A stretch of 64,000 bases of DNA from Minisyncoccota bacterium (GTDB lineage: Bacteria; Patescibacteriota; Microgenomatia; UBA1400; UBA12028). The stretch is taken from assembly GCA_016211945.1 (NCBI GenBank), contig JACRHV010000004.1:263472-327471 (forward strand). Direction: 5' to 3'. Below, in pieces: positions 1 to 64,000 of the stretch. Positions within the stretch are counted from its first letter, which is position 1. Each line of letters opens with the position of its first letter. Both the position numbers and the translations under genes were made by a program. The notes under the pieces were generated by a model, which had not been told where the DNA came from, searched no databases, and saw only the letters and a list, made by a program, of their open reading frames with translations.

Positions 1-300
1 CGCCACCAAGGCTGTCATGAGTTTTGTGAGCGAGGCCGGATAGAGTTGGACATCGGGGTTTTTCTCATACAAAATCGCGCCGGATTCTACATCAATGACA
101 ATTGCCGCCTTTGCGGTAAGTGCTGATTTGCGTGAATTTTTTGGAACAGGAATTGTTGCTTCTGTTGGAATAGCAATGGGCGATTCTTGGTACTGCGGAA
201 CTCCGGGATGCAGTGTGTACTGCTGAATCGTGTTCCAACCCGGTTGAATCGCTAACAACAATGAAAAGAGCGCGAGTGTAACTTTTTGTTTCCGGTCCAT
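1..300 (-). CDS. D-alanyl-D-alanine carboxypeptidase (serine-type, PBP5/6-like). N-terminal portion; the gene continues beyond the window start
   Basis: Reverse-strand translation from the ATG at 298-300 gives MDRKQKVTLALFSLLLAIQPGW...AAIVIDVESGAILYEKNPDVQLYPASLTKLMTALVA. It has a signal-anchor followed by the SxxK active-site motif (SLTK) typical of DD-carboxypeptidases. It is co-directional with aspS immediately upstream. Confidence 0.55.
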   Translation of the reverse strand, partial: MDRKQKVTLALFSLLLAIQPGWNTIQQYTLHPGVPQYQESPIAIPTEATIPVPKNSRKSALTAKAAIVIDVESGAILYEKNPDVQLYPASLTKLMTALVA

Positions 301-304
301 GGGT

Positions 305-1714
305 CTATTTTTTCTCCACTTTCTTTATTTGAAGTGCTAACTCATCCAACTGTTCCTGAGTAACCGGTGCTGGTGCATCCATCACTGCGGTACGACCTGT
401 GGAGGTCATTGGAAATGCAATCGCTTCTCTTAATGAAGTTTCGCCGGCAAGAATCATAACGTGCCGATCAAGTCCGAGCGCAATACCACCATGTGGCGGT
501 GTTCCAACCTCAAAAGCCTCGAGCATATGCCCAATGCTCGCTTGAATCTCAGCATCAGAGTATCCCATGGTGCGCATGGTTGCTCGCAACACCTCGGGTT
601 CATGCGCCCGAATACTTCCGCCGCCAGCCTCGTATCCGTTGCACACTAAGTCATATTGCGTTGTTAAAATTTCCCCGGTATGCTCGCCTTTTAAATGCCA
701 TTCCACATGGTCATCAATCGGGCGACTGAATGGATTGTGCGTAAAGGTCCATCCACTCTTTCCATCACGAACTTCAGCAACATCTCCTTTATCAACTTGT
801 TTGAAAAATGGAAATTTTATAACCCAAGCAAAAGCTAGTGTTCCGTCTTTTTTTTCTTCCTCGGTACGCAGGTCAAATTTATCTGCGCCAAATTTTTTGA
901 CTGCATCAGCGTATTCAAATATCGGAAATGTCTCATCTTTAAGTTTTCCGCCAACTGTTTTTATCGCAGTTTTTACCACATCTTCCACGGTTTTCATCAC
1001 GTCTTCTTGCTTCACAAAACTCATTTCCAAATCAAGCTGGGTGAACTCAAATCCGCGGTCAGCGCGCAAGTCTTCATCGCGCATGCATCGTGCAATTTGA
1101 TAGTATCGCTCAACGCCGGCAGTCATAAGAAGTTGTTTGTATTGCTGTGGGCTTTGCGGAAGTGCGTAGAATTTTCCAGGTTGGAATCGCGATGGCACTA
1201 AGAAGTCACGCGCACCTTCTTTTGTAGCTTTTGTAAGGAGTGGTGTTTCCACCTCAACAAATTCTCTTTTATGGAGTTCTTCGCGAATTGCCTGGAAATA
1301 CTTGGAGCGAAGCCGCATGATCTTCTGCATACGCTCTCTGCGAAGATCGAGGTAGCGGTATCGCAGTCGTACTTCCTCGTTTACTTCAAGCCCATCACCC
1401 TCAACCTGTAATGGAAGTTCCTTCGCTTTGTTCAATACCGTGTATTCCTGAACATCAATCTCAACCATTCCTGTCGCGAGTTTCTCGTTGACCATGTTTG
1501 CAGGCCGCTCTTTGATGAGTCCAACAACTTCGAGAACAGACTCTACTGTCAACTCACCCATTTTTTGAAATCCAACGCACTGCACAAAACCTGATCGATC
1601 GCGTAGATCAATAAACGTCAATTTTCCATGGTCGCGTTTTGTTGCTACCCACCCCTGAAGTTTTACTGATTCACCCACGCGTTTTGGTGCCTCACCGATC
1701 ATTGTTCTTTCCAT
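305..1714 (-). CDS. aspS: aspartyl-tRNA synthetase
   Basis: The ORF 305..1747 carries class II aaRS motifs (FHNPFSRP, QSPQQYKQLLM, GLDRHVMILAGETSLREAIAFP). Start refined to the internal ATG at 1712-1714 (MERTMIGEAP...), which is preceded by AGGAGGAACT. Confidence 0.9.
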   Translation of the reverse strand: MERTMIGEAPKRVGESVKLQGWVATKRDHGKLTFIDLRDRSGFVQCVGFQKMGELTVESVLEVVGLIKERPANMVNEKLATGMVEIDVQEYTVLNKAKELPLQVEGDGLEVNEEVRLRYRYLDLRRERMQKIMRLRSKYFQAIREELHKREFVEVETPLLTKATKEGARDFLVPSRFQPGKFYALPQSPQQYKQLLMTAGVERYYQIARCMRDEDLRADRGFEFTQLDLEMSFVKQEDVMKTVEDVVKTAIKTVGGKLKDETFPIFEYADAVKKFGADKFDLRTEEEKKDGTLAFAWVIKFPFFKQVDKGDVAEVRDGKSGWTFTHNPFSRPIDDHVEWHLKGEHTGEILTTQYDLVCNGYEAGGGSIRAHEPEVLRATMRTMGYSDAEIQASIGHMLEAFEVGTPPHGGIALGLDRHVMILAGETSLREAIAFPMTSTGRTAVMDAPAPVTQEQLDELALQIKKVEKK

Positions 1715-1747
1715 AGTTCCTCCTGTTTTTCCTGCGTATTCGGGCAT

Positions 1748-2060
1748 AAAAAAAGCACGATGCCCTTTATCTGCGAAAGGGTCTTCGTGCCTGAAGACGG
1801 TGCCACCTACTCGTATCTTATTCCAGCTATTTCGGGCTTACCCGATGCGGCTCATCTGGTGTCAACAGCGTCCATACCGCATAACTTCTGAGGAAAGTGT
1901 ACCAAAAATTGGGAGCTTGACAAGACCCAGTTCCAAGGGGTATCCTTCACAAGATCATGAAAAACTGTTGGCATCTCATTACCAATCAATACATTTTTGT
2001 CCTTCGCGGACAGAGAGGTTTGGTGGCGTAGATGCAGTAGATTAGCAGCAGAAACGAAAT
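1748..2060 (-). promoter_or_regulatory. Putative T-box riboswitch leader controlling aspS
   Basis: On the minus strand immediately 5' of the aspS SD: T-box-like core AGUAGGUGGCACCGUC (GGTGG-N-ACCG; the + strand reads cggtgccacc at 1798-1807). It is followed by an intrinsic terminator GCACGAAGACCCUUUCG...AAAGGGCAUCGUGC plus a U7 run (+ coordinates 1748-1790). An alternative antiterminator pairing GUCUUC/GAAGAC overlaps the terminator 5' arm. The UGGC bulge would pair with the GCCA 3' end of tRNA-Asp (discriminator G). Stem I and the specifier were not resolved by eye. Confidence 0.5.
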
Positions 2061-2062
2061 AC

Positions 2063-2093
2063 CAAACCTCCGAAAAGAATCGGAGGTTTTTTT
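2063..2093. terminator. Stable hairpin with flanking A- and T-runs (bidirectional intrinsic-terminator-like)
   Basis: AAACCTCCGAAAAGAATCGGAGGTTTTTTTG has an 8-bp GC-containing stem and a T7 run on the + strand. It sits between the aspS leader region and the first small ORF at 2120. Confidence 0.4.
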
Positions 2094-2119
2094 GTTTCTA
2101 GGGAAAGGAGGAGAAAATA

Positions 2120-2290
2120 CATGGAGAAAAATAGCGGTCGAGTAGAAATGCCAATGCTTCCAGTGTCGCTCGAGGGTTGGCATGAAGAATCGAATACTAT
2201 AGGTACACAACATATGCAGAAGTATGTGAGTTCTGCATTGCGGATGCGTGCGAGTTTAGAGCGAAAAAATATACAAGAAAAAAGAAAATA
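2120..2290 (+). CDS. small hypothetical protein (56 aa)
   Basis: ATG preceded by GGAAAGGAGGAGAAAATAC. Translation MEKNSGRVEMPMLPVSLEGWHEESNTIGTQHMQKYVSSALRMRASLERKNIQEKRK. Below the 60-aa cut-off of the supplied ORF track. First of four consecutive SD-led small ORFs. Confidence 0.35.
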
Positions 2291-2300
2291 AGGAGGAAAG

Positions 2301-2474
2301 ATGAGTAATGAAAAAGACCCCGTACGAGAAGCAGCAATTCAAGCACTAACTTCTCGAGGTATTACACCAGAAGAAATGAGTTCTGACCAATATGAGGCAG
2401 CTGTAAAAAAACAAATGGAAGCAATTAGTATCACAAGTACAGCGGTGAGGTTATTGGCTGGAGCAACAAATTAA
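2301..2474 (+). CDS. small hypothetical protein (57 aa)
   Basis: ATG preceded by AAGGAGGAAAG. Translation MSNEKDPVREAAIQALTSRGITPEEMSSDQYEAAVKKQMEAISITSTAVRLLAGATN. Not in the ORF track (<60 aa). Confidence 0.4.
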   Translation: MSNEKDPVREAAIQALTSRGITPEEMSSDQYEAAVKKQMEAISITSTAVRLLAGATN

Positions 2475-2487
2475 ACAAAGGAGAACT

Positions 2488-2685
2488 ATGCCAAATTTTG
2501 ATACATTACAACCAGAAAAAGTGGCGGCTATTACAAAAGCGATTAAAAATAAAAATACTGCTTATCTAAATGATGGTGATGGTGATTTATTTATTGCCGT
2601 TTTACGTGGAGAAATAGAACTTCCAGATGTTTCTTCTGCGTTCATTACTACTGCGCGTGAGTGGTATCAATCATTGACTTCTTAG
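2488..2685 (+). CDS. small hypothetical protein (65 aa) with a DGDGD acidic motif
   Basis: ORF-track entry. ATG preceded by AAAGGAGAACT. Contains LNDGDGDLFIAVLRGEIELPD. Confidence 0.4.
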   Translation: MPNFDTLQPEKVAAITKAIKNKNTAYLNDGDGDLFIAVLRGEIELPDVSSAFITTAREWYQSLTS

Positions 2686-2696
2686 TCGGAACAAAT

Positions 2697-3053
2697 ATGA
2701 CAGATAAGTTACTCGTTGTTGTTGGCGGTATCCACAATACTGAGGTTCGTAAACTAGGAAATAGTGTATCCGGAAACGTGCTCGTTGACGGAAATTATCG
2801 AGATATTATTCCTAAAATACGAGAAAAAAGACCCCACACCGTTGTCGTTTGCGGTGCATTAATTGCAGTATGTATAGGAAGAATAGCAGAGGCTGCATTA
2901 GAATATGGGTCCAACGTTATTATCGACCTCAAGCACTGTCGTATAGATGAACATGATTCTGGAGATACAAGTAATCTTGACAAAAGACATGCTGAACTCA
3001 ATACCTATTGGCCACATGTTGTTGATGACCAAAATGTACAAATTATTTCCTAA
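2697..3053 (+). CDS. hypothetical protein (118 aa), possible small alpha/beta fold
   Basis: In-frame ATG inside track ORF 2661..3053. Translation MTDKLLVVVGGIHNTEVRKLGN...VVVCGALIAVCIGRIAEAALEYGSNVIIDLKH. Alternating hydrophobic beta-strand-like segments. No recognisable family. Confidence 0.35.
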   Translation: MTDKLLVVVGGIHNTEVRKLGNSVSGNVLVDGNYRDIIPKIREKRPHTVVVCGALIAVCIGRIAEAALEYGSNVIIDLKHCRIDEHDSGDTSNLDKRHAELNTYWPHVVDDQNVQIIS

Positions 3054-3056
3054 TTC

Positions 3057-4820
3057 TTACTCTATATCCTTCCCAATCATCTGAATTTCTGTCCTTCCAT
3101 TCCACACATTAATCTGCAACATCCCAACAATATCCATTGTCTGTCCAATTCGTAGATCCCGCATCATCCCTGCTTTTCCAAAAAATAGTATTGGGAACTG
3201 CATATCATCGCTCCCACGGACGACAACTTTCAGGTGTTGTTTCTCTTTTCCCATCACCTGCGCATCGAGCAACTTCAGACCGCGAACTGCAAAAAATGGA
3301 GTGGGATTTGCCGAACCAAACGGTTCAAATATTTCTAAAGATTTTACTGTTTCTGCTCGAACAAGCTTCACATCAATCTCGCACTCTACCGGCAGTGTTT
3401 TTACTAATAACTCTTTTCCGATAGTTTCCTTCGCCAACTTTCGCAGTTTTTCTGTAAATATTGCAATATTCTCGTTCAACAATGAGAATCCTGCGGCCAT
3501 TGGGTGACCACCAACGTCGATCAGCTCATCTCGTACTTTTCGCAGCAATTCGGTAATATGAATACCGGCAAGTGAGCGTGCGCTTCCCTTTGCAATTTTC
3601 TCTCTTCGAGAAATCACGATTGCAGGTTTTGCAAAATCCTCAACTAACTTTCCAGCAACCAACCCAATAACTCCTTCATGAAACTCAGTGCTTTCCACGA
3701 TAATAATGTGATCGTCCTGCCAACTTTCTTGATGTTTCCGTGCGAACTCGATCATCGAGGTGGTGAGTGTTTGTCGTTCGATATTCGTGTTCTGCACCTT
3801 GCTCGCGTACATGCGTGCAGTCTCGATCTTCTTGCTACAGAGCATCCGCAGTCCATCTTTTGGATCACCAATGCGTCCCATCGCATTGATGCGTGGCGCG
3901 ATCGCGTAATTAATGGCGTATGTATCAATCAATTCTTTTTGGAGTTGCGCAACCTCGATGAGCATGAGGAGGCCGGGGCGAGTTGTTTTCCGCAGCGCCT
4001 CAATACCAAACTTCGCAAAACTCCTGTTTGCACCCAGAAGGGGAACTTGATCCGCGATAGTAGCGATCGCACAGAGATCGAGCATTGACTCGGCTTTTTT
4101 TGGATTGAGTTCACGCGCGAGCATCCAGCCAACCGTGGTGCCGCAAAGATGCGTTGTGTGGATAATCACATCGGCAACCGGAAAAATAGGAGAAGAGGTC
4201 CGACCTCCTTTTTTTCTCTCTGGTTGGTGGTGATCAGTTAAGATCGTATGAACTCCCGCGGCTTTGAGCCGCGCAAATCCCTCGAGGGCAACGATGCCAT
4301 TATCAACGCTGATGAGGAGGTCCGACCTCTTCGGTGTTTTTTGAGAACCCTCGAGCACTTCATCGAGAGCCACCGGGGATAACCCATATCCATGTCGTTT
4401 TCTGTCTGGAATAAACGGCATCGCCTTTATTCCCATCTCGTACAATGTCTCCCATAACACCGAGGTTCCGCAAATTCCATCACAGTCATAGTCACCAAAA
4501 ACCACAACGTTCCAGTTTTCTCTTTTTGCCTGTTCAATCAGGGAAATTGCTTTCTTCATTTCCTTGGGATCGATACCAACGTCTTTGAGCGTGAGAGAAA
4601 GTGGCGAGGGGGGAGATCGGAACAAGGTCCGACCTCTTTCTTTCACAAGGCCGCGGTTTTCAAACAAAACAGCAGTGAGTTCATCCGCATTTTTCGGCAC
4701 AGTTGGAGACTGTATTTTCCATTGCATGGACAGCATCATACCAGATTTCGCCATGATATGATTGAGGTATGAGAGACATAAAATTCGCGCTTCCTCCAGC
4801 AGTGCAAAAAATTCTTTCAA
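3057..4820 (-). CDS. recJ: single-stranded-DNA-specific exonuclease RecJ
   Basis: DHH motif region VVVFGDYDCDGICGTSVL, DHHQP, DHH-associated domain and C-terminal OB-like region. The true start is probably one of the internal Met (around 4727-4754) because cca begins at 4769 on the opposite strand. Confidence 0.85.
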   Translation of the reverse strand: MKEFFALLEEARILCLSYLNHIMAKSGMMLSMQWKIQSPTVPKNADELTAVLFENRGLVKERGRTLFRSPPSPLSLTLKDVGIDPKEMKKAISLIEQAKRENWNVVVFGDYDCDGICGTSVLWETLYEMGIKAMPFIPDRKRHGYGLSPVALDEVLEGSQKTPKRSDLLISVDNGIVALEGFARLKAAGVHTILTDHHQPERKKGGRTSSPIFPVADVIIHTTHLCGTTVGWMLARELNPKKAESMLDLCAIATIADQVPLLGANRSFAKFGIEALRKTTRPGLLMLIEVAQLQKELIDTYAINYAIAPRINAMGRIGDPKDGLRMLCSKKIETARMYASKVQNTNIERQTLTTSMIEFARKHQESWQDDHIIIVESTEFHEGVIGLVAGKLVEDFAKPAIVISRREKIAKGSARSLAGIHITELLRKVRDELIDVGGHPMAAGFSLLNENIAIFTEKLRKLAKETIGKELLVKTLPVECEIDVKLVRAETVKSLEIFEPFGSANPTPFFAVRGLKLLDAQVMGKEKQHLKVVVRGSDDMQFPILFFGKAGMMRDLRIGQTMDIVGMLQINVWNGRTEIQMIGKDIE

Positions 4821-6118
4821 CGCTTCATACCGCGGGATTTGATGGATATATCGTTGGTGGCGCGGTGCGCGATGTTTTGTTGGACAAACCCGTAAAAGAC
4901 TGGGACTTTACGACCAACGCAACGCCGGAACAAATCCAAAAACTTTTCCCTGACAGTTTTTATGATAACCAGTTTGGTACTGTTGGTATCGCCGGCAAAC
5001 ATCTCAATGATAAAGAAAATCCGGAGGCGGTGTACGAAATTACCACCTACCGTAGTGAAGGTCTCTATACAGATCATCGCCGCCCCGACTCCGTAACTTG
5101 GGGAAAAACGGTGGAGGAGGATCTCCAACGCCGTGATTTTACGATCAATGCGATGGCTCTTGGTGAAAACAAAATTATTGACCCCTATCATGGTCAAGAT
5201 GATATTAAAAATCATGTGATTCGAGCGGTTGGCGATCCAAGCATGCGGTTTCAAGAGGATGCGCTTCGTATGATGCGCGCGGTTCGCATTGGCGCACAGT
5301 TGGGATTTGCGGTTGAACAACTCACTATAGCGGCGATCACACAGAATGCTCATCTCCTTGAACACATTAGCTGGGAACGTATTCGTGATGAGTTTTTGAA
5401 AATCCTCGTTTCTGATTATCCGGAAGAAGGAATTCAACTCCTCGCATCCACCAACCTGTTAAAGCATATTTTGCCGGAACTTTTGGAGTGCCGAGGAGTC
5501 CAACAAGCACACCATCATATTTACGATGTGTGGACACATACGCTCAAAGCGGTAAACACCTGTCCCTCAAAAGATCCTATTGTGAGACTTGCTGTTCTTT
5601 TGCATGACATTGCCAAACCACTGACTGCGGACACGAGTTCTGGTACTGTCACGTTTTATAATCACGAAGTTTTGGGTGCGCGCGTTGCGCGGAAAGTCGC
5701 GGAACGATTCCGACTGTCTAAAAAAGATATTCAGCGCGTATTTATGCTCGTGCGATGGCATATGTTCGTCTACGACCCAAAGGTCACTGACGCGTACATC
5801 CGTCGATTTATCCGGCGGGTGGGAGTCGAGTACATTTCGGACATGATTGCGTTACGCGTGGCGGATCGGGTTGGAAGTGGCGCTACGGCTACAAGTTGGC
5901 GGTTGGAGGAGATGCAAAAACGGATTGAGGGACAGCTCCAAAAAACGTTTTCTATGAATGATATGGCGATTGATGGCAATGACTTGATGAAAGAATTTGG
6001 TTTGAGACCGGGGCCAGAAGTTGGAAAACTATTGAAGATGTTGTTTAAGGATGTCGTGGAGCATCCGGAACATAATACAAAAGAATATTTAATGGAGAAG
6101 GCGAAGAAACTTCTATAG
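4769..6118 (+). CDS. cca: CCA-adding tRNA nucleotidyltransferase with HD domain
   Basis: GGAVRD polymerase-beta motif near the N-terminus; HD motif region (HDIAKP, VADRVGSG); length 449 aa. Confidence 0.85.
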   Translation: MRDIKFALPPAVQKILSTLHTAGFDGYIVGGAVRDVLLDKPVKDWDFTTNATPEQIQKLFPDSFYDNQFGTVGIAGKHLNDKENPEAVYEITTYRSEGLYTDHRRPDSVTWGKTVEEDLQRRDFTINAMALGENKIIDPYHGQDDIKNHVIRAVGDPSMRFQEDALRMMRAVRIGAQLGFAVEQLTIAAITQNAHLLEHISWERIRDEFLKILVSDYPEEGIQLLASTNLLKHILPELLECRGVQQAHHHIYDVWTHTLKAVNTCPSKDPIVRLAVLLHDIAKPLTADTSSGTVTFYNHEVLGARVARKVAERFRLSKKDIQRVFMLVRWHMFVYDPKVTDAYIRRFIRRVGVEYISDMIALRVADRVGSGATATSWRLEEMQKRIEGQLQKTFSMNDMAIDGNDLMKEFGLRPGPEVGKLLKMLFKDVVEHPEHNTKEYLMEKAKKLL

Positions 6119-6125
6119 TCCTCAA

Positions 6126-6443
6126 CTATTTCTTCATAAAATAATCTACAAATGCCTTATTAAAATAGCTGAGCATTGCAACCCCCAATTTTGGCAACCT
6201 CAATAGCACTTCATCTAACTCAGCCGCCACTTCAAGAATACTCATTTTGCTTTGAATAAAAATGTTTACCATGCGCAAAGCTGTTCCCGAATCAATTTTA
6301 AATTCTTCAATGAGTAAATTTCGAAATTGATCCCAAGTAAAGCTTTCTAACTTGACATTTACCCTTTGTCTTACTGCTTCAATTCTGTCTGTATGTGAAG
6401 AATATGTGTGTTCGCCCGCCATTTCAATTATCTTGTTTGTCAT
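6126..6443 (-). CDS. hypothetical protein (105 aa)
   Basis: ORF-track entry. Start preceded by TAAGGAGGCAT on the minus strand. 8 nt downstream of the preceding small ORF. No family recognised. Confidence 0.4.
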   Translation of the reverse strand: MTNKIIEMAGEHTYSSHTDRIEAVRQRVNVKLESFTWDQFRNLLIEEFKIDSGTALRMVNIFIQSKMSILEVAAELDEVLLRLPKLGVAMLSYFNKAFVDYFMKK

Positions 6444-6451
6444 ATGCCTCC

Positions 6452-6811
6452 TTAATTTGTCGTCTCTTTTGGATGTATTTTTTCATAATATGCATTGACA
6501 ACTCGAACAAGCGTATTTCTCAACGTTGCATCCCAAGCAACATCATCTTCATTCATTGCAAAGAGATCGACGAGTGAAAACGTTTGCATTTGCATAAACT
6601 GTACAACTGCTCGAATTTCATCATCTGTGAACGTACCATCTAATGTTTGTCTCAGCTCTGTAAAAGCAGTGCGAGCGTGTTTATCTGTAATTTCCGATAA
6701 ATACGCAGTTACTATTGGTTTTTTCGGATGTCCATTAAAAAGAACATAAATCTCCCCTGTATTTCCTGACTGATCTAACGGGAGACCTACCGCTTTTACA
6801 ATATCTTTCAT
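6452..6811 (-). CDS. hypothetical protein (about 119 aa)
   Basis: Track ORF 6452..6826 begins with TTG. An internal ATG (MKDIVKAVGL...) is preceded by GGAGGAGACTCAT, so the start is placed at 6811. Confidence 0.4.
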   Translation of the reverse strand: MKDIVKAVGLPLDQSGNTGEIYVLFNGHPKKPIVTAYLSEITDKHARTAFTELRQTLDGTFTDDEIRAVVQFMQMQTFSLVDLFAMNEDDVAWDATLRNTLVRVVNAYYEKIHPKETTN

Positions 6812-6900
6812 ATGAGTCTCCTCCAATACCGAAATCGAACAAATGCAACAGGAAAAAATGTTCTCACATCAATCCTTTCAGGACAGACAACCGCATTGTA

Positions 6901-7782
6901 TCACTTCCGTCTTTTCCGGACAAACGCATCCCACACGACTAACAACGGTGCCGCAGTAAAGGTTGAGGAGTACGTTCCTGTTACTGTTCCCACCAACAAC
7001 GCGAACACAAACCACTGAATTGTGTTTCCTCCAAACAACCACAGCACAAAAAGCATAAAAATAATGGTCATGGAGTTGTTAATGGATCGTGACATTGTTT
7101 CTGTCACCGCAGTATCAACCAAATCAATATACGGTTTCCCCGTGTTCCTGCGACGAAGTTCGCGGATACGATCGTAGACCACAATCGTATCGTGCACACT
7201 GAACGACAGAATCGTCAAAACTGCCGTGACAAACAAGACATCAACCTCAACATGCATAAAGTGCCCAAGCAAACTGAATACGCCAAACAACACAAGTGAG
7301 TCGTGGAACATTGCTAATACCGCGCACACCCCATACTTCAATTCACTAAAGCGGTAGGCGACATAGAGTGTGATACCGCTTGCAGACAGTAACATCGCGA
7401 TCAATGTTTTCACAAGAAGTTCTCGACCTAAAACTGGCCCCACCGTTTCAAATCTCGTTTCTTTCACCTCAGCGAATGATTGTCTCAATTTCTCCATTGC
7501 GGCATCTTTTTTTGTCGTATCAATGGGTTTTGCTTTCAATAAAATGCTTTTGTCAACAATTCGAATTTCTGAAATATCCAAACTCTCCCCAAAACCCTTT
7601 CGTATCTCATCTTCAGAAACCGCTTGTCCATCTTTTGGTTCTACAAGAACTTGCAACTCCGTTCCACCGGTAAAATCGATACTTGGCCGAAGACCATACA
7701 ACGTTAAAGAAATAAATCCCGGGATAATCACCAATCCAGAAATCAAAAAATAGAGCCATGTAAATCGCATAAATCGAATCAT
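6901..7782 (-). CDS. secF: protein translocase subunit SecF
   Basis: 293 aa, multi-TM, SecD/SecF family signature. Overlaps the secD stop (ATGA-type coupling at 7779-7782). Confidence 0.9.
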   Translation of the reverse strand: MIRFMRFTWLYFLISGLVIIPGFISLTLYGLRPSIDFTGGTELQVLVEPKDGQAVSEDEIRKGFGESLDISEIRIVDKSILLKAKPIDTTKKDAAMEKLRQSFAEVKETRFETVGPVLGRELLVKTLIAMLLSASGITLYVAYRFSELKYGVCAVLAMFHDSLVLFGVFSLLGHFMHVEVDVLFVTAVLTILSFSVHDTIVVYDRIRELRRRNTGKPYIDLVDTAVTETMSRSINNSMTIIFMLFVLWLFGGNTIQWFVFALLVGTVTGTYSSTFTAAPLLVVWDAFVRKRRK

Positions 7783-9167
7783 GTTTTCTCCGTTTGTGTA
7801 GGATCTTTCAAAAAGATACGAAGAAGCGTTCGCGTGACAACAATACCAGTAAATAATCCTACAAGAATTCCCAAGGCTAGGGTAAGTGCGAAACCCCGAA
7901 CCATACCGCTACGATTCAAAAACTCAAACTCAAACGGATTAAAAAGAATGAAACTTGTAAATAGTGTTGCAACGTTTGCGTCTTTAATACTGTCCCACGC
8001 TCGGCCAAATCCCAATCGCATTGCTAGATCGAACGGCTTGCCCAGTCGCAGTTCTTCCTTCATCCGTTCAAAGATTAAAATATTACTGTCCACCACCATC
8101 CCAATAGACAACAAAAGACCGGCAATACCGGGTAATGTTAAGGTAATTGGCATCAATTTATAGATCGCAATCGTGATGAGGGCGTACATCGCAAGTGCGA
8201 GATCGGCCAACATACCTTTCCAGCCGTACAACAGAATCATAAAAAGCGCGACCAACCCAACACCGATAAGTCCAGCACGAGCCGTCTTCTCAACAGCTTC
8301 TTTTCCTAAACTCGCGCCAACCGTTTCCTGCTGCACAACCTGAATTGGGACCGGCAAGGCGCCTGCATTTAACTGCACACTAAGTTGTTTTGCTGACTCA
8401 ACAGTAAACCCGCCACTAATTTCTGCGATCCCACTCAAAATCGCCTCGTTCACACTCGGAAGTGTCACCGGAAAATCATCCAAAAAGATACCCACGCGTT
8501 TTCCAACATTACGTGCGGTGATTTCACCAAACTTTTTCTTCCCTTCATCGCTAAACTCCAAGGTCACAATCGGCTGTGCATTTTTACTACTGAACTGCAC
8601 TCCCGATCGTTTTAAGTCTTTCCCTGTCAACCCCGTGGGGAGAAAGTTCGCAAACGGATCTTGCTGAACTTGTGCTTGAGTCTGAGGTTTTGCCGACTGT
8701 GTAGACTCTTCACGAAAATCAAGTTGCGCCGTCGTACCAATCAATGCAACTGCCTGCGACGCATCGGTTACTCCAGGCAATTCCACAATAATACGATAGG
8801 TATTACCTGAAAACGATGTCTTAATAGTAGACTCACTCACACCATACAAATCAACACGACGAGCAATAATTTCGCGCGCACTTTGAAATGCAGACTCTCT
8901 ATCTGTTTGCGCAATCTTGCTCATATCTGCTTCTAGCACCACACGCGTTCCGCCTTGAATATCCAAACCCATCTTTAACTCCAAATCGCGCTTAAACGGG
9001 ATGTTATACTTTGATAAATCGAGAGCAGGTCGATCAAACTGATTCGAAATATCGATATTTTTCCAATGCAACTCAATAGGTACTTTTGCGGGCAATGCAA
9101 TAACCAAACATACAGCAGCCAAAAGAATAAGAAACACCAGTGTTTTTAATGGCAGTTTGTTTTTCAT
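7779..9167 (-). CDS. secD: protein translocase subunit SecD
   Basis: 462 aa with a periplasmic domain plus a C-terminal 6-TM SecDF-type region (GIAGLLLSIGMVVDSNILIFERM). Confidence 0.9.
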   Translation of the reverse strand: MKNKLPLKTLVFLILLAAVCLVIALPAKVPIELHWKNIDISNQFDRPALDLSKYNIPFKRDLELKMGLDIQGGTRVVLEADMSKIAQTDRESAFQSAREIIARRVDLYGVSESTIKTSFSGNTYRIIVELPGVTDASQAVALIGTTAQLDFREESTQSAKPQTQAQVQQDPFANFLPTGLTGKDLKRSGVQFSSKNAQPIVTLEFSDEGKKKFGEITARNVGKRVGIFLDDFPVTLPSVNEAILSGIAEISGGFTVESAKQLSVQLNAGALPVPIQVVQQETVGASLGKEAVEKTARAGLIGVGLVALFMILLYGWKGMLADLALAMYALITIAIYKLMPITLTLPGIAGLLLSIGMVVDSNILIFERMKEELRLGKPFDLAMRLGFGRAWDSIKDANVATLFTSFILFNPFEFEFLNRSGMVRGFALTLALGILVGLFTGIVVTRTLLRIFLKDPTQTEKT

Positions 9168-9763
9168 GGGAGCGCTGGTTTTCTTGAAAGCATGTCCTCT
9201 TCGTCACCAATCACCATGACGCGTGGAAGTTCAAGGATGCCGATTAAAAACGGATCGCGACGTGTTTTGCGAAACTCAAGTTCTTCCTCGCTCATCACCG
9301 TGTAGTTTATTTCACGCCCACGAGTTTTTTCCTCTTCTCGTACGAGCGCCGCTAGCTCCGGTAAAACAATATCACCGACAACTAAAATATCCACCTCATC
9401 GTGCATACGCTGTTCGTGTTTGGCAAACTTTCCGGTAAACATCACATATTTCACTGTTCCTAATTTTTTCCGATTTTTTTTGATTTCATGTCCCAAACCA
9501 GTGGTTTTTGCAACCAAACGGGTGAGCTCTGAATAAAACTCGTATCCACGATTGAGTGTGTAGTATTTGCGATTTCCACGATCTTCACATCGCACCATGC
9601 CGGCTGTTGTCATACGATCAAGCTCGCGACGAACAGCATTAATCTCCTCGTCAATCTTTCGCGTCATCTCACGCACATACCACATTTCACTGGGATTCTC
9701 GAAGAAAAGTTGGAACAATTTTACGCGGACCTTGGACAAGATAAAATCTGATAACTCTGCCAT
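9164..9763 (-). CDS. winged-helix DNA-binding protein with a C-terminal nucleotidyltransferase-like region; putative regulator
   Basis: N-terminal wHTH-like segment (KVRVKLFQLFFENPSEMWYVREMTRKIDEEINAVRRELDRMTTAGMV). C-terminal D-x-D-containing segment (DEVDILVVGD). Its stop overlaps the secD start (ATGA at 9164-9167). Confidence 0.45.
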   Translation of the reverse strand: MAELSDFILSKVRVKLFQLFFENPSEMWYVREMTRKIDEEINAVRRELDRMTTAGMVRCEDRGNRKYYTLNRGYEFYSELTRLVAKTTGLGHEIKKNRKKLGTVKYVMFTGKFAKHEQRMHDEVDILVVGDIVLPELAALVREEEKTRGREINYTVMSEEELEFRKTRRDPFLIGILELPRVMVIGDEEDMLSRKPALP

Positions 9764-9836
9764 AGTTGGCCCTCACTATACACGATTTTTTTGAAAACGA
9801 AAAGTACTCAAAAACACAACTATTTCGCTCTATATC

Positions 9837-11048
9837 TCAATACGTCGGTTTTATTTCCATGTTCACAACAGAAATCCAGATTGGACCTCGAGCAAACTTC
9901 ACTGGTTTGCCTCCAGCCGAAAACGTCATACGTGATTCACGGTCTTTCTTTGACCATGTCGCTTCTATAGCATTACCGTTCTGGAATATCCATGCTTTCC
10001 CTGTGCCACCAGTCACAATGTAATTGTGTTTGTGCACATCGACCGACGGATATTCTTTGGTCTGAATCACCACCACATTTTTCATCTCAATTTGCGCGTT
10101 CGTATTGAGGTCTAGGTGTGGCTCTCCCCCCATCACGCGCTTGTACATGTTTGTTGCAAGGTTATAGTCCCACTCAACAGTAAAATCTTTATATCCTGTC
10201 CAGAATTCGTAGGCTACCTTGTTTACTGTCCCTCGCGAACCTGAAGCCGCCTCATCCTGGAATAGCCACTTGACGAACTTGTCACGCCAATCTGCTCCCG
10301 GGACTATTTTCCCTCGTACCTTCGTGTCCGGGCTCATGTTTGTGTATTTGCGTTTTTCACCGAGCGCCCACAGCCGTTCTGTGCTGGACTCCATGGTGTG
10401 TTCTGTCGCCAAGTCCTCTTTATCTGGCAAACGATTGTAGTTGCGGACAAATGTTGGATAGCCTATGGAGAACTGGTTGAGATCATTGCGCAGTGTCCAT
10501 CCGTAGTCACTCAAATGTTCCAGTGCGCGGACGCGCGGATCGGTATCATCACCATTTGATCCACCCACGTGCGCATACAACGGCATGTTGTACTCAGAAG
10601 CCATATCCAAGAAAAACTGGCGAGCAGAACGAACCGGTGCGATGATCGTGTCTTTTGCCTGCGCCTCACAGTAAAAGATCGGCATGAATCTGGTGATACC
10701 ACCCTCAACAACCGCTTCATACACAATGTCAGCTCTGCTCAAACCGGATTGAGGCCGCGCTTCCGTGTGATTTTCTATCATGACCGCGAGTGGACGACGA
10801 GTATCCCACGACTCCCGCTCGGTGACGGTGTACATTTTCCCGTTGAGCGGACATTCCTCTGTTTTTGGCGCTTCAGGGGCAACCGCTAATCGGTTGGATG
10901 GATCTGCTGTTGGAACTGCGGTTTGTTCAATTTGTGCTGGATTGATCAGACTTGAAGAAGAGTCCCCACTCACCATACTGAACACGGCAAACGTTCCAGC
11001 GGCTGAGATGAGATAGGCCAATAGTGCGGGAAGAATAACGCGTTTCAT
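9837..11048 (-). CDS. secreted DUF3048-family protein (YerB-like)
   Basis: Signal peptide MKRVILPALLAYLISAAGTFAVFS. Central segment ADIVYEAVVEGGITRFMPIFY resembles DUF3048 proteins of Firmicutes. Confidence 0.5.
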   Translation of the reverse strand: MKRVILPALLAYLISAAGTFAVFSMVSGDSSSSLINPAQIEQTAVPTADPSNRLAVAPEAPKTEECPLNGKMYTVTERESWDTRRPLAVMIENHTEARPQSGLSRADIVYEAVVEGGITRFMPIFYCEAQAKDTIIAPVRSARQFFLDMASEYNMPLYAHVGGSNGDDTDPRVRALEHLSDYGWTLRNDLNQFSIGYPTFVRNYNRLPDKEDLATEHTMESSTERLWALGEKRKYTNMSPDTKVRGKIVPGADWRDKFVKWLFQDEAASGSRGTVNKVAYEFWTGYKDFTVEWDYNLATNMYKRVMGGEPHLDLNTNAQIEMKNVVVIQTKEYPSVDVHKHNYIVTGGTGKAWIFQNGNAIEATWSKKDRESRMTFSAGGKPVKFARGPIWISVVNMEIKPTY

Positions 11049-11518
11049 GAATGTCCTTTCATAGCTTGAGTGATAGCCTCTTGCTCTTCTTTCGAAAAAT
11101 CTTGTTTCTTGCCATTTTTCTGACGGATTTCCTTTGCGTACACTCGCGTCAAATCACGGCTATGCAGTGATGTTAGCACATATCCATCGTTGTCTGCATT
11201 AAGCAAACTCATCGAAAAACTTTGATTTCCACCCGTATCATCGAATGGATTGAATCGAACCATTGCGTATTTTTGAATGTTCTTTTTTGAGAGATCCTGG
11301 TGTTTTTCCAGGTTAAGGCGGAGTGTTTTTATTTCTTCCTGTTGTTTATTGAGTTTACTATCGATCAACTCAAGGATTGTTTTGAGATCTTTTTTACTAA
11401 CACCAGTAGTAAGAAGTTTAAACACTTGTTGTTGTTTTACGTACAGCACAGTGAGAGCTAAATACCAAAATACACTTAATCCTACGACAACGAGAAGCAT
11501 TACTTGTATATCCATCAC
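11045..11518 (-). CDS. membrane-anchored DUF4446-like protein
   Basis: N-terminal TM, coiled-coil segment, C-terminal YAMVRFNPFDDTGGNQSFSMSLLNADNDGYVLTSLHSRDLTRVYAKEI resembling the DUF4446 family. Overlaps the upstream gene by 4 nt. Confidence 0.45.
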   Translation of the reverse strand: MMDIQVMLLVVVGLSVFWYLALTVLYVKQQQVFKLLTTGVSKKDLKTILELIDSKLNKQQEEIKTLRLNLEKHQDLSKKNIQKYAMVRFNPFDDTGGNQSFSMSLLNADNDGYVLTSLHSRDLTRVYAKEIRQKNGKKQDFSKEEQEAITQAMKGHS

Positions 11519-11861
11519 TCCATTGTATGAGTGATATGGTAGACTTGTCCATATGGGACAGCACAGGACGCGCGAGCAAAAAGAGAAGGCTGCGGCAAGG
11601 CGAATTCAGCAACCAACCGTTACCTATTCGTTGGCTGGTTTGACACCAATTGAGAGGCGGGGTGTTGTTTCAGCAAAACAACAGGCGGAACAGAAAGAGT
11701 TTGTGAACTATTTTCGACATGACATGGTAAAAACGTTGGTGGTGTGCTTGGTGATTGCCGGGATCATTGCAGGGTTGTGGTTGAAACTTCGATAGTGATG
11801 GATGTATCAATTTTTCTTTACTTGGTGGTGTACAATATTGGCATAAAGAAAATGGAGGTTT

Positions 11862-12221
11862 ATGCCACCAAGATTAGATAAGTTGACTCGCATAGACAGA
11901 TTGTATTTCGAGGTTGCAACATTGAATGCGGACGGATTCTTTCGAGGTTTTCTTAAAAAATATCCAGAAACCTTTAATTGTGAACATTACCATACTCCAG
12001 AAATGATCCAAAAAAGATTGGCTGAAGCAATCTTCTTATCATCCCTTTTACCAAGGCACTATACGATAACTTTTGTAAAAGCAGTCCCTCCTGTTGGCAA
12101 TGTTAGCCGATCAGAAGTTCATACATTGCGGACAGGAACCGTTACATGGAGTTTGTGGGCAGAATTTGCTGATCAACGGGGAGTGGCATGCTACTTTGCA
12201 AAAACTGAGGCTCAACAATAA
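11862..12221 (+). CDS. hypothetical protein (119 aa)
   Basis: ORF-track entry; ATG preceded by AAATGGAGG. No family recognised. Confidence 0.3.
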   Translation: MPPRLDKLTRIDRLYFEVATLNADGFFRGFLKKYPETFNCEHYHTPEMIQKRLAEAIFLSSLLPRHYTITFVKAVPPVGNVSRSEVHTLRTGTVTWSLWAEFADQRGVACYFAKTEAQQ

Positions 12222-12228
12222 GAAAAAA

Positions 12229-13299
12229 CTACACCACCAACTTCCCCTCTTTCAAAATCGTTTTCCCGTCAGCAATGACAACACTTCCTTTTGAGGTCAT
12301 GTCTTTAATGATGTCCATGTGAATCGCGGATTTGTTGTATCCTTTACACTCCTCATACGCTTCGCCCAACGCCATATGCACGGTTCCCTGCATCTTTTCA
12401 TCAAATAGCACGTTGTACATATAGTTTCGTATTCCAGGATTGGCGCCAACCGCAAACTCACCGAGCCTCCGTGCACCTTCATCCGTATCCAAAATCTTGA
12501 TGAGAAAATCCTGGTTTTCTGATGCTGTCGCCTTCACAACTTTTCCTTTTTCAAAAAAGAGATGAATATCTCGAATCATTTTTCCTTGGCGGAGAAGTGG
12601 GTAGTTAAAGTACACCTCACCTTCTACGGAATCATCGACTGGCGCAGTAAACGCTTCACCATCTGGCATGTTGTACTGTCCAGCGCATGGGATAAACAGA
12701 CGGCCTTTGGCTGAAAGTTTGAGGTTTGTCTTTTCGCCACGCACTTCAATAAGTTTTGCATTTGTCATCATGTCTGCGAGTTTTTTGAGGCGTGCGTATT
12801 CTTTTTTCCAATCTCTATTACAGGCGTTATAGAAAAAGTCACAAAAATCCTCGTATCCCATGTTGGCGTCTTGGGCCATCGCGGGGGTCGGGTAGTAGGT
12901 AAGCACCCACGGCTTTTTAATACTGATATCACGAATAGGTTTGAGAATCTTGGATCGAACAAGCATTTTTTTAGAGTCTGCTTGTGAGAGTTCACGTGTA
13001 TTTTGATCTGCCACAATCGTGATTGACTTGTCCGACCATTCTGCTAAGAATTTTGCAATCTCCGGCTTTGCGGTAAGTTGTTTTTCTTTTGCGTGGTCGA
13101 AGTAATATTTTGTTGTGTTTTCATCGCCGATATCAATGTATGGAAGCGAACCTACATCAATAAGCTTCTTAAACACTTCGCGAGCAAGTGGAAGGCCGAG
13201 AGGAGTTGTTACCTTTACCCATACTTTATCTAACGGCTTTGCCTTAATGGAATAGTTCACAAGAATATCTGCGAGTTTCGTGTTGCGTGAGTCGGACAT
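12229..13299 (-). CDS. aminopeptidase, M29 (AmpS/PepS) family
   Basis: C-terminal half (GEFAVGANPGI...FDEKMQGTVHMALGEAY...SAIHMDII) matches the thermophilic-aminopeptidase M29 signature. Confidence 0.65.
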   Translation of the reverse strand: MSDSRNTKLADILVNYSIKAKPLDKVWVKVTTPLGLPLAREVFKKLIDVGSLPYIDIGDENTTKYYFDHAKEKQLTAKPEIAKFLAEWSDKSITIVADQNTRELSQADSKKMLVRSKILKPIRDISIKKPWVLTYYPTPAMAQDANMGYEDFCDFFYNACNRDWKKEYARLKKLADMMTNAKLIEVRGEKTNLKLSAKGRLFIPCAGQYNMPDGEAFTAPVDDSVEGEVYFNYPLLRQGKMIRDIHLFFEKGKVVKATASENQDFLIKILDTDEGARRLGEFAVGANPGIRNYMYNVLFDEKMQGTVHMALGEAYEECKGYNKSAIHMDIIKDMTSKGSVVIADGKTILKEGKLVV

Positions 13300-13527
13300 G
13301 ATTCGGATATCATATCATACGAGAGTTGCAAAGCTGTTTTTGTTGTGATAGTATTTTCGTTGATGAGTCACGAAGAATTTCATACTGAACAAAATGAATT
13401 TTTCCTCCCTAAAGATTTACTTGGTTAGCACAGACCTCCACATCATCATTATGCGTATGCATACCCTGGGGAACAGCCTGAAGGCATTCGTTCAAGAATT
13501 CGCCAAGGAGTTGGAGGTCCAAAACAT

Positions 13528-13794
13528 TTGGAGATTGATGCAGAAATACATGGTCATATCCACAAAGCAAAAGAGAGTCCACTTCGTATAGGGGAGATTG
13601 TTACTATGACTTTTCTCTATGGTGGGAGAAAAGAAACATGGAAAGTTATAGTTGATACTATCCATCAACAAGGAACTGTTGTTAGGGGAAGTGGTGATAC
13701 TCCCATGATAATCCAAAACGATCCAGAAAATATTGGGTACGAAATTACCGGATTTTGCGTAGAGCTTATTTCAAGTGAAACCATTACTCATTAG
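13528..13794 (+). CDS. hypothetical protein (88 aa, TTG start)
   Basis: ORF-track entry starting at TTG, with GGAGG 11 nt upstream. Ends 4 nt into the rdgB gene on the opposite strand. Weak call. Confidence 0.25.
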   Translation: MEIDAEIHGHIHKAKESPLRIGEIVTMTFLYGGRKETWKVIVDTIHQQGTVVRGSGDTPMIIQNDPENIGYEITGFCVELISSETITH

Positions 13795-14375
13795 TTATAA
13801 TTTTGTAAATATTTCTTCATTTTCCCTAGCGCCTTCGCCCTATGTGAAATTGTATTTTTCACCTCATTCCCCAACTCACCAAATGTTTTCTCGTATCCAT
13901 TCGGAATAAAAATGGGGTCGTATCCAAACCCCCGGGACCCCCGCGGCTCTTCAGCAAGCTTTCCAACCACTTCACCAAAGAAACTGTTGTGCATCTGTGT
14001 AACTGGATCATATATAACAATGCATGACACAAACTTCGCTCCTCGCTTTGTTTGCCCTTCCATCGTCTTCAACAATTTTTGCACTCGCTCTTCATCACTT
14101 TTTGCGAATCGGGAAGAATATACTCCCAACTCCCCAGGAAGCGCCTCAACCTCGATACCAGAATCATCAGCTATCGTAAGAAGTCCAGAAATATCTCCCG
14201 CATGTTTTGCCTTGATCAGCGCATTCTCTTCATAGGTAGTTCCTGTTTCTTCCGGTTCGGGCACAGACAGGCTAATATCATCCAGAGTGAGAACCTCCCA
14301 CCCTATGGAACCGAGAACCTCCGAGATTTCTTTTTTCTTTCCCGCATTGTGCGTTGCAATCAATAATTTCTTCAT
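13791..14375 (-). CDS. rdgB: non-canonical purine NTP pyrophosphatase (RdgB/Ham1, dITP/XTP pyrophosphatase)
   Basis: LIATHNAGKKKEI N-terminus and FGYDPIFIP C-terminal motif; 194 aa. Confidence 0.85.
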   Translation of the reverse strand: MKKLLIATHNAGKKKEISEVLGSIGWEVLTLDDISLSVPEPEETGTTYEENALIKAKHAGDISGLLTIADDSGIEVEALPGELGVYSSRFAKSDEERVQKLLKTMEGQTKRGAKFVSCIVIYDPVTQMHNSFFGEVVGKLAEEPRGSRGFGYDPIFIPNGYEKTFGELGNEVKNTISHRAKALGKMKKYLQNYN

Positions 14376-15043
14376 GGTGTTATCATACGAGCAGTGCTAT
14401 GCAACCGCAATCTTCTCTTCGTCATACATTAGAAATCTTACAAAAAACATACATCTCCCACCCCATGCATGAGGCGTTTCACCACGATCCATTTCAGATG
14501 CTCGTGGCAGTGATTTTGTCCCAACGCGCCACCGATGCAATGACTATTTCCGTTGCCCAAAAATTGTTTGAAGTTACGCCGACACCACAGGCTATTACTG
14601 CCCTCAATATGCAAGTCTTAGAAAAGATTATTCGCCCTATCGGCTTCTTTCACACAAAGGCTCTTGCGTTACAAAAACTATCACGCGTACTCATCGAAAC
14701 ATTTGACGGCAAAGTTCCAACCACAGAATCTGAGTTACTTTCTCTCCCGCAAGTCGGCAGAAAAACCGCGAACATCATGCTGACCTTATTCTTTCACACT
14801 CCACAGATTGCGGTCGATGTCCATGTGCATCGCATCACAAACCGGCTTGGATGGGTCAACACAAAAACAGTTGAGGAAACCGAACTTTCGCTTACAAAAA
14901 TAATTCCAAAAGATTTGATTTATGATGTGAATCGAGTGTTTGTCCGCCATGGACAAGAAATATGTAGACCAATAAGTCCGAAATGTTCAATTTGTCCTGT
15001 GCAAAAATATTGCAAGAAAGTTGGGGTCACACAGTCAAGGTAA
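14354..15043 (+). CDS. nth: endonuclease III (HhH-GPD DNA glycosylase with 4Fe-4S cluster)
   Basis: HhH segment LPQVGRKTANIM and C-terminal CRPISPKCSICPVQKYC iron-sulfur motif. Confidence 0.85.
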   Translation: MQSIISSWCYHTSSAMQPQSSLRHTLEILQKTYISHPMHEAFHHDPFQMLVAVILSQRATDAMTISVAQKLFEVTPTPQAITALNMQVLEKIIRPIGFFHTKALALQKLSRVLIETFDGKVPTTESELLSLPQVGRKTANIMLTLFFHTPQIAVDVHVHRITNRLGWVNTKTVEETELSLTKIIPKDLIYDVNRVFVRHGQEICRPISPKCSICPVQKYCKKVGVTQSR

Positions 15044-15082
15044 AAAGCGGATATAAAGGTGTATACTGTAAAAAAGGAGGAG

Positions 15083-15339
15083 AAGTGGGAGGACTTAATG
15101 CGCTTAAGACTGGGGAAGTAGATGGATATCACGTGCGTTACGTTGCCCACAGTACAGATGGTCGAAGTGAGGAAGATGTTCATGCAGAATGTCGTGCTAT
15201 TTTAGAAAAGATTTCTCAATCAATGGCAACCGGGGAACTTATTCTTATGAGAAACGGAAATTCTTCTCAGGAACTTGTACACAAAAGTCATGTGGGCGAT
15301 CGTATCCAAAAAGGATGGGTTGTTGTTTCATTGAGGTAA
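15083..15339 (+). CDS. small hypothetical protein (about 85 aa, GTG start)
   Basis: AAGGAGGAGAA 3 nt upstream of the GTG at 15083 (an ATG at 15096 is also possible). In frame with track ORF 14983..15339. No family recognised. Confidence 0.3.
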
Positions 15340-15390
15340 ATCCACATCGTCACATTGCCCTCTTTCTCCCCCTTGGTATATAGTATCCCT

Positions 15391-16323
15391 ATGAACATTT
15401 CCTGTTCGTTCAAAGTTGCGATCGTTGGTCTTGGGAAGGTTGGGATGTCGGCGGCCTACGCAATGATGCTCGAAGGCACACCAACCGATATTATTCTCCT
15501 TGCACGTGATAAAGAGAAAGCGATTGGGGAAAAACTTGACCTCGAGCATGCACTTCCGTTTTTAGATTTTGTGAATATTATTGCAACAGATGATTATGCC
15601 GATCTCGCGGGTACCCATCTCGTGATTGTTACTGCGGGCGCCGCGCAAAAGCCTGGGGAAACTCGATTGGATTTGTGTGCAAATAACCGCGCCATCATGG
15701 CAGAGATCTTACCTAAAATTAACGCAGCTGCACCGGATGCAATTATCCTTATGATTGCAAATCCCGTCGATGTGTTGGTGCAGTTTGCCAACAGTATTTT
15801 GCCAAATGCAAAAGGTCGAATCTTTGGATCCGGCACCATGCTCGATACCGCTCGATTCCGTTTCCATCTTGCAGAAACGCTCCATGTGAATCCGAGAAGT
15901 GTCCATGCATACGTTTTGGGTGAACACGGCGACAGTTCTTTCCCCGTCTATGCAAATGCAACAGTTGGCGGACAAAAACTCATGGAGTTCCCCGGTATGA
16001 GCGCAGAAATTATTCAAGATGCGTACAAGAAAGCGCGCGAAGCCGCATATAACATTATCAAAGCAAAAGGTGCAACGTACTACGCGATCGGTGTGGTAGC
16101 AACCAAGATTATGGAGGCAGTGTTCTCTGATGCAAAAACTGTTCTCCCACTTTCTGTTCCACTGGATAATTACTATGGCCTTTCTGGAGTTTCATTGAGT
16201 GTTCCATGTATTTTGGGCGCGCGTGGCATTGAACAAGTGCTTCACCTTGATCTTTCACAAGAAGAGCAGGCAAATTTGAAAAAGTCAGCAGAAACACTTG
16301 CGCAATACAATAAAGAGTTATGA
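15391..16323 (+). CDS. ldh: L-lactate dehydrogenase
   Basis: KVAIVGLGKVGMSAAYAM Rossmann segment, AGAAQKPGETRLDL, IANPVDVL, GSGTMLDTARFRF, VLGEHGDS. Start placed at the ATG at 15391 rather than the upstream TTG. The stop overlaps the next gene (ATGA). Confidence 0.85.
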   Translation: MNISCSFKVAIVGLGKVGMSAAYAMMLEGTPTDIILLARDKEKAIGEKLDLEHALPFLDFVNIIATDDYADLAGTHLVIVTAGAAQKPGETRLDLCANNRAIMAEILPKINAAAPDAIILMIANPVDVLVQFANSILPNAKGRIFGSGTMLDTARFRFHLAETLHVNPRSVHAYVLGEHGDSSFPVYANATVGGQKLMEFPGMSAEIIQDAYKKAREAAYNIIKAKGATYYAIGVVATKIMEAVFSDAKTVLPLSVPLDNYYGLSGVSLSVPCILGARGIEQVLHLDLSQEEQANLKKSAETLAQYNKEL

Positions 16324-17168
16324 ACATTCTCAAAGCAAACGGACAACTCGAGCCTTTTGACGAACACAAGTTCCGCCGATCCTTACGACATGCACACATC
16401 TCAAAAGAGTTCCACGATCAAGTTGTTACATCAGTAACACAGTCACTCTATGAAGGTATTCCGACGCGTGAAATTTACAAACATGTGTATGACTTTTTAA
16501 ACGGAAATTTTCCCATGGGCTCTTGTACATATAATCTTAAGCAGGCGATTATGGAGCTTGGCCCCAGTGGGTATCCATTTGAACGATACGTTGGGAAGTT
16601 ACTGGAGCGGCAGGGATATCAAGTACGGGTTGGGCAGATGATTCGAGGAACATGTGTTGCACACGAGATTGACGTCCTCGCAGAAAAAGACCACGAGCAT
16701 TTTATGGTTGAGTGCAAGTTCCACAACGAACGTGGATTAAAATCTGATGTAAAGGTTGCGCTCTATGTATGGGCGCGATATCAAGATATTTTACAATCTT
16801 GGCTTGCCAAGGAGCCGGAGGAAGAAAAAGAAAAGTTGCACCAAGCTTGGCTGGTAACCAACACAAAGTTCAGCGAGGATGCGCTCCAGTACGGCCAATG
16901 CGTTGGGATGAAGATGGTGGGATGGAGCTATCCAGAAAAGGGAAATTTGCAGGAGTTGATTGAAAAGACCTGCCTTCATCCTATTACGAGTTTATCTTCT
17001 TTGGGTACTTCGCAAAAACAATATCTGTTGTCGCAAGACGTGGTGATTGCGACTGATCTGGAAACACGACAGGACGTTGTGGAAAATCTTCACTTGCCTT
17101 CTGAAACATTGACAGCATTACACAAAGAGCTTGAGATGTTAAAAACGTGTGTGTTGAGGGAAGAATAA
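16320..17168 (+). CDS. ATP-cone domain fused to an Mrr-like PD-(D/E)xK restriction-endonuclease-fold domain
   Basis: N-terminal ILKANGQLEPFDEHKFRRSL...TREIYKHVYDFL matches an ATP-cone. The following region has D...E.K catalytic-like residues (HEIDVLAEKD...FMVECKF). Translationally coupled to ldh. Confidence 0.55.
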   Translation: MNILKANGQLEPFDEHKFRRSLRHAHISKEFHDQVVTSVTQSLYEGIPTREIYKHVYDFLNGNFPMGSCTYNLKQAIMELGPSGYPFERYVGKLLERQGYQVRVGQMIRGTCVAHEIDVLAEKDHEHFMVECKFHNERGLKSDVKVALYVWARYQDILQSWLAKEPEEEKEKLHQAWLVTNTKFSEDALQYGQCVGMKMVGWSYPEKGNLQELIEKTCLHPITSLSSLGTSQKQYLLSQDVVIATDLETRQDVVENLHLPSETLTALHKELEMLKTCVLREE

Positions 17169-17195
17169 GAGAGGTAACTGCTTACCCTACCTCTG
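17166..17195. terminator. Inverted repeat between convergent genes (weak, factor-independent terminator candidate)
   Basis: GAGGTAACTGCTTACCCTACCTC (GAGGTA/TACCTC arms) lies between the stop at 17168 (+) and the stop at 17187 (-). No strong T-run follows. Confidence 0.3.
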
Positions 17196-17420
17196 TCCAC
17201 TCTCGGCGGCCGCTCTAGTTCTTTGTACTTCAGCCAACATTTCTGCAGCTTCTTTAGGATGTATGTCTGCATAAATAGCCCACGCTTCTCGTTTGGTTAT
17301 TGTCTTACCACTCGCAATGATAGGAAAAGCTACTGACTCTATAGCTTTTTGGAAGGAAGATTTTGGAAATTCAAGTTTTCCCCCGTTTCTTCTTGCTTCG
17401 TGAGTTGGACAAAGTGACAT
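17187..17420 (-). CDS. small hypothetical protein (77 aa)
   Basis: ORF-track entry; start preceded by GGGAGGAAAT. Last gene of a co-directional trio with the two genes upstream. Confidence 0.35.
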   Translation of the reverse strand: MSLCPTHEARRNGGKLEFPKSSFQKAIESVAFPIIASGKTITKREAWAIYADIHPKEAAEMLAEVQRTRAAAESGQR

Positions 17421-17432
17421 ATTTCCTCCCGG

Positions 17433-17660
17433 TTATTTTTTTTCTTGCTGATTCGATCGAATAAATACTTCATATGCTGCGGCAACCACAGAATTTTCTG
17501 CCTTGAATTTTTCATATGCTGCTTGTCGTGTAATTCCTTCTGCCGTTGCTTGTGTTTGTATTTGCTCCGTAAGACTCTGAAAAAAAGCATAGGTCATTGG
17601 ACCTTCTCCATTTATCAAATTTATGTGCGTTCCACCTGGTAGTATGTTCCCTGTCCCCAT
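17433..17660 (-). CDS. small hypothetical protein (75 aa)
   Basis: ORF-track entry, 12 nt upstream of the 77-aa ORF. No family recognised. Confidence 0.35.
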   Translation of the reverse strand: MGTGNILPGGTHINLINGEGPMTYAFFQSLTEQIQTQATAEGITRQAAYEKFKAENSVVAAAYEVFIRSNQQEKK

Positions 17661-17701
17661 ATATCCCTCCTTTTCGTATTATTATATACCCACCTTCAAT
17701 C

Positions 17702-18616
17702 CTATACCTTCATTTTTGCCGAATACACCAAGAAATCTTCTCCTCCTAAGTCGTATTTATACCGCTCATTCCCTTGTAAAAAGTTATACTCGCGAAATTC
17801 ATGTTCTATTGCATATTTAATACCTGAAGCCTTTGTGTAAAATCCCACATTTGGATATTTTGCAACATTAACTCCGGAATTGTAGAGGAGAACCGCATCG
17901 CCCACCTCAAAAGATAATGTTGCCGACACATGTTTTCCATCAATCACACAGAATAATAGTTGAACTTCTTTTGAAAAAACGTGTGCGAGTTTGGTAAAAA
18001 ACTTTCGCATGTCTTCGGTGAGAAACATGCGCTTCTTCTCATCCCCTTGCATGAGATGTAAAAACTCTGCTATATCATGCTCCGGCTTCTCGCTTCTTTC
18101 CAGATGGATTCCTGGATATTTTTCTTCGATATTACGCATCTTTCTTCGCAACTCGTGTCTTTTGTGTTTGTCCAGCGATTCGACGTATGCATCCCAACTT
18201 GTTGGTAATTGTACGATTGGTGTCGTGTCCTCTCGAACCATATCCTTCTGAAAAAAGTGGAAGGTTGGGGATGATGCTGGAACATTTCTTAACTCGATCC
18301 TATACCCATGCTGTGAACAAAACGTAAGAATTTCTTCCCACGCCTCATGCTTTTTTGCTGGATCGCCAATGATATCCATATAATCCGAAATCTCAACTCC
18401 GCCGGAAAACATCACGCTGTAACCTTTTTTCACAAATGGGGCAATAATGTTGCCATCAATATTCAAATACAACGGCTCATACTCTGCACCAAAGACCTCA
18501 AACCACGTGGTGTGCCAAACATGTGTACTGAACGGGGACCATAGATCATTTTTTGCAGAACACACCTCCCAAATTTCTTTTGTTTTTGTATCAGAGAGCG
18601 AACAGACAGAAATCAT
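17702..18616 (-). CDS. FemAB/CelD-like GNAT-fold acyltransferase
   Basis: About 300 aa with the alternating pattern typical of FemAB-like (Acetyltransf_6) proteins (…FLQGNERYKYDLGGEDFLVYSAKM). The start is uncertain (TTG at 18646 or ATG at 18616). Confidence 0.45.
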   Translation of the reverse strand: MISVCSLSDTKTKEIWEVCSAKNDLWSPFSTHVWHTTWFEVFGAEYEPLYLNIDGNIIAPFVKKGYSVMFSGGVEISDYMDIIGDPAKKHEAWEEILTFCSQHGYRIELRNVPASSPTFHFFQKDMVREDTTPIVQLPTSWDAYVESLDKHKRHELRRKMRNIEEKYPGIHLERSEKPEHDIAEFLHLMQGDEKKRMFLTEDMRKFFTKLAHVFSKEVQLLFCVIDGKHVSATLSFEVGDAVLLYNSGVNVAKYPNVGFYTKASGIKYAIEHEFREYNFLQGNERYKYDLGGEDFLVYSAKMKV

Positions 18617-18632
18617 GGTATAAGTATACTCG

Positions 18633-18971
18633 ATGACACCGCACAAAATTCACGTGTTATTTGTCTGTTCCAAAAATCAATGGAGAAGTCCAACGGCTGA
18701 ACGTATTTTTTCTCACCATCCAAAGCTACTCGTACGATCGGCCGGAACGCGTGCTTCTGCGAAGCACCAAGTTTCGCTCAAAGATATTGAGTGGGCAGAC
18801 ATTATTTTTTGTATGGAGAATACGCAGAAAGATATGATCAAACAACGCTTTTCAAACATAAAACTCTCACCCCTGCATGTTCTCGATATCGAGGACCATT
18901 ACCATTTTATGGATCCGGAACTTGTCCATCTTCTCCAAATTTCCCTAGAAAAATTTCTTCCTTCTTTATAG
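18633..18971 (+). CDS. low-molecular-weight phosphatase family protein (LMW-PTP/ArsC-like)
   Basis: N-terminal VLFVCSKNQWRSPTAE contains the C-X5-R-S P-loop of LMW phosphotyrosine phosphatases/arsenate reductases. At 112 aa it is shorter than canonical LMW-PTPs. Confidence 0.55.
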   Translation: MTPHKIHVLFVCSKNQWRSPTAERIFSHHPKLLVRSAGTRASAKHQVSLKDIEWADIIFCMENTQKDMIKQRFSNIKLSPLHVLDIEDHYHFMDPELVHLLQISLEKFLPSL

Positions 18972-19038
18972 CTCCTTGCTATTTTCAAGAGATTCATATA
19001 TATCTATGATAGATATTTGTCTATTGTAGGTAGTTTTT

Positions 19039-19722
19039 ATGATCGTCATACGAAAATTACTTGAGTTTTTTGCCACACTTCTCATACTGTGTTGCAGATT
19101 TGTCGGTTACGTATACACACAGGGGTGGTCATTTTTCCACGTGTCTTGGTACGATCATCGGTTTGATTTTTTGAGAGGACCGAGTAATTGGTACTGGACA
19201 GAACGGGGTGTGCTTGGAAATTATCATATCCCTTTTGATGGCGAGGTTCTCGATCTTTGTTGTGGTGATGGAACATTTTCTGGGTTGTTCTACAGTACAC
19301 GGGCAAAGCATGTTGATGCTCTCGACATTGATCCCGAGGCAATACAGACCGCAAAGTCCGTGTATGCAAAACCAAACGTTTCATACCAAGTTCAAGATGT
19401 TTTGCGCGGATCGTACCCCAAGAAATTCTACGACACCATTCTCCTCTTTGTTGCAATTGAACACTTCTCTGTTGAGCATGGGAGAGACTTGCTGAAAAAG
19501 ATAGGGGCTCATTTGCAAAATGATCAAAGCACATTTATTGGTTCAACTGTTCTTTTTGAAAAAAGAGGCGGACATAATTTTGAACACGACAACGAGTTTT
19601 TGTCTGAGAAACAAGTGAAAGATTTTCTTACACCATACTTCAAAGAAGTGAGGTTGTGGATTTCTTCATGGCCAAAAGGAAGACAGGAATGTTATTTTGT
19701 GTGTAGGGGAGCGAAAAAATAG
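19039..19722 (+). CDS. class I SAM-dependent methyltransferase
   Basis: Motif I-like VLDLCCGDGTFSG and an acidic motif II (HVDALDIDPEAI). Confidence 0.6.
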   Translation: MIVIRKLLEFFATLLILCCRFVGYVYTQGWSFFHVSWYDHRFDFLRGPSNWYWTERGVLGNYHIPFDGEVLDLCCGDGTFSGLFYSTRAKHVDALDIDPEAIQTAKSVYAKPNVSYQVQDVLRGSYPKKFYDTILLFVAIEHFSVEHGRDLLKKIGAHLQNDQSTFIGSTVLFEKRGGHNFEHDNEFLSEKQVKDFLTPYFKEVRLWISSWPKGRQECYFVCRGAKK

Positions 19723-19772
19723 TATCTTGGATCCAACTGATATGGATCTAAAAACCCGAGTATACTTTCCTT

Positions 19773-20798
19773 ATGGATAAAAATGAGATCGACAAAATGA
19801 ATCCTGGCGCTCCAGGAATACAAAAACTTCTGGCAATACTAAACAAAGAAATAGCGCTACCAAAGGGTAGAATTCTTACATTCCATGCAGGTGAAAATAT
19901 GGACGATCTTTCTGTTTACAATCCATCCCCCATTGAGGTTGATGGAGAAACATTTCTATTGGCTCGTGTCGAAAAGAAAAGCTCTGAAAATGGATCCATC
20001 GTTTTGCTTTTTGCGAAAAATGAATACGATGAGTGGTACGTTGTTGAAGATGTACCGGCTCTACATAACATACAAGATCCCTTTTACTGCGGAGTCATTG
20101 ATGGCCTTCATGTTATTGGTTGGGTACAAACACACGAAGAGGTTGGATTCTCTCATTTAGCCTACAGAACTGTTTTTTACCGATTCGAAAATTCTATTTC
20201 TGAACTCAATGATGAGGCTTCTCATTCAATACCTCCTTTTGTAGTCGGTCCGGAGAATATGAAAGGTATTAGGCTCATTCAAAGAGCAAATGGTCGAATT
20301 GGAGTATTCACTAGACCCCAAGGAACATTTGGTGGACGAGGAAAAGTTGGTTATTTTGAGATTGAGAATCTTGACCAATTAGAAAAAAGTCTCGTAGAGT
20401 ATGTCAAGATTGCAGATCCTCATACCCTCATCGCTAATCTATTTATGGAGCGGCCTAAAGGCGAAGATGAGTGGGGTGGCGTCAACGAACTACGAAATAG
20501 GCCTGATGGGAGAATTAATGTTTTGGGACATATCGCCGATTTTGAACCTTATGGTATTAAAAAAAGCTACTATCCCATCACATTTATTTTTGATCCGGAA
20601 ACTGGATCGATATGTGATTTAAAAATAATTACCACCGCAGGACAGTTTCCTCTGGTTGAAACAAAAAAACCTGACTTGGGAGAAGTTTTATATAGCGGTG
20701 GGTTGGTATATTTGGGTAATGGTAAGGTTCGCCTCTATGTAGGAATTGGAGACATAGAAACAGGTTCTATAGACATAGAAGATCCCTTTTTGAAATAA
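19773..20798 (+). CDS. hypothetical protein, predicted beta-propeller (DUF1861/GH43-GH130-like fold)
   Basis: 341 aa with repeated blade-like segments (YNPSPIEVDGETFLLARV, DPFYCGVIDGLHVIGWV, GRIGVFTRPQG, GRINVLGHIADF). Assignment by resemblance only. Confidence 0.3.
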   Translation: MDKNEIDKMNPGAPGIQKLLAILNKEIALPKGRILTFHAGENMDDLSVYNPSPIEVDGETFLLARVEKKSSENGSIVLLFAKNEYDEWYVVEDVPALHNIQDPFYCGVIDGLHVIGWVQTHEEVGFSHLAYRTVFYRFENSISELNDEASHSIPPFVVGPENMKGIRLIQRANGRIGVFTRPQGTFGGRGKVGYFEIENLDQLEKSLVEYVKIADPHTLIANLFMERPKGEDEWGGVNELRNRPDGRINVLGHIADFEPYGIKKSYYPITFIFDPETGSICDLKIITTAGQFPLVETKKPDLGEVLYSGGLVYLGNGKVRLYVGIGDIETGSIDIEDPFLK

Positions 20799-20904
20799 AG
20801 AGAAACATCTTCTTCTGTAGCGGATTGCATCAATCGTCTCATAATGAGATAATTGAACATATAAATGAGATGAAAGGAGGCCTTCCAAAGGTTGTAGATA
20901 TTTG

Positions 20905-21075
20905 AGCGTGTGGCCCAACATCTGTTGGGATACGAGGAATGGGTCTTTTACTCTGTAAAAGAAATCGGGCTTTTCTTTAATGAAAAGTATCTGCGGACAC
21001 CCATCGGTTGCTACAGTCGTAAGTTTTGTTTTAAATCTTTTCCGTAAGGAAAAGGACAGAGAACAGAAACACGTA
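20905..21075 (+). ncRNA. Putative glmS ribozyme (GlcN6P-responsive) in the glmS 5' UTR
   Basis: Begins AGCGUG. Conserved core ...GGGAUACGAGGAAUGGGUC (ACGAGGA as in UUGACGAGGA). GCGGACACCCAUCGG corresponds to GGCGGAUGCCUCCCGG, with AUGGGU/ACCCAU replacing GGAGG/CCUCC as a compensatory pair. ACAGUCGUAAG matches ACAGCCGUAAG. It lies 70 nt upstream of the glmS start. Confidence 0.6.
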
Positions 21076-21143
21076 GCCAAACCTTTATTCTTCATTTTTT
21101 TTCTTTTCTTTAACAGTGTTGAGCATTTTCACAAGGAGGTACT

Positions 21144-22910
21144 ATGTGTGGAGTTTTTGGATACATTGGTCATCGATCTAACGCAGCGTTATTGGTGTTT
21201 GAAGGATTAAAACGGTTGGAGTATCGCGGATATGATAGCTGGGGAGTTGTGGTTGTTGGTCGTGGAAAAATTTACGTGAAAAAGAAAACGGGGAAAATAG
21301 GTGGGGCAACAGTTGATGAGCTTCCACCTGGATCATTGGCAATCGGGCACACTCGATGGGCGACGCACGGCGGTGTGACGGAAAAAAACGCGCACCCACA
21401 CCTTGACTGTACACACACCATCGCAGTGATTCATAACGGCATTGTGGAAAATTACGAAAGCATACAAGCAGAATTGGTACACGCCGGACATCGTTTTGTG
21501 TCAGAAACTGATACCGAAATTATTGCTCATTTGTTGGAGTTTTATGCGCATAACATGTCATTTATTGAAGCGTTTGTGAAAACATTTCAGCGATTGGAGG
21601 GGCTCAATGCTATTGTAGCGATACATCATAAAGAAAGAGTTCTCGTCGCTGCAAAAAAGGGTTCTCCTCTTGTCATTGGTTTTGGAAAAAAAGAAAACTT
21701 TATTGCAAGTGATCCTTCCGCGCTTTTACCACATACAAAGGAAGTGTACTTTCTTGAGGATGGGCAGATGGCAGTTCTCCGTGATGCATCTGTTTCAGTG
21801 ATGGAGAGTGCGTCACAAAAGGTTGTGAAGTTTTCTACGCAAATTTTGGACTGGGATGTTTCTCAAACTCATAAAGGTGAGTTCCACCATTTCATGCTGA
21901 AAGAAATATATGAACAACCTCAAGTTGTTTTGGGTATTGCAGGAAGTGGAGGTGAGGAGGTTAAAAGGATTGTATCTTTGATACGGAAAACAAAAGATCT
22001 GTATTTTGTTGGATGCGGCTCAGCGTCTTACGCATGTTTAGCCGGAGCGTATCTTTTTTCAAAAATTGCTCAGAGGCGGGCGCATGCGATTGCTGGGAGT
22101 GAGTTTTTGTATCACCTGGATTTTATCAATACAAAAAGTGTTGTGGTGGCTTTATCCCAATCTGGAGAAACCATTGACACCTTAGAGTCTGTGTCTTATG
22201 CAAAAAGAAAGGGCGCGAAGATTGTGGCTTTGGTTAATGTCCTCGGATCCTCTCTGTATCGAGTAGCAGACGCGAAGATTTTGATAGGCGCTGGACCAGA
22301 AAAAGCGGTTGCATCAACAAAAGCTTTTATTGGCAAAATCGCGCATCTTATTTTGTTGGCGTACGCATTGGATAAACGAGTGAAGGAGGGGCAGGAATTG
22401 TTGCGTAAGTCCGCGGAGGTTATACGAGAGGTGTTGGCGGAAAAAAACAGCGATCGAATAAAGAAATTGGCGCATCGTATTTGCGGAGTGAACCACATTT
22501 TTATTCTTGGCAGAGGTCTTTCATATTCTGCAAGTTTAGAGTGTGCGATGAAGATCAAGGAAATCAGTTATATTCATGCCGAGGGTTTGGCGGCTGGAGA
22601 GCTGAAGCACGGCACCCTCGCCTTGGTTGAAAAGGGGACTCCGTGTATTGTCCTTCTCCCCAACGATGAGACGTATGCCGCAACATTGGCGGGAGCTATG
22701 GAGATCAAAGCGCGAGGCGGATATATCATTGGAATTTCACCAAAAAAAGAAGGTGTTTTTGATGAGTATTTGCCTATTGCCGATGTTGGAGATGCCAGCA
22801 TGATCCCCATGGTTGTTACCGGTCAACTCCTCGCATATTATTTGGCACTGGAACGAGGTCTTGACCCGGATATGCCGAGGAATTTGGCAAAGAGTGTGAC
22901 GGTGAGGTAG
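21144..22910 (+). CDS. glmS: glutamine--fructose-6-phosphate aminotransferase
   Basis: N-terminal MCGVFGYIG (Ntn Cys2), two SIS domains, 588 aa; preceded by AAGGAGGTACT. Confidence 0.9.
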   Translation: MCGVFGYIGHRSNAALLVFEGLKRLEYRGYDSWGVVVVGRGKIYVKKKTGKIGGATVDELPPGSLAIGHTRWATHGGVTEKNAHPHLDCTHTIAVIHNGIVENYESIQAELVHAGHRFVSETDTEIIAHLLEFYAHNMSFIEAFVKTFQRLEGLNAIVAIHHKERVLVAAKKGSPLVIGFGKKENFIASDPSALLPHTKEVYFLEDGQMAVLRDASVSVMESASQKVVKFSTQILDWDVSQTHKGEFHHFMLKEIYEQPQVVLGIAGSGGEEVKRIVSLIRKTKDLYFVGCGSASYACLAGAYLFSKIAQRRAHAIAGSEFLYHLDFINTKSVVVALSQSGETIDTLESVSYAKRKGAKIVALVNVLGSSLYRVADAKILIGAGPEKAVASTKAFIGKIAHLILLAYALDKRVKEGQELLRKSAEVIREVLAEKNSDRIKKLAHRICGVNHIFILGRGLSYSASLECAMKIKEISYIHAEGLAAGELKHGTLALVEKGTPCIVLLPNDETYAATLAGAMEIKARGGYIIGISPKKEGVFDEYLPIADVGDASMIPMVVTGQLLAYYLALERGLDPDMPRNLAKSVTVR

Positions 22911-22925
22911 AAAGAGTTAAAAATT

Positions 22926-23243
22926 TTAACCAATTATAATCATCTTTTCATCAACTGCTTTGTCCAATACATCTCGACCGAATTTTCGGGCAATGAGCAT
23001 TGCATCCCCAGTGAGTACTCTATTTGCTTGGGGGCTTTTTATAACAACACCTTGTTTTGCCTGTTCAAACGCCTCCGAAAAAAGCCTCCAACGATCATTA
23101 AAATTTTCCTTATTGATGGGTAGCACTGGCTCAATTACTCGAGTATCTATTGAATGTCTTATTCTAAGAGTTCCATTTCCAACTTGACCTAGCCCGACTC
23201 CATCAAGTTCGTGGCGTGTACCATCTGCTTCATTAGTTGACAT
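22926..23243 (-). CDS. hypothetical protein (about 105 aa)
   Basis: Track ORF 22926..23276. The internal ATG (MSTNEADG...) is preceded by AAGGAG and preferred. Convergent with glmS. Confidence 0.3.
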   Translation of the reverse strand: MSTNEADGTRHELDGVGLGQVGNGTLRIRHSIDTRVIEPVLPINKENFNDRWRLFSEAFEQAKQGVVIKSPQANRVLTGDAMLIARKFGRDVLDKAVDEKMIIIG

Positions 23244-23320
23244 AGTAAACTCCTTACTTTTTTTAGATGAAGACATTGTATCACCTAAGTGGAATTAAGT
23301 GTGATAAAAAGCGCTTTTTG

Positions 23321-23394
23321 TGACCCCATCCGGATTTGAACCGGAGATCTTCAGGATGAGAACCTGACGTCCTAGGCCGCTAGACGATGGGGCC
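23321..23394 (-). tRNA. tRNA-Glu (anticodon CUC)
   Basis: Hand-folded cloverleaf of 74 nt. Acceptor GGCCCCA/UGGGGUC, D-stem GUCU/GGAC, anticodon stem UCAGG/CCUGA with loop UUCUCAU, T-arm UCCGG-UUCAAAU-CCGGA, discriminator A. CCA not encoded. Confidence 0.85.
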
Positions 23395-23473
23395 AATACC
23401 AAACTTCTCTGGAATTATACACGAAATCTAGTTACTTTCCATCGCTCCACATCAGGAAAATCGCAGTTTGTTT

Positions 23474-23509
23474 TTTGTAAGCTAATTGTAAGATTCGGCT
23501 GATACAGTG
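23474..23509 (+). promoter_or_regulatory. Conserved 36-nt element, copy 1 (TTTGTAAGCTAATTGTAAGATTCG + GCTGATACAGTG)
   Basis: 24/24 nt identical and 8/12 of the next 12 identical to the sequence at 56166-56201. Contains the tandem heptamer TTGTAAG-N4-TTGTAAG and a TAAGAT -10-like hexamer. Ends 6 nt before the ATG at 23515. Lies about 80 nt from the 5' end of the divergent tRNA-Glu. Confidence 0.5.
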
Positions 23510-23514
23510 CTTCT

Positions 23515-24594
23515 ATGAAACTCCTCATTCTTCTTGTATTCTTTTTTGTTTTTCCATCCATAACGCACGCATACTTCACAACATTCGAAACACTACTCAA
23601 CAATACGGTCTCTGTTCTCGACTGGATCCCGCCACAAACATTTCTCTACATTCAATCTCCCACAAACGAACAAAAACACATTGAGGAGCTCATCATAAAC
23701 AACACATTTGATGCTGATCTCACTGGCTGGGAAACGAGTGGACATATTTTTATTCCGGAAAAGGGAGTTGTCCAGCTTGGATCAAAAGATGACACAACCG
23801 AAGGTGTACACACTTTACGTCAAACGATTCCATCTACAGCACAAGCACTCACGTTTTCATATCGCATAGGAACGCAGGAAACACTTGAGGGATTTGATGA
23901 TCCTGCATTTGTTGTAACACTAAACACTACACCAGTGTTTTCTGCATCATGGAAAGATGCATCTGAGAACTGGAGAACCGCCTCTATTAATCTTTCAGAA
24001 TTTTCTGATCCTATACTAATACTCCAATTTTCTGTTCAAAATACCGGAGATGCGCTTAACCCCACTTGGGTTCAACTAAAAAATATCACCACAAACATTG
24101 GACTCGTCAATACGACACAAAAACTTTCTTTTTCAACTTCTGATGCGCATCCAACACAGACCTATACACAAGAATCGTCAGACGCACTTCCACAACTTTA
24201 CCGCAATCCCTTTTCGTTCACACAAACTTTAGAGAAAAATATGCTGCATTTTTGGAGCATTGATCAAGAAAATAATAATGAAATACCACAAGAAAAATCC
24301 ATTTTCTTCAATCAGACCCCACCTCCTCCTTTCACCATCCTCTCTCTTGATCACCAACCGCACGATGAATATGTTTTCACAATAGCAAATGAACAAGGCA
24401 GACCAGGGAATCAAACCGCGTACACACTTCACCTGCCAAATCAAAACATTCATCCGTTTGCCCTGGATTATCCCGACGATCACACCGAGCGATTATTCTT
24501 TCGCTTCCCTCCAAATCACATCCCCACCCAAGCCTCACTTGAATACCGTGATTCATTTGGGAACACAGCACAAAAGGAAAACATTCTCTTATGA
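23515..24594 (+). CDS. secreted protein with an N-terminal CBM-like (jelly-roll) segment
   Basis: Signal peptide MKLLILLVFFFVFPSITHA. NNTFDADLTGWETSGHIF...VQLG resembles the start of CBM4/9/22-type carbohydrate-binding modules. N/T/Q-rich thereafter. The stop overlaps the next ATG (ATGA). Confidence 0.45.
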   Translation: MKLLILLVFFFVFPSITHAYFTTFETLLNNTVSVLDWIPPQTFLYIQSPTNEQKHIEELIINNTFDADLTGWETSGHIFIPEKGVVQLGSKDDTTEGVHTLRQTIPSTAQALTFSYRIGTQETLEGFDDPAFVVTLNTTPVFSASWKDASENWRTASINLSEFSDPILILQFSVQNTGDALNPTWVQLKNITTNIGLVNTTQKLSFSTSDAHPTQTYTQESSDALPQLYRNPFSFTQTLEKNMLHFWSIDQENNNEIPQEKSIFFNQTPPPPFTILSLDHQPHDEYVFTIANEQGRPGNQTAYTLHLPNQNIHPFALDYPDDHTERLFFRFPPNHIPTQASLEYRDSFGNTAQKENILL

Positions 24595-25241
24595 ATGAAA
24601 ACTCATCCCAAACCATCCGACTTAAACACGGTGAAACAAAAGATGTCGCGATTCGCATACATAACACTTTTCAACGAAAAGCAAACGCCGCGGTAGAACT
24701 CGTTTCATACAAAGAATCAACACCTTTTTTATCAAAAAATATTACAATTTCTATTCGCCAGTCGCCGGAATCAGAAGCTCTTATATATGGGCCTGCAACA
24801 TTCGCTGAGTTTGCAAGTCAGGGATATACAGTGTTGGAAACATTGGAACCAGGAGAAATTCGGCAATACATTCTACAAACTTCTCTTAACGCAAACACTC
24901 CAAACACTTTTCAAGATCATTCGCTCACTTACGACTTCCGTTTGGGGACAGAGGAACTTTTACCACCACCATCTCCAACATCTCAAATCGCATTTATTTC
25001 TCCTCCATTTTCATCTCCCATACTTTCGGCAACGGCAAAAATAATACGCCAATCTCCTTCTCCCTCACCAAATCCTGCTTTTTCCCTTCAGGTCCTCGGC
25101 GCCACATCACAATCTACAAGTCTCCGAGCGTCTCCTTATCAAAAACCGTCGTCGTTCCTTTTTATTTTCATTCTTTTTGTTGCTTCGCTTCTTTTCCTTC
25201 TCGTTCTGCGTGACTATGTCCGTCACCGTAAACAGCCGTGA
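24591..25241 (+). CDS. cell-surface protein: no signal peptide, S/P-rich linker, C-terminal TM plus basic tail
   Basis: Ends ...PSSFLFIFILFVASLLFLLVLRDYVRHRKQP (TM + RHRK). The N-terminal 120 aa show a beta-rich pattern with loose resemblance to TasA/camelysin-type domains (QDHSLTYDFRLG). Translationally coupled to the upstream secreted protein. Confidence 0.4.
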   Translation: MNENSSQTIRLKHGETKDVAIRIHNTFQRKANAAVELVSYKESTPFLSKNITISIRQSPESEALIYGPATFAEFASQGYTVLETLEPGEIRQYILQTSLNANTPNTFQDHSLTYDFRLGTEELLPPPSPTSQIAFISPPFSSPILSATAKIIRQSPSPSPNPAFSLQVLGATSQSTSLRASPYQKPSSFLFIFILFVASLLFLLVLRDYVRHRKQP

Positions 25242-25293
25242 TACGCTACAGTAAACCACTTGAGAATCTTTTTGGATCCGCTATCATGAATAC

Positions 25294-26145
25294 ATGATCT
25301 CTGTGCTTGCCCATCTTTTCACACCACAGCACTCCAATCATCAGCGACCCCGAATTCTTCATCCGGAGGGATTTGTCGTTCTCATCGCCATTGCACTCAG
25401 TGCGCAAGTTTTTATTACCAGACTCGTTCCAGTTACTCCTTTTGAAAAAATATTAGGATATTCATCAAGCATTACTGCTTCACAAGTCCTCGAAGAAACA
25501 AACAATAAACGAAAAAACGAAGGACTTCCACCTCTCACATTGAATGAGAAACTCTCAAACGCTGCAGTGGCAAAAGCAACGTACATGTTTGACCACCAAT
25601 ATTGGTCGCACACAGCACCGGATGGCACAACGCCATGGAACTTCATTCAAAAATCTGGGTATTTATACAATATCGCCGGTGAAAATCTTGCACGAGATTT
25701 CGGAGACACTACAAGCATGATTTCAGCATGGATGAACTCTCCAACGCACAGAGCAAACATTCTTCAAAAAAAATACAGTGATATCGGCATCGCCGTTCTT
25801 GACGGAAAACTCCAAGGAATAGAGACAACACTCGTTGTTCAAATGTTTGGCTCACCATCCATCGTTCAAGCAAAAACGAGTGATGAGGGGGCAACACACA
25901 CATTCAGCAATGCGTCTGTTCTCGCGGACGTGAGTACATCACTTCCTATGTATTCCCCGCATGATTTAACACGGGCAGTATCGTTCGCCATCGTTCTGCT
26001 CCTCGTGTACATTCTTGCGTATGATATGGTTGTTGCGCGTCGAAAAAATGTAGTTCGTGTTGTTGGAAAAAACCTCGCACATATTCTTCTTTTTAGCGTG
26101 ATCTTCGGCATTCTTCTCATATCACAGGGGGGGTCGTTGTTATGA
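25294..26145 (+). CDS. CAP/SCP-like extracellular domain protein (YkwD-like) with a C-terminal membrane anchor
   Basis: NKRKNEGLPPLTLNEKLSNAAVAKATYMFDHQYWSHTAPDG...ISAWMNSPTHRANILQKKYSDIGIAV matches a CAP domain. N-terminal TM and a C-terminal hydrophobic segment. Confidence 0.6.
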   Translation: MISVLAHLFTPQHSNHQRPRILHPEGFVVLIAIALSAQVFITRLVPVTPFEKILGYSSSITASQVLEETNNKRKNEGLPPLTLNEKLSNAAVAKATYMFDHQYWSHTAPDGTTPWNFIQKSGYLYNIAGENLARDFGDTTSMISAWMNSPTHRANILQKKYSDIGIAVLDGKLQGIETTLVVQMFGSPSIVQAKTSDEGATHTFSNASVLADVSTSLPMYSPHDLTRAVSFAIVLLLVYILAYDMVVARRKNVVRVVGKNLAHILLFSVIFGILLISQGGSLL

Positions 26146-26402
26146 TCCGTGAGTTCACAAAACATCCTGGAGATTATATTGCCCTATTGTCCGTCTTAGG
26201 TGGATTTGTTTTTGCATACTTTTGGTTAGAGCAAAGTCTCGTGATAAAACAAGGTTTATTTGCGGGATTGGGGTGCGCGTACTTTGCGTGGGGCCTGATG
26301 CATCACAAGCTTCATCACACACTCACGGCTCGTGTTGTGTTAGAATATTTTTTCGTCAGTCTGCTCGCAACAACACTCGTTATGCTTGTTACTGTGCGGT
26401 AG
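26142..26402 (+). CDS. small membrane protein (86 aa)
   Basis: ORF-track entry. Two or three predicted TM helices. ATGA overlap with the CAP gene. Confidence 0.35.
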   Translation: MIREFTKHPGDYIALLSVLGGFVFAYFWLEQSLVIKQGLFAGLGCAYFAWGLMHHKLHHTLTARVVLEYFFVSLLATTLVMLVTVR

Positions 26403-26417
26403 CACAAAGGGAGTTTT

Positions 26418-27137
26418 ATGAGAGGAATTATTCTCGCAGGAGGAGCAGGAACACGATTGTCACCGCTCACGAAGGTGACGAGTAAGCAACTTCTCCCTAT
26501 TTACAATAAACCGATGATTTACTTCCCATTGGAGACGTTGCTCCAGGCGGGTATTCGCGAAATTTTAGTTATTGTTGCACCGGATCATGCTGGAGATTTT
26601 GTGAAACTCCTTGGGAGTGGGAAAGAGTTTGGATGCAAAATCAGCTATGAGGTCCAAGACAAGCCCAACGGACTTGCGGAAGCGTTCATCATCGCAGAAA
26701 ACTTTTTAGACAAGGAAAATGTTGCGCTTATACTCGGTGATAATTTGTTCGAGGATGATTTCATTGAGCCAGTTCGACGATTTAAATCAGGTGCGCTGGT
26801 TTTTGCTTCACGCGTGCCCGACCCAGAGCGTTTTGGCGTCGTTGAGTTTGATCAAAATAAAAAAGTCATTTCCATTATTGAAAAACCAAAAGAGCCGAAA
26901 TCGGACTATGCCGTTACTGGACTCTATGTCTACGACAACGCCGTTGTCCAAAAGGCAAAATCATTGCAACCATCGTCACGTGGTGAACTAGAGATCACTG
27001 ACCTAAATACTCTTTATTTGAGCGAAGGAACGTTAGAGGTTGCATTTGTTCAAGGAAAATGGCTTGATACAGGAACATTTGAGGCGCTGTACCAAGCAAC
27101 AGAGTTTGTTCGAACAAAAGAACTTCAAGAAAAGTAA
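26418..27137 (+). CDS. sugar-1-phosphate nucleotidyltransferase (short RmlA/GlmU-N-like)
   Basis: MRGIILAGGAGTRLSPLT G-rich loop and ALILGDNLF motif. 239 aa. AAGGGAG SD. Confidence 0.7.
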   Translation: MRGIILAGGAGTRLSPLTKVTSKQLLPIYNKPMIYFPLETLLQAGIREILVIVAPDHAGDFVKLLGSGKEFGCKISYEVQDKPNGLAEAFIIAENFLDKENVALILGDNLFEDDFIEPVRRFKSGALVFASRVPDPERFGVVEFDQNKKVISIIEKPKEPKSDYAVTGLYVYDNAVVQKAKSLQPSSRGELEITDLNTLYLSEGTLEVAFVQGKWLDTGTFEALYQATEFVRTKELQEK

Positions 27138-27142
27138 GAGAC

Positions 27143-27949
27143 ATGAAAAAACGCTACATTATCTTTCTCATCATTCTCTTTTATAGTGCTGGATTTCTTC
27201 GTATAACACAGGCACAAACCGAACCGCCGATAGCACCGCCTCAACTCGAAATATCAAAACAGCAGTACATTCAGTCTTTGGATGTCTACAGAGAGAAAGA
27301 ACAAAAATTCCTCATTTCAAGAGAGCAGTATAATCAACTACAAACACTTGCTTCCTTAGAAGAGGTTGTTCGTACATCAAAAGATGTTCAACTTGCACGC
27401 ATGGATACACTCACAGCGTACTTTAATACATTGTTGCTATCAATCCAAAATCTCAAAGGTGCGGAAATAACGAAAAAGGCTAATCAAGGACAGTTACTTC
27501 AAACAGCTCTCGTTGAGATTGAACGACAGCGCAATACGATCCTCACAAGTAATGACAGGGTTACATTAGACAAAACTTCTGCGAATTACGACGATAAACA
27601 AGGCGCGTTTTCATCCATTGCGTATTCTTCACTCGCTTTAATAAAGATTTCAAATATTCAGTCTGCAACTGATCAGCTTGGTGTACTTACAGGAGAGGTG
27701 TACACCTCGATCCAAGAATCATCTCCTTCAGCAACAATTTTTGCGGAAAAACAACGCGGGTATGATGAGTTAGCGAGAACTATTGAAACAATAAAGATGT
27801 CGACAAAAAAAGCAACACAACAGTACGATAATATTTCTGGTAGAGATCTTTTTACACAGGGAGCATACGCCCAAATCGTGGAAACATTGGGGACTGGGTA
27901 TGCAAAATTAAAGCAAGGAGAGAGTTTCATTCAGGAGTTAGCTCAATGA
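27143..27949 (+). CDS. secreted coiled-coil protein
   Basis: Signal peptide MKKRYIIFLIILFYSAGFLRITQA. Q/L-rich heptad-like sequence throughout. Confidence 0.4.
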   Translation: MKKRYIIFLIILFYSAGFLRITQAQTEPPIAPPQLEISKQQYIQSLDVYREKEQKFLISREQYNQLQTLASLEEVVRTSKDVQLARMDTLTAYFNTLLLSIQNLKGAEITKKANQGQLLQTALVEIERQRNTILTSNDRVTLDKTSANYDDKQGAFSSIAYSSLALIKISNIQSATDQLGVLTGEVYTSIQESSPSATIFAEKQRGYDELARTIETIKMSTKKATQQYDNISGRDLFTQGAYAQIVETLGTGYAKLKQGESFIQELAQ

Positions 27950-28323
27950 ACGACAGCGAAAACCAAACACAATTTATCGAAGAACAACCGATGTTGCAGC
28001 AGGAAAAATCTGTTACTGCTATTCCTACTCCGCCAATTGACTCCCTTATTCCAGAAAAAAAACAGTTTCCGATAAAAAAAGTTTTTGTATTCGGCGGTGG
28101 AGTATGTTTGCTTCTTTTTATTCTGGTTCTCATGGTAATGGGCAAAGGGAAAAATAGTCTGAAGATTACCGAGCCATCTCCCTCACCAAAAACTACCCAA
28201 CAACTCAGTGACTTTCAAAAGTCTTTACAGCTTTTCCATACCGATGTGGAACGCGCAGACCCAACAGTGAATGATCTTCCCTATCCACCAGTGAATACCA
28301 ATCTCTATATTATTCAGCGCTAA
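27946..28323 (+). CDS. single-pass membrane protein (125 aa)
   Basis: Central TM (VFVFGGGVCLLLFILVLMVMG). ATGA coupling to the upstream ORF. Confidence 0.35.
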   Translation: MNDSENQTQFIEEQPMLQQEKSVTAIPTPPIDSLIPEKKQFPIKKVFVFGGGVCLLLFILVLMVMGKGKNSLKITEPSPSPKTTQQLSDFQKSLQLFHTDVERADPTVNDLPYPPVNTNLYIIQR

Positions 28324-29363
28324 GACTCAATTTCACCCGGAAGCAAGGGTTCTTTTTCTCGCTCAATACCGATTAATGTTGTTGTTTCTAACTTGTTTCC
28401 GAGTTGTTGTACCGCACCAGTAACATTTGCCATGCTACTATACGCGTGTGTAATGTGCTTGTTCAATGTCCCCAGTTGTTCATTCACCCTTTTGTAGTCT
28501 TGCTGTATTGCGCGAAGCATGCGAAAAACTTCTCTGCTTTTTGTCGCAATTTTCTTACCCTCATGCGAGAGTAAAATAGTTTGCAAATGCATGTATAGTG
28601 TTGTTGGAGATACGATATATACTCTCCTCGTTTTTGCGTAGTCCACCAAAGAAACATCGTTCACGATTTCATAAAATACTGATTCCGAAGGAACATACAT
28701 TAAAGCAAAGTCCATTGTTCCTTCTTCAGGTAAAATATATTTTGTTGAGATTGCATCAATGTGCTTTTTCACATCTCGCACAAAATCTTTTCTCGCAATG
28801 TCCCGATCTTTTTCCTGTTCCAATTTCATCATGCGCTGGAAATTCTCCATCGGGAACTTAGAATCTATAGGCAGAAGACCTGCATCAGTTTGAAGCGCAG
28901 CATCAACGGTATTTCCTGATCTAAACTTGTATTGAATGTGCAAACTTTGTTTTGGGAACATTTGACCAATGAGATCTTTTAAAACCTGTTCACCAATATT
29001 TCCACGTAATTTTGGTGAGCGCAGGAACTCTTGGAGATCTTTCATAGACCGTCCCACTTCGCTAAATGCACCAGCCTCACGCTTCAATTCACCAATAACT
29101 TCCGCCGCTTTTGTCAGTCGCTCATGAATTTCCTTTGTGTGTTGCTGCAATGTTGTGCTAATTCTTTGATCTGATCTGATTGCAGTATCACTGAGGGTTT
29201 GACGGAGTTCCTTTAAATCATGTTGCGTTGATTTCACCCACACCATTAACGAGGTATCTTCTTTCTTGGCCTGCATGGCATCCATCATTGATTTGAGGGA
29301 GAGGAAAAGAACACCTCCCAAGACAAGGAGTAAGACCAATAAGACGACGATCAGAGTCAACAT
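28320..29363 (-). CDS. rmuC: DNA recombination protein RmuC
   Basis: N-terminal TM, long coiled coil, C-terminal RmuC region (DFALMYVPSESVFYEIV...). Start placed at the internal Met (MLTLIVVLL...). Confidence 0.7.
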   Translation of the reverse strand: MLTLIVVLLVLLLVLGGVLFLSLKSMMDAMQAKKEDTSLMVWVKSTQHDLKELRQTLSDTAIRSDQRISTTLQQHTKEIHERLTKAAEVIGELKREAGAFSEVGRSMKDLQEFLRSPKLRGNIGEQVLKDLIGQMFPKQSLHIQYKFRSGNTVDAALQTDAGLLPIDSKFPMENFQRMMKLEQEKDRDIARKDFVRDVKKHIDAISTKYILPEEGTMDFALMYVPSESVFYEIVNDVSLVDYAKTRRVYIVSPTTLYMHLQTILLSHEGKKIATKSREVFRMLRAIQQDYKRVNEQLGTLNKHITHAYSSMANVTGAVQQLGNKLETTTLIGIEREKEPLLPGEIES

Positions 29364-29471
29364 AGAATAATAGTACCAAATATTGGACGAACATGGGGAA
29401 GAAATTCGCCTCCTTCTTTCCCTTGACGAAAAACATCCTGCCTGGTAATGTACGCGTGTCACCCAATCATT

Positions 29472-29840
29472 ATGGCTAAACGATCATCACAATCAGTTGC
29501 ACCGGAGTTAGAGCGTGAGTTATATGCGGCCTTTTTTCAAATGCTCGCTGATATGCGAAACGCGAAAGAGGTTGAGACCTTCTTGAAATATTTTCTTAGC
29601 GAATCTGAATTATCTATTTATACAAAACGATTTGCCGTCGCGGTTATGCTTGAACAGGGGAAGAGTTACGAATACATTCGGGATTCGTTGAAAGTATCGT
29701 CCGCAACAATCTCATCTATAGCGGAACACCTCCGCTCTGACGGTATTTCACTCGCACTTCATAAATTGAAAGTGGAACGATGGGCCGATGTAATGAGTGA
29801 TAAACTTATGCAAATGTTCGGTGGAAATCCAAAAAGATAA
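29472..29840 (+). CDS. TrpR-like YerC/YecD family DNA-binding protein
   Basis: ELSIYTKRFAVAVMLEQGKSYEYIRDSLKVSSATISSIA matches the YerC/YecD Trp-repressor-like helix-turn-helix. Confidence 0.55.
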   Translation: MAKRSSQSVAPELERELYAAFFQMLADMRNAKEVETFLKYFLSESELSIYTKRFAVAVMLEQGKSYEYIRDSLKVSSATISSIAEHLRSDGISLALHKLKVERWADVMSDKLMQMFGGNPKR

Positions 29841-29891
29841 AGGGTGATCGCTACCCTTTTTTTCTCAAGCAAATCAGATTACAATACACAT

Positions 29892-31313
29892 ATGAAATAC
29901 TTTATTACCGCAGCCATTCCGTATGTCAATGCCAAACCGCATATTGGCCACGCTTTGGAGTTTGTTCAAGGAGATGTTATTGCTCGATATCATCGAATAC
30001 TTGGACATGACACGCTCTATTTGTGCGGAGCAGATGAGAATGCATTGAAAATTGTTCAAGCCGCTGAGAAGGCTGGCATGGAGGTTCTTCCTTTTTGTGA
30101 TGCCAACGCAAACCTCTTCCAATCACTCATGAAAAAACTTGATGTTCAACTCGATATATTCGAACGTGCAAGTTCAGAATCGCATCACATTTCAAGTAAA
30201 AAACTTTGGGAGTTATGCGAAAAAAATGGCGACATTTACAAAAAAGCATACCAGGGGTTGTACTGTGTGGGTTGTGAAGCGTTTTACACACAAGAAGAAT
30301 TAAACGAAAATGGTGAATGTTTCGAACATCCTGGAAAGAAACTTGATGTTGTAACCGAGGAAAACTATTTTTTCCGTCTATCACGGTATAAAAACCAGAT
30401 TCTTAAGCTTATTGAGTCAGATGGGGTTCACGTTGTGTCTGAAATACGGAAAAATGAGATGATTGGTTTCCTCAACGGCGATGTTCAAGACATTAGTATT
30501 TCACGGTCAAGAGAGCGCGCAAGAAACTGGGGAGTGGAGGTTCCAAAAGATCCGTCTCAAATGATGTACGTCTGGTTTGATGCGCTCAACGTGTATCAAA
30601 GTGGAGTTGGATTCGGTACAGATGAGAAGCAATACAATACATGGTGGCCGGCAGATGCCCACCTGATTGGAAAAGGAATACTCCGATTTCACGCGGTGTA
30701 CTGGATTGCAATGCTGCTTTCTGCGGGGCTATCGCTTCCGAAAGAAATTTTTGTTCACGGATATATCACAATTGGCGGGCAAAAGATGAGTAAAACACTC
30801 GGAAATGTCATTGATCCTCTCGATCTTATTCAAACATTTGATATTGATCCATTGCGATATTATTTCTTGCGCGAGATGTCCAGTATAGACGACGCGGATT
30901 TTACCATTGAACGAATGAGTGAGGTTTATCAAGCTCATTTAGCAAACGAGCTAGGAAACCTCGTTTCACGCTTGGCGAAACTTTGCGAATCACTTCCACT
31001 TCAAATATTTGAAGTGCCCACGAGTTTTACAAAACAGGTAGCGCAGTACATCGTACAGTTTGCATTGAAAAATGGTATTGATCATATTTGGGATCGCATC
31101 GTATTAATAAACAAAACACTTACCGACACCAAACCGTGGGAAAAAGATGAAAAAGAGAAAATAACACTTCTTGCCCCACTTGTTCAGGAGCTCATTCAAG
31201 TTGGATATGATCTTCAACCATTTCTGCCAAACACCGCTGAAAAAATCATGCGACGATTCGCCGGATCACGTATCACTGCATCCGAACCGTTGTTTCCGAA
31301 ACGAACATCGTAA
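29892..31313 (+). CDS. metG: methionyl-tRNA synthetase (short form)
   Basis: HIGH motif PHIGHALEF; KMSKS motif KMSKTLGNVIDP; zinc-knuckle-like CVGCEAF...C. Confidence 0.9.
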   Translation: MKYFITAAIPYVNAKPHIGHALEFVQGDVIARYHRILGHDTLYLCGADENALKIVQAAEKAGMEVLPFCDANANLFQSLMKKLDVQLDIFERASSESHHISSKKLWELCEKNGDIYKKAYQGLYCVGCEAFYTQEELNENGECFEHPGKKLDVVTEENYFFRLSRYKNQILKLIESDGVHVVSEIRKNEMIGFLNGDVQDISISRSRERARNWGVEVPKDPSQMMYVWFDALNVYQSGVGFGTDEKQYNTWWPADAHLIGKGILRFHAVYWIAMLLSAGLSLPKEIFVHGYITIGGQKMSKTLGNVIDPLDLIQTFDIDPLRYYFLREMSSIDDADFTIERMSEVYQAHLANELGNLVSRLAKLCESLPLQIFEVPTSFTKQVAQYIVQFALKNGIDHIWDRIVLINKTLTDTKPWEKDEKEKITLLAPLVQELIQVGYDLQPFLPNTAEKIMRRFAGSRITASEPLFPKRTS

Positions 31314-31320
31314 TACATTT

Positions 31321-32109
31321 ATGATTATTGACACACATGTTCACTATAACCTTGAACCTCTTTTTCCTGACTGGAAAATACATTGGGAAGAAGCGCAAAA
31401 ACATGACATCAAAAAATCGGTGATTATTGGCACAGACGAAGAAACAAATGCACGTGCAATCGCGATCGCAGAGAGTCAAGAACACCTTTATGCCGCTCTC
31501 GGAATCCACCCCACTGAGCAATTTTCGGAATCAGAGTGTCTGTCTTCTTTCTCAAAATTAGAAAGGCAAATACGTCAATCAAAAAAAATTGTCGCGATTG
31601 GGGAGTGTGGACTCGATTTCTTTCGATTACCGGTGGACAAGAAACAAAAAGAGGAAGAGAAAAAGAGACAGTGTGAGCTTTTTCAAAAACACATAGAGCT
31701 CGCGCATCAACACAAGCTTCCCCTCGTCATTCATTGCAGAGATGCACACCAGGAGCTTATTGAAACACTTTCATCATTTGAAGTGCAGAAATTCGTTTTG
31801 CATTGCATGTCAGGAACTCTCGAATATCTTCAGCAGGCAATTGCACTAGGCGGGTATATCAGTTTTGCAGGAAATATTACATATAAAAATGGCGACCATC
31901 TTCGCGAACTTGTAAAGATAACGCCAAAAAATCGTTTACTTGTTGAAACCGATGCTCCGTATCTCCCTCCGTCGCAATGGAGAGGTCAAATAAATATTCC
32001 CAAATACATTACGGAAACCGTCAATACGCTTACTGCCATACTTGGCATCTCTGTTGATGAATGCAGAACAATCACAACACAAAATGCGGAGCACTTCTTT
32101 CACATATGA
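31321..32109 (+). CDS. tatD: TatD-family metal-dependent DNase/hydrolase
   Basis: MIIDTHVHYN N-terminus, GECGLDF, HCR/HCM histidine motifs. The stop overlaps the next ATG. Confidence 0.85.
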   Translation: MIIDTHVHYNLEPLFPDWKIHWEEAQKHDIKKSVIIGTDEETNARAIAIAESQEHLYAALGIHPTEQFSESECLSSFSKLERQIRQSKKIVAIGECGLDFFRLPVDKKQKEEEKKRQCELFQKHIELAHQHKLPLVIHCRDAHQELIETLSSFEVQKFVLHCMSGTLEYLQQAIALGGYISFAGNITYKNGDHLRELVKITPKNRLLVETDAPYLPPSQWRGQINIPKYITETVNTLTAILGISVDECRTITTQNAEHFFHI

Positions 32110-33596
32110 TAAAACGATGGGTTCGTCGACATCCGGTAAAAACACAACGATTCCTCGAGATACTTCCGGGGGCTAGTTCGTGGTTTCTCATTCTCTTCCC
32201 AGTATGGGGGTCTCTCATCATTCCAGAAATAGTGGCCTATTACATCATTGCGTTTGATGTGTACTGGCTTTATCGTTCGATTACTTTGGCCATTTTGTCT
32301 ATTGTTGCACACCTCAAGATTCAAGCCTCATCGCGATATGATTGGATGAAAGACGTAAAAAAAATATCGGATTGGGAAAAGGTTCACCACATCGTGATCA
32401 TTCCCACATATCGAGAGCCACTCTCAACATTAGAAAGAACGCTCGATACTTTGTCAAAACAAAGTTTTCCACTTTCAAGAATATCTATTATGCTTTCGTT
32501 TGAAGAACGCGAGGGAGATGAAGCAAAAGATAAAGCAAAAAAATTGCTCAACGCCTATGGAAAAACGTTTAAAAATCTCTGGACAACATTCCACCCAGAC
32601 ATAGAGGGAGAGGTAAAAGGAAAATCATCAAATACTGCATGGGGCGCAAAAATTGCGAAACAAAAACTTGTTGACGAACAACACGTTGATATGCAGTACA
32701 TCACAATCACAAGTGAGGACGCTGACGCGCTTTTTCACCCCGAATATTTTGGCGCACTGACCTATCATTTTTTACGCGCCGGACAGAAAAGATATCACAC
32801 TATTTGGCAACCAGCCATCATGTTTTATAACAACATATGGAAAGTGAGAGCCCCTGTGCGCGTTCTTGCTTCCGTCTTTTCTGTCAATCAAATGTTCATC
32901 CTCATGCGTCGAGATAGGCTTGTGAATTTTTCAACCTATTCAATTTCACTTCACCTTGTACATACCATTGGATATTGGGACACCAACGTCATTCCAGAAG
33001 ATTACCGCATGTTCTTCAAGGCATATTTCGCGATGAAAGGAAATCTCGAGGTCGCCCCACTCTTTATCCCTGTGTATGCAGACGCGGCAGAGTCCAATGG
33101 GTTCTGGTCGAGCATGCATAATCAGTACGAGCAAATTAAGCGGTGGGCTTGGGGAGTAAGTGACGATGCGTACATTATTAAACAGTGGATTCTCGCGGAA
33201 AACGTCCCGTTTTGGGATAAGACAATCCGTGTGATCAAGACGATCGAGGATCATTTCCTTTGGCCGGTGAACTGGTTTGCCATTACGTTAGGGGCAATGT
33301 TCCCACCATTATTGAACAAGGAATTTAACAGAACAATCCTTGGAAAAACATTGCCACAGGTTTCTTCTACCATTCTCACAATCTCACTTATCTCCCTTTT
33401 TATCATGTTTATCATTGATGCGCGATCGCGCCCACCTCGACCAAAAACATCACTACTCTCAAGAATACTCCAACCGCTTGAGTTTACGATGTTGCCGTTT
33501 ATAGGATTTTTCTTTTCCGCACTTCCTGGAATCGACGCACACACCAGACTCATGCTTGGGAAATATATTGAGTACAGGGTGACGGAAAAAGTGTAA
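32106..33596 (+). CDS. membrane-embedded family-2-like glycosyltransferase
   Basis: N-terminal TM helices, GT-A-like core (VIIPTYREPLSTLERTLDTLSKQ, ITSEDAD DxD-like), C-terminal TM bundle. Confidence 0.45.
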   Translation: MIKRWVRRHPVKTQRFLEILPGASSWFLILFPVWGSLIIPEIVAYYIIAFDVYWLYRSITLAILSIVAHLKIQASSRYDWMKDVKKISDWEKVHHIVIIPTYREPLSTLERTLDTLSKQSFPLSRISIMLSFEEREGDEAKDKAKKLLNAYGKTFKNLWTTFHPDIEGEVKGKSSNTAWGAKIAKQKLVDEQHVDMQYITITSEDADALFHPEYFGALTYHFLRAGQKRYHTIWQPAIMFYNNIWKVRAPVRVLASVFSVNQMFILMRRDRLVNFSTYSISLHLVHTIGYWDTNVIPEDYRMFFKAYFAMKGNLEVAPLFIPVYADAAESNGFWSSMHNQYEQIKRWAWGVSDDAYIIKQWILAENVPFWDKTIRVIKTIEDHFLWPVNWFAITLGAMFPPLLNKEFNRTILGKTLPQVSSTILTISLISLFIMFIIDARSRPPRPKTSLLSRILQPLEFTMLPFIGFFFSALPGIDAHTRLMLGKYIEYRVTEKV

Positions 33597-33605
33597 TATA
33601 CACGT

Positions 33606-35123
33606 ATGAGAAACATCGTTCATTTCATCCAAAAACACGAGGGAATCGTGTTCATCTTGATTGCAATGTTTCTCCTCCGAGTCCCCAATCTTTATGAACC
33701 ATACTGGTATGGTGATGAGGGTATCTATCTCACGCTCGGGACCGCACTTCGACACGGACTTATTCTCTATCGAGATATCATCGATCATAAGACACCGCTT
33801 ATTTATGTATTTGCGATGTTACCCTCGCAATTTTGGTTTAAGTTTTTCTTTATGGTATGGATGGCGGGAGCCACAACGCTTTTTTACGTTCTCGCCCAAC
33901 GCATATTCAAATCGAGGTGGAGGGCAATCGTAACATCCACCGTTTTTATGTTGCTTACAACATTGCCTGCGTTTGAGGGAAACATTGCGAATGGAGAGTT
34001 GTTCGTTGTGGGGTTTGTTCTCGCAGGTATGGTTATGTTCTCCAACTCATCACTTTTTATGGCATTTCTCCAAAAGAAAACGACCTATCATCATGAATAC
34101 GTTCTTATGATTTTCTCCGGCATATGTTTTTCGCTTGGCACACTTACAAAAGTACCTGCAGTATTTGACATTGCTGGGGTTGTGGCTATCTTCGGCTTTC
34201 TCATGTGTTACACATTTTCCTGGAAAAACATGAGAACATTGCTTCTTTCTGGTATCGCCCTTTGCATTGGTTTTGCCATCCCTATCTTGATAAGTGTTGC
34301 ATACTTTGCATTCCACCAAGCACTATCCGATTATGCGCAGTTCGGACTACTATATAACTTCCGCTACAGTACCTCGTTTCGCGTTCCTGTGTCGCAGGAC
34401 TGGCTCGCTTTTCTCTATACTATGCCTGGAAAGGCGCTCGTTGTTGCTTTTCTAGGTGGAACTACACTTCTTCTCAAGAAATACCTTCGTCCGGTTTTTC
34501 AATTCTCTTTTGCATGGTACGTCTTTACTCTTTTTTCATCGCTGCTTTCTTCTCGACCATATCCACACTATTTTCTTCAACTCTTCGCTCCATTCTCACT
34601 TCTTCTTGGATGCATATTGTACAAAGGCAGAGTAATAGAAAAAATTTTGTTTGGTATTGGTGTTTTTCTTTGCATATTCACCATGATTGTTCTCAACGCC
34701 GGACTATATCCAACACTTTCGTATTATCAAACATTTGGACAGTATGTAACCGGTTCTCTATCAAAAGATACATACCGGAATCAATTCAATCCATTGATGG
34801 CGGATACTTATCTTGTGGCACAGTACATTCAAACAACCACAACTTCCGATGATCGCATGTTTATTTGGGGAACAAACCCCATGCTGTATGCATTAGCCAA
34901 ACGAGTCCCGTCTGGAAGGTTCACCGTTTCATTTCACATTAAAGATTTTCAGGCGAATCCGGAAACTTTTGAGGCTATCCAAAAAACAAAGCCTCCCATT
35001 ATTGTTGTGATGAATGATGAAGACGGATCTTTTCCAGAATTTTATGCATATCTCCAACAGTATTACATTCCGGTACAGTCACACCTCACAATGAAGGTGT
35101 TTAGAAGAGTGATGCTTCCATGA
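33606..35123 (+). CDS. GT-C fold membrane glycosyltransferase (ArnT/PMT-like, GT39/GT83-type)
   Basis: First loop YEPYWYGDEGIYLTLGTALRHG carries the DE acidic motif typical of polyprenyl-phosphate-sugar-dependent GT-C enzymes. 11+ TM helices. Confidence 0.55.
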   Translation: MRNIVHFIQKHEGIVFILIAMFLLRVPNLYEPYWYGDEGIYLTLGTALRHGLILYRDIIDHKTPLIYVFAMLPSQFWFKFFFMVWMAGATTLFYVLAQRIFKSRWRAIVTSTVFMLLTTLPAFEGNIANGELFVVGFVLAGMVMFSNSSLFMAFLQKKTTYHHEYVLMIFSGICFSLGTLTKVPAVFDIAGVVAIFGFLMCYTFSWKNMRTLLLSGIALCIGFAIPILISVAYFAFHQALSDYAQFGLLYNFRYSTSFRVPVSQDWLAFLYTMPGKALVVAFLGGTTLLLKKYLRPVFQFSFAWYVFTLFSSLLSSRPYPHYFLQLFAPFSLLLGCILYKGRVIEKILFGIGVFLCIFTMIVLNAGLYPTLSYYQTFGQYVTGSLSKDTYRNQFNPLMADTYLVAQYIQTTTTSDDRMFIWGTNPMLYALAKRVPSGRFTVSFHIKDFQANPETFEAIQKTKPPIIVVMNDEDGSFPEFYAYLQQYYIPVQSHLTMKVFRRVMLP

Positions 35124-35446
35124 AATTAATACAAACTATTCATACAGTATCCTTCCTTCTCTGCATAACGTCACTTCTTGTTGCGGGATTGGGATTTTTT
35201 TTCTTTCTTCAGCCGGAAATTCCGCTGTGGTACTCACTGTATAGAGCAGAAGATCAAATGACTTCTAAAGCATTCATTTTCACTATACCTGCACTTATGT
35301 TTGGGATATACGGAACATCAAATATCTTCCGTACACTACTAAAAGATGATCATGAATCAGTCCGGCATCTCATCGCCTTTGGATCGTTCTGTTGTATTCT
35401 CATGTTCTTTATTACACTTATTCGCATCATGGTGATCGCGGGATAA
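35120..35446 (+). CDS. small polytopic membrane protein (108 aa), possibly GtrA-like
   Basis: 3-4 predicted TM helices. ATGA coupling to the upstream GT-C gene. Confidence 0.3.
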   Translation: MKLIQTIHTVSFLLCITSLLVAGLGFFFFLQPEIPLWYSLYRAEDQMTSKAFIFTIPALMFGIYGTSNIFRTLLKDDHESVRHLIAFGSFCCILMFFITLIRIMVIAG

Positions 35447-35448
35447 AT

Positions 35449-36534
35449 ATGAATAACGTCATTGTCCCTTTTATTACAAGTTTTGTTATAGCAGTTTGTA
35501 GTGCGCCACTTGTCATCAAGGCATACAAACACATGGGCTGGATCGATGATCCAAAAAAAAATGCACATCCTAAGGTTGTACATAAAAAAGCTATACCACG
35601 TGGTGGTGGTGCGGTTATTTTTATCGCTGTTCTATTTGCCAGTCTTTTTTTCCTTCGTTTTGATAAGCACGTGATTGGTATCTTGCTCTCCGCCTTCTGC
35701 ATTACGCTTCTTGGGGTTTTTGATGATGTGAAGGACCTTAGTCCATATCTGCGACTCCCTCTCCTTTTTCTTGCTGCCGCGGTTGTTGTTGGCTCAGGGG
35801 TGGGTATTGCCTATCTCAGCAATCCTTTTGGTAGTGGAGTGCTATGGCTGAATCAGCCACAACTTGTCTTTGATTTTCTCGGAAGAACGAGGCATCTCTG
35901 GATTCTCGCAGATATTTTTGGTCTCCTGTGGATTGTGTGGAACATGACTATTGTGAACTGGTCAAAAGGGTTGGATGGACAAATGCCTGGATTTGTGGGG
36001 ATCGCATCGTTTGTCATTGCGCTCCTCTCACTTCGATTTAGTGCCGATCCGGCGCAGTGGAACGTGACGCTACTCGCGCTTATTGTTTCCGGCGCTTTCT
36101 TTGGATTTTTGGTGTGGAATATCTATCCACAACGCATGATGGCAGGATACGGAGCCGGATCTTTGGCTGGATTTTTTCTTGCAGTGCTTTCTATTCTCTC
36201 TGGTGCAAAGGTTGCAACGGCACTGCTTGTCCTCGCAATTCCAACAATAGATGCATGTTATGTTATTCTCCGCCGCCTGTTTAAAGGAAAATCGCCGCTC
36301 TGGGGAGACCGAGGGCATCTTCATCACAGACTTATGGATATTGGGTGGGGGAAAAGAAGAATTGCATATTTCTACTGGATCACCACTGCCGTTCTCGGCT
36401 TCATCTCGCTCCAATTGAACAGTCAACAGAAGTTCTATACAATACTAGGTATCGCATTGCTCTTTGGAGGATTTCTCGTATGGATCACACTCTTTTTCTC
36501 ATCCTCAAAACAGCTCGTCCGAGACAATGGATAA
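35449..36534 (+). CDS. polyprenyl-phosphate sugar-1-phosphate transferase (WecA/TagO/MraY superfamily)
   Basis: HKKAIPRGGG matches the (V/I)PRxGG motif of WecA/TagO-type GPTs. 10-11 TM helices. Confidence 0.7.
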   Translation: MNNVIVPFITSFVIAVCSAPLVIKAYKHMGWIDDPKKNAHPKVVHKKAIPRGGGAVIFIAVLFASLFFLRFDKHVIGILLSAFCITLLGVFDDVKDLSPYLRLPLLFLAAAVVVGSGVGIAYLSNPFGSGVLWLNQPQLVFDFLGRTRHLWILADIFGLLWIVWNMTIVNWSKGLDGQMPGFVGIASFVIALLSLRFSADPAQWNVTLLALIVSGAFFGFLVWNIYPQRMMAGYGAGSLAGFFLAVLSILSGAKVATALLVLAIPTIDACYVILRRLFKGKSPLWGDRGHLHHRLMDIGWGKRRIAYFYWITTAVLGFISLQLNSQQKFYTILGIALLFGGFLVWITLFFSSSKQLVRDNG

Positions 36535-37406
36535 AAAATCTTTCTTTGTATGCGGCACTCATGTTTTCCGGGTTTTTGTTTTATCAGTTCCCCTCATATC
36601 TATTGAGTGTTACTCAAGCATTTGTTCTTTTTTCGATCCTGTCCTCGTGCGTTTACATCGTGAATGATGTTATTGATCTCCCACAGGATAAACTTCATCC
36701 ATTCAAAAAATACCGACCTATCGCTTCCGGAGCCTTGCCAATTCCCATTGCACTTTTCGCGGCTGTTGTTGGATTTCTTACTGTCTTTTTCTTTTCATTG
36801 ACATTCTCGCCATTTTTTCTTCTCCTCGCTATGATGTATGCCGCTCTCCATATTCTGTACTCGGTGAAATTGAAGCATGTACCTATCCTTGACGTTATTG
36901 CCATCGCTACGGGATTTGTGATCCGTGTGTATGCGGGAGCAGTTGTCGTAAATCTTCACATGAGTGTGTGGTTTTTGCTTACCGTTATTTCAGCCTCACT
37001 TTTCCTTGCAGTTGGAAAGCGACAAAGCGAACGAACACTCATGCAGGGAAAGGTTGAAACGAGGAAAATTCTCGAACATTACTCACAACGTCTTCTTGAT
37101 ATTTACACTGGTATGTTTGCGAATACGACATGGCTGACCTATGCACTGTACGCCTTCCAGCAAGACGACTTTATCCCACAGGGAACGATGTTGAAACTTT
37201 TCACAGCTCTTCCTCGAACGTTTATAACACAAAAGTGGATGATGATTACTGTTCCTGTTGTTATTTACGGAGTTATGAGATATCTCCAACTCGTGTATGA
37301 AAAAAATAATGGTGAGTCACCGGATAAAGTGTTATTAGAAGATAAGCCGCTCCTTGCTTCTGTGATGTTATGGGGAGTGATGGTGATTGCGATTTTATAT
37401 CTGTAA
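36480..37406 (+). CDS. UbiA-family prenyl-phosphate phosphoribosyltransferase (decaprenyl-phosphate phosphoribosyltransferase-like)
   Basis: ARPRQWIKN...NDVIDLPQDKLHPFKKYRPIASGALP resembles DPPR synthase (mycobacterial UbiA, Rv3806c-like). Start placed at the internal ATG (MDHTLF...). Overlaps the upstream gene end. Confidence 0.6.
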   Translation: MDHTLFLILKTARPRQWIKNLSLYAALMFSGFLFYQFPSYLLSVTQAFVLFSILSSCVYIVNDVIDLPQDKLHPFKKYRPIASGALPIPIALFAAVVGFLTVFFFSLTFSPFFLLLAMMYAALHILYSVKLKHVPILDVIAIATGFVIRVYAGAVVVNLHMSVWFLLTVISASLFLAVGKRQSERTLMQGKVETRKILEHYSQRLLDIYTGMFANTTWLTYALYAFQQDDFIPQGTMLKLFTALPRTFITQKWMMITVPVVIYGVMRYLQLVYEKNNGESPDKVLLEDKPLLASVMLWGVMVIAILYL

Positions 37407-37481
37407 TATTGCGATATGGCGCCACGTTTTCACTTTGTGATATAGTGATGTGCAATATCTTTTCCTTGCCCAAAGAGGAGG

Positions 37482-37739
37482 ATGTTGGTCACAGTCGGAG
37501 AGTGTGTGCGTGGAGTTGTTGTAAAAACGAACAAAACTGATGGGTACTTTGTCGTCTTAACAGCAGATTCTGCAATACTTCAAGTCTTATGTCTCCATCC
37601 CTTGTACTATCCAGGTGGCATATCTTTTTCATATGTCGACTCAAAACCTCAAGAACTTGCCATTTGTGATGTTGAATCTGTCTTTGGACTTCTCGAAAAA
37701 ATAGCCCCAGCGTTAGTCAAAAGCCTGTCTCATCCCTAA
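37482..37739 (+). CDS. hypothetical protein (85 aa, TTG start)
   Basis: GAGGAGGATG precedes the TTG. No family recognised. Confidence 0.25.
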   Translation: MLVTVGECVRGVVVKTNKTDGYFVVLTADSAILQVLCLHPLYYPGGISFSYVDSKPQELAICDVESVFGLLEKIAPALVKSLSHP

Positions 37740-37746
37740 ACGATTT

Positions 37747-38685
37747 TCACTCTTTGTGCACTACTGCATATTGTCCAGAAACCCATCCTTGTTTCCCTGT
37801 TTGATACTCGATTTTTAGCCATCCATTTGTCGCTTGATTAAGGTATGGAACGAGGGAGCCGACATCAAGCTTTGCAAGCTCCTCTGATGTACCATTGGCA
37901 TCCGCCCGAACACGCAACCACCCTGTACCCGTTTCCTTTACCTCAACATAGGGGAGTGGGGGTTTTGTTGTTGTCTTTATTGAACTTGAGCCACTTGCAG
38001 TAGGTGGGGCTATGGGTTTTTGCGTTGGCTTCACCGATGCTTTAGGACTCGGTGAGGGAGTAAGCGCGGGAGTAGGTTCTGGGGTTGCTTCTTCAACACC
38101 TTGTTTCATTACCTCACGCGCAAGTTTTGTAGTTACGGTAAGCCGGTATCCTTTTACTAGTTTTGGATTTGTTGTTCGCTCAATAAACCCAGGAGCAGTC
38201 ATGGTAAGACTGTGTGATCCTTCTACAAGATCATCAAGAACGAGCGGACTAAATCCTTTTGACTGTCCATCAACCTTGACAATGATGTTGTCCGGATTCG
38301 TGACGATGGAAAGTTCACTCTTGTTTCGATTTGACCCTTTTGACAGCTCAAAAATCTCTCCTCCACTTTCCTCAAGTGTTTTTCCAAATGTCCAGTTCAC
38401 AACAGAAATATTTCCTCCTGTTAAGGATACTGTTGTTTCGTATGATGCCTTTGAGGTGTCTTCGGGCACAAGTTTGATCGTTCTCGATCCGGGCTTGAGA
38501 TCCTCTGACTTCAACGGTGTTTGACCCACACTAATGCCATCAACAAAAACGCTTGCTTTTTCTCCAGTCGAGGTGCTAACCTGCAAACCAGCTTTTTTAG
38601 TGGCAAATCCCGGAAAGGTACATCCGGAGAGTAAAACTGCGGCTAACACAAGAACAATGACTTTTTTCATCATGCGACTCATCAT
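37747..38685 (-). CDS. lipoprotein with PEGA-like repeats and a C-terminal SH3b-like domain
   Basis: Lipobox LLSGC; repeated V.VDG..G.TPL segments; P/T/S linker; C-terminal GWLRVRADANGTSEELAKLDVGSLV...GWVSGQYAV. Confidence 0.5.
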   Translation of the reverse strand: MMSRMMKKVIVLVLAAVLLSGCTFPGFATKKAGLQVSTSTGEKASVFVDGISVGQTPLKSEDLKPGSRTIKLVPEDTSKASYETTVSLTGGNISVVNWTFGKTLEESGGEIFELSKGSNRNKSELSIVTNPDNIIVKVDGQSKGFSPLVLDDLVEGSHSLTMTAPGFIERTTNPKLVKGYRLTVTTKLAREVMKQGVEEATPEPTPALTPSPSPKASVKPTQKPIAPPTASGSSSIKTTTKPPLPYVEVKETGTGWLRVRADANGTSEELAKLDVGSLVPYLNQATNGWLKIEYQTGKQGWVSGQYAVVHKE

Positions 38686-38753
38686 ACTATTCGATCACTC
38701 GATTGACAACGCTTCGTTTTTCCCCAAGAACTTGGTACAATAGCCTCGCCTGT

Positions 38754-38828
38754 AAGGCATCGTGGCGCCGTACCAGAGCGGTCTAATGGCGAGGTCTGCA
38801 AAACCTTCGATCCGCCGGTTCAAATCCG
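38754..38828 (+). tRNA. tRNA-Cys (anticodon GCA)
   Basis: 75-nt cloverleaf. Acceptor GGCGCCG/CGGCGCC, anticodon stem GAGGU/ACCUU with loop CUGCAAA, T-arm GCCGG-UUCAAAU-CCGGC, discriminator U73 as expected for tRNA-Cys. Confidence 0.8.
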
Positions 38829-38840
38829 GCCGGCGCCTCA

Positions 38841-40169
38841 ATGAAAAGAGATCATAACACTTCCGAAACTCTGAAAATTGAGTCTGGAGGCCCCTTAAAA
38901 CGAATTTTGCGAAGAGATTTTTTAGCAACTCCCTTTTCATTTCTTCGCGCCACCTCAGCAGAAAAAATGTTAAGCGAGAAAAAAGATCTTGCCTTCATCA
39001 CTGCACTAGAGCTTTACAAAATTCCAAAAAGGCAATTTCTTGCGCTTGCCACTTTAATTTCGGGCGTATTAGGTATGGGTGCTGTGGGAGTTGATCAATT
39101 GGTGTTTGATGGTGCTTTCCAAGACCTTATGCTACAGGCACTTGCTAAACCCGAGTTAAGAGAAAAATTACTAGAAATTGTCGTTGAAGGAAAAGCTCCA
39201 CAAAAATTGCGCGAGGAATTCTATGAAAAAATGACTCCTTATATCCCTGATTATAAGTTGGGAGGGAAAGAAAATCTTGATGAACCAAATTTGGATAAAG
39301 GTTTCTCTTCTTACGAAATTAGGCATGTCGTAAGTGCTGGTAAGGAAAATCCTCAACTCTTACTCATCGCCACGTTAAAGAAAAACGGAGCTGTTGTTGT
39401 AACAGAAAAAACAGAGGATGATCGCTTAAATCTTACAGAAACTCAAAATAAATTTGGGCCATTCTTCGCCATTCCAAGTTCACAACTTTCAAAAAAAGAG
39501 GGTGTAATAGAAATTTCCACATACTCATCCTACATGACAGAGTCCGGAAAATTAATAACATATGGTATGGAGAACAAAAAAATAAGTAGTGGTGCATTAG
39601 TCTTACTTAATGATGGAGAGATTCTTGTTATAGATAAAAGTGAGATTGATCAATATGTCACTGGGAAAAATTGTAAAGCAATTCAAACATTTGTTCTAGC
39701 TATTCAAAGCACAACACTTAGTCATGATATGGCAAGTATTGATTCCGCAATGTTTAGAAGAACCAGTGTGAGTGGCATAGCGGCTGTCCCGTATGAATGT
39801 TTTGTCGCGACATTTTACAAATCAGGTGGAATAAAAGAAACAAAAATAATTTCTGTCTATGAACCACTCATCTCCTCCCCTTCTTCAAACTCGTCTTCGA
39901 CCAATCGTCTGTGGTATGTAGGAATATCGATTGAACAATGTGTGAGTGTATGCAAACAACTTCAAGATGAAGGAGGATTTGATCGATTTACATTTATCGT
40001 CCCAGATCCACATTATATCCACTCAAAGTTAATAGGTCCTTTCGAAGATTCTGAGAAAAAATCACTTCGTGTTTTTGGAAAGGATATGCCAGGTACATAT
40101 ATTGAAAAAGAAAATCGTGGACTTAAGTATTATCCACCAGTATTTTTAGCATTGAAATTGAAGCCTTGA
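38841..40169 (+). CDS. hypothetical protein (up to 442 aa); AT-rich
   Basis: Track ORF begins 10 nt after tRNA-Cys; the start may be the Met at about 38967. No recognisable domain. Visibly lower GC than its neighbours. Confidence 0.35.
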   Translation: MKRDHNTSETLKIESGGPLKRILRRDFLATPFSFLRATSAEKMLSEKKDLAFITALELYKIPKRQFLALATLISGVLGMGAVGVDQLVFDGAFQDLMLQALAKPELREKLLEIVVEGKAPQKLREEFYEKMTPYIPDYKLGGKENLDEPNLDKGFSSYEIRHVVSAGKENPQLLLIATLKKNGAVVVTEKTEDDRLNLTETQNKFGPFFAIPSSQLSKKEGVIEISTYSSYMTESGKLITYGMENKKISSGALVLLNDGEILVIDKSEIDQYVTGKNCKAIQTFVLAIQSTTLSHDMASIDSAMFRRTSVSGIAAVPYECFVATFYKSGGIKETKIISVYEPLISSPSSNSSSTNRLWYVGISIEQCVSVCKQLQDEGGFDRFTFIVPDPHYIHSKLIGPFEDSEKKSLRVFGKDMPGTYIEKENRGLKYYPPVFLALKLKP

Positions 40170-40170
40170 C

Positions 40171-41202
40171 CTACTTTATCGCTTGCTCCACCAACCTATT
40201 ACAATATCCCCACTCATTGTCATACCAAGCGACTACCTTGACCATGTCGCCATCAACAACCTGCGTAAGTGCTAGATCAACAATAGACGATTCGCTCCGT
40301 CCAATAATGTCAGAAGAAACAATAGGATCATGGGTAATCGCTAAAATCCCCTTCCATTTTGCCTGCTGTGATGCCTGCTCCAAAATCTGTTTTACCTCCT
40401 CAACCGAGGTCTTCTTCTCCACAATAAACACTATCTCAGCAATTGAGCCTGTAGATGTTGGAACACGATATGAAATCCCGTCAAACAACCCTTTCAATTC
40501 TGGGATTGTTTCTGCCACAGATTGAGCTGCGCCGGTCGTGGTGGGAACAATATTTTTTGCAGCACTTCGGGCACGGCGAAGATCTTTATGCGAGTTGTCC
40601 TGCAAATTCTGATCATCGGTATAACTGTGAATCGTGCACATCATCGCTTTTTTGACGTGGAGTGCGCCGTGGATAACCGCAGTTACGGGTGCTACACAGT
40701 TCGTTGTGCATGAAGCATTCGACTCAACACCCGCGCCAACCGCCTCATTGACCCCAACCACAAACGTTCCAATCCCATCGCCTTTCGGTGGGGCAGAGAT
40801 GACTACGCGTTTTGCACCCGCAGTCAAATGAGCGGATGTCTTTTCCTTCGTGGTAAACACGCCGGTGGACTCAATGACGGTATCAATTCCTAATCGCAAC
40901 CATGGCAATTTGGACGGATCCTTCTGTGCAAAAACCGCGATTCTTTTACTCCCAATCAAGAGATATCCCAACAAAGGGTCTTGATCAGAAATTTGGTCTT
41001 TTCTCTGATACATTTCAACGGCAATATTGGTCGTCCACACTCCATAGTTGCTGTCGTACTTGAGGAGATATGCCCATCCATCTAGGTCCATTGATCCGGA
41101 AGTATTCACCGCCAAAAGATCGGCTTTGTCTTGATGTTTATCAAACCACACGCGGAAGGAGGTTCGGCCAATTCGACCAAAACCATTAATGGCAAGCTTC
41201 AT
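40171..41202 (-). CDS. gap: glyceraldehyde-3-phosphate dehydrogenase
   Basis: NGFGRIGR NAD-binding motif; SCTTNC active site; WYDNEWGY C-terminus. Confidence 0.9.
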   Translation of the reverse strand: MKLAINGFGRIGRTSFRVWFDKHQDKADLLAVNTSGSMDLDGWAYLLKYDSNYGVWTTNIAVEMYQRKDQISDQDPLLGYLLIGSKRIAVFAQKDPSKLPWLRLGIDTVIESTGVFTTKEKTSAHLTAGAKRVVISAPPKGDGIGTFVVGVNEAVGAGVESNASCTTNCVAPVTAVIHGALHVKKAMMCTIHSYTDDQNLQDNSHKDLRRARSAAKNIVPTTTGAAQSVAETIPELKGLFDGISYRVPTSTGSIAEIVFIVEKKTSVEEVKQILEQASQQAKWKGILAITHDPIVSSDIIGRSESSIVDLALTQVVDGDMVKVVAWYDNEWGYCNRLVEQAIK

Positions 41203-41353
41203 AGAAAACAGTATAGCGCAAAAAATTAGAGAATGAACACACTATGGAACAAGTACGCCATTATCTCGCAATTCTTTGGCAAGGTCTGCCTCAATGATTG
41301 AGTCATCTTTGTAAATAAGTGCAACATTCAATTTTTATTGCTTTAATTCCTGT

Positions 41354-41734
41354 CTAAACAGCTGCCGAAAGTAAGCCTAAACCAGCAAGCTCTTGCAATA
41401 TAGATCGCTGAATTGTACGCATATCTTTTTTAACTAGTTGTAAAGCATACTCAGATACTTCTGCTTTAAATGATGGATCTGTACTGCCCGATACAACTGT
41501 TAAAAATATTCTTGGTACTGATTCCTTTGCTTTATTTGCGAGTGTTCTCAGCTCCTCCTGTGCAATATCAATAAAAACAGCGTATATTGCTGACCCCATA
41601 GACACCTCTGCCTCTTGAAGAGAGGCTGCTTCAACAACATCCAAACCTTGAGATTTACAAATTCCTGCAACAATTGATCTCCATTGTGGATCAGCATCCG
41701 CCACAAGTATTTTCCGTCCTTCTCCGTTAGTCAT
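41354..41734 (-). CDS. stand-alone receiver-domain (CheY-like) response regulator
   Basis: KILVADADPQ..., AVFIDIAQ (phospho-acceptor Asp), TVVSGS, LVKK. Start ATG at 41732-41734 preceded by GGAAAGGAGAAGT. Overlaps the pgk stop by 8 nt. Confidence 0.6.
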   Translation of the reverse strand: MTNGEGRKILVADADPQWRSIVAGICKSQGLDVVEAASLQEAEVSMGSAIYAVFIDIAQEELRTLANKAKESVPRIFLTVVSGSTDPSFKAEVSEYALQLVKKDMRTIQRSILQELAGLGLLSAAV

Positions 41735-42725
41735 ACTTCTCCTTTCCTTGTACCGCCTCAATTCCCGGTAACGTTCCATATGCAACATAATCCAACATCG
41801 CTCCACCACCAGATGAAATAAATGATATTCCTTTTCGCACTTTCAATATTGAAAGTGCCGCTTCCGTGTCGCCACCACCAACCACCGTGTATCCCTTTGT
41901 TCCAGCAAGTAAATTTCCTATTGCACGCGTTCCGGATCGGGAAGCTGCATCCTCGAACTTACCCATAGGACCGTTCCACATAATGGTCTGACCCATTGAG
42001 ATAAATCGGGCGAATTGTTCTACAGTTAACTTAGAAATATCTTTTCCGTCCTTCGTTAACACTCCGACAATCAATTTTCTATTCTCAATGGGATGCTTTA
42101 TTAACTCAACAGCCAACTTTCCACCAACTAAGATGACATCGGCCTTATCCTGCAGTGCCTTAATAATCGGCAATTTTGTTTCGATTTTTGCACCACCAAG
42201 TATCGCAATAAATGGGCGTTTTTGATTCGTAATTAATGGTGCCAACCCTTTCAGTTCCTTCTCGAACTGCAGACCAAAATACGTGGGAAGAATCTGCGGA
42301 ATAAAGGTAATTGAGGTGTGTTTCCTATGTGAAGAGGCGAATGCGTCGTTCACATACATGTCGTGCCCTTTCGCTAATTCCTTTGCGTAGGGAAGTGAGC
42401 CGGACTCTTCTCGTTTATCATATCGAAGATTTTCTAACACACGGAACTCAATTGTTTTTGGAATCTTCACTGTTTTCAGTAATAACTTTTCAACTGGCTT
42501 TAAAGATAGCTTGGAAACTTTTTTTCCTTCTGGGCGCCCACGGTGACCGATCACGGTAATCTTTTTCGCGTCATGATCAATGAGGTACTGAAGTGTTTGT
42601 GCGCCATCGGAAAGGCGTGTTGTATCAAACTTTCCTTTTTCCAACGGGAGATCGAGGTCTAAGCGGACCAAGACGGACTTTCCACGAATATCCACACTAT
42701 GAAGAAAATGGCCCATGGCGGGCAT
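41727..42725 (-). CDS. pgk: phosphoglycerate kinase
   Basis: N-terminal KSVLVRLDLDLPL, hinge and C-terminal GGGDTEAAL region. Short (332 aa) but full-fold. Confidence 0.85.
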   Translation of the reverse strand: MPAMGHFLHSVDIRGKSVLVRLDLDLPLEKGKFDTTRLSDGAQTLQYLIDHDAKKITVIGHRGRPEGKKVSKLSLKPVEKLLLKTVKIPKTIEFRVLENLRYDKREESGSLPYAKELAKGHDMYVNDAFASSHRKHTSITFIPQILPTYFGLQFEKELKGLAPLITNQKRPFIAILGGAKIETKLPIIKALQDKADVILVGGKLAVELIKHPIENRKLIVGVLTKDGKDISKLTVEQFARFISMGQTIMWNGPMGKFEDAASRSGTRAIGNLLAGTKGYTVVGGGDTEAALSILKVRKGISFISSGGGAMLDYVAYGTLPGIEAVQGKEKYD

Positions 42726-42729
42726 TATA

Positions 42730-43767
42730 TCATGTCTTGAGGAATTTTGCCCTGAATCTCAAGAGTTTCCACCGCAATTCCTCGAGGAAACGGTAAATCT
42801 TGTAGTATTGTGGCATAACGAGAAGGTCGTAGGTTCCCATAAACTCGGTTAAAACCCCTCCGTAGCCCTCCTTAAACTTGTGAAAACCGTACCATGGATT
42901 GGTTGGATCAGCATCTGGGCCCAAAGATCCCCACATGTCAAAACTCGTACACCCTTGCTGTTTCCCAAACTGGATGACCTTCCACATCATCATGTTGCTC
43001 GCCATAACCTCACGATTTTCGTTTGAACTTGCGCCGTAGGGATAATAGAGGACATTGTTATGCACAAATACAATCCATGCCACTAACGTTTTCCCCTCAA
43101 GAACTGCGCGAAAAATATGTATCATGCCCGTAGGTTTGAGTGTTTGCCACATGGTGCGAAAATATTCGGGTCCATGTGCGTAAAATTGCTGGCGATTGGT
43201 GGTTTCATGAAGGATGCGAAGATACTCTTCTATTGCCTCATCTGAGTCGTCTTGGACCACCTGCACTCCCCGGCGTTCCGCCAAATGAAGGTTGTATCGT
43301 GTTTTCGGTTTCATATGTTCGAGCAATACTTCTTCTGTGGGCTTCAGATCGAGAACAAAGGTATACTTGGTAAATAAGGGGCGACCAGGAACCGCTCCAT
43401 TCTGTTGAAGAAAGTTTTGGAGTGTTTCATGTGCTTGCGGCTTATCTACGGCCGAGGCGACATTTGGCTCAAGTTTAATAAATAGCGCATTTTTGCGTCG
43501 CCCAAGATCAAATAACGCGTGAAGTTGTTCCTCATCCGGCATCTGTCCTTTTGGAAAATATCCAACAGTGTACGGCGTATGCGGAATAGGATGAAAGGTA
43601 ACCTGCATTCCACCAACCATCATTTGGCCATCAAAAAGGCCAAATCGCTCAACCTCAACACCAGTTTTTCTGCGAAAATCGCCCCATTCCCACGTTTGAA
43701 GTGGATGTTTTACTACGTTGTTATACGCAGTTTTTTCCTTGATATCTAATGGGCGGATGATGATCAT
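42730..43767 (-). CDS. FemAB-family aminoacyl-tRNA-dependent peptidyltransferase-like protein
   Basis: 345 aa. N-terminal HPLQTWEWGDFRRKTG and a FemAB-like twin GNAT-fold pattern. Confidence 0.55.
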   Translation of the reverse strand: MIIIRPLDIKEKTAYNNVVKHPLQTWEWGDFRRKTGVEVERFGLFDGQMMVGGMQVTFHPIPHTPYTVGYFPKGQMPDEEQLHALFDLGRRKNALFIKLEPNVASAVDKPQAHETLQNFLQQNGAVPGRPLFTKYTFVLDLKPTEEVLLEHMKPKTRYNLHLAERRGVQVVQDDSDEAIEEYLRILHETTNRQQFYAHGPEYFRTMWQTLKPTGMIHIFRAVLEGKTLVAWIVFVHNNVLYYPYGASSNENREVMASNMMMWKVIQFGKQQGCTSFDMWGSLGPDADPTNPWYGFHKFKEGYGGVLTEFMGTYDLLVMPQYYKIYRFLEELRWKLLRFRAKFLKT

Positions 43768-43821
43768 GCGGACATGATAACACGCCTAATTAGACTTGTC
43801 GCGGAATAAGAAATGAGTCTA

Positions 43822-45726
43822 CTAGCCGAGCAACGCGTCGACATCAATCTCACCAGTGAGGAACTGTTCGAATGCCTCGTCATTGGGGATAAAGGTTCGG
43901 CCTTTTGGTGTTGGGGTAGGATGTGAAAGAAACGCGCCGCCACGCTTGTCTAACACATGTGATGGAATCTCTGCAATAAATCTGCTCACAATGGATCCCG
44001 TAATGTTTCCATAGAGTAATCGTTTCCGCGTGTAGGTCAGAAATAATTTCTCTTTTGCCCGCGTAATCCCAACGTAACAGAGCCGCCGCTCCTCCTCGAG
44101 TTGATGTTTGTCTAAAAGCGAACGACTGTGGGGGAATAGGCCTTCCTCCATTCCAATCATGAACACAACACCAAACTCTAGTCCTTTTGCCGCATGCATA
44201 CTCATGAGCGTCACCGCGGATTGGTTTGGGTTTTTCGCATTCGCTTTTTCCGAGGCCGCATCGTTTTCTACCAATGCCACCTGTTCCAAAAATTCTGTGA
44301 GTGTAGAAAACTCACTGGCAACAGACCGTAGCTCTTGAATGTTCTCTAAGCGCGACTGATCTTCCTCGATTTTTTCATCATAGAGATCTTTGTACTGCGA
44401 AACCTCGATTACTTTATCTAAAATGTCGAGCGGTGCCGTGGGAAGATGTTTTTCTGTGTTGAGCCAACGGATATACGCATCGAACTTTCTCTTTCCTAAT
44501 TTTTCTAGCCGTCCCACCGCAATTTCGTCTTTGTGATTTGAAAACACGCGGAGATAGGCGAGGACATCCTTAATTTCTTTGCGTGCATAAAAGCGAACAC
44601 CACCAACCAATCGATATGGAATCCCACTACGAATGCAAATGTCTTCAATCACACGGCTTTGCGCGTTTGTTCTGTACAACACCGCAATTTCGGAAAGATT
44701 GTGTGTGCGCATCGCCTCCTGGATATTCTGCGCCACAAACAGCGTTTCTTCTTGATCGCTTTCCGCCTCAAACAGCACGATTTTTTCTTCTGACTGCCGC
44801 TCTGTCCACAACGTAAGAACAGGGTGAGTGGTGTTGTTTAAGATCACCCCCGTTGCGGCATCCAAAATATTCTGAGAGGATCGATAGTTTCTTTCCAGTT
44901 TGTATTCTGCAATTGCGGGGAAATCTTTTTTCAAGAGGAGCATATTGCGATAATCCGCACCGCGAAATGCATAGATGCTCTGGCTAAAGTCCCCAACAAC
45001 CATGAGATGATTTTCTGGTTCTGCAAGCATCTTGCTTAAGAGATACTGCGCCTTGTTGACATCTTGATACTCGTCCACTAATACGTGATCGAACTGATTT
45101 TGATATTTCTCCAACACCTTACGGTATTTTTGGAACAACTCCACTGTTTTGTTGAGCAGATTGTCAAAGTCCACTGCGTGTTGCTCGGTCAATTTCTTCT
45201 CATAGATTTGGTAAACCTTTGCGGTCAATTCCTGATATTTTCCTCGAGCAACATCCCAATACTCGCTTGGCGTAATCATCTCTGTTTTTGCATTTGAGAT
45301 CATGCTCAACACGATGCGAGGATTTGCTTCTTTTGGCGGAATTTTGAGTTGTTTTAAAATCGCTTTTATGAGATCAAGTTGATCATCACCATCAAAAATA
45401 AGAAAGTTTGACGGAATACCGATCCAATGTCCATCCGCCCTGAGAATCTTTGCGCAGAGTTTGTGAAAGGTTCCGGAAAATTGGAGTGTGTGACCAGTCA
45501 TTTTACGCACACGTTCCGTCATTTCATGTGCCGCTTTATTTGTAAAGGTTACCAGTAAAATTGCTGAGGGGGAGATGTGCTTCTCAGCCGTGAGGTATGC
45601 CACGCGTGTGGTAAGTACGCGCGTTTTGCCAGATCCAGCACCAGCCAATACCATGGCTGGACCATCGCCATGCAAAACAGCGGCTTTTTGCTCATCGTTG
45701 AGGCCGAGAAGGAGATCGGAGAACAT
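43822..45726 (-). CDS. pcrA: ATP-dependent DNA helicase, UvrD/PcrA family
   Basis: Walker A AGAGSGKTRVLT, DEYQD, helicase motifs through VI (VGITRAKEKLFLTY). Confidence 0.85.
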   Translation of the reverse strand: MFSDLLLGLNDEQKAAVLHGDGPAMVLAGAGSGKTRVLTTRVAYLTAEKHISPSAILLVTFTNKAAHEMTERVRKMTGHTLQFSGTFHKLCAKILRADGHWIGIPSNFLIFDGDDQLDLIKAILKQLKIPPKEANPRIVLSMISNAKTEMITPSEYWDVARGKYQELTAKVYQIYEKKLTEQHAVDFDNLLNKTVELFQKYRKVLEKYQNQFDHVLVDEYQDVNKAQYLLSKMLAEPENHLMVVGDFSQSIYAFRGADYRNMLLLKKDFPAIAEYKLERNYRSSQNILDAATGVILNNTTHPVLTLWTERQSEEKIVLFEAESDQEETLFVAQNIQEAMRTHNLSEIAVLYRTNAQSRVIEDICIRSGIPYRLVGGVRFYARKEIKDVLAYLRVFSNHKDEIAVGRLEKLGKRKFDAYIRWLNTEKHLPTAPLDILDKVIEVSQYKDLYDEKIEEDQSRLENIQELRSVASEFSTLTEFLEQVALVENDAASEKANAKNPNQSAVTLMSMHAAKGLEFGVVFMIGMEEGLFPHSRSLLDKHQLEEERRLCYVGITRAKEKLFLTYTRKRLLYGNITGSIVSRFIAEIPSHVLDKRGGAFLSHPTPTPKGRTFIPNDEAFEQFLTGEIDVDALLG

Positions 45727-45750
45727 CGCGCTTCATGCTATCATACTTTC

Positions 45751-46449
45751 ATGCAAAACACTGTATTAGACACACAAAAGTTTGTTCTCGCGAATTGGAA
45801 ATCGCACAAAACATTAGAGGAGGCGGTTGGGTGGCTCGCGGAGGTTGGGCCACTCGGGACAAACTCTCCATATGAGGTTATTGTTTGTCCGCCGTTTCCG
45901 TTTTTGTATCCACTTTCTCAAGAAATTCGGGCAAAAAAATATCGTATTTCATTGGGCATACAGGATGTAAGTCCCTTTCCTGCCGGAGCATATACGGGTG
46001 CGGTGTGCGTACGGAATCTCAAAGGCCTTGGGGTAAAGTATGCGCTTGTGGGGCACAGTGAACGCAGAAATTATTTTCATGAAACTGTGCAGGAAATTGC
46101 AAATAAAGTGACACAACTTATTGAGGAAAATATCACACCAATTGTCTGTATTGATCGAGAACATACTATTGCACAGGCCAATGCATTGGAAGGGGGAGAA
46201 AGAAAACGCTGTCTGGTTTTGTATGAAACGGTTGGGCATATTGGAACAGGAGAGGTAGAGGACCTGCCAAGTGTTTTACGATCAGTGGATGAAATTCATC
46301 ACGCGTTTGGATTTCCTATCCCAGTGATCTATGGTGGCAGTGTAAGTGATACATCGCGCGATTTTTTTATGAAACATGAAAAACTCGCTGGGGTTGTCGT
46401 GGGAACAAAGAGTCTAGACCCAAAAGAATTCGCAAAAATTATTCAATGA
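45751..46449 (+). CDS. tpiA: triosephosphate isomerase
   Basis: ANWKSHKT (NWK), GHSERR, IVCIDRE..., GGSV. Start at the internal ATG at 45751. Confidence 0.85.
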   Translation: MQNTVLDTQKFVLANWKSHKTLEEAVGWLAEVGPLGTNSPYEVIVCPPFPFLYPLSQEIRAKKYRISLGIQDVSPFPAGAYTGAVCVRNLKGLGVKYALVGHSERRNYFHETVQEIANKVTQLIEENITPIVCIDREHTIAQANALEGGERKRCLVLYETVGHIGTGEVEDLPSVLRSVDEIHHAFGFPIPVIYGGSVSDTSRDFFMKHEKLAGVVVGTKSLDPKEFAKIIQ

Positions 46450-47542
46450 GTTTTTGTAAAAAATCCTTCACATGTCCTTCCGCCGAACTCACATATTTCT
46501 TTTTTTCTCTTTGGATTTGCGGAAGTAACTTCACCCAAGCTTTATTTTGAAATATCTCATACATTTGCTCAACCGCCTTCTTTGGATCAAGCTCTACCCA
46601 ACCAATGTTTTTCTCTTGAACATATGTCACATTCCCCTCCTCTTGACCGGGGATAAAACTCGTCGCCATGATGGCTTTTTCTAATGCAAGTGATTCAAAA
46701 AGAAAGTTTGGTCCTAACTTTCCACCAACAAAACATGCCCCTCGCATATATTCATCAATCGCATCTGTACTCGGCAAAACCAAAAGATGTTGTGTCTTTT
46801 TCTTTTCTGCATATGCCCGAATTGATTGTTCAAGTGAAACATTACTCCCCGTGTTCACTACACATCCGTACGACTGAAGAAAAGATGGGTGATCGATCAT
46901 TGCTTTCATGAGCTCAAATGTATTTCCAGCTCCTTGTCCTCCACTACCGATAAAGACGTATGGATATCCTGGTTCATATCTGATGTTCTGAGTCAGATCT
47001 AAAAATTGAGGGCGTAAAAACCACCCCACAACTTCACATGATGTTGGCGGAATGCCGTATGTTATCGCAACTTCTTTCGTCTCATCTGTGGGGAGAAGAA
47101 ACATATCTGAATCTGGCGATGAAAACCAAACAGCATGCGGGGTAAATGGGTCAGCAACATGGACGACTACTTTTGTGTGTGGACATGATGCTTTTCGTAA
47201 TACATTACGAAGATCTGCACAAAGCAATGGATGATTTGTAATGACCACATCCGGTTTCATATCGCGAAATGTTTTTTCTAGCAAAGGATATATCATCATT
47301 TTTGTTGGTAACGATGCGAAGAATCGCGTGTATTTTGAGTTCGTCATGTGGAAAAACACGCCATACAGGACTCGAAGTGGTCCACCAAATACTCCATATA
47401 TGTTCTCCATCCAACGAGAAAAATGATTGAATGGTAGAACCTCAATGTTTGAATACTTATTGAGATATTTTGTAAGCGCAAGTGCGAGACTTCGATGTCC
47501 ACCACCGGTCTCTGAGTACAGAATCATAATACGTGTTTTCAT
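46439..47542 (-). CDS. GT28-family glycosyltransferase (MGDG synthase/UgtP/MurG-like)
   Basis: N-terminal ILYSETGGGHRS glycine loop typical of GT28 diacylglycerol glycosyltransferases. Confidence 0.55.
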   Translation of the reverse strand: MKTRIMILYSETGGGHRSLALALTKYLNKYSNIEVLPFNHFSRWMENIYGVFGGPLRVLYGVFFHMTNSKYTRFFASLPTKMMIYPLLEKTFRDMKPDVVITNHPLLCADLRNVLRKASCPHTKVVVHVADPFTPHAVWFSSPDSDMFLLPTDETKEVAITYGIPPTSCEVVGWFLRPQFLDLTQNIRYEPGYPYVFIGSGGQGAGNTFELMKAMIDHPSFLQSYGCVVNTGSNVSLEQSIRAYAEKKKTQHLLVLPSTDAIDEYMRGACFVGGKLGPNFLFESLALEKAIMATSFIPGQEEGNVTYVQEKNIGWVELDPKKAVEQMYEIFQNKAWVKLLPQIQREKKKYVSSAEGHVKDFLQKLIE

Positions 47543-47546
47543 ATGT

Positions 47547-49217
47547 TTATTCTATTTTATAAATCGAGTATCGATTGCTTTCTATGATTTTTTTGTATCG
47601 TTTTTCGTAATACTCCTCATTCCCACCATATTCACCACGCACCTTGTCATCAAACACAACATATGAAACGTGATATTGCTTCAACAAAGCCTCCGTTTCT
47701 ATACTTCCCTTGAACATGGTCATAACATCTTGCTCAATAGGATAATAATCGAATCCGTAGGTCCATAGCCATCCACGAAACCCCATCACCACTTGTCTTC
47801 CGGACAAATTCATCACAGGATTGTTATGTGAATCAGAAGTAAGAAATATGGCATCCCTTGGAGTATATTTTCTGAGATACTCCACCATCACCAAATCGTC
47901 TTTTCCATACATACTCCAGTTATGCTTATTTTTGTCTACTGCACCATATGCATCAAGCATTCCTGAAAATATTGCCGTGATAAATAACAATATACCCAAT
48001 ACTTTTATGCTTCTTTGTTTTTTCATAAGAAGGGCATAGATTACCTGACCCGCTAACCCAGAAATTCCAAGAGATGCCCATACCAGTAATTTTGTATTAT
48101 CCCAAACGTATGGCTGAAAAAGGAAAAGGTTTAAAAGAACAAAAATAAACAAAAAAGGCGCTGTTATGTATTGAATTCTTTTTTGTGATCGCAACCATCC
48201 AATAATGCTAAGCGGGAGCGTTACTCCCCAGTTTACAATCCAAAACACAAACCAACTCATGTCTTTATGTTCTGCGTATCTATTAACAAACCAACCAGGA
48301 TACCACTGGATAAAACTCCCCTGAACTGTTTTGTTCACTGTTGGAATGTACCACACTACAATAACTGGACTTGCTATGAACAGCGTTGCCACTCCAAATA
48401 ACGCCCAACAAAACAGCGCATGAACTCTCGATTCATCATCTTCTTTCCTCATCACTGACCACGTCATCCACCATAACAATACAATGGCCATCATCATAAA
48501 CGAATGCATATGAATGAGAGGCATAAATCCAGCTAAAACTCCCATCACAAAAAATATTCTACTGTTCCACATCTTTCTTTTTTTCTGAATCTGCCTATAT
48601 ATTCCAATAAACACAAGTAGCGCTATTGGAAAACCAAACGTAAACGATCGTTGGGGAACAATCATGCTCGTTATAACACTGATCCATTCGATACCATACT
48701 GTGAGAGATGTGTATACTCTTTTGTAAAACCAAAAAATGTCTGCATGTTTGGGTTGTTCACGACATCTCGGAAATACCAAAGAAATCCAAGTCCTCCATT
48801 GAGAAGAAAAATCATTGAGGACAATATCGCAATACCTCTTGATCTAAACACGATTTTATAGAGAAAGAAAAGAGCAACAACAAAGATTAAACTGTATACA
48901 TAGCTTGGTAGTACGAATGCTGAAAAAAACTCCATACCGTATCGAATGAATACACCGCTGATCCAGTTCACAAGAAATGGATATGAGAACGTTGCACCAT
49001 ACAAAAGCGGGTGATGCGTCAACCACAGTGATCGATATGCAAACGAACTCCCTTGTGTAAAATGCATTGCCCAGTCGCCCCAAACATTTATCCCCCCAAC
49101 ACGAAGATCTTGACCGTCAAAAGCAATCATGTTCCACCATAAAAATGAAAAATACAAAAACCAACCGATGAAGAACAATAAAACAAAAAATCTATTGAGA
49201 TGCGAACGAGAAAACAT
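47547..49217 (-). CDS. large polytopic membrane protein, putative GT-C-type glycosyltransferase with a C-terminal soluble domain
   Basis: 556 aa, about 13 TM helices, then a 130-aa hydrophilic C-terminal domain. No precise family assigned. Confidence 0.35.
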   Translation of the reverse strand: MFSRSHLNRFFVLLFFIGWFLYFSFLWWNMIAFDGQDLRVGGINVWGDWAMHFTQGSSFAYRSLWLTHHPLLYGATFSYPFLVNWISGVFIRYGMEFFSAFVLPSYVYSLIFVVALFFLYKIVFRSRGIAILSSMIFLLNGGLGFLWYFRDVVNNPNMQTFFGFTKEYTHLSQYGIEWISVITSMIVPQRSFTFGFPIALLVFIGIYRQIQKKRKMWNSRIFFVMGVLAGFMPLIHMHSFMMMAIVLLWWMTWSVMRKEDDESRVHALFCWALFGVATLFIASPVIVVWYIPTVNKTVQGSFIQWYPGWFVNRYAEHKDMSWFVFWIVNWGVTLPLSIIGWLRSQKRIQYITAPFLFIFVLLNLFLFQPYVWDNTKLLVWASLGISGLAGQVIYALLMKKQRSIKVLGILLFITAIFSGMLDAYGAVDKNKHNWSMYGKDDLVMVEYLRKYTPRDAIFLTSDSHNNPVMNLSGRQVVMGFRGWLWTYGFDYYPIEQDVMTMFKGSIETEALLKQYHVSYVVFDDKVRGEYGGNEEYYEKRYKKIIESNRYSIYKIE

Positions 49218-49219
49218 AC

Positions 49220-50485
49220 GTGTATTATTTAAGCATGAAATACCTGATCCTTATACTTGTCTTTGCTTTTGCAGTACGCATGTATCATCTGACAACGCCC
49301 CCCACTTACTATTTTGATGAGGTATATCATGCCGTAACCGCGAAACTGTATGCACGCAACGATCCTGCGGGGTATGAGTGGTGGCATCCCGCACCCGAGC
49401 CAGACACTGCTATTGAATGGCTTCATCCTCCCCTCGCAAAACTCACACAGGCAGTTGGAATTGTTTTGTTTGGGGAGAACGCGATGGGATGGAGAATCTC
49501 ATCAGTTGTATTTGGTTTGGGAGTGATCGTACTGACATATGTATTGGCACTTCAAATATTCAAAGTGGAACGTATTGCCCTGCTGTCAGCATTACTTGTA
49601 AGTATTGATGGTCTACTCTTCACACAATCGCGTATCGCAATGAATGATATTCATGTTGTTTTCTTTATCCTTCTTTCACTTATTACGTATCTCAATTGGA
49701 AAGAACAGAAGATTTCACAAAAGAAACTCTTATTGTTGTCAGGTATTGCTGCGGGACTTGCTATCTCAACAAAGTGGAGCGGTATTTTCGTTCTTGGAAT
49801 TTATGGTGTCGATCAACTTCTTACATGGATAAAGGCATGGAAACTCCCAAATTTTCGAGTTATGTTCCACTATACATTCGCTTGGATCATTATTCCATTT
49901 ATTGTCTACATCATTTCGTATACCCAATTTTGGCTACAAGGACACACAATTGATCAGTTTATTGAACTTCATAAACAAACTTGGTATTACCAGACGCATC
50001 TCACGGCAACTCATACATATCAGTCTACACCCCTGCAATGGGTATTTGATCTCAGACCTGTGTGGTTCCACGTACAGTATGAATCTGGGAAAATCGCAAA
50101 TATTTATGATCTCGGCAACCCATTACTGTTATATGGTGGGTTTGTCGCTCTTCTGTATCTTTTTGCACAGAGTATTCACAAGTTTGAGTGGAGAAAATGG
50201 TTTCTTGTTCTCTCGTATTTCGGAGTATGGTTTGTGTGGATGTGGTCACCACGCATCATGTTTTTTTATCATTATGCGCCTGCTATTCCCCTCCTCAGCA
50301 TTGCGTTCGGATGGTGTATACATGATCTCACAAAAAAGAAAACCATTCTTCTTACGACGTTTGGATACCTCCTTATTTCACTGAGCATTGTATGGTTTAT
50401 CGTGTTTTATCCAAACATGGTCGGGCTTTTTGTTCCCATTGAGTTTGCTGAAAAAGTTTATTTTGCAATACCCGGGTGGAGATAA
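49220..50485 (+). CDS. PMT-family (GT39) polyprenyl-phosphate-mannose-dependent protein O-mannosyltransferase-like protein
   Basis: Loop 1 YYFDEVYHAVTAKLYARNDPAGYEWWHPAPE...HPPLAKL with the DE motif characteristic of PMT/GT39. Confidence 0.65.
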   Translation: MYYLSMKYLILILVFAFAVRMYHLTTPPTYYFDEVYHAVTAKLYARNDPAGYEWWHPAPEPDTAIEWLHPPLAKLTQAVGIVLFGENAMGWRISSVVFGLGVIVLTYVLALQIFKVERIALLSALLVSIDGLLFTQSRIAMNDIHVVFFILLSLITYLNWKEQKISQKKLLLLSGIAAGLAISTKWSGIFVLGIYGVDQLLTWIKAWKLPNFRVMFHYTFAWIIIPFIVYIISYTQFWLQGHTIDQFIELHKQTWYYQTHLTATHTYQSTPLQWVFDLRPVWFHVQYESGKIANIYDLGNPLLLYGGFVALLYLFAQSIHKFEWRKWFLVLSYFGVWFVWMWSPRIMFFYHYAPAIPLLSIAFGWCIHDLTKKKTILLTTFGYLLISLSIVWFIVFYPNMVGLFVPIEFAEKVYFAIPGWR

Positions 50486-53400
50486 CTACAATAATTTCAT
50501 TTGCTCAACGACCTGTTGTGGAATACCGTTTGGCCAACAATGGTGATGAAATTCACACTGTTTACATAACGCATAATTATCTGTCTTAGGAAAATGTAAT
50601 GCACGAATTTCTTTCATCACATCTTTAATAATGGTACGGAGTTCATCAACTTCTTCTTTGTTTAATGAAAATTCCTCTCGTCGAAACTTCTTTGTCTGCT
50701 TATCTTGCTCAACAAAATCAAAAATTCCTCGTTCAACCTTCAATGCAAATGTCTGATCCAAGTCTGCGAGGAGTTTGTAAAAAAGAAGCTGGCGTTTGTA
50801 GTCTCCTGTGCTATTCGCAGTTTTCCCTTCAATTTCATTTCTTGTTTTTGGCTGGCCGGTTTTGTAATCCACAACAGCGACCGACTTTTTCTTTGGATCA
50901 ATCCATTCAATTTTATCTATTCTCCCGCCGATGCGAACATCATCAACATAGACACGAGACCAACCATATCCCAAAAATTTCTCCAAAAATACGGGTTTCC
51001 CCAATTGATCTTTATACTCATCATAGTATGCCGATAACACTTTTCTTCCTTGATGAAGACGCGTAAGTTCTTCTTCTGGTGTAAGCACTTCTTTTTTTAG
51101 AGCAGTTTCAAATTGATTGACCATGTATTCTTTTTGAGGAACGTCACCTGTTTCAATAATTTTGCGATACACCATTTCCAATGCTTTATGCACCGCGGTT
51201 CCAAACGCAAGATAGTCTTGTTTTGCCCGAGGAACTTTGACCAGGACATTTAATTTAAACTTATATGCGCACGCTAAATACGTATTCATTGCTGTCGGTG
51301 TCAAGGTAAAGTCTTCAAGGAGTCCACGAAGCCAATCATCTTCCTCAATTCTTGGAACTTTATGTTCCGGTGTTTTCATGAGACGTTGGAGAGAGGCAAC
51401 TGTTTGCGACTCAAGTGGCTTATTCTCAATATCCTGTCGCAAGTTTTCTGGAATTTCTTCTATAAACATCGTTCGCGTATTTTCTTTTGATTTGTTTCCC
51501 ACGATTGTTGTCTGCGCATAGGACACGACAACCTGTTTTTTCGCGCGCGTGAGCGCAACATAGAAGAGACGGCGTTCATCCTCGTTTTCTTCTTTCTTCT
51601 CAAGTTTTGTAAACTTTATCATGCCTTCGGGAAGGGTAATGAGGTCTTTTGTTCGAACATTTCCCCATTTCCCGTCGAGCGCTCGAATAATGAACACATA
51701 CTCCCACTCCATTCCTTTTGCGCTGTGTGCCGTACTCAACTTCACCGCATTGGTACGAATATGAATATCTTCTTCTGTAATTGCAATGTGATGCTCCCGC
51801 ATTGTTTTAATGGTGTCTAAAAATGATTGTAGATTGAGCGCATGATGATGTTTTGCAACATTTTTTACTTCACTGAATAACGATTGCACTGCATTCATTG
51901 CATCCACAACGCTTTCATTATGTAAAGTCCAAGATAAGAATCCACTTTCATTCATCACTGTTTCAAACCATTGCGGAAATGTTGTTTGCGCATCCAGTTG
52001 CGACCATCGAACAATGTTTTCTATGAAAGAAACAATTTTTTTGCCATCCTCCAGTTCTATCCCGCCAAAATGGTCTTGATGAAGAATAGAAAACATTGAC
52101 GTTTTCTTGAGTGCGGCCTGACGTGCTATTTTGAGAATGTCTAGCGCATTGAGGTTTACCCATTCGTAGTTCAGCAGGGTGAAAAGATCAAGATCCTCGT
52201 GATTAGTCCGCACATCACAAATAACCTGAAACAGCACGAGGAGTTGGTGAACAATAGGGGAGTCGAGAATATCGGCCCCGCCACCAACCTCATACGGAAT
52301 TCCCCATTTTGTAAAGGCATCCTCTAGCGCAAGGCTATCTGCATTATTTTTATAGAGAACAGCAATTTCACTTGGCTCCACTCCCTTTTTAATGAGCTTT
52401 TGTACTTCTTCCGCCACGTATATTGTTTCGAGTGGATCAGAGGAACACGACACCACATGGATAGGCGTGTTTGCATGTTTGGTCTGCGTACGCAATGGCG
52501 AAGGATTTATTTTTAGCTTTTTTGATGATGAAGCCAGCGTTGTGTTTGTAAGCCCATTTTTTCGAATCAAATGGTGCGCTGCATCAAGAATGGATTGCGC
52601 TGATCGATAACTGTTTTCCAGCGTTATATATGTGGCGTTTGGATTTTTTTTCATAAATGCAAGACTGTTTTCTATAGAGGCGCCTTGGAATCGGTACAAA
52701 CTTTGATCGCTATCTCCAACAACAAAAATATTTGCCTCATCGCCCCAGTATGAGGTGAGTGCATGTAACACGTTGAGTTGCGCATTGTTCGTGTCCTGAA
52801 ACTCATCAACAAGCACATATTGAAAACGTTCCTGATAGGACTGCAGAAGAACTGGATCATGCGTAAACGCCTCAACCGTAGACGAGATCATGTCCTCAAA
52901 GTCGTATCGATTCATTTCTTTTAATTTTTGTTGATAGAGGATATAGACTTGAAGTAATTCAAGTTGTTTTGCATAGACGCGCTCATGTTTTTTCTTTTCG
53001 GTTTCTTTGAGATCCTCGTTCTGAGACCGCTGCCGATCTTTTTCAATCAATATTCTGAGTGCGTCCTCATTCACACCTTCCCGCTTCATATTTTGGATAG
53101 ACCACAAACAATCTTTCACATAAAAAAGGGGACTGTTTATTGGTTTTATCGCTTCAAATGATTGAGACCGCAAAATGTCTTCTATAATTGTAAATCTTTC
53201 GAGATCAGAGAGCGGTTCAGCATCACGGGAAAAAGGAAAATATTCTGGATTCGACTGAATAATGTCTGAACAAAACGCGTGGAATGTTGAGATATTCACG
53301 TAGTACGCGTCTGCACCAATAATCGAGAGAAGACGATCACGCATTGCCTTGACTGCGGACTCAGTGAAGGTGAGTGCGAGAATGTTGCGTGGAACAGTAT

Positions 53401-53602
53401 CCGTTTTTTTGAGAATTTGTGCGATACGAAGAGCCAATACCTGCGTCTTCCCTGTTCCAGGCCCAGCAATAACCATGACCGGGCCTTCAATGGTGTCCAC
53501 CGCACGCTTTTGTTCCAAGTTGAGTTTGGTGTACTCTTTATCAAAAATCGTCTGAGGTTTTTTGGTTGGAGTTGGGGGGAGATTTTCGTTCTTCCTTGGC
53601 AT
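50486..53602 (-). CDS. UvrD-type helicase fused to a C-terminal RecB-like PD-(D/E)xK nuclease with a Cys cluster (AddA/AddB-like single polypeptide)
   Basis: Walker A AGPGTGKTQVLA, DEFQDTN, helicase motifs. C-terminal VAVVDYKTGQPK (RecB nuclease motif) and CKQCEFHHHCWP cysteine cluster. 1038 aa. Confidence 0.75.
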   Translation of the reverse strand: MPRKNENLPPTPTKKPQTIFDKEYTKLNLEQKRAVDTIEGPVMVIAGPGTGKTQVLALRIAQILKKTDTVPRNILALTFTESAVKAMRDRLLSIIGADAYYVNISTFHAFCSDIIQSNPEYFPFSRDAEPLSDLERFTIIEDILRSQSFEAIKPINSPLFYVKDCLWSIQNMKREGVNEDALRILIEKDRQRSQNEDLKETEKKKHERVYAKQLELLQVYILYQQKLKEMNRYDFEDMISSTVEAFTHDPVLLQSYQERFQYVLVDEFQDTNNAQLNVLHALTSYWGDEANIFVVGDSDQSLYRFQGASIENSLAFMKKNPNATYITLENSYRSAQSILDAAHHLIRKNGLTNTTLASSSKKLKINPSPLRTQTKHANTPIHVVSCSSDPLETIYVAEEVQKLIKKGVEPSEIAVLYKNNADSLALEDAFTKWGIPYEVGGGADILDSPIVHQLLVLFQVICDVRTNHEDLDLFTLLNYEWVNLNALDILKIARQAALKKTSMFSILHQDHFGGIELEDGKKIVSFIENIVRWSQLDAQTTFPQWFETVMNESGFLSWTLHNESVVDAMNAVQSLFSEVKNVAKHHHALNLQSFLDTIKTMREHHIAITEEDIHIRTNAVKLSTAHSAKGMEWEYVFIIRALDGKWGNVRTKDLITLPEGMIKFTKLEKKEENEDERRLFYVALTRAKKQVVVSYAQTTIVGNKSKENTRTMFIEEIPENLRQDIENKPLESQTVASLQRLMKTPEHKVPRIEEDDWLRGLLEDFTLTPTAMNTYLACAYKFKLNVLVKVPRAKQDYLAFGTAVHKALEMVYRKIIETGDVPQKEYMVNQFETALKKEVLTPEEELTRLHQGRKVLSAYYDEYKDQLGKPVFLEKFLGYGWSRVYVDDVRIGGRIDKIEWIDPKKKSVAVVDYKTGQPKTRNEIEGKTANSTGDYKRQLLFYKLLADLDQTFALKVERGIFDFVEQDKQTKKFRREEFSLNKEEVDELRTIIKDVMKEIRALHFPKTDNYALCKQCEFHHHCWPNGIPQQVVEQMKLL

Positions 53603-53672
53603 GAGACTGTTGTACCGTATAAGAAACCGAAAAACAAGCGAAGGAGGAGTATCTGCCGAAGCAAATGAGAAA

Positions 53673-53978
53673 TCAAGATTCTGTGGTATCTTGTTGTTCT
53701 TCCTTCTCTGTCACATCGATCGTATACTGAACCTTCATATCATCAAGCATGAGATAAAAAGCTTTCGTGTACGTTGATGGCCCTTTTAGCGTTAATGTGG
53801 GATTGTCTGATGAATTATCAAAAGACACACTCACTTGTCCCTGTATACCTTGCTGTTTAGCCAAATTAAGCGCAGCGCGGGCCACATCAAACCCTTTCAT
53901 TCCTTCATCATAAGAGGCAAATACTAAACGTATCTCGTCAGGAAAAATAAAAATGATGTTTTTTTCTAAATCAGACAT
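53673..53978 (-). CDS. hypothetical protein (about 101 aa)
   Basis: The track ORF starts at TTG 54020, overlapping the upstream gene. The ATG at 53978 lies 4 nt after the upstream stop. No family recognised. Confidence 0.3.
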   Translation of the reverse strand: MSDLEKNIIFIFPDEIRLVFASYDEGMKGFDVARAALNLAKQQGIQGQVSVSFDNSSDNPTLTLKGPSTYTKAFYLMLDDMKVQYTIDVTEKEEQQDTTES

Positions 53979-53982
53979 ATGT

Positions 53983-55038
53983 TTAAGCCAACTTGTTTTG
54001 TGTTGTATATGCCTCAACAATTTTCATCCATTCAGCTTGAAACTCCATATGTTTCTTCATAGAGTCTCCGCCTGTTGGGTGCTGTAACTCCATACCAACG
54101 GATCCTTTTTTAACCTTCACTTTAAAATCAGCAGATCCGGGGGATGCCTCTTCACCTTCAATTGCAATCACACGCGCCTCCCACAAATAATGTTTCACCA
54201 ATCGCCGAAAATCCTTCTGCAAAGCACTGGGAATAATAAGGGTGTACGGATACATAGGTCCACGTTCTTCATGACCAACGACTTGATCGTACATTGCTTG
54301 TTTATCCTCTTTGTTCCACTTCAAGCCCCCTTCGGTACGTAGCCGCCTCCAAATCCCAACAATCTCCGGACTCGCCTTATCTTGAGCATTTTCAAGATAT
54401 ATAACATCACCCAATGGGGTGATTAAACAATCTTTGTGTGCAATCAAATCTTGGATTTGAGGATCATTGTCATTTGCAAACAGAGATACAAACAAACGAT
54501 TGAGGAAATGGTTGATAACAAAATGAACCATCGCTTCGGTTTGTAATCCTTTTGTGTGTCCCCAAATTGCGTGATCTGCCTTTTCTGAAACACCATCATG
54601 AATTGTTTCATTAGCTTCTGCTAATTCATGTCCCTCTGTCATACGAGTTGTTAGATCTATAATAGCGCGCTGAAATGTTTCAGAGGCAATATCTGAGACT
54701 TTTATGATATTCATCAAAAGTGTTTGTAGTCTCTCTGGACCAAGGGTATCAACAAAAACTTCAGCACCACCTCGAGAAACCTGTTTGGTACTATCGCCTG
54801 CAGTCTCTTGATTTACCCGCTCAATAACAGTGCGTTCTTCGGGTGAAAGCAAAGCGAGATGTCGGATGATCTTGAGGTAATCTATGTACATTCTTACAAT
54901 ATAGCGAAGCGGCTCTTCTCCAAGCTCATCGTTGTAGTTTGTACGAAGAACATCAATTGCATGTTGAAGTTCCGGTAATTTTGATAGTCTCTGGACAACT
55001 TCTTCTATTATTTTTCTTGACTGTTCATGGTAGTTCAT
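53983..55038 (-). CDS. hypothetical protein (351 aa)
   Basis: ORF-track entry. Mostly alpha-helical-looking. No recognisable motifs. Confidence 0.35.
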   Translation of the reverse strand: MNYHEQSRKIIEEVVQRLSKLPELQHAIDVLRTNYNDELGEEPLRYIVRMYIDYLKIIRHLALLSPEERTVIERVNQETAGDSTKQVSRGGAEVFVDTLGPERLQTLLMNIIKVSDIASETFQRAIIDLTTRMTEGHELAEANETIHDGVSEKADHAIWGHTKGLQTEAMVHFVINHFLNRLFVSLFANDNDPQIQDLIAHKDCLITPLGDVIYLENAQDKASPEIVGIWRRLRTEGGLKWNKEDKQAMYDQVVGHEERGPMYPYTLIIPSALQKDFRRLVKHYLWEARVIAIEGEEASPGSADFKVKVKKGSVGMELQHPTGGDSMKKHMEFQAEWMKIVEAYTTQNKLA

Positions 55039-55164
55039 GAGGGAATTATACTACTCGATATTTTCTTGGGGGGAAATTAGCGGAAAAATCGTTATATTGA
55101 AAAATGAAGTTTAGGAAAACGAACCTTCCAGCAATTGGATTATGGTTGCAGAAAAATAATTCTT

Positions 55165-55974
55165 TTACTGCTTTGCACGAATAATATCTTGCAATTTCGC
55201 ATGAATACCGGGGGCACCCATACAAATCGTGAAGTTCTCCTGTGCTCTCTCTAATGGACGTGAATAATTCATTGGTTTGCCCCAAAAATCTGTTACAACC
55301 CCACCGGCTTCCTCAATAATAGGCTGAACTGCAACGTTGTCCCATATCTTCGTTGTTTGATTGAGAAACGCACCATATTTTCCATCGGCGACGTGCGCCA
55401 TATCATATGCACTATTCGTTGTTCTTAAGTTTCGAATACCCAGAATAATCTTTCCCAATATCTCGACTTCCTTTACTGTTCTTTGTGGATCTTCTTGATG
55501 TCCATCGATGCCATATGCGACTAATATAGAAAGTGGATCTGTTTTTTCGGTAACCCGAATTTTCACACCATTACACGTAGTTCCAAAACTCTTTTCTGCA
55601 ATAAACAGTTGAGAAAAGGCTGGAAGAGCAATGCCACCTGCTATGGGGATATCACCATCAAGTAAACCAACCATAATGCCATATGTGGGCAATCCTGCGA
55701 CAAAATTGCTTGTTCCATCAATTGGATCTACTACCCAAGTAAATCGACTTTCACGATCTATAACACCCGCTTCTTCATCAATAATATTGTAGTCAGGAAA
55801 AACTTTTTGAATGCGCTGAATAATTTCTTTCCCTACAGCAAGATCTGTCTCTGTTAATACTTGATTGTTGTCACCTTGTTTTACTGTCTCCGCAACCTTT
55901 CCCCAATTGTCATGTGCAATTCGGGAAACTGCATCTAAAGTTTGAGAGATAAAGTTAAGGTACTTTGGTGACAT
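55165..55974 (-). CDS. suhB: inositol monophosphatase family protein (SuhB/IMPase/FBPase class IV-like)
   Basis: WVVDPIDGTSNF, EEAGG motif. Confidence 0.8.
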   Translation of the reverse strand: MSPKYLNFISQTLDAVSRIAHDNWGKVAETVKQGDNNQVLTETDLAVGKEIIQRIQKVFPDYNIIDEEAGVIDRESRFTWVVDPIDGTSNFVAGLPTYGIMVGLLDGDIPIAGGIALPAFSQLFIAEKSFGTTCNGVKIRVTEKTDPLSILVAYGIDGHQEDPQRTVKEVEILGKIILGIRNLRTTNSAYDMAHVADGKYGAFLNQTTKIWDNVAVQPIIEEAGGVVTDFWGKPMNYSRPLERAQENFTICMGAPGIHAKLQDIIRAKQ

Positions 55975-56017
55975 ACATCAAGATTATCCTAAGTGGGTCG
56001 ATTTATCAATCCTTTTG

Positions 56018-56090
56018 TCGGGGTGGTGAGACTCGAACTCACGACCTCCGCACCCCCAGCGCGGCGCTCTACCAACTAAGCCACACCCCG
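56018..56090 (-). tRNA. tRNA-Pro (anticodon GGG)
   Basis: 73-nt cloverleaf. Acceptor CGGGGUG/CACCCCG (C1:G72 as typical for tRNA-Pro), anticodon stem CCGCG/UGCGG with loop CUGGGGG, T-arm GUGAG-UUCGAGU-CUCAC, discriminator A. Confidence 0.8.
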
Positions 56091-56165
56091 AACTTTTGAC
56101 ATTCTACCACGCCCCTAAATTTTCTGATTATTACGTAGTCTCACTCAAGAAAAACCACTTTCCCT

Positions 56166-56201
56166 TTTGTAAGCTAATTGTAAGATTCGCGTGATATTGT
56201 A
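56166..56201 (+). promoter_or_regulatory. Conserved 36-nt element, copy 2 (TTTGTAAGCTAATTGTAAGATTCG + CGTGATATTGTA)
   Basis: Near-identical to 23474-23509. Ends 8 nt before the ATG at 56210. About 75 nt from the 5' end of the divergent tRNA-Pro. Confidence 0.5.
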
Positions 56202-56209
56202 TCTGCAGA

Positions 56210-56425
56210 ATGAAAATATATTCTGACCATATTCCTCATACTATATTTCAGCCGACGCGAGGAATGACGTTGTATTTTTACGACATAAGTAAACTTTTCT
56301 TCGGTGGATTTTTTCTTACGGGTATTCTTCAGGGGTATTTTTTCTATGCTATGATGGGAATAATCTTATCGATTCTCGTCTTTGTTGTAGCAAAATATTT
56401 GGAGGTTTTATGTGGGAATCCGTGA
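56210..56425 (+). CDS. small membrane protein (71 aa)
   Basis: ORF-track entry. Two hydrophobic helices (LFFGGFFLTGILQGYFFYAMMGIILSILVFVVA). Confidence 0.3.
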   Translation: MKIYSDHIPHTIFQPTRGMTLYFYDISKLFFGGFFLTGILQGYFFYAMMGIILSILVFVVAKYLEVLCGNP

Positions 56426-56544
56426 TAAAAGATTTAACAAGTGTTCCCGTTGTTATGGCATTGGGAATGACGTTTTTCCTCATGGTTTTTGCAAGCATGA
56501 CTACATACGTCGCACACAAGGACCGTGAAAAACTAAAGAAATAA
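56410..56544 (+). CDS. small membrane protein (44 aa)
   Basis: ATG preceded by TTGGAGGTTTT. Translation MWESVIKDLTSVPVVMALGMTFFLMVFASMTTYVAHKDREKLKK. Not in the ORF track. Overlaps the end of the 71-aa ORF by 16 nt. Confidence 0.3.
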   Translation: MWESVIKDLTSVPVVMALGMTFFLMVFASMTTYVAHKDREKLKK

Positions 56545-56574
56545 ACATATCTATTCTGCCCAAGAAGGAGATGT

Positions 56575-57660
56575 ATGCCGCCAACAAAAACAGTAACGCA
56601 AGTAAAACATGACGATTCACCTCAAGTATCGTTGAAGAATCAACGACTCCAGGCTGTTGCTATTGCAATGCAACAGATCGATAAAACGTACGGCAAGGGA
56701 TCAATCATGAAGTTGGGCGAGCGTATGCAAAATCAAGAAGTTATCCCAACAATCTCCACAGGATCTATTGCACTTGACGTTGCGCTCGGCGTTGGAGGTC
56801 TTCCTCGAGGGAGAATTGTTGAGATCTATGGACCGGAGGCCTCGGGAAAAACAACGGTTTGTCTTCATGTTATTGCAGAAGCACAAAAGCATGGTGGCAC
56901 TGTCGCGTTTATCGATGCTGAACATGCGCTCGACCCACAACGTGCGGAAGAAATCGGCGTGAATCTCGATGAACTCCTCATTTCTCAGCCAGACAATGGG
57001 GAACAGGCACTTGAGATCACCGAAACACTTATTCGTTCCGGTGGAGTAGATGTCATTGTTGTGGACTCGGTGGCGGCACTCGTTCCAAAAGCAGAACTTG
57101 AGGGAGATATGGGCGATGCTGTCATGGGCATGCAAGCACGCCTGATGTCCCAAGCACTGCGCAAACTGACCGCCGCCATCAGTAAGTCAAAAACACTGCT
57201 CATCTTCACAAATCAACTCCGCATGAAAATTGGTGTGATGTTTGGCAACCCAGAAACAACAACTGGTGGACAAGCGTTAAAGTTTTACTGCTCTGTTCGC
57301 ATAGATATGAGAAAAATTGGGAATATTCAAGAGGGTGACGTTATTGTGGGAGGGCGGCACAGAGCAAAAATTGTAAAGAATAAAGTAGCTCCTCCATTCC
57401 GCACCGCAGAGTTTGACATCATGAATAAAGGAGGAATATCAAAATCTGGAAGCGTTGTTGATGTTGCCGCAGAGCTTGGGATTCTCGAGAAAGCGGGAAG
57501 TTTCTTCAAATATAAAGGTAATGTGCTCGCTCAGGGTCGTGAAGCACTCAAGCTAGAACTCGAGAAAAACTCAAAACTACTTCTTGAATTAGAAAGCACT
57601 ATTCGTGAAAAAATTAAGCTCGGAAATATGCCTCGAGATGTTAAAGAAAAGATTGATTAA
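56575..57660 (+). CDS. recA: recombinase RecA
   Basis: GPEASGKTT Walker [24 protein letters not shown] loop L2 region, 361 aa. Confidence 0.95.
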
Positions 57661-57677
57661 TAAATCTTTTATATAGA

Positions 57678-57706
57678 TTGACGATGGCCCCTGCGTACAG
57701 TACAAT
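57678..57706 (+). promoter_or_regulatory. sigma-70-like promoter upstream of rny
   Basis: TTGACG-17 nt-TACAAT about 160 nt upstream of the rny start. Confidence 0.45.
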
Positions 57707-57867
57707 GCAGGAGCTTTGAACATAAAGGAATTTGGGTATTATTCGCTTATGATGACGCAAGTAATAGCTTCACCAGCACATAATAAATAAGCGTCCTCGC
57801 CGTATAGTCGGCGTTTTTCCGCATTGTTCCAAGCGCCAAGGAAACGAATATAAAGAAGAGGAGTACT

Positions 57868-59457
57868 ATGTCATTTTTTGGAACAATTTCCGGTTTATTT
57901 GCGCAAAAACAACAAACGGGAGGACAAAAGCAGCAGGTGCAAAAACAACCTGTAAGAAAAATTCCTCAGCCGCAACCACTAAAACCAGTACAGCAAAAAC
58001 CACCGCAACAGCCACAACGTCCTCAACCAATCAAACCGATGGTTATGGATGACACACAAATTCGTGAAGCTCAAGCACGTGCACGTGAGATTATTGTTGA
58101 AGCAAAAGACGAGGCACTCGCAATTCGTGAAAAGGCTGAACGTGATGCACGAGTAATTAGACAGGAAATCAGTGATAAAGAACGGTCGCTCGATCAAAAA
58201 ATAGCAACGCTTGATGCACGATTGAAGGTGCTTGATGAACGCGACGAAGAAACTCAAAAGAGAAAAGCGCAGGTCGATAAGACACAGCTAGAGCTTGAAG
58301 ATCTTCGTCAACAACTACTCAAGAAACTCGAACATGTCGCAGGACTCACTCAGGTACAAGCAAAACAACAAGTCCTTGAGGGAGTTGAGCGAAATCTATC
58401 AAAAGATGTTGCTCAACTCATCCAGGCCGCAGAAAGCAAGGCAAAAGAAGAGGCGGACGACAAAGCCCGTGAAATTATTATTGACGCGATGAAACATGGA
58501 GCAACGGATTACGTTGCCGAGTACACCGTTTCTGTGGTCAAAATTCCAGACGACGAGGTAAAAGGAAAGATCATTGGAAAAGATGGTCGAAACATTCGGT
58601 CGTTTGAACTTGAAACTGGTGTTGATGTTGATCTCGACGATCAACCGGGTCAAGTACGTATCTCATCATTCGATCCAATTCGACGTGAGATTGCACGCAT
58701 TTCGCTTGAAAGACTCGTTAAAGACGGACGTATCCAGCCTACGCGCATTGAAGAAACTGTAAAGAAAGTCGCTTCCGAGATTGAAAAGATTACGTACGAG
58801 GAAGGGAAGAAACTCTGTCATGCGGTTGGCGTATACAATCTGCCCGCAGACCTCATGCAGATTCTCGGCCGCTTTAAGTATCGATTCTCCTACGGGCAAA
58901 ATCTGATTGCACATACGTTAGAAGAAACCAAGATTGGTATTGCGCTGGCACAGGAAGTTGGAGCCAATGTTGAGGTAGTAAAACTTGGATGTCTCCTCCA
59001 TGACATTGGAAAAGTTGTCACGGAAGAAGAGGGAAGTCATGTTGAGGTTGGCGTAAATCTTCTGAAGAAATATCGTATTCCACAGGTTGTTATTGATTGT
59101 GTGGAACAACATCATGAGGACGTCCCCTTTACCTCGAATGAGGCGGTCCTTGTTTATGTTGCGGACGCAATTTCCGGTGCAAGACCAGGAGCGCGATATG
59201 AAAATTATGAGGAATATGTGAAACGTCTTACAAACTTGGAGACTATCGCGAAAAGTTATGATGCGGTAAAAGAGGCCTATGCTATTCAAGCAGGAAGGGA
59301 AGTTCGCGTTATCTTGAATCCACAACATTCAACAGATGATGACACGATCGTACTCTCCCATAAAATTAAGGAGCGCGTTCAAAAGGAAATGACGTACCCG
59401 GGAACTGTAACCGTTACTGTCATTCGAGAAACACGTGGAATCGACATCGCAAAATAA
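57868..59457 (+). CDS. rny: ribonuclease Y
   Basis: KH domain (KGKIIGKDGRNIRSFE) and HD domain (LLHDIGK..., HHED). N-terminal hydrophobic start followed by a Q/P-rich low-complexity stretch and coiled coil. Confidence 0.85.
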   Translation: MSFFGTISGLFAQKQQTGGQKQQVQKQPVRKIPQPQPLKPVQQKPPQQPQRPQPIKPMVMDDTQIREAQARAREIIVEAKDEALAIREKAERDARVIRQEISDKERSLDQKIATLDARLKVLDERDEETQKRKAQVDKTQLELEDLRQQLLKKLEHVAGLTQVQAKQQVLEGVERNLSKDVAQLIQAAESKAKEEADDKAREIIIDAMKHGATDYVAEYTVSVVKIPDDEVKGKIIGKDGRNIRSFELETGVDVDLDDQPGQVRISSFDPIRREIARISLERLVKDGRIQPTRIEETVKKVASEIEKITYEEGKKLCHAVGVYNLPADLMQILGRFKYRFSYGQNLIAHTLEETKIGIALAQEVGANVEVVKLGCLLHDIGKVVTEEEGSHVEVGVNLLKKYRIPQVVIDCVEQHHEDVPFTSNEAVLVYVADAISGARPGARYENYEEYVKRLTNLETIAKSYDAVKEAYAIQAGREVRVILNPQHSTDDDTIVLSHKIKERVQKEMTYPGTVTVTVIRETRGIDIAK

Positions 59458-59526
59458 ATCAAGATAAACAAAGAGCTTGATTTATGCGACAAAAATCGCT
59501 AAGCTGAATAGAGAAGGAGTAATACT

Positions 59527-59802
59527 ATGACAAAATCTGATCTTGTCGATATCGTTGCAAAGAAAGCACATCTCACAAAGAAAGCTGCCACAGATTCTGT
59601 GGAAAGTTTCCTTGAAGAAGTTATGCGTGCATTAAAAAAAGGTGAAAAGGTTGTACTTTCAGGATTTGGCACATTTTACCTTGGCAAAGTAAAGGACAAA
59701 CAAGTTGTCCCATTTGGAAAAGAAGACAAGCGACAAACTATTAAAGGTCATCGCGTTGTAAATTTCCGTGTTGGAAAACCACTGAAAAAGAATGTGTGGT
59801 GA
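59527..59802 (+). CDS. hup: DNA-binding protein HU
   Basis: MTKSDLVDIVAKKAHLTKKAATDSVESFLEEV..., GFGTF, RNPKT-like arm region. 91 aa. GAAGGAG SD. Confidence 0.9.
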   Translation: MTKSDLVDIVAKKAHLTKKAATDSVESFLEEVMRALKKGEKVVLSGFGTFYLGKVKDKQVVPFGKEDKRQTIKGHRVVNFRVGKPLKKNVW

Positions 59803-59827
59803 TCTCACGATCATTGTGAAATATGTG

Positions 59828-59854
59828 AAAACCCTGGGAAACCAGGGTTTTTTG
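59828..59854 (+). terminator. intrinsic terminator after hup
   Basis: AAACCCTGGGAAACCAGGGTTTTTTG has a 6-bp GC stem, GAAA loop and T6 run. Confidence 0.6.
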
Positions 59855-59869
59855 TGATTAAATGACCTC

Positions 59870-60673
59870 ATGAAAAAGTGGATTGCGTTGTTTCGAATAA
59901 CGCTTGTTCAGTCACTTGAATACCGAGCAGAAACATTTTTGTGGATTCTTTTGGATATTTTCCCAACCGTTATCCTCACAATATTATGGACAACTTTATT
60001 CAAAAACACTTCGGTTATTGGAGGACATTCGCTTTCACAATTATTGGTGTATTACATGTCTATTCTTGTCATCATTAATATAGCTGAGGTTCATTTTGAG
60101 GAACGATGGGTTGAGTCAATACGACGTGGAAAAATAGATTTTAATTTTCTTAAACCTCTTTCACTTCCCACACAAATTTTTGTAGAAACACTTGCAAAAA
60201 AAGTAATATCTTTCCTTCTTTTTCTTTTCCCTTTTTCGCTTTTTCTACTCGTTCTTCATTCTGTAGGAGTTATCACTACTCTTGAATTTTCTGGAGAAAA
60301 AACACTTCTCTTTTTTGTTTTTCTCATCTTAGCTTTTTTCTTTAACACTCTTTTAAGTTTTTTTGTTGTACTTGCAGCATTTTGGATGGATGAGGCTGGA
60401 AGTATTGGTCATTTCAAATGGATGATGACAGGAATTTTTGGCGGAACTATGGCTCCGTTACAGTTTTATCCAGAATCTATCCAACGTATAGCGGCGGTGC
60501 TTCCATTTCGTCGAGCCCTATCAACCCCCGCCTCACTCTTTTCTACTCCAACAGTTACACCATATTTTGTCCACGAAGTAGTTATTTTCTTCTTGTATGT
60601 GTGTGCTCTTTTTGTGATTGCGCGATGGGTATGGAAAAAGGCGGTATACACCTATACATCGACAGGCGGCTAA
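59870..60673 (+). CDS. ABC-2 family transporter permease
   Basis: 267 aa, 6 TM helices. The stop overlaps the next ATG (TAATG). Confidence 0.55.
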   Translation: MKKWIALFRITLVQSLEYRAETFLWILLDIFPTVILTILWTTLFKNTSVIGGHSLSQLLVYYMSILVIINIAEVHFEERWVESIRRGKIDFNFLKPLSLPTQIFVETLAKKVISFLLFLFPFSLFLLVLHSVGVITTLEFSGEKTLLFFVFLILAFFFNTLLSFFVVLAAFWMDEAGSIGHFKWMMTGIFGGTMAPLQFYPESIQRIAAVLPFRRALSTPASLFSTPTVTPYFVHEVVIFFLYVCALFVIARWVWKKAVYTYTSTGG

Positions 60674-61452
60674 TGAAAAAATATATTCAAGTACTCTCAC
60701 AATTTTTCCGATTTTCACTGCAACAATTGCTTGAATACCGCGCAGACCTTTTCCTGTGGGGACTCGTGTCTACAGGTTGGACACTTTTTTCTCTTCTCTT
60801 CTACGAAATTTTATTTTTGCAAACAACGAATGTTGCGGGCTGGTCAAAGGAACATATGTATGTTTTCCTTGGAATTTTTATGATTATCGATACCGCAACA
60901 TGGTCATTTTTTTGGAGAAACATGCAGATGTACGCTCGATCAATTTTTGATGGATCACTCGATTTTCTTCTCTTGCAACCCATAGATGTGCAGTTTCGCC
61001 TCTCATTTCGTCACCTTAGCTTCACGAATATGCCAAGACTTTTTATTGGCATGTTTCTTGTGATGACACATCTACGCCCATTTCCAGATTTGTTACATGC
61101 ACTTCTTTTCATTTGCTTACTGACATTCAGCATTTTTCTGATCTATCTCCTCTTCTTTTTTGTGACAACATGCACGTTTTGGGTAGACAAACTCGACAAT
61201 ATCGTAGAGATTGTTCCCGCACTTCGACGCATTTGGTCTATTCCATCTGATATTTATTCAGGTCCTATTTCTGCGTTGCTCACCATAGTCATTCCTCTGG
61301 GACTTATCACAACAGTTCCCACACGCCTCCTTTTGAACACTGATCGCTGGGACCAAACAATAGTACTAATGATTTTTTGTATCATCTTCTTTCTTTTGAC
61401 TCGAGCATTTTTTCATTTTTCTATAAAAAAATATTCTAGTGTTGGATCATAG
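60673..61452 (+). CDS. ABC-2 family transporter permease
   Basis: In-frame ATG within track ORF 60418..61452 (MKKYIQVLSQFF...). 6 TM helices. Confidence 0.55.
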   Translation: MKKYIQVLSQFFRFSLQQLLEYRADLFLWGLVSTGWTLFSLLFYEILFLQTTNVAGWSKEHMYVFLGIFMIIDTATWSFFWRNMQMYARSIFDGSLDFLLLQPIDVQFRLSFRHLSFTNMPRLFIGMFLVMTHLRPFPDLLHALLFICLLTFSIFLIYLLFFFVTTCTFWVDKLDNIVEIVPALRRIWSIPSDIYSGPISALLTIVIPLGLITTVPTRLLLNTDRWDQTIVLMIFCIIFFLLTRAFFHFSIKKYSSVGS

Positions 61453-61480
61453 CGTAGAATACAATAATGCGGGGAGTGCA

Positions 61481-62461
61481 ATGAGCGACATCATACAGAT
61501 CAACAATCTCACGAAGTATTATAAGGTTTATAAAAAAGAACCTGGAGTTTTAGGTTCTTTACGGGCGTTATTTTCCCGGTCATATGAAACTGTGCGCGCC
61601 GTGGAGGACATAAGTTTTTCTATACAACAAGGAGAACTTATCGGATTTATTGGTCCGAATGGTGCAGGAAAAACAACAACTCTGAAAGTCTTATCCGGCC
61701 TTCTCTATCCAACTTCCGGAAAAGTGTCAGTGTTGGGATTTAATCCTTGGGATAGAAAAGAGGCATTTCAGAAACAATTTTCGCTTGTTATGGGACAGAA
61801 AAACCAACTCTGGTGGGACCTTCCCGCTATGGAAAGTTTCTTGTTAAATAAAGCAATCTATGAAATTCCAGATGCACAGTTTCACAAAACGTTGGACACG
61901 CTCGTTGAGCTGCTTGACATAAAAGACGTGTTAAAGATCCAAGTGCGAAAACTTTCTCTTGGTCAGCGCATGAAATGTGAACTTATCGCGGCATTGCTTC
62001 ACAGTCCAAAAGTCCTCTTCTTGGATGAGCCAACGATTGGTCTGGATGTTGTGATGCAGAAAGTCATGCGCGATTTTATCCGAGATTACAATAAAGAATT
62101 TGGCGCAACGATTATCTTGACAAGTCACTACATGGAAGATGTAAAGGAACTGTGCAAACGAGTGATTATTATCGATCATGGGAAAAAATTATTCGACGGT
62201 GAACTCAAAAGTATTATTGATGCGTATGCTGTTAATAAAATTCTTTCTGTCGTTCTTTTCGAAGAAGTGAGTAGAGAAAAGTTGGAGAAGATTGGAAAGA
62301 TTCGATCATATAATCATCCACAAATAACGCTTCTCGTCCCCCGGAAAGAAGCCACAAAACGTGCAGCTACTTTACTTCAAAATTTTCCTGTTGCAGACAT
62401 TACTATCGAGGAACCCCCTATCGAGGCGATTATTCGAGATGTATTTCAGCATGGGAAGTAA
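61481..62461 (+). CDS. ABC transporter ATP-binding protein
   Basis: Walker A GPNGAGKTTTLK, signature LSLGQRMKC, Walker B VLFLDEPTIGLD. Start at the ATG preceded by GGGGAG. Confidence 0.8.
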   Translation: MSDIIQINNLTKYYKVYKKEPGVLGSLRALFSRSYETVRAVEDISFSIQQGELIGFIGPNGAGKTTTLKVLSGLLYPTSGKVSVLGFNPWDRKEAFQKQFSLVMGQKNQLWWDLPAMESFLLNKAIYEIPDAQFHKTLDTLVELLDIKDVLKIQVRKLSLGQRMKCELIAALLHSPKVLFLDEPTIGLDVVMQKVMRDFIRDYNKEFGATIILTSHYMEDVKELCKRVIIIDHGKKLFDGELKSIIDAYAVNKILSVVLFEEVSREKLEKIGKIRSYNHPQITLLVPRKEATKRAATLLQNFPVADITIEEPPIEAIIRDVFQHGK

Positions 62462-63257
62462 CCTAAAAAAATATTGGACTGTTCTTCGTATAAGTTGGAT
62501 GAACGGTTTTGCGTACCCGATAAGCTTCTGGATGTGGCGACTACGACAGATGATAAGTATCGTGATTGCCATCTCCATGTGGGAGGCTATCTTTTCTTCA
62601 ACAGAGCGTATTGCAAGTTACGACAAAGCACAGATGTTGTCATATATTTTTGTGTCTAGTATTGTCAGTTTTATTGTTCTGTCTTCAAGGACAATTGAGG
62701 TGCAAAACGTGATTCATTCTGGTGATTTATCGCTTTACCTTATGAAGCCATTGAACTTTTTCTTTTATTGGTTTACTCGAGATATTGCGGACAAATTTCA
62801 AAATATTGTGTTTGCAATAGGAGAACTTGCTTTTCTTTTTGTTGTTTTTCAACCAAACCTCATCATTCCACAACATTGGATGACTGTTCTTTTTTCTCTT
62901 ACTGCGGTATTTGGAGGATTGTTGCTCTATTTCTTCATTAATCTCATTTTTAGTTTTTTTGTGTTCTGGATTCCAGATGCTTGGGCCCCGCGATTTTTGT
63001 TTTTTATCATTGTGTTTTTTACCGCCGGCAGTAGTTTCCCTTTAGACATTTTTCCAAAACCACTTACTGACTTTTTTATGCAAACACCGTTCCCGTTTTT
63101 ACTATATTTCCAGACAAAATTGTGGTTAGGTCAACTGAATCTTGTTGAAATGTGGTCCGGATTTTTCATGCTTAGCTTCTGGATTTGCATGACTGCGGGA
63201 ATCGCGTATGCGTTATGGAAAAAGGGAGTCTATGGGTATGGTTCTGAGGGGAGATAA
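62451..63257 (+). CDS. ABC-2 family transporter permease
   Basis: In-frame ATG (MGSNLKKYW...) overlapping the ATPase stop. 6 TM helices. Confidence 0.5.
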   Translation: MGSNLKKYWTVLRISWMNGFAYPISFWMWRLRQMISIVIAISMWEAIFSSTERIASYDKAQMLSYIFVSSIVSFIVLSSRTIEVQNVIHSGDLSLYLMKPLNFFFYWFTRDIADKFQNIVFAIGELAFLFVVFQPNLIIPQHWMTVLFSLTAVFGGLLLYFFINLIFSFFVFWIPDAWAPRFLFFIIVFFTAGSSFPLDIFPKPLTDFFMQTPFPFLLYFQTKLWLGQLNLVEMWSGFFMLSFWICMTAGIAYALWKKGVYGYGSEGR

Positions 63258-63260
63258 TTT

Positions 63261-64000
63261 GATCACGAGATATATAAAATTTTGGTTTCTTTTCGCAAAA
63301 TACGAAGTGCTGAAGCAATTTTCTTCGATGTTCTCTGTTGTGTTTTTTTTCTTTGGAAAGAGTGTTCGTTTTTTCTCATTCCTTCTTCTTCTCATTGTCC
63401 TACAACAACACACAAAAGCTATGGCTGGATTTACACTTGAACAAGTGATCATCTTTTTCTTTACATTCAATTACATCGACCTCATTTCACAAATATTCCT
63501 ACGGGGAGTCTACATGTTAAGTGGTAAGGTGCGAAGCGGTGAGTTTGACTTTTATCTGACGCAACCAATGAATCTTCTTTTTCGCACAATGGCGGGAAAT
63601 CCTGATTTTAACGACCTGCTTCTATTTATTCCGCTTGTTCTTTTTTCATTGTGGTACACCTTCACCTTTATCCCAACGATAACGCTGTGGAGTTTTATTC
63701 TCTATCTGATTTTTCTCATACATGGACTTCTCATTTCGTTGAGCTTCCATATCTTTGTTGTCTGTCTTGGTATTGTCACAACGGAGATCGACAACACCAT
63801 TATGGTGTACCGTGATATTTCGCAAATGGGAAGATTCCCACTTGAAATATATCGAGAGCCACTCCGAGGTTTCATGACGTTTGTACTACCCGTTGGGATC
63901 ATGATAAGCGTTCCGTCAAAAGCGTTGATGGGTTTGGCTTCACCAATGTTGCTTCTTTTCTCACTCTTTATTACTTGGTTATTTTTCTTTTTTGCGTTGC
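63261..64000 (+). CDS. ABC-2 family transporter permease (TTG start; 3' end beyond the window)
   Basis: Open frame from the TTG at 63261 (GAGGGGAG 5 nt upstream) to the window end. Translation LITRYIKFWFLFAKYEVLKQ...GKVRSGEFDFYLTQPMNLLF... Multi-TM. Absent from the ORF track because there is no ATG start. Confidence 0.45.

Follow-up and report, generated by a model that had tools for sequence, protein, structure and literature searches.

Analysis of a 64,000-nucleotide stretch of Minisyncoccota DNA (the window, by which we mean this entire stretch throughout) confirmed that positions 20905-21077 (+), in the 5′ leader of glmS, correspond to a glmS ribozyme, which is a member of its family by every sequence-level criterion that could be tested and resembles it far beyond chance. 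We put the probability at roughly 88% that the element is a GlcN6P-responsive glmS ribozyme of a structural sub-type belonging to the Candidate Phyla Radiation (CPR). Finding such an element is routine (an ordinary Rfam run picks it up), and GlcN6P feedback on glmS is textbook biology. The element places a glmS ribozyme in the CPR, with its nearest non-CPR relatives in Chloroflexota, which fits the sister relationship proposed for these groups, and the sub-type would have hairpins in each of the two loops of the catalytic double pseudoknot together with a naturally covarying P2.2 pair. A full-text search covering 8 million papers returned no mention of the glmS ribozyme in connection with CPR/Patescibacteria.

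Identification of the ribozyme upstream of glmS

A scan of the whole window with Rfam 15 returned four matches, three tRNAs and the glmS ribozyme family RF00234, the last at 20894-21080 (+) over model positions 1-167. This match scored 56.9 bits, above the gathering score of 37 bits, with an E-value of 1.7e-10 calculated for the 64-kb window and 4227 families, so that the Infernal run bore out the original prediction of a glmS ribozyme candidate at this site. A permissive rescan restricted to the gap upstream of glmS gave RF00234 an E-value of 1.5e-12 and yielded no credible family besides it. The gap, which had been described as 345 nt long, is exactly that length between the stop of the upstream DUF1861 gene at 20798 and the glmS ATG at 21144, and the ribozyme ends 66 nt upstream of this ATG, on the same strand (+). 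All of the strings quoted from it were located: AGCG at 20905, GGGAUACGAGGAAUGGGUC at 20927, UCUGCGGACACCCAUCGGUUG at 20990, CUACAGUCGUAAG at 21011 and CCGUAAGG at 21042. The 3′ edge had been set slightly short, at 21075; the actual edge is 21077, the end of pseudoknot P3.1.

The downstream gene had been taken for glmS, in agreement with its match to TIGR01135 (625.8 bits). The encoded GlmS (21144-22910) matches NCBI MBI5151391.1 exactly; that entry comes from a Candidatus Pacebacteria MAG, and NCBI assigns Pacebacteria to Minisyncoccota, the current name for CPR/Patescibacteria. The proteins nearest to this GlmS belong to Patescibacteria, Woesebacteria and Gottesmanbacteria (60-69% identity) and, outside the CPR, to Chloroflexota (45-47% identity). 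The MFE fold of the leader was non-native, and its stability did not significantly exceed that of shuffles (z −1.59); such a result is expected for a pseudoknotted RNA, for which MFE is uninformative.

The minus strand also contains an ORF (20688-21095, 135 aa), and the locus could in principle be a protein gene whose similarity to a structured RNA is incidental. A single automated annotation, that of the Logan assembly, includes this ORF (L028 147-554). However, it lacks any Pfam or NCBIfam match, forms a singleton cluster found in Logan only, and overlaps the DUF1861 gene at the latter's 3′ end; the flanking NCBI proteins MBI5151390.1 and MBI5151391.1 are numbered consecutively, so that NCBI annotates no protein at this position. 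The RNA match, with its E-value of 1.7e-10, moreover recurs upstream of glmS in other loci. We find a protein gene here scarcely credible. The ORF runs antisense to the ribozyme along its entire length and is almost certainly a spurious gene prediction on top of a structured RNA.

Anatomy of the catalytic core and peripheral domain

The features of the leader are collected in Table 1, with core residues numbered according to Andreasson et al. 2020 (PMC7125110) and the Rfam alignment.

Table 1. Predicted ribozyme elements and associated gene features in the window
Feature	Position	Strand	Basis and remarks
Predicted cleavage dinucleotide A(-1)/G1	20905-20906	+	Scissile phosphate lies between the two; aligned to the RF00234 invariant A/GCG; position per PMC7125110
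P2.2 5′ strand, C2 G3 U4 G5 (U6 bulged) G7	20907-20912	+	Partner CUGCG 20991-20995
P1 hairpin	20913-20930	+	Stem 20913-19/20924-30, loop AUCU 20920-23; Rfam alignment, RNAalifold of six CPR sequences, covariation
Core junction UACGAGGA	20931-20938	+	Includes P2.1 5′ strand CGA at 20933-35; U at position 26, usually G
P2 5′ strand AUGGGU	20939-20944	+	Complement of ACCCAU 20999-21004; P2 pairs covarying 5/5
Extra hairpin a (CUUUUAC-UCU-GUAAAAG)	20945-20961	+	Between P2 5′ strand and P2.1 3′ strand; −5.6 kcal/mol, z −8.7 vs shuffles
P2.1 3′ strand UCG (U43 C44 G45)	20965-20967	+	Sole UCG of the P2 loop; cofactor-pocket role per PMC7125110
Extra hairpin b (CUUUUC-UUUAAU-GAAAAG)	20970-20987	+	In the loop between P2.1 and P2.2 3′ strands; −6.6 kcal/mol, z −4.8 vs shuffles
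P2.2 3′ strand C52 U53 G54 C55 G56, then active-site G57	20991-20996	+	GUAUCUGCGGA common to six CPR members
P2 3′ strand ACCCAU	20999-21004	+	Rfam alignment, covariation
P3 hairpin (CGGUU/AGUCG)	21005-21019	+	Strands 21005-09/21015-19; loop GCUAC 21010-14 is the P3.1 5′ strand
P4/P4.1 domain	21023-21070	+	P4 21023-29/21063-70; P4.1 21037-43/21048-54; GNRA loop GUAA 21044-47
P3.1 3′ strand GUAGC, ribozyme 3′ end	21073-21077	+	Complement of GCUAC 21010-14; 4/4 pairs covary
Shine-Dalgarno AAGGAGG of glmS	21133-21139	+	From sequence, 4 nt before ATG
glmS	21144-22910	+	Glutamine--fructose-6-phosphate transaminase, 588 aa; NF001484 642 bits, TIGR01135 626 bits

The catalytic core of the glmS ribozyme is a P2.2-P2-P2.1 double pseudoknot, in which P2.1 joins residues 28-30 to 43-45 (PMC7125110). 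In the window RNA, P2.2 consists of C20907-G20995, G20908-C20994, U20909•G20993, G20910•U20992 and G20912-C20991, with U20911 bulged, and P2.1 pairs CGA (20933-35) with UCG (20965-67); the motif AAUCG(G/A) is kept in all members. The base of P1 is a G20913•A20930 mismatch, the conserved G three nt from the P1 3′ end is present, and ACGAGG is invariant in all 11 of the aligned ribozymes. Single mutants of the Thermoanaerobacter tengcongensis core at G1, C2, G3, A27, C28, G56 or G57 do not cleave (PMC7125110), and all seven of these positions are wild type in the window. Every pair of P2.2, P2 and P2.1 can form, although the figure of 100% of cells paired comes from an alignment hand-curated to the structure and is thus inflated. 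Altogether, eight helices are formable in the window RNA: P1, P2, P2.1, P2.2, P3, P3.1, P4 and P4.1. In the peripheral domain, the internal loop IL4 is UUUAAAU / GACAGAGA, with the purine-rich AAA / ACAGAG present; the roles of IL4 and the GNRA tetraloop have been described (PMC11602151).

The original prediction had also pointed to AUGGGU/ACCCAU as a compensatory replacement for a pseudoknot pairing. The pairing is real and compensatory: the two strands are perfect complements, and three of the five P2 pairs differ from the Rfam consensus GGAGG/CCUCC in both bases. The pseudoknot label is imprecise, as this helix is P2, a nested element of the Rfam structure. The pseudoknot helices are P2.1, P2.2 and P3.1, and their preservation strengthens the conclusion that the RNA is a glmS ribozyme.

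Folding with RNAfold and RNAalifold also showed that, in the members with U26, the P2.2 5′ strand CGUGU (20907-20911) can pair with AUACG (20930-20934, A25-G29), lengthening P1 by five pairs. Canonical ribozymes have an analogous alternative pairing, CGCC/GGUG. The CGUGU/AUACG pairing may be a transient co-transcriptional fold; covariation cannot test it, because its bases are invariant in the CPR set.

Covariation of the paired elements

The core alignment (10 distinct ribozymes, 27 pairs) was assembled by hand from elements verified in natural sequences; full-length MAFFT misplaced insertions and 3′ tails, and automatic helix picking gave inconsistent registers. Standard pairs were present in 97.8% of its 270 cells, whereas shuffles gave 76% and slid registers 28-43%; the 97.8% is inflated because the alignment was fitted to the structure. 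Changes on both sides were found at 16 of the 27 pairs, a number that 0 of 500 shuffles reached and that slid registers did not come close to.

Both-side changes affected all five pairs of P2, with 100% pairing across the 10 ribozymes, and all four pairs of P3.1, for which the variants were GCUAC/GUAGC, CCAA/UUGG, GUUGA/UCAAC, GUUGUC/GACAAC and GCAC/GUGC. Three of five pairs covaried in P3, and likewise in P1. In P2.2, the Chloroflexota ribozymes have C-G at pair 5-53 and the CPR ones have G•U; this pair is the less conserved one (Andreasson et al.), and the CPR sub-type provides a natural example of change at it. P2.1 was invariant across the alignment and is uninformative for covariation because it never varies. 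Neither P2.1 nor P2.2 showed significant mutual information in an earlier study, being too conserved (Barrick & Breaker 2007).

As an independent check, unsupervised RNAalifold was applied to the six CPR members as aligned by plain MAFFT; it recovered the two extra hairpins along with P1, P2, P3, P4 and P4.1, with 46 pairs of which 28 were compensatory. Among the CPR members, P2, P3, P3.1, P4, P4.1 and both extra hairpins covary.

Departures from the consensus core and two extra hairpins

The P2.2 helix of the window contains U4•G54 and G5•U53 where the consensus has two C-G pairs, and its bulged residue 6 is U. G7-C52 is kept, 8-25 is G•A, and a hairpin interrupts the four-nucleotide loop 47-50. 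Position 26 is U in the window and in the related loci L076, L085 and L088 (described below) and G in L033 and L082. Previous analysis of the core found that G26 forms the base triple 26•7-52, that loop residue 50 contacts the 8-25 pair, that mutations of C4-G54, the third pair from the cleavage site, are strongly detrimental, and that the rate is sensitive to the three P2.2 pairs adjoining the cleavage site and to the 26•7-52 triple (PMC7125110). Activity or ligand response could therefore differ in the window RNA on account of U4•G54, U26, the interrupted loop 47-50 and the G•A at 8-25.

These departures raise the possibility that the RNA is a true glmS ribozyme homologue that has drifted, so that it is slower, constitutive (ligand-free) or altered in its cofactor or ion needs, and is not a GlcN6P switch. 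The changes C4→U, C5→G/G53→U, G26→U and G8•A25 and the hairpin in the 47-50 loop are what such drift might leave, and they lie near rate-relevant sites, namely the P2.2 pairs by the cleavage site and the 26•7-52 triple. Only a small number of active-site mutations make the ribozyme independent of GlcN6P (PMC11602151), which also counts in favor of this explanation. Nevertheless, the pocket and active-site residues G1, C2, A27, C28, U43-G45, G56 and G57 are unchanged, and the departures are common to six CPR lineages that have diverged to 48-81% identity in GlmS. The departures are also structurally compensated (G5•U53), as purifying selection on a working RNA would give. We consider a drifted ribozyme unlikely and favor a GlcN6P-responsive ribozyme with a lineage-specific core.

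The P2 loop comprises 44 nt in the window versus 10 in the consensus, and the extra sequence folds as two hairpins (a and b; Table 1). All CPR members have a hairpin of differing sequence at the hairpin a site. Hairpin b is likewise present in 6/6 CPR members, with unrelated sequences, and it is absent from the Chloroflexota ribozymes, so that it was seen only in the CPR among the loci sampled.

Inside hairpin b of L076, positions 1365-1375 read AUCGGCGGAGA, which closely resembles the canonical P2.2 3′ strand UCGGCGGAUG and lies 13 nt before the functional UCUGCGGAAA, and in L082, L085 and L088 hairpin b ends in GGCGGGGAG or GCGGCGGGAG. Hairpin b might have arisen by local duplication of the P2.2 3′ strand.

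Relatives and phylogenetic distribution

A total of 88 loci were fetched around GlmS relatives (designated by L numbers), and a regex for the invariant core was run over all 88 on both strands. Ribozymes were found upstream of glmS in five further distinct CPR leaders. Three of these scored against RF00234 (L033, 66.6 bits; L076/L077, 44.1 bits; L082, 58.0 bits), and the other two, L085/L086 and L088, were recovered with the invariant-core regex. Rfam gave no RF00234 report for L085 even at E<=1, probably because of its 74-nt hairpin b and long P1; the invisibility of this ribozyme to Rfam suggests that the glmS ribozyme family is under-counted in CPR genomes.

The L085 element (1056-1301, also in L086) contains all of the invariant core motifs, a P3.1 of the form GUUGUC/GACAAC, a GCAA-capped P4.1 and a 31-nt P1, and lies ~200 nt before glmS.

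The six CPR ribozymes, that of the window included, have several motifs in common: AGCGUGUGG at the 5′ end, GGGA(U/G)ACGAGGAA (GGGAAUACGAGGAA in L085), AAUCG(G/A), and GUAUCUGCGGA(A/C)ACC. They also share the G•A at the P1 base, both extra hairpins (with unrelated sequences) and the U4•G54/G5•U53 form of P2.2. Outside the CPR, Chloroflexota carry canonical glmS ribozymes at 80-97 bits in L003, L004, L015, L025 and L037 and one of 48.6 bits, with extra stems, in L007.

About 17 distinct related glmS loci among the 88 had no ribozyme (L001, L029, L030-32, L034-36, L058, L060, L074, L075, L078, L079/80, L081, L084 and L087), and in these there were usually only 6-70 nt before glmS. The two closest GlmS relatives of the window protein, L001 and L029 (68-69% identity), are in this group. 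The element is thus dispensable in the lineage, and its patchy retention (six leaders with it, ~17 without) implies that reduced genomes easily drop riboswitch control. In a rough neighbor-joining tree of GlmS, ribozyme-bearing and ribozyme-less genes were interleaved, with L033 near the Chloroflexota group. Given the derived RNA features that the CPR ribozymes share, the simplest reading is a single ancestral CPR sub-type followed by repeated loss, as the patchy distribution itself suggests, with the qualification that the sample is small. The CPR have been proposed to be sister to Chloroflexota, having arisen by reductive evolution (Coleman et al. preprint), and an ancestral sub-type with repeated loss fits this proposal.

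The same distribution could be taken to mean that the window element is a decaying relic, ancestral but no longer functional and heading for loss, since its closest sampled GlmS relatives lack a ribozyme and its score of 56.9 bits is below the 80-97 bits of the canonical Chloroflexota ribozymes. We give this explanation very little weight. All invariant core nucleotides are intact, and all helices, including the three pseudoknot helices, are kept together with the tetraloop through compensatory substitutions; the lower RF00234 score stems from the 44-nt insertion and the sub-type-specific P2.2, not from scattered damage.

In L076/L077, L082/L083, L088 and L084, glmS is followed by a Glucosamine_iso gene (PF01182, NagB/Pgl-like), and murA-cofD is often found upstream. 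In L087, where no ribozyme precedes it, glmS lies within a cell-wall operon and begins 6 nt after cofD; fusion into an operon may be among the ways in which the leader was lost. A 16S rRNA gene lies divergent from and just upstream of glmS in L030 (185-1845, −) and L031 (360-1826, −), both of CPR type with GlmS 53% identical; compared with the bacterial SSU model, the L030 copy contains an insertion of 159 nt that the L031 copy lacks.

Comparison with known systems

The window element shares with the canonical glmS ribozyme (RF00234; B. subtilis, B. anthracis and Thermoanaerobacter tengcongensis) its location in the glmS 5′ leader, the A/GCG site, the ACGAGG and GCGG strands, the P2.2-P2-P2.1 double pseudoknot, the P3/P3.1/P4/P4.1 domain, the GNRA loop and the purine-rich IL4. 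It differs in having U4•G54/G5•U53, U as residue 6, G•A in place of A-U at the P1 base, U26, a short P1, and hairpins of 17 and 18 nt in the P2 loop, and in its host, which is a member of the CPR and not a Firmicute.

The Chloroflexota ribozymes (L003, L004, L015, L025, L037 and L007) have the same architecture and lie upstream of the closest non-CPR GlmS proteins (45-47%). In contrast to the window element, they have the canonical GCGCC / UCGGCGG P2.2, a G•U at the P1 base and a 5-nt linker between the P2.1 and P2.2 3′ strands, and they lack hairpin b. L007 resembles the window in having extra hairpins between the P2 5′ and P2.1 3′ strands and the same P3.1, GCUAC/GUAGC, which shows that the P2-P2.1 junction tolerates hairpins outside the CPR. 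The two L007 hairpins are at 2776-2817 and 2861-2905, and this RNA also has a ~53-nt pyrimidine-rich insertion after P3.

Rare glmS ribozyme variants from Deinococcus-Thermus reportedly have additional stems inside the catalytic core. They would represent the same kind of departure in a different phylum. In Enterobacteria, GlcN6P-responsive feedback on glmS is post-transcriptional and is exerted by the trans-acting sRNAs GlmY and GlmZ with the adaptor RapZ and RNase E. That system has no sequence or structural relationship to the window element and is not the one present here.

Taken together, the case for a CPR-specific structural sub-type is credible but modest. We lean toward the view that CPR/Patescibacteria have their own subclass of glmS ribozyme, defined by two obligatory hairpins in the double-pseudoknot loops, a rewired P2.2, a G•A at the P1 base and A instead of U at loop position 50, which descends from an ancestor shared by CPR and Chloroflexota, was lost repeatedly during genome reduction and is partly visible to Rfam. 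If true, this subclass would be a natural 'experiment' in P2.2 covariation and in the tolerance of both pseudoknot loops to insertion.

Proposed function and genomic context

By analogy with characterized glmS ribozymes, the function of the window element is most likely GlcN6P-dependent self-cleavage at A20905/G20906, followed by decay of the glmS mRNA. Accumulated GlcN6P would bind the preformed P2.1/P2.2 pocket and serve as catalytic cofactor, and the 2′-OH of A20905 would attack the phosphate before G20906. The cut glmS message would carry a 5′-OH and would then be degraded, such that GlmS synthesis would drop, producing negative feedback. In Bacillus subtilis, cleaved glmS mRNA is degraded by RNase J1 (Collins 2007). 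RNase J was not found among the ORFs scanned within the 64-kb window. An RNase Y homologue with RNase_Y_N, KH and HD domains is encoded at 57868-59457 (+) of the window, which points to mRNA decay machinery of the Gram-positive type in this CPR genome.

A promoter and terminator scan of 20500-23400 found no sites above the level of shuffles and zero in the 106 nt 5′ of the ribozyme. By eye, a possible extended −10 promoter is present at 20825-20853, consisting of TTGCAT (20825-30), a 17-nt spacer and TGaGATAAT (20845-53), ~45-50 nt upstream of the cleavage site. L088 contains a perfect TTGACA-18 nt-TATAAT at ~866-895, likewise ~45-50 nt upstream of the cleavage site. If these leader promoters are real, the 5′ cleavage fragment would be just ~40-45 nt long.

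Elsewhere in the window, positions 16320-17168 (+) encode a 282-aa protein that joins an N-terminal ATP-cone to an Mrr_cat restriction-endonuclease-like domain, an unusual combination.

Follow-up and report, generated by a model that had tools for sequence, protein, structure and literature searches.

A tandem TTGTAAG box in place of the -35 element: a candidate operator shared by two promoters predicted to be leaderless or nearly so, one of them upstream of recA, in a Pacebacteria genome

The DNA analysed here (64 kb of a 331-kb contig, hereafter the window) comes from an uncultured, ultra-small CPR bacterium (Pacebacteria; locus tags HZA34_), and contains two regions in which a tRNA gene and an operon are transcribed divergently. 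In the first region, a gene encoding a 359-aa secreted protein (23515-24594, + strand) is overlapped by a gene for a 216-aa protein (24591-25241, +)—the two together spanning 23515..25241 on the + strand—and is followed by a gene for a CAP-domain protein (25294-26145, +) with a leaderless-type -10 element of its own. The first of these genes is itself predicted to be leaderless, with its ATG at +1; the predicted structure of the secreted protein had a pLDDT of 44 and was unusable. On the opposite strand, tRNA-Glu(ctc) (23320-23394, -) is preceded by its own promoter (TGGAAA-16-TATAAT with a TG before it; 23414..23441, -), which is separate from the repeated box described below and is conserved at the orthologous locus of a relative (L022). 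The divergent 105-aa neighbour, HZA34_02335, is an orphan. Its start was placed at 23243 and that of nth at 14399, both being examples of start-codon correction.

The second region begins with a gene for a 71-aa DUF6722 membrane protein (56210-56425, +), followed by a 44-aa ORF (56410-56544, +) and by recA (56575-57660, +), which has its own Shine-Dalgarno sequence; rny (57868-59457) comes after recA, and hup (59527-59802) after rny. The synteny of the DUF6722-small ORF-recA unit (56210..57660, +) is kept in relatives, as is the adjacency of the divergent tRNA-Pro(ggg) gene (56017-56090, -), whose own extended -10 (TGGTAGAAT on the - strand, 56101..56109) takes the form TGnTAnAAT in these organisms. 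An earlier note on this DNA had described the site at 56210 as a small-membrane-protein junction. The gene is indeed there, but the description is too narrow: as read from the sequence, the second copy of the repeat lies in the conserved promoter of the DUF6722-small ORF-recA operon.

What the two regions share is a 25-nt block, TTTTGTAAGCTAATTGTAAGATTCG, which a search of the window sequence and a comparison of the copies located at 23473..23497 (copy 1, +) and 56165..56189 (copy 2, +), identical at both places and absent elsewhere in the window. The 24-nt identity first reported for 23474-23497 and 56166-56189 is thus real, and extends one base further at its 5' end. That 24-mer, TTTGTAAGCTAATTGTAAGATTCG, has exactly two matches in the window, both on the + strand, with no further copies at up to three mismatches and no match in 100 dinucleotide-preserving shuffles. 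Similarity between the copies continues more weakly upstream of the block (41 nt at 85%), and neither inverted repeats nor extra copies were found around it. Its core is an 18-bp box made of two TTGTAAG half-sites in direct orientation, with a 4-nt spacer (CTAA) and 11-bp phasing—the tandem heptamer TTGTAAG-N4-TTGTAAG that had already been described. Copy 1 of this box occupies 23475..23492 (+; half-sites 23475-23481 and 23486-23492; about -40 to -23), and copy 2 occupies 56167..56184 (+; half-sites 56167-56173 and 56178-56184). The 12 nt that follow the 24-mer agree at 7/12 positions on recounting, not at 8/12, and the resulting 36-nt element stops 5 nt short of the ATG at 23515 and 8 nt short of that at 56210, not at the 6-9 nt given. 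The distance to the 5' ends of the tRNAs, put at about 75-80 nt, measured 80 nt for tRNA-Glu and 76 nt for tRNA-Pro. The box occurs in no other promoter of the window, where sites at up to two mismatches are found at chance frequency. A candidate third site at 14454-14437 (-; ATGTATG-tttt-TTGTAAG + 10 bp + TATGAC) was rejected because the true start of nth is the ATG at 14399, which places the site inside the nth coding region.

At both loci, the box sits exactly 10 bp upstream of an extended -10 element, namely TGATACAGT at 23500..23508 (+; hexamer TACAGT, 23503-23508) and TGATATTGT at 56192..56200 (+; hexamer TATTGT, 56195-56200). Since these elements end 6 and 9 nt before the respective ATG, the box occupies positions -40 to -23. 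The conserved hexamer falls inside the partly matching 12 nt, and bears on two earlier proposals: that TAAGAT within the block is -10-like, and that the block does not reach the -35 position. Among the relatives, TAAGAT is not kept as TAnnnT, whereas the downstream hexamer (TACAGT or TATTGT) keeps its position in all of them, so that TAAGAT is probably not the -10; with the downstream hexamer as the true -10, the block does cover the -35 position and replaces the -35 element. A sigma-70 scan of the + strand found no -35/-10 pair at either locus, and the same scan did recover the tRNA-Glu promoter. Measured from the -10, the TTGTAA hexamers stand 11 and 22 bp away, and there is no -35-like hexamer at 15-19 bp; the alternative-sigma promoter entertained in the earlier note is a poor fit for this reason, the spacing being outside the usual range of the sigma-70 family. 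Across the window, 12 of the 28 operon-first genes lack a Shine-Dalgarno sequence and have instead a TAnnnT whose last base is 5-9 nt from the ATG, against a background frequency of 7%, and both box loci fit this leaderless-type pattern with a TGn-extended -10. Leaderless, -10-only promoters appear to be common in this genome, a circumstance that helps to correct start-codon and promoter annotation, and both box promoters are predicted to be leaderless or nearly so—in keeping with the near-leaderless transcripts proposed at the outset, which the 6- and 9-nt distances and the 12 genes of this pattern support.

The architecture of the promoter was then compared across eight related recA loci with RecA proteins 83-88% identical. 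A clear box was present in six of the eight and a degenerate one in the other two (L064 and L061); the latter count as weak evidence and add little independent support, because they were found partly by looking for the geometry. Written as half-site/spacer/half-site, gap and -10 hexamer, the clear sites read TTGTAAG/ctta/TTGTAAG + 10 bp + GATACT (L067/68), TTGTTAG/aatt/TTGTAAG + 10 bp + TATAGT (L057/58 and L059/60), TTGTAAT/cgtt/CTGTAAG + 10 bp + TATAAC (L063) and CCGTAAG/gtgt/TTGTTCG + 10 bp + TACACT (L062). At L022, the orthologue of the copy 1 locus, the 18-bp box is identical (TTGTAAG/ctaa/TTGTAAG + 10 bp + TACAGT), with TGGTACAGT at the extended -10 position. Half-sites, gap length and -10 are kept across the relatives, with a gap of 10 bp in 10/10 sites and the 11-bp phasing retained in all orthologous sites; the spacer, the sequence of the gap, the tRNA-to-box distance (45-118 nt) and the distance from the -10 to recA (115-450 nt) vary. 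The spacers seen were CTAA, CTTA, AATT, CGTT, GATT, GTGT and TTTT, while the heptamers stay near yTGTWAG, giving the motif yTGTWAG-N4-yTGTAAG-N10-TAnnnT. Heptamers conserved beside a diverging spacer are the signature of protein contacts at the heptamers. L067 has no DUF6722 gene, yet the box and the -10 still stand upstream of recA, and the relatives carry the box only at orthologous positions.

These comparisons also bear on the idea that the two copies are a promoter module spread by duplication or gene conversion, read by RNA polymerase alone through an unusual upstream promoter element and served by no dedicated regulator. Even the 4-nt spacer and the 5 nt that follow the box, all of which differ from one relative to another, are the same in the two copies, which points to common descent or homogenisation of a module of about 45 nt that also takes in TGATA..GT and ATGAAA. 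Against copying as a full account stand the conservation of the half-sites in relatives whose spacers differ, the restriction of the box to two promoters of the window, and the placement of TTGTAA at 11 and 22 bp, which is impossible for -35 recognition; we regard it as very improbable.

The proximity of both copies to divergent tRNAs, together with the tRNA-Pro adjacency kept in relatives, could suggest instead that the box activates the tRNA promoters from upstream, as the earlier note had considered, or else that it derives from a mobile or repeated element or acts as an RNA element of a 5' UTR. Each tRNA, however, is adjoined by a conserved extended -10 promoter of its own, and the box lies anywhere between 45 and 118 nt from the tRNA among relatives while its gap to the -10 is always 10 bp, which makes an activating role at the tRNA promoters unlikely. 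As for a mobile fragment, plasmid and phage searches gave no match to the block, and what was found amounts to two copies in 64 kb, without inverted repeats, and to orthologous positions alone in relatives. Scanning 185,579 species genomes, plus metagenomes, for the 18-mer returned 20 matches in genome contigs, where we estimate that about 17 would be expected by chance, and 34 in metagenome contigs, overall close to what chance would give; none of the matches in either scan was from a CPR bacterium and none included the flanks. Sites in Lachnospiraceae and Intestinibacter turned up in these scans. An RNA element, finally, fits poorly with a predicted transcription start downstream of the box and with folding z-scores near 0 for the box region on both strands (-0.07 to 1.07). 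All three of these possibilities are largely refuted.

The explanation that we favour, with a probability of roughly 0.55 for the reading as a whole, is that the identical block forms the central part of an operator that two promoters have in common; the likeliest binder is an OmpR/PhoB-type class II activator. Two exact copies against none in the shuffles, together with a recA promoter architecture kept across related Pacebacteria, speak for an operator, and support the earlier suggestion of a shared regulatory site as opposed to generic promoter similarity. The components of this reading differ in strength. The box is very probably a transcription-factor site at the -35 position; an activator is favoured over a repressor by a modest degree; and the assignment of the binder to the OmpR/PhoB-type response regulators is tentative. 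A head-to-tail dimer of a winged-helix regulator would bind the box and, once there, touch or compete with RNA polymerase at the -35 position, so that the secreted/surface-protein operon and the DUF6722-small ORF-recA operon might answer to one signal. In the activating version, the regulator would substitute for -35 recognition—the class II mode of PhoB at the Pho box. Extended -10 promoters can work without a -35 or an activator, and because a TGn-extended -10 is present in 7/10 box promoters and other promoters of this genome also have no -35, the missing -35 is no proof of activation.

In a search for the regulator itself, Pfam and NCBIfam scans of about 55 proteins encoded in the 64-kb window revealed neither a response regulator nor a histidine kinase nor any other cognate regulator, and tblastn likewise detected none in 215 kb of CPR DNA—a result that counts against an OmpR/PhoB-type binder, as does the choice of recA, an unusual target for that family and a classic one for LexA or PafBC. 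The scans brought up just two candidates, one a weak ArsR-like protein with a winged helix (9164-9763) and the other YerC/TrpR-like (29448-29840), and nothing ties either of them to the box. Two-component systems are few in CPR genomes but usually not absent, which is in favour of an OmpR/PhoB-type binder; Microgenomatia average 0.16 histidine kinases per 100 genes, and 19% of CPR MAGs have none at all (PMC10805038). Our literature search found no mention of TTGTAAG repeats as a binding site.

Experimental knowledge of how CPR/Patescibacteria control transcription is extremely scarce, and the motif defined here offers a testable element of defined geometry with at least two target operons, recA included. 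It can be scanned over complete CPR genomes in order to define a regulon, and the regulator should be recognisable because it co-evolves with box variants (for example TTGTTAG/aatt) or because its own gene carries a site for autoregulation. In a more speculative vein, Pacebacteria and their relatives may possess a lineage-specific regulon, with no canonical LexA box, for recA, small membrane proteins and a surface-protein operon, in which a tandem winged-helix activator takes the place of -35 recognition where promoters are leaderless. We consider this proposal quite unlikely as it stands; if true, CPR bacteria would have their own equivalent of PafBC-type sigma adaptation or of a competence regulon, and DNA repair or uptake would be tied to the cell surface.

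Among known systems, LexA is an obvious comparison. A LexA-type or other damage-responsive repressor could bind the direct repeat as a dimer across the -35 and block RNA polymerase at both operons until DNA damage relieves it. The gene most commonly regulated by LexA is recA, upstream of which the box is kept in the relatives examined, L067 included, and LexA motifs vary widely, with 11-bp-phased direct repeats in recA promoters among them, e.g., GTTC-N7-GTTC in Alphaproteobacteria (PMC8565304); a distinct Patescibacteria LexA motif is reported as well, according to the citation of PMID 28618189 in PMC8565304. The Gram-positive SOS box, GAAC-N4-GTTC, matched the window at chance level and was absent from the recA promoter here and from the region upstream of recA in seven relatives, so that LexA, if acting, must use another motif. 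A small membrane protein made from the same transcript as recA is reminiscent of the division inhibitors induced by DNA damage, and most box promoters, having an extended -10, could fire without an activator. On the other hand, the half-site is unrelated to those of the direct-repeat LexA boxes—we know of no described LexA half-site that is TGTAA—and a search of 215 kb of CPR DNA turned up no homologue of lexA. A repressor, moreover, needs no fixed distance to the -10, yet 10 bp are kept in every lineage while adjoining segments change length, and the identical 18-mer in a Firmicute (see below) goes with an OmpR-type two-component system and not with LexA. On balance, repression of this kind strikes us as rather unlikely.

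A LexA-independent damage response of the PafBC type would instead involve sigma adaptation, with an activator—possibly a WYL-domain protein—placed between sigma region 4 and a -26 element, which would open promoters without a -35 to the housekeeping polymerase. The actinobacterial motif (RecA-NDp), tGTCgg(N10)tA(N3)T, matches the geometry of our proximal half-site exactly (TGTAAG-N10-TAnnnT, within the shared form TGTnnG-N10-TAnnnT), and it likewise places its element at -28 to -23, has no -35 and includes recA as a target (PMC8635444). The near-invariant GTC of that motif (PMC8635444), however, is GTA or GTT in 9/10 of the proximal half-sites considered here, with L061 as the exception. PafBC also reads a single element with one helix-turn-helix, whereas two equivalent half-sites 11 bp apart are present in our promoters; it is known only from Actinobacteria, a different phylum, and no WYL-domain protein is encoded in the window. 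We judge a PafBC-like mechanism improbable.

The OmpR-family regulator WalR/VicR, with the consensus TGTWAH-N5-TGTWAH, offers a similar half-site: both systems use direct hexamer repeats with 11-bp phasing, TGTAA or TGTTA agrees with the consensus at five of six positions per half, and WalR targets are typically secreted cell-envelope proteins like that of the first locus (PMC9210968, PMC4168254). The one differing base per half favours an OmpR/PhoB-type binder by its closeness and counts against WalR itself by its identity, since the half-sites end in G, which H excludes; the first half of the L063 site (TGTAAT) is the only one that fits the consensus (PMC4168254). Furthermore, recA is not a WalR target, and no walRK genes were seen. 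At genes that WalR activates, moreover, its sites are usually found upstream of an ordinary -35.

An independent analogue of the proposed OmpR/PhoB-type site comes from a Lachnospiraceae MAG, which contains the identical 18-mer TTGTAAGCTAATTGTAAG twice, with a -10 (TAGAAT in one case, TAATAT in the other) 10 bp downstream of it. One of these copies is flanked upstream, at a distance of 87 nt, by genes for an OmpR-family response regulator and a histidine kinase, and downstream by an ABC transporter; from this context, the box may belong to a BceR/NsrR-like OmpR-family regulator, a type of box that, to our knowledge, has not been published. The host belongs to a distant phylum, and its genes have Shine-Dalgarno-led mRNAs, unlike the promoters described here.

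In architecture, the site closely resembles the Pho box, which is defined as a pair of 7-bp direct repeats around a 4-bp spacer, for the most part A/T-rich; its regulator PhoB contacts sigma-70 (PMC4447250, PMC4415409). The half-sites differ (TTGTAAG here, CTGTCAT in the Pho box), as do the targets (recA and secreted proteins here, phosphate genes for PhoB) and the leaderless nature predicted for our promoters, and PhoB/PhoR were not found in the window or in the 215 kb of CPR DNA. The two systems nevertheless share an 18-bp site built on a 7-4-7 direct repeat with 11-bp phasing, a TGT core, and a mostly A/T-rich spacer that is less conserved than the half-sites—all of it positioned in place of the -35, with 10 bp between the site and the -10. 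In E. coli, the pstS promoter, which we checked for this arrangement, reads CTTACATATAACTGTCAC + 10 bp + TATTTT, the latter hexamer being what we take to be its -10.

The two loci share a block of 25 identical nucleotides, one base longer at its 5′ end than the 24-mer described in the earlier note, whose two exact copies on the + strand (23474-23497 and 56166-56189) we recovered. No further copy occurs in the window with up to three mismatches, and 0/100 dinucleotide-preserving shuffles gave a match. Agreement over the next 12 nt, previously counted as 8/12, is 7/12, and a repeat finder extends the similarity between the copies to 41 nt at 85%. As had been noted, each copy lies near a divergent tRNA gene—tRNA-Glu(ctc) or tRNA-Pro(ggg), with 76-80 nt to the tRNA 5′ end—and shortly upstream of an ATG-AAA start. 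On comparative sequence evidence, we regard the element, in line with the shared regulatory site proposed then, as a real, conserved cis-regulatory site.

Copy 1 precedes a 359-aa signal-peptide protein (NCBI hypothetical protein HZA34_02345, from a 331-kb contig of a Candidatus Pacebacteria MAG; CPR/Patescibacteria, G+C about 42%), an overlapping 216-aa protein and, after these, a CAP-domain protein; no known function was found for any of the three. Copy 2 precedes a 71-aa DUF6722 membrane protein, a 44-aa ORF, recA 30 nt further on, and then rny and hup. Elsewhere in the window, a glmS ribozyme (Rfam RF00234, 56.9 bits; 20894-21080) lies upstream of glmS (21144-22910), and the phosphoglycerate kinase gene at 41354-42725 (-) looks broken into two overlapping ORFs of 332 and 151 aa, perhaps through a frameshift or an error in the assembly.

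Leaderless promoters appear to be in wide use in this genome: 12 of the 28 operon-first genes in the window carry a TAnnnT ending 5-9 nt before the ATG and lack a Shine-Dalgarno sequence, against a background frequency of 7% for that placement, and a clear Shine-Dalgarno precedes 8 others. Both loci fit this class, and the near-leaderless transcripts suggested earlier agree with the placement of their predicted -10 elements—TGATACAGT lying 6 nt before the ATG at locus 1 and TGATATTGT 9 nt before it at locus 2, each within the 12 partly matching nucleotides. With these extended -10 boxes taken as -10, the 18-bp core of the block (TTGTAAG-CTAA-TTGTAAG, hereafter the box) occupies about -40 to -23, and exactly 10 bp separate its end from the -10 hexamer. 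Its TTGTAA hexamers lie 11 and 22 bp away from the -10, and neither -10 has a -35 hexamer at any permitted spacing. On the + strand, an independent consensus scan found no sigma-70 pair at locus 1 or locus 2; the same scan detects the tRNA-Glu promoter on the - strand (23441-23414), and tRNA-Pro has its own TGGTAGAAT adjoining the gene. The distance and helical phase from the box to these tRNA promoters vary, which speaks against the upstream activating sequence for the tRNAs that had also been considered. A structured RNA was rejected as well, with folding z-scores near zero on both strands and the predicted start downstream of the box.

Mechanically called ORF starts are sometimes too long; the true start of nth is the ATG at 14399, and that of the gene following tRNA-Glu is at 23243, preceded by AAGGAG. 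The 3′ end of tRNA-Cys (38764-38841; promoter TGGTACAAT at 38733-38741) lies only 2 nt from the ATG of a 442-aa ORF, and its 3′ processing would give an essentially leaderless mRNA for that ORF.

We also compared both loci with related genomes. The sole homologue found for the 359-aa protein, at locus L022 (61% identity), has the same intergenic layout as locus 1, an identical box and the -10 TGGTACAGT, in which nothing but the free base of the TGn motif has changed. Among relatives, eight distinct recA loci were compared (RecA 83-88% identical), and the arrangement tRNA-Pro(-), box, (DUF6722), recA, rny, hup is common to them all. Written as half-site/spacer/half-site, gap and -10 hexamer, their sites read TTGTAAG/ctta/TTGTAAG + 10 bp + GATACT (L067/68), TTGTTAG/aatt/TTGTAAG + 10 bp + TATAGT (L057/58 and L059/60), TTGTAAT/cgtt/CTGTAAG + 10 bp + TATAAC (L063) and CCGTAAG/gtgt/TTGTTCG + 10 bp + TACACT (L062); the versions at L064 and L061 are degenerate, were picked partly by geometry and count as weak evidence. 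Information content peaks at both heptamers, at 2-3 bases 3′ of the second and at the -10; the 4-nt spacer and the bases of the gap are free to vary, with the gap length constant at 10 bp in all compared sites. The tRNA-to-box distance ranges over 45-118 nt and the -10-to-recA distance over 115-450 nt in these relatives. L067 lacks the DUF6722 gene and keeps the box and -10, which there stand immediately 5′ of recA and leave a leader ~120 nt long. This conservation across recA loci, even without DUF6722, argues that copy 2 is the conserved promoter of the recA operon.

At L057, an uncalled 63-aa DUF6722-like ORF (9561-9752) starts 9 nt after the -10 and was probably missed by the source pipeline because it is leaderless and without a Shine-Dalgarno. 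Additionally, a TCTGCC(C)A motif stands ~20 nt before the recA start, just 5′ of the Shine-Dalgarno (window ~56548-56556); it is kept in five lineages, including L061, L063, L064 and L067; L057 and L059 lack it.

With recA as the conserved target, a LexA-like repressor at the box has to be taken seriously as a rival to the OmpR/PhoB-family binder considered below; LexA motifs vary readily, some of them being direct repeats phased by 11 bp (PMC8565304). A LexA motif has been reported for Patescibacteria, and the Gram-positive SOS box is missing from the recA upstream region in this genome and in seven relatives. A PafBC-like activator would be another reading: the proximal half-site shares the geometry of the actinobacterial PafBC promoter (tGTCgg-N10-tAnnnT), and that promoter likewise does without a -35 and targets recA (PMC8635444), but the invariant GTC is missing here and the box has two half-sites where PafBC uses a single element. 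That the gap is strictly 10 bp favours a factor in contact with polymerase; given the frequent TGn-extended -10, repression by the bound factor is also possible.

The spacer and the five bases 3′ of the box vary in relatives, yet are the same in both copies here, so that copying or homogenisation of a ~45-nt promoter module in this lineage is probable. The CTAA spacer of locus 1 also occurs at L022, placing it already in the common ancestor of the two organisms. Such copying can coexist with a shared regulator and does not supplant it as an explanation. A mobile element was rejected: the window holds only two copies, plasmid and phage searches returned no match to the element, and across 185,579 species genomes, and likewise in metagenomes, the 18-mer matched about the chance number of times, never with its flanks. 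A candidate third site (14454-14437, -) was rejected as well; it lies inside the nth coding sequence and is at chance level.

Another repeated motif, the palindromic 20-mer CACTT-N10-AAGTG (best copy CACTTCAAATATTTGAAGTG), occurs in the window six times with exact arms (317-336, 29755-29774, 30997-31016, 31766-31785, 41838-41857 and 49548-49567), more often than in any shuffle, and once with a single mismatch (23282-23301); relatives carry it too (L022 6401, L057 7493, L059 7587, L062 4351, L063 9381, L065 1719 and 4940). Most copies are in the 3′ portions of genes or a short distance ahead of the next gene, and the motif could be another operator or hairpin family. The 9-mer CCACTTAGG is common to the promoter regions of the genes after tRNA-Glu and tRNA-Pro on the - strand (23283-23291 and about 55990-56000); at locus 1 it belongs to the single-mismatch palindrome, and relatives, which have a different neighbouring gene, do not conserve it.

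As to the factor that would bind the box, two-component systems are scarce in CPR genomes, though there is usually one or more (PMC10805038). Neither the window nor 215 kb of related DNA yielded a cognate regulator, and we infer both the identity of the binder and the sign of regulation. Among the matches from the 18-mer scans, one Lachnospiraceae MAG (JAZQMK01) carries the identical 18-mer TTGTAAGCTAATTGTAAG twice (L008 276-293, -; L014 4227-4244, +), each 10 bp upstream of a -10, with one copy directly 3′ of a Response_reg/Trans_reg_C regulator and histidine kinase and 5′ of an ABC transporter. The best solved relative of this regulator is PhoB-family 5dcl/5dcm, the lantibiotic-resistance regulator NsrR; an OmpR-family protein thus plausibly reads exactly this 18-mer elsewhere. 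Other copies in Firmicutes are at L015 (3450-3467, -) and in about 15 gut metagenome contigs (Intestinibacter/Clostridium); in Intestinibacter and relatives the site, which precedes an LPG_synthase_TM membrane-protein gene, is conserved.

A TGT(A/T)A core repeated directly in a 7-4-7 layout, with 11-bp phasing, is the hallmark of sites for OmpR/PhoB-family winged-helix response regulators. The E. coli pstS promoter, whose sequence we checked, reads CTTACATATAACTGTCAC + 10 bp + TATTTT, the last of which we take to be its -10. The Pho box likewise consists of two 7-bp CTGTCAT repeats with an A/T-rich 4-bp spacer, from which PhoB recruits polymerase via sigma-70 (PMC4447250, PMC4415409), and WalR/VicR sites are TGTWAH-N5-TGTWAH (PMC9210968, PMC4168254), from which the half-sites here differ only at the last position. 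A tandem direct-repeat box in place of the -35 is a class already known; what is new is the setting—leaderless CPR promoters, that of the recA operon included.

Follow-up and report, generated by a model that had tools for sequence, protein, structure and literature searches.

Within a 64-kb window, i.e. the whole stretch of 64,000 nucleotides analysed here, from a tiny-genome Pacebacteria (CPR) lineage, we read two abutting genes, g1 and g2, as a conserved, translationally coupled and fast-evolving two-protein cell-surface module, in which the adhesin-like product of g1 would be tethered by donor-strand complementation to the membrane-anchored product of g2; we give this interpretation a probability of roughly 0.45. 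CPR bacteria, or Patescibacteria, are ultra-small and mostly uncultured, and many are thought to be attached to a host. To our knowledge, the proteins responsible for attachment in these organisms are largely unknown, and experimental work on the TasA/TapA donor-strand system is limited to Firmicutes and archaea. The g1-g2 pair provides a concrete, testable candidate for CPR attachment, evolving far faster than its neighbours. If the pairing is true, donor-strand complementation would extend from fibre building to cell-surface tethering and would account for adhesin retention in organisms apparently without sortase signals on such proteins, while the signal-less and apparently outward-facing g2 constitutes a small, well-defined protein-export puzzle. 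A conservative reading still corrects the preliminary description of the locus, as it involves no broken gene, no sortase substrate and probably no four-gene operon.

All four ORFs of the locus (g1 to g4; Table 1) are real, with the boundaries, lengths and ATGA overlaps at g1/g2 and g3/g4 originally described; their reality is supported by the presence of the same set in related loci, and dN/dS is below 1 for each gene tested. In six related loci (L004, L005, L006, L007, L009 and L011), g1 is immediately preceded by the tRNA-Glu gene that marks the left boundary; in L013, this tRNA gene lies upstream of a g2-like gene that bears a signal peptide.

Table 1. Features of the g1-g2 locus and its surroundings, in window coordinates
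Feature	Positions	Strand	Basis or remark
tRNA-Glu(CTC)	23320..23394	-	ARAGORN and Rfam; conserved left boundary of locus
Conserved upstream element, putative g1 promoter	23471..23509	+	Near-invariant relative to L001, flanks vary
g1, secreted adhesin-like protein, 359 aa	23515..24594	+	ORF, AlphaFold2, Foldseek
g1 signal peptide, residues 1-19	23515-23571	+	
g1 disordered TasA/TapA-like N-terminal strand, residues 20-40	23572-23634	+	
g1 MAM/CBM-like jelly-roll, residues ~41-200	23635-24114	+	
g1 Ig-like (OmpL47-type) domain, residues ~201-270	24115-24324	+	
g1 FN3-like domain, residues ~271-359	24325-24591	+	
g2, signal-less membrane-anchored protein, 216 aa	24591..25241	+	
g2 core, probably a TasA-like jelly-roll, residues 1-124	24591-24962	+	
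g2 P/S/T stalk, residues ~125-186	24963-25148	+	
g2 QVLG motif in stalk, residues 167-170	25089-25100	+	Conserved
g2 TM, residues 188-206	25152-25208	+	
g2 basic tail RDYVRHRKQP	25209-25238	+	
Promoter-like site TTGAGA-16-TATCAT	25260..25287	+	Promoter scan, 10 of 12
g3, membrane-embedded CAP/SCP (YkwD-like) protein, 283 aa	25294..26145	+	Pfam PF00188
g3 CAP domain, residues 66-172	25489-25809	+	
g4, hydrophobic membrane protein, 86 aa	26142..26402	+	ATGA-coupled to g3
rmlA-like nucleotidyltransferase	26418-27137	+	ORF; NTP_transferase Pfam annotation in related loci
g6, secreted helical protein	27143-27949	+	ORF
g7, membrane protein	27946-28323	+	ORF

To the preliminary description, g1 and g2 looked like one surface protein split into two polypeptides, with a sequencing frameshift as a point to check; the data instead show a pair of true genes. 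All that would speak for an indel introduced by sequencing or assembly into an ordinary single surface-protein gene is the appearance of a signal peptide on one ORF and of an anchor on the next; the probability of such an artefact is negligible, given that L002, an independent Logan assembly, shows the identical sequence over 5,394 nt, split included, and that g1 and g2 are separate, abutting ORFs in 10 related loci from different samples, down to 23-35% protein identity and with four junction types (ATGA, GTGA, TAATG and TAAATG). Moreover, dN/dS values of 0.25 for g1 and 0.13 for g2 show purifying selection on each ORF. Programmed frameshifting or stop-codon readthrough, by which at least part of the product would be a single polypeptide, a conventional surface protein with a C-terminal anchor exported by the g1 signal peptide, would explain why g2 has none and agrees with ORFs that always abut directly or overlap by 1-4 nt. 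We nevertheless hold it to be very improbable: the frame relation is inconstant, -1 at ATGA, GTGA and TAATG versus in-frame in L007 (TAA ATG), a slippery heptamer occurs at none of the junctions, and several g2 starts are preceded, at a distance of 8-15 nt, by purine-rich (GGAG/AGGA-like) stretches that fit ordinary termination-reinitiation. Fused homologues were likewise absent, with no g2-like region in any of the g1 relatives listed (150 out of 166) and a length of 212-217 aa in all six g2 clusters. The two genes are co-conserved throughout the clade (10/10 loci). In more distant genomes, the g2-like gene is either missing or a stand-alone gene with its own signal peptide, located three genes ahead of the g1-like one, and CAP comes directly after the g1-like gene. 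Locus L012 groups TasA-like, SipW-like peptidase, g1-like and CAP genes, and L013 contains tRNA-Glu, the signal-peptide-bearing g2-like gene, and TasA-like, g1-like and CAP genes.

Comparison with the closest relative, L001, reveals that the g1-g2 cassette has been replaced or diversified far faster than its neighbours. Protein identity is 87-97% for the flanking genes versus 61-63% for g1 and g2, and nucleotide identity, ~82-94% in the flanks (mostly 85-92%), falls to 59-82% (mostly 59-71%) exactly over positions 23517-25294. The cassette has a dN of 0.26-0.27 versus 0.02-0.06 in the flanks, and its dS is raised too. A structure exposed to hosts or phages would be expected to change at such speed. 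The divergence of g2 is as fast as that of g1, yet its TM and tail are conserved.

The secreted, CBM-like jelly-roll protein recognised in g1 by the preliminary description is supported. The signal peptide (MKLLILLVFFFVFPSITHA, with cleavage before YF) precedes a region whose AlphaFold2 model (pLDDT 87.6, pTM 0.79) best matches the MAM-Ig-FN ectodomains of PTPRK and PTPmu in Foldseek (E 2.5e-7 to 1.7e-5), followed by CBM61, CBM27, CBM28 and CBM4 (E 1-2e-3). A Pfam search with g1 itself gave zero matches. In its family of 166 representatives, an OmpL47-type domain was matched in 10 of 24 members, and distant members display InhA-like MAM or CBM_4_9 domains (both in P0149) or a camelysin-type N-terminus. 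Residues 20-40 are modelled as a coil outside the fold (pLDDT 61-73) and are conserved across the family (AYF..fe.lp.N.l...DWTPP). The mature protein starts with a flexible strand, AYFTTFETLLNNTVSVLDW, resembling the TasA/TapA 'SipW-class' type. By reading, the spacing of F21/F24/V32 resembles that of the TasA donor-strand residues F29/I32/F39 (PMC9674648), and the motif resembles the AYFTD.. of CPR TasA-like proteins. The SipW-class signal model TIGR04088 had no match to g1 itself at E<=1 and matched one of 24 family members (E 0.056). The distant homologue P0029 aligned to the N-terminus of PF12389 with an E-value of 2.7e-4 and 21.3 bits, below the cut-off of 22.5.

The head of g2 is probably homologous to TasA, as judged by profile comparison. 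Using hhalign, a g2 family of 11 sequences was aligned to a TasA-like profile of only three sequences (B. subtilis TasA and two CPR camelysin-like proteins with sub-threshold PF12389 matches); g2 residues 7-118 matched profile positions 29-150 (E 4.1e-6, 87% probability, 111 columns), which gives moderate support for homology, given the small profile. The aligned span is everything past the donor strand, in the expected register, and the start of g2 corresponds to about residue 50 of TasA. A control alignment with the g1 family gave an E-value of 6e-3 and 6% probability. Using a CPR camelysin-like query in tblastn, g2 was the best match in the window (E 0.005), and 7ueg_A ranked 11th among its Foldseek matches (E 4.8e-3), a weak and non-specific structural score. 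PF12389 did not match g2 at E<=1 nor any of eight g2-family members at E<=10, and PDB sequences yielded no match to g2, even with a profile. The SipW-class signal peptide and donor strand are absent from g2, a motif that resembles them lying on g1 instead. The window contains neither a complete TasA-like gene nor, by motif scan and tblastn, an S26 motif or SipW-like peptidase; among the distant loci, L012 and L016 do encode a SipW-type signal peptidase.

As previously described, g2 is tightly coupled to g1 by the ATGA overlap, lacks a signal peptide, and combines a stalk, P/S/T-rich in our reading, with a C-terminal TM and an RHRK-containing tail. No hydrophobic stretch was found at its N-terminus, and none of the 10 loci offers an upstream alternative start in the g2 frame or a signal peptide there. 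The tail is basic, rich in K/R/H, in all nine complete g2 proteins and hence should lie in the cytoplasm according to the positive-inside rule; we infer that the head is extracellular. The opposite orientation, with a tail-anchored g2 whose head and stalk are cytoplasmic and make no contact with exported g1 outside the cell, is rather unlikely. Such a g2 might assist the g1 precursor close to the membrane, as a chaperone or assembly factor, or have an unrelated role, with coupling serving only to set stoichiometry. This scheme accords with the lack of a signal peptide or alternative start in 10/10 loci, with a single TM at the very end of the chain, the arrangement of tail-anchored proteins that are inserted post-translationally, and with an AlphaFold head model that is complete by itself; it is opposed by the basic tail, by a long P/S/T stalk typical of wall-spanning regions, and by a divergence as fast as that of secreted g1 despite the conserved TM and tail. 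It is also opposed by homologous heads that have signal peptides elsewhere with the same stalk and anchor: L013_203 (E 1.3e-7) shares stalk, VLG motif, TM and basic tail with g2, and by reading a 544-aa protein of L016 has the same layout plus a signal peptide.

The preliminary description had likened the g2 C-terminus to sortase/exosortase-type signals, and the low-complexity stalk, hydrophobic segment and basic tail do resemble those of LPXTG and PEP-CTERM/PGF-CTERM substrates. Membership in any of these classes was rejected: LPXTG is absent from g2 and from window ORFs of at least 80 aa, direct reading of the C-termini of the nine complete g2 proteins found no PEP or PGF before the TM, and regex searches of the window detected neither a sortase TLxTC motif in any ORF nor an exosortase candidate. 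A new sorting signal, (Q/E/I)VL(G/A/S), cut or transferred by a sortase-like enzyme or protease so that the head is released or wall-attached, appears improbable, although V168 and L169 are invariant in six aligned g2 sequences inside an otherwise hypervariable low-complexity stalk, the V/I-L-G/A/S motif occurs in 9/9 complete proteins, similar VLG/ILG motifs adjoin TMs both in the CAP protein and, within related loci, in further CPR surface proteins, and the tripartite motif-TM-basic tail layout resembles sorting signals. The distance from motif to TM ranges between 8 and 26 residues, which is not the case for LPXTG or PEP signals, VLG-type tripeptides are frequent by chance, the window lacks a candidate enzyme, and g2 has no signal peptide. 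All sortase substrates that we know of carry one.

A cell-surface role, as proposed earlier, stands as the best reading of the locus, and our preferred model is the donor-strand tethering of g1 by g2. In B. subtilis, TasA receives the N-terminal strand of TapA (PMC10151520, PMC9674648); for AbpB, a role as adhesin and strand donor has been proposed, and TasA homologues have been reported from Patescibacteria (PMC9245690). By analogy, g1 would be exported by its own signal peptide as an adhesin-like rod (jelly-roll, Ig-like, FN3-like) and act as a donor-only subunit, like TapA or AbpB, whereas g2, a TasA/camelysin-like core without signal peptide or donor strand, held on a P/S/T stalk and anchored by its TM, would be acceptor-only. 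Physical binding would come about by insertion of the g1 N-terminal strand into the g2 beta-sandwich, and this donor-strand complementation would tether the adhesin without sortase. In L012 and L013, which also encode complete TasA-like subunits, a g1/g2-type pair could cap both fibre ends. In a single-chain AlphaFold prediction of a g1(20-45)-g2 chimera, the g1 peptide was undocked (pLDDT <50) and the first strand was formed by the N-terminus of g2 itself. This self-strand mirrors the self-complemented monomeric form of TasA and is still a negative result for docking. Also to be set against the model, a signal-less g2 (10/10 loci) would need export of a 185-aa N-terminal region, and g1-g2 synteny, confined to one clade, falls short of proof of interaction. 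A bolder version, to which we grant a rather low likelihood, sees in the pair a minimal, sortase-independent anchor derived by CPR bacteria from the TasA system: g2, exported without a signal peptide, would permanently capture the g1 strand, and the hypervariable, swapped cassette could set host or surface specificity. This would imply an as yet undescribed way of exporting a C-terminally anchored protein, which might require that g2 translation be tightly coupled to that of a Sec substrate, or that g2 stay unfolded until complemented.

Although distant, a relationship between g1-g2 and the TasA/TapA donor-strand system can be detected. The TasA/TapA/SipW biofilm-fibre system of B. subtilis (PF12389 camelysin/TasA; PDB 8AUR, 5OF1) relies on a soluble, secreted TasA, whereas g2 has the stalk and C-terminal TM in place of signal peptide and donor strand and remains below every Pfam threshold. 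The TapA fold is unrelated to the MAM/CBM, Ig and FN3 domains of g1, and the TasA system builds a fibre, whereas g1-g2 implies none, at minimum a 1:1 anchor-adhesin pair. The archaeal AbpA/AbpB bundling pili (Pyrobaculum calidifontis, PDB 7UEG) also combine a TasA-like jelly-roll subunit with donor-strand complementation, and AbpB, the proposed donor of the first strand with distal beta-domains acting as adhesin (PMC9245690), has the role that we propose for g1; AbpA, however, has a signal peptide and polymerises, and a membrane-anchored acceptor-only subunit is not described in that system. Chaperone-usher pili (FimH/PapG tip adhesins) share the acceptor-only/donor-only logic that fixes end positions, but their proteins and machinery are unrelated, the g1-g2 locus has no usher or chaperone, and the CPR envelope is monoderm-like. 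In addition, the acceptor-only subunit lies at the tip of these pili, whereas it would be the membrane anchor here.

The element upstream of g1 (23474-23509), from which the preliminary description had the whole four-gene unit driven, is indeed conserved in the nearest relative, but a second promoter-like site argues against the wider role. The element comprises two copies of TTGTAAG followed by TGaTACAGT (extended -10-like) and ends 6 nt before the g1 ATG; its 21-25 nt core has one more copy in the window, at ~56165, ~20 nt before an ATG, and in other loci the g1 ATG follows comparable TTGTnA ... TAnnnT motifs at a distance of 6-8 nt. Judged by consensus alone, it is probably the g1 promoter, and the position of the -10-like motif points to an mRNA with no leader or a very short one. 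The second site, in the 52-nt gap before g3, ends 6 nt before the g3 ATG and likely marks the start of another transcription unit; both hexamers are found in L001 and similar ones in L010, and the TTGAGA part also in L009 and L011. Together with the sharply different rates of g1-g2 versus g3-g4, this site makes two units probable rather than one four-gene operon.

The CAP protein and small membrane protein reported after g2 were both recovered. The CAP domain of g3 is bona fide (PF00188, E 1.2e-19, 71.8 bits versus a cut-off of 21.1), while the YkwD model TIGR02909 scored 108 bits, below its 171-bit cut-off. Compared with other bacterial CAP/SCP (YkwD-like) proteins, the domain is flanked by an N-terminal signal-anchor and two C-terminal TMs, as read from the sequence, and g3 is always paired with the 86-aa g4, which directly follows CAP even in the distant CPR loci L015-L019. 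Unlike g1 and g2, g3 is slow-evolving (94% identity with its L001 counterpart; 91% for g4). By reading, g4 is strongly hydrophobic, with only a faint Pfam match to the C-terminus of DUF5656. The co-directional rmlA, g6 and g7 follow with successive gaps of 15, 5 and -4 nt, and the order CAP-g4-rmlA-g6-g7 is conserved in L015 and L017. CAP-g4 and its companions rmlA, g6 and g7 form an envelope module distinct from the adjoining cassette, older and conserved.

The locus probably encodes TasA-related surface machinery, made up of a membrane-anchored subunit without a donor strand (g2) and an adhesin-like protein (g1) that would act as donor. The four open reading frames, namely g1, g2, the CAP gene g3 and the small membrane gene g4, were present exactly where the preliminary description had placed them, and database entries for this Candidatus Pacebacteria MAG carry the locus tags HZA34_02345 and HZA34_02350. 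Stop and start codons overlap as ATGA at both g1/g2 and g3/g4, and g4 is followed on the same strand by rmlA-like, g6 and g7 genes, with gaps of 15, 5 and -4 nt. CAP membership of g3 was recovered with PF00188 (E 1.2e-19). No significant match was obtained in Pfam or NCBIfam for g1, g2 or g4, and searches of the same two databases with the neighboring 116-aa ORF returned no match.

Features of the g1-g4 locus and of the second copy of its upstream element
Feature	Position	Strand	Description
glmS ribozyme/riboswitch	20894-21080		Rfam RF00234, 56.9 bits; directly 5' of glmS gene
glmS gene	21144-22910
116-aa ORF	22926-23276	minus	between glmS and tRNA-Glu
tRNA-Glu(CTC)	23320-23394	minus	upstream of g1, opposite strand
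g1 upstream element	23471-23509		conserved in L001, the nearest relative
g1	23515-24594	plus	359 aa
g1 signal peptide helix	residues 1-19
g1 coil	residues 20-40		lower confidence, pLDDT 61-73
g1 jelly-roll	residues about 41-200
g1 Ig-like sandwich	residues about 201-270
g1 FN3-like sandwich	residues about 271-359
g2	24591-25241	plus	216 aa
promoter-like site			TTGAGA-16-TATCAT; ends 6 nt 5' of g3 start
g3	25294-26145	plus	283 aa; CAP domain
g4	26142-26402	plus	86 aa
tRNA-Pro	56017-56090	minus	beside second element copy
second element copy	56165-56190
hydrophobic ORF	56211-56426		about 71 aa, unannotated; opened by ATG after second element copy; upstream of recA
recA	56575-57660

The preliminary description had read g1 and g2 as one surface protein in two pieces, with an indel in an ordinary gene as the scenario to be checked. 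L002, an independently made Logan assembly of this organism, agrees with the window at every position across 5,394 nt, and a g1 homologue immediately followed by a g2 homologue was found at ten other loci from different samples (L001, L003-L007, L009-L011, and L008, a short second contig encoding the same g1 protein as L007). These loci were gathered by looking up contigs protein by protein, and their protein identities to the window range from 61-64% down to 23-35%. The two genes abut in every locus with a varying frame relation, the junction being ATGA in most loci and GTGA, TAATG or TAA-ATG in one locus each. No slippery sequence was found at these junctions, nor any alternative upstream start in the g2 frame (0/10 loci), and purine-rich sequence (GGAG/AGGA-like) lies ahead of several g2 starts. 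A g2-like region is absent from all 150 g1 relatives listed, of 166 found; the g2 clusters in a collection of 5.8 billion proteins are six in number, all of 212-217 aa; and a search with concatenated g1 and g2 matched g1 and one orthologue only, with no fused protein. Given the identical independent assembly, the ten loci, the varying junctions and the lack of fused proteins among the relatives listed, a sequencing error, a pseudogene or programmed recoding is very unlikely as the origin of the split, and both the split-protein reading and the indel scenario were abandoned. g1 and g2 are two proteins coupled by ordinary termination-reinitiation. What held was the proposal of a surface module with a co-conserved pair, g1 and g2 being adjacent in the ten related loci.

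Distant CPR loci display other orders of these genes. In L012, the gene for a complete TasA-like protein, with PF12389 below threshold, precedes those for an S26 peptidase resembling SipW, a g1-like protein and CAP, and L013 has the order tRNA-Glu, g2 homologue, S49 peptidase, TasA-like, g1-like and CAP. Such orders indicate that the g1-like and g2-like genes are independent families that were later juxtaposed, and not the halves of one gene. At L015 and L017, CAP is followed by g4, rmlA, g6 and g7, with the g1-like gene upstream or absent. This string is common to distant CPR genomes (window 25294-28323; L015 5983-9360; L017 5986-10923), the CAP proteins being 40-46% identical and a membrane gene of roughly 86 aa coming next in every case. 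Its conservation places CAP-g4 in an older envelope cluster, outside the g1-g2 unit. The L015 record (JACKFW010000001.1) is titled 'Pseudomonadales bacterium isolate HK-STAS-PATE-15' despite its CPR-type g1-like-CAP-g4-rmlA-g6-g7 string, and this title seems to be a wrong taxonomic label on a Patescibacteria MAG.

The conserved promoter-like site 5' of g3 suggests a second transcription unit: both hexamers occur in L001, similar hexamers in L010, and the TTGAGA part alone in L009 and L011. With CAP-g4 in a separate conserved cluster and this site in front of it, the four genes probably do not form a single operon. As for the element from which that operon was thought to be driven, its conservation held, and on consensus grounds it is a plausible promoter of g1, with an extended -10-like TGaTACAGT (by reading) 6 nt before the ATG. 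Its 25-nt core has a second, identical copy (TTTTGTAAGCTAATTGTAAGATTCG) near recA, ahead of a small membrane ORF; at both copies a tRNA on the minus strand is about 75 nt away and an ATG follows after about 20 nt.

The g1-g2 pair also stands apart by its divergence. Nucleotide identity between the window and L001 is about 82-94% in the flanks (mostly 85-92%) and falls to 59-82% (mostly 59-71%) exactly from the g1 start codon to the g2-g3 spacer, with protein identities of 61% for g1, 63% for g2 and 87-97% for g3, g4, rmlA, g6 and g7. For g1, g2 and the flanking genes, respectively, dN is 0.27, 0.26 and 0.02-0.06, dS is 1.1, about 2 and about 0.45-0.97, and dN/dS is 0.25, 0.13 and 0.02-0.12. 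Overall positive selection was discarded, as dN/dS never exceeds 1 and dN and dS are raised together. This joint rise points to a cassette with old or recombinationally replaced alleles under relaxed or diversifying constraint, and old or exchanged alleles with weaker constraint are typical of exposed surface structures. Scans of genomes and metagenomes with the CAP protein returned distant relatives only (40-46% identity) and did not yield a series of g1-g2 alleles at population level. Large serine recombinases (Resolvase, Recombinase and Zn_ribbon_recom domains) are encoded in L004 (852-2405) and L007 (1081-2610) and are missing from the window. Each gene abuts the tRNA-Glu 3' end on the side away from g1 and probably marks a mobile element inserted at this tRNA; its position beyond tRNA-Glu gives no direct link to exchange of the cassette.

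A full HMMER scan defined a g1 family of 166 representatives. The AlphaFold2 model of g1 (pLDDT 87.6, pTM 0.79, from an alignment with 24 family members) had its best Foldseek matches in PTPRK and PTPmu (MAM-Ig-FN ectodomains, E 2.5e-7 to 1.7e-5), followed by CBM61, CBM27, CBM28 and CBM4, and thus supports at the fold level the earlier reading of a secreted CBM-like protein. An OmpL47-type surface-protein domain was matched in 10 of the 24 members, and distant members bear InhA-like MAM, CBM_4_9, FN3 and LTD domains, some with a fused S26 signal peptidase. In other CPR lineages (proteins P0087 and P0023; L016 160-1290), S26 (SipW-like) peptidase domains are N-terminal to surface proteins with g1-like, LTD or 'GTCS' domains, an unusual fusion of the peptidase-substrate type. 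Outside the fold, the N-terminus of g1 is conserved family-wide (AYF..fe.lp.N.l...DWTPP) and, by reading, is similar to the SipW-class N-termini seen on TasA-like proteins. The N-terminus of P0029, a distant homologue, fell just below threshold against the camelysin/TasA Pfam model (E 2.7e-4), and TIGR04088 matched one family member only (E 0.056).

The g2 family alignment has four parts, beginning with a domain of 124 aa and a stalk of P/S/T type that is hypervariable, followed by a (Q/E/I)VL(G/A/S) motif with one TM, and a basic tail. The motif lies 8-26 residues before the TM in all nine complete proteins (9/9), its V and L being invariant in six aligned sequences; the sortase-type sorting signal once proposed here was not borne out. 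Alone or as a family profile, g2 matched nothing in Pfam, NCBIfam or PDB sequences, and a Levivirus-coat match (E 0.04-0.1) was set aside as noise. AlphaFold2 confidently predicted the 124-aa domain as an eight-stranded sandwich (pLDDT 78-91), for which Foldseek gave weak, mixed jelly-roll matches in the PDB, with the TasA-like archaeal pilin AbpA at rank 11. Profile-profile comparison of the g2 family with a small set of TasA-like sequences (TasA of B. subtilis, its sequence verified against the PDB, and two CPR camelysin-like proteins encoded in related loci) gave a clearer result, with 87% probability (E 4e-6, 111 columns), aligning g2 residues 7-118 with profile positions 29-150; the g1 family, used as control, gave 6% (E 6e-3). 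With TasA alone the alignment was limited to the LKPGD strand region, and in a tblastn search of the whole window with a CPR camelysin-like protein the best match was g2 (E 0.005). On the profile and tblastn matches, g2 probably represents a divergent core of the TasA/camelysin type, starting just past the end of the TasA signal peptide and donor strand. In TasA the donor strand comprises residues 28-38 and the monomer groove is self-complemented by residues 48-61 (PMC9674648); g2 starts at the equivalent of about residue 50. The L013 homologue has the stalk, an ILG motif, TM and basic tail as in g2, but with a signal peptide, and aligned with the g2 family by hhalign (94% probability, E 1.3e-7). 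In L016, a SipW fusion is followed by a 544-aa protein that has a signal peptide, C-terminal TMs and an EVLG motif and whose core, by reading, is TasA-like.

In the mechanism that we propose, the head of g2 would serve as a membrane-tethered TasA-like subunit of acceptor-only type, complemented by the free N-terminal strand of g1, a donor-only adhesin; in loci with complete TasA-like subunits (L012, L013), a fibre could carry the two proteins as caps at its two ends. The role proposed for g1 parallels that of TapA, which gives its N-terminus to TasA (PMC10151520, PMC9674648), and that of archaeal AbpB, proposed as a strand-donating adhesin in a work that also reported PF12389 homologues in Patescibacteria (PMC9245690). 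When g1(20-45) was fused N-terminally to g2 in a single-chain AlphaFold model, the peptide stayed undocked (pLDDT below 50), which leaves donor-strand pairing at the level of inference. The g2 domain of this chimera was good and its first strand was formed by the N-terminus of g2 itself; this matches self-complemented monomeric TasA and is not positive evidence for pairing.

A signal peptide on g2 is absent in every locus, which could mean that g2 is a tail-anchored protein facing the cytoplasm, making the surface complex wrong for g2. We consider this unlikely, as the strongly basic tail, the P/S/T stalk, the homologues with a signal peptide and a rate of divergence similar to that of g1 all point to a head outside the cell. 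A head-out g2 would be exported although it has no signal peptide, and this export would then need explaining.

Motifs of the (V/I)LG type recur near TMs: QVLG in g2 (25089-25100), ILG (25450-25458) and VLA (about 25918-25926) at the two ends of the CAP protein g3, and others in the L012 FN3 protein, the L013 protein and the L016 544-aa protein. They may serve in processing or interaction, or have arisen by chance, the tripeptide being common.
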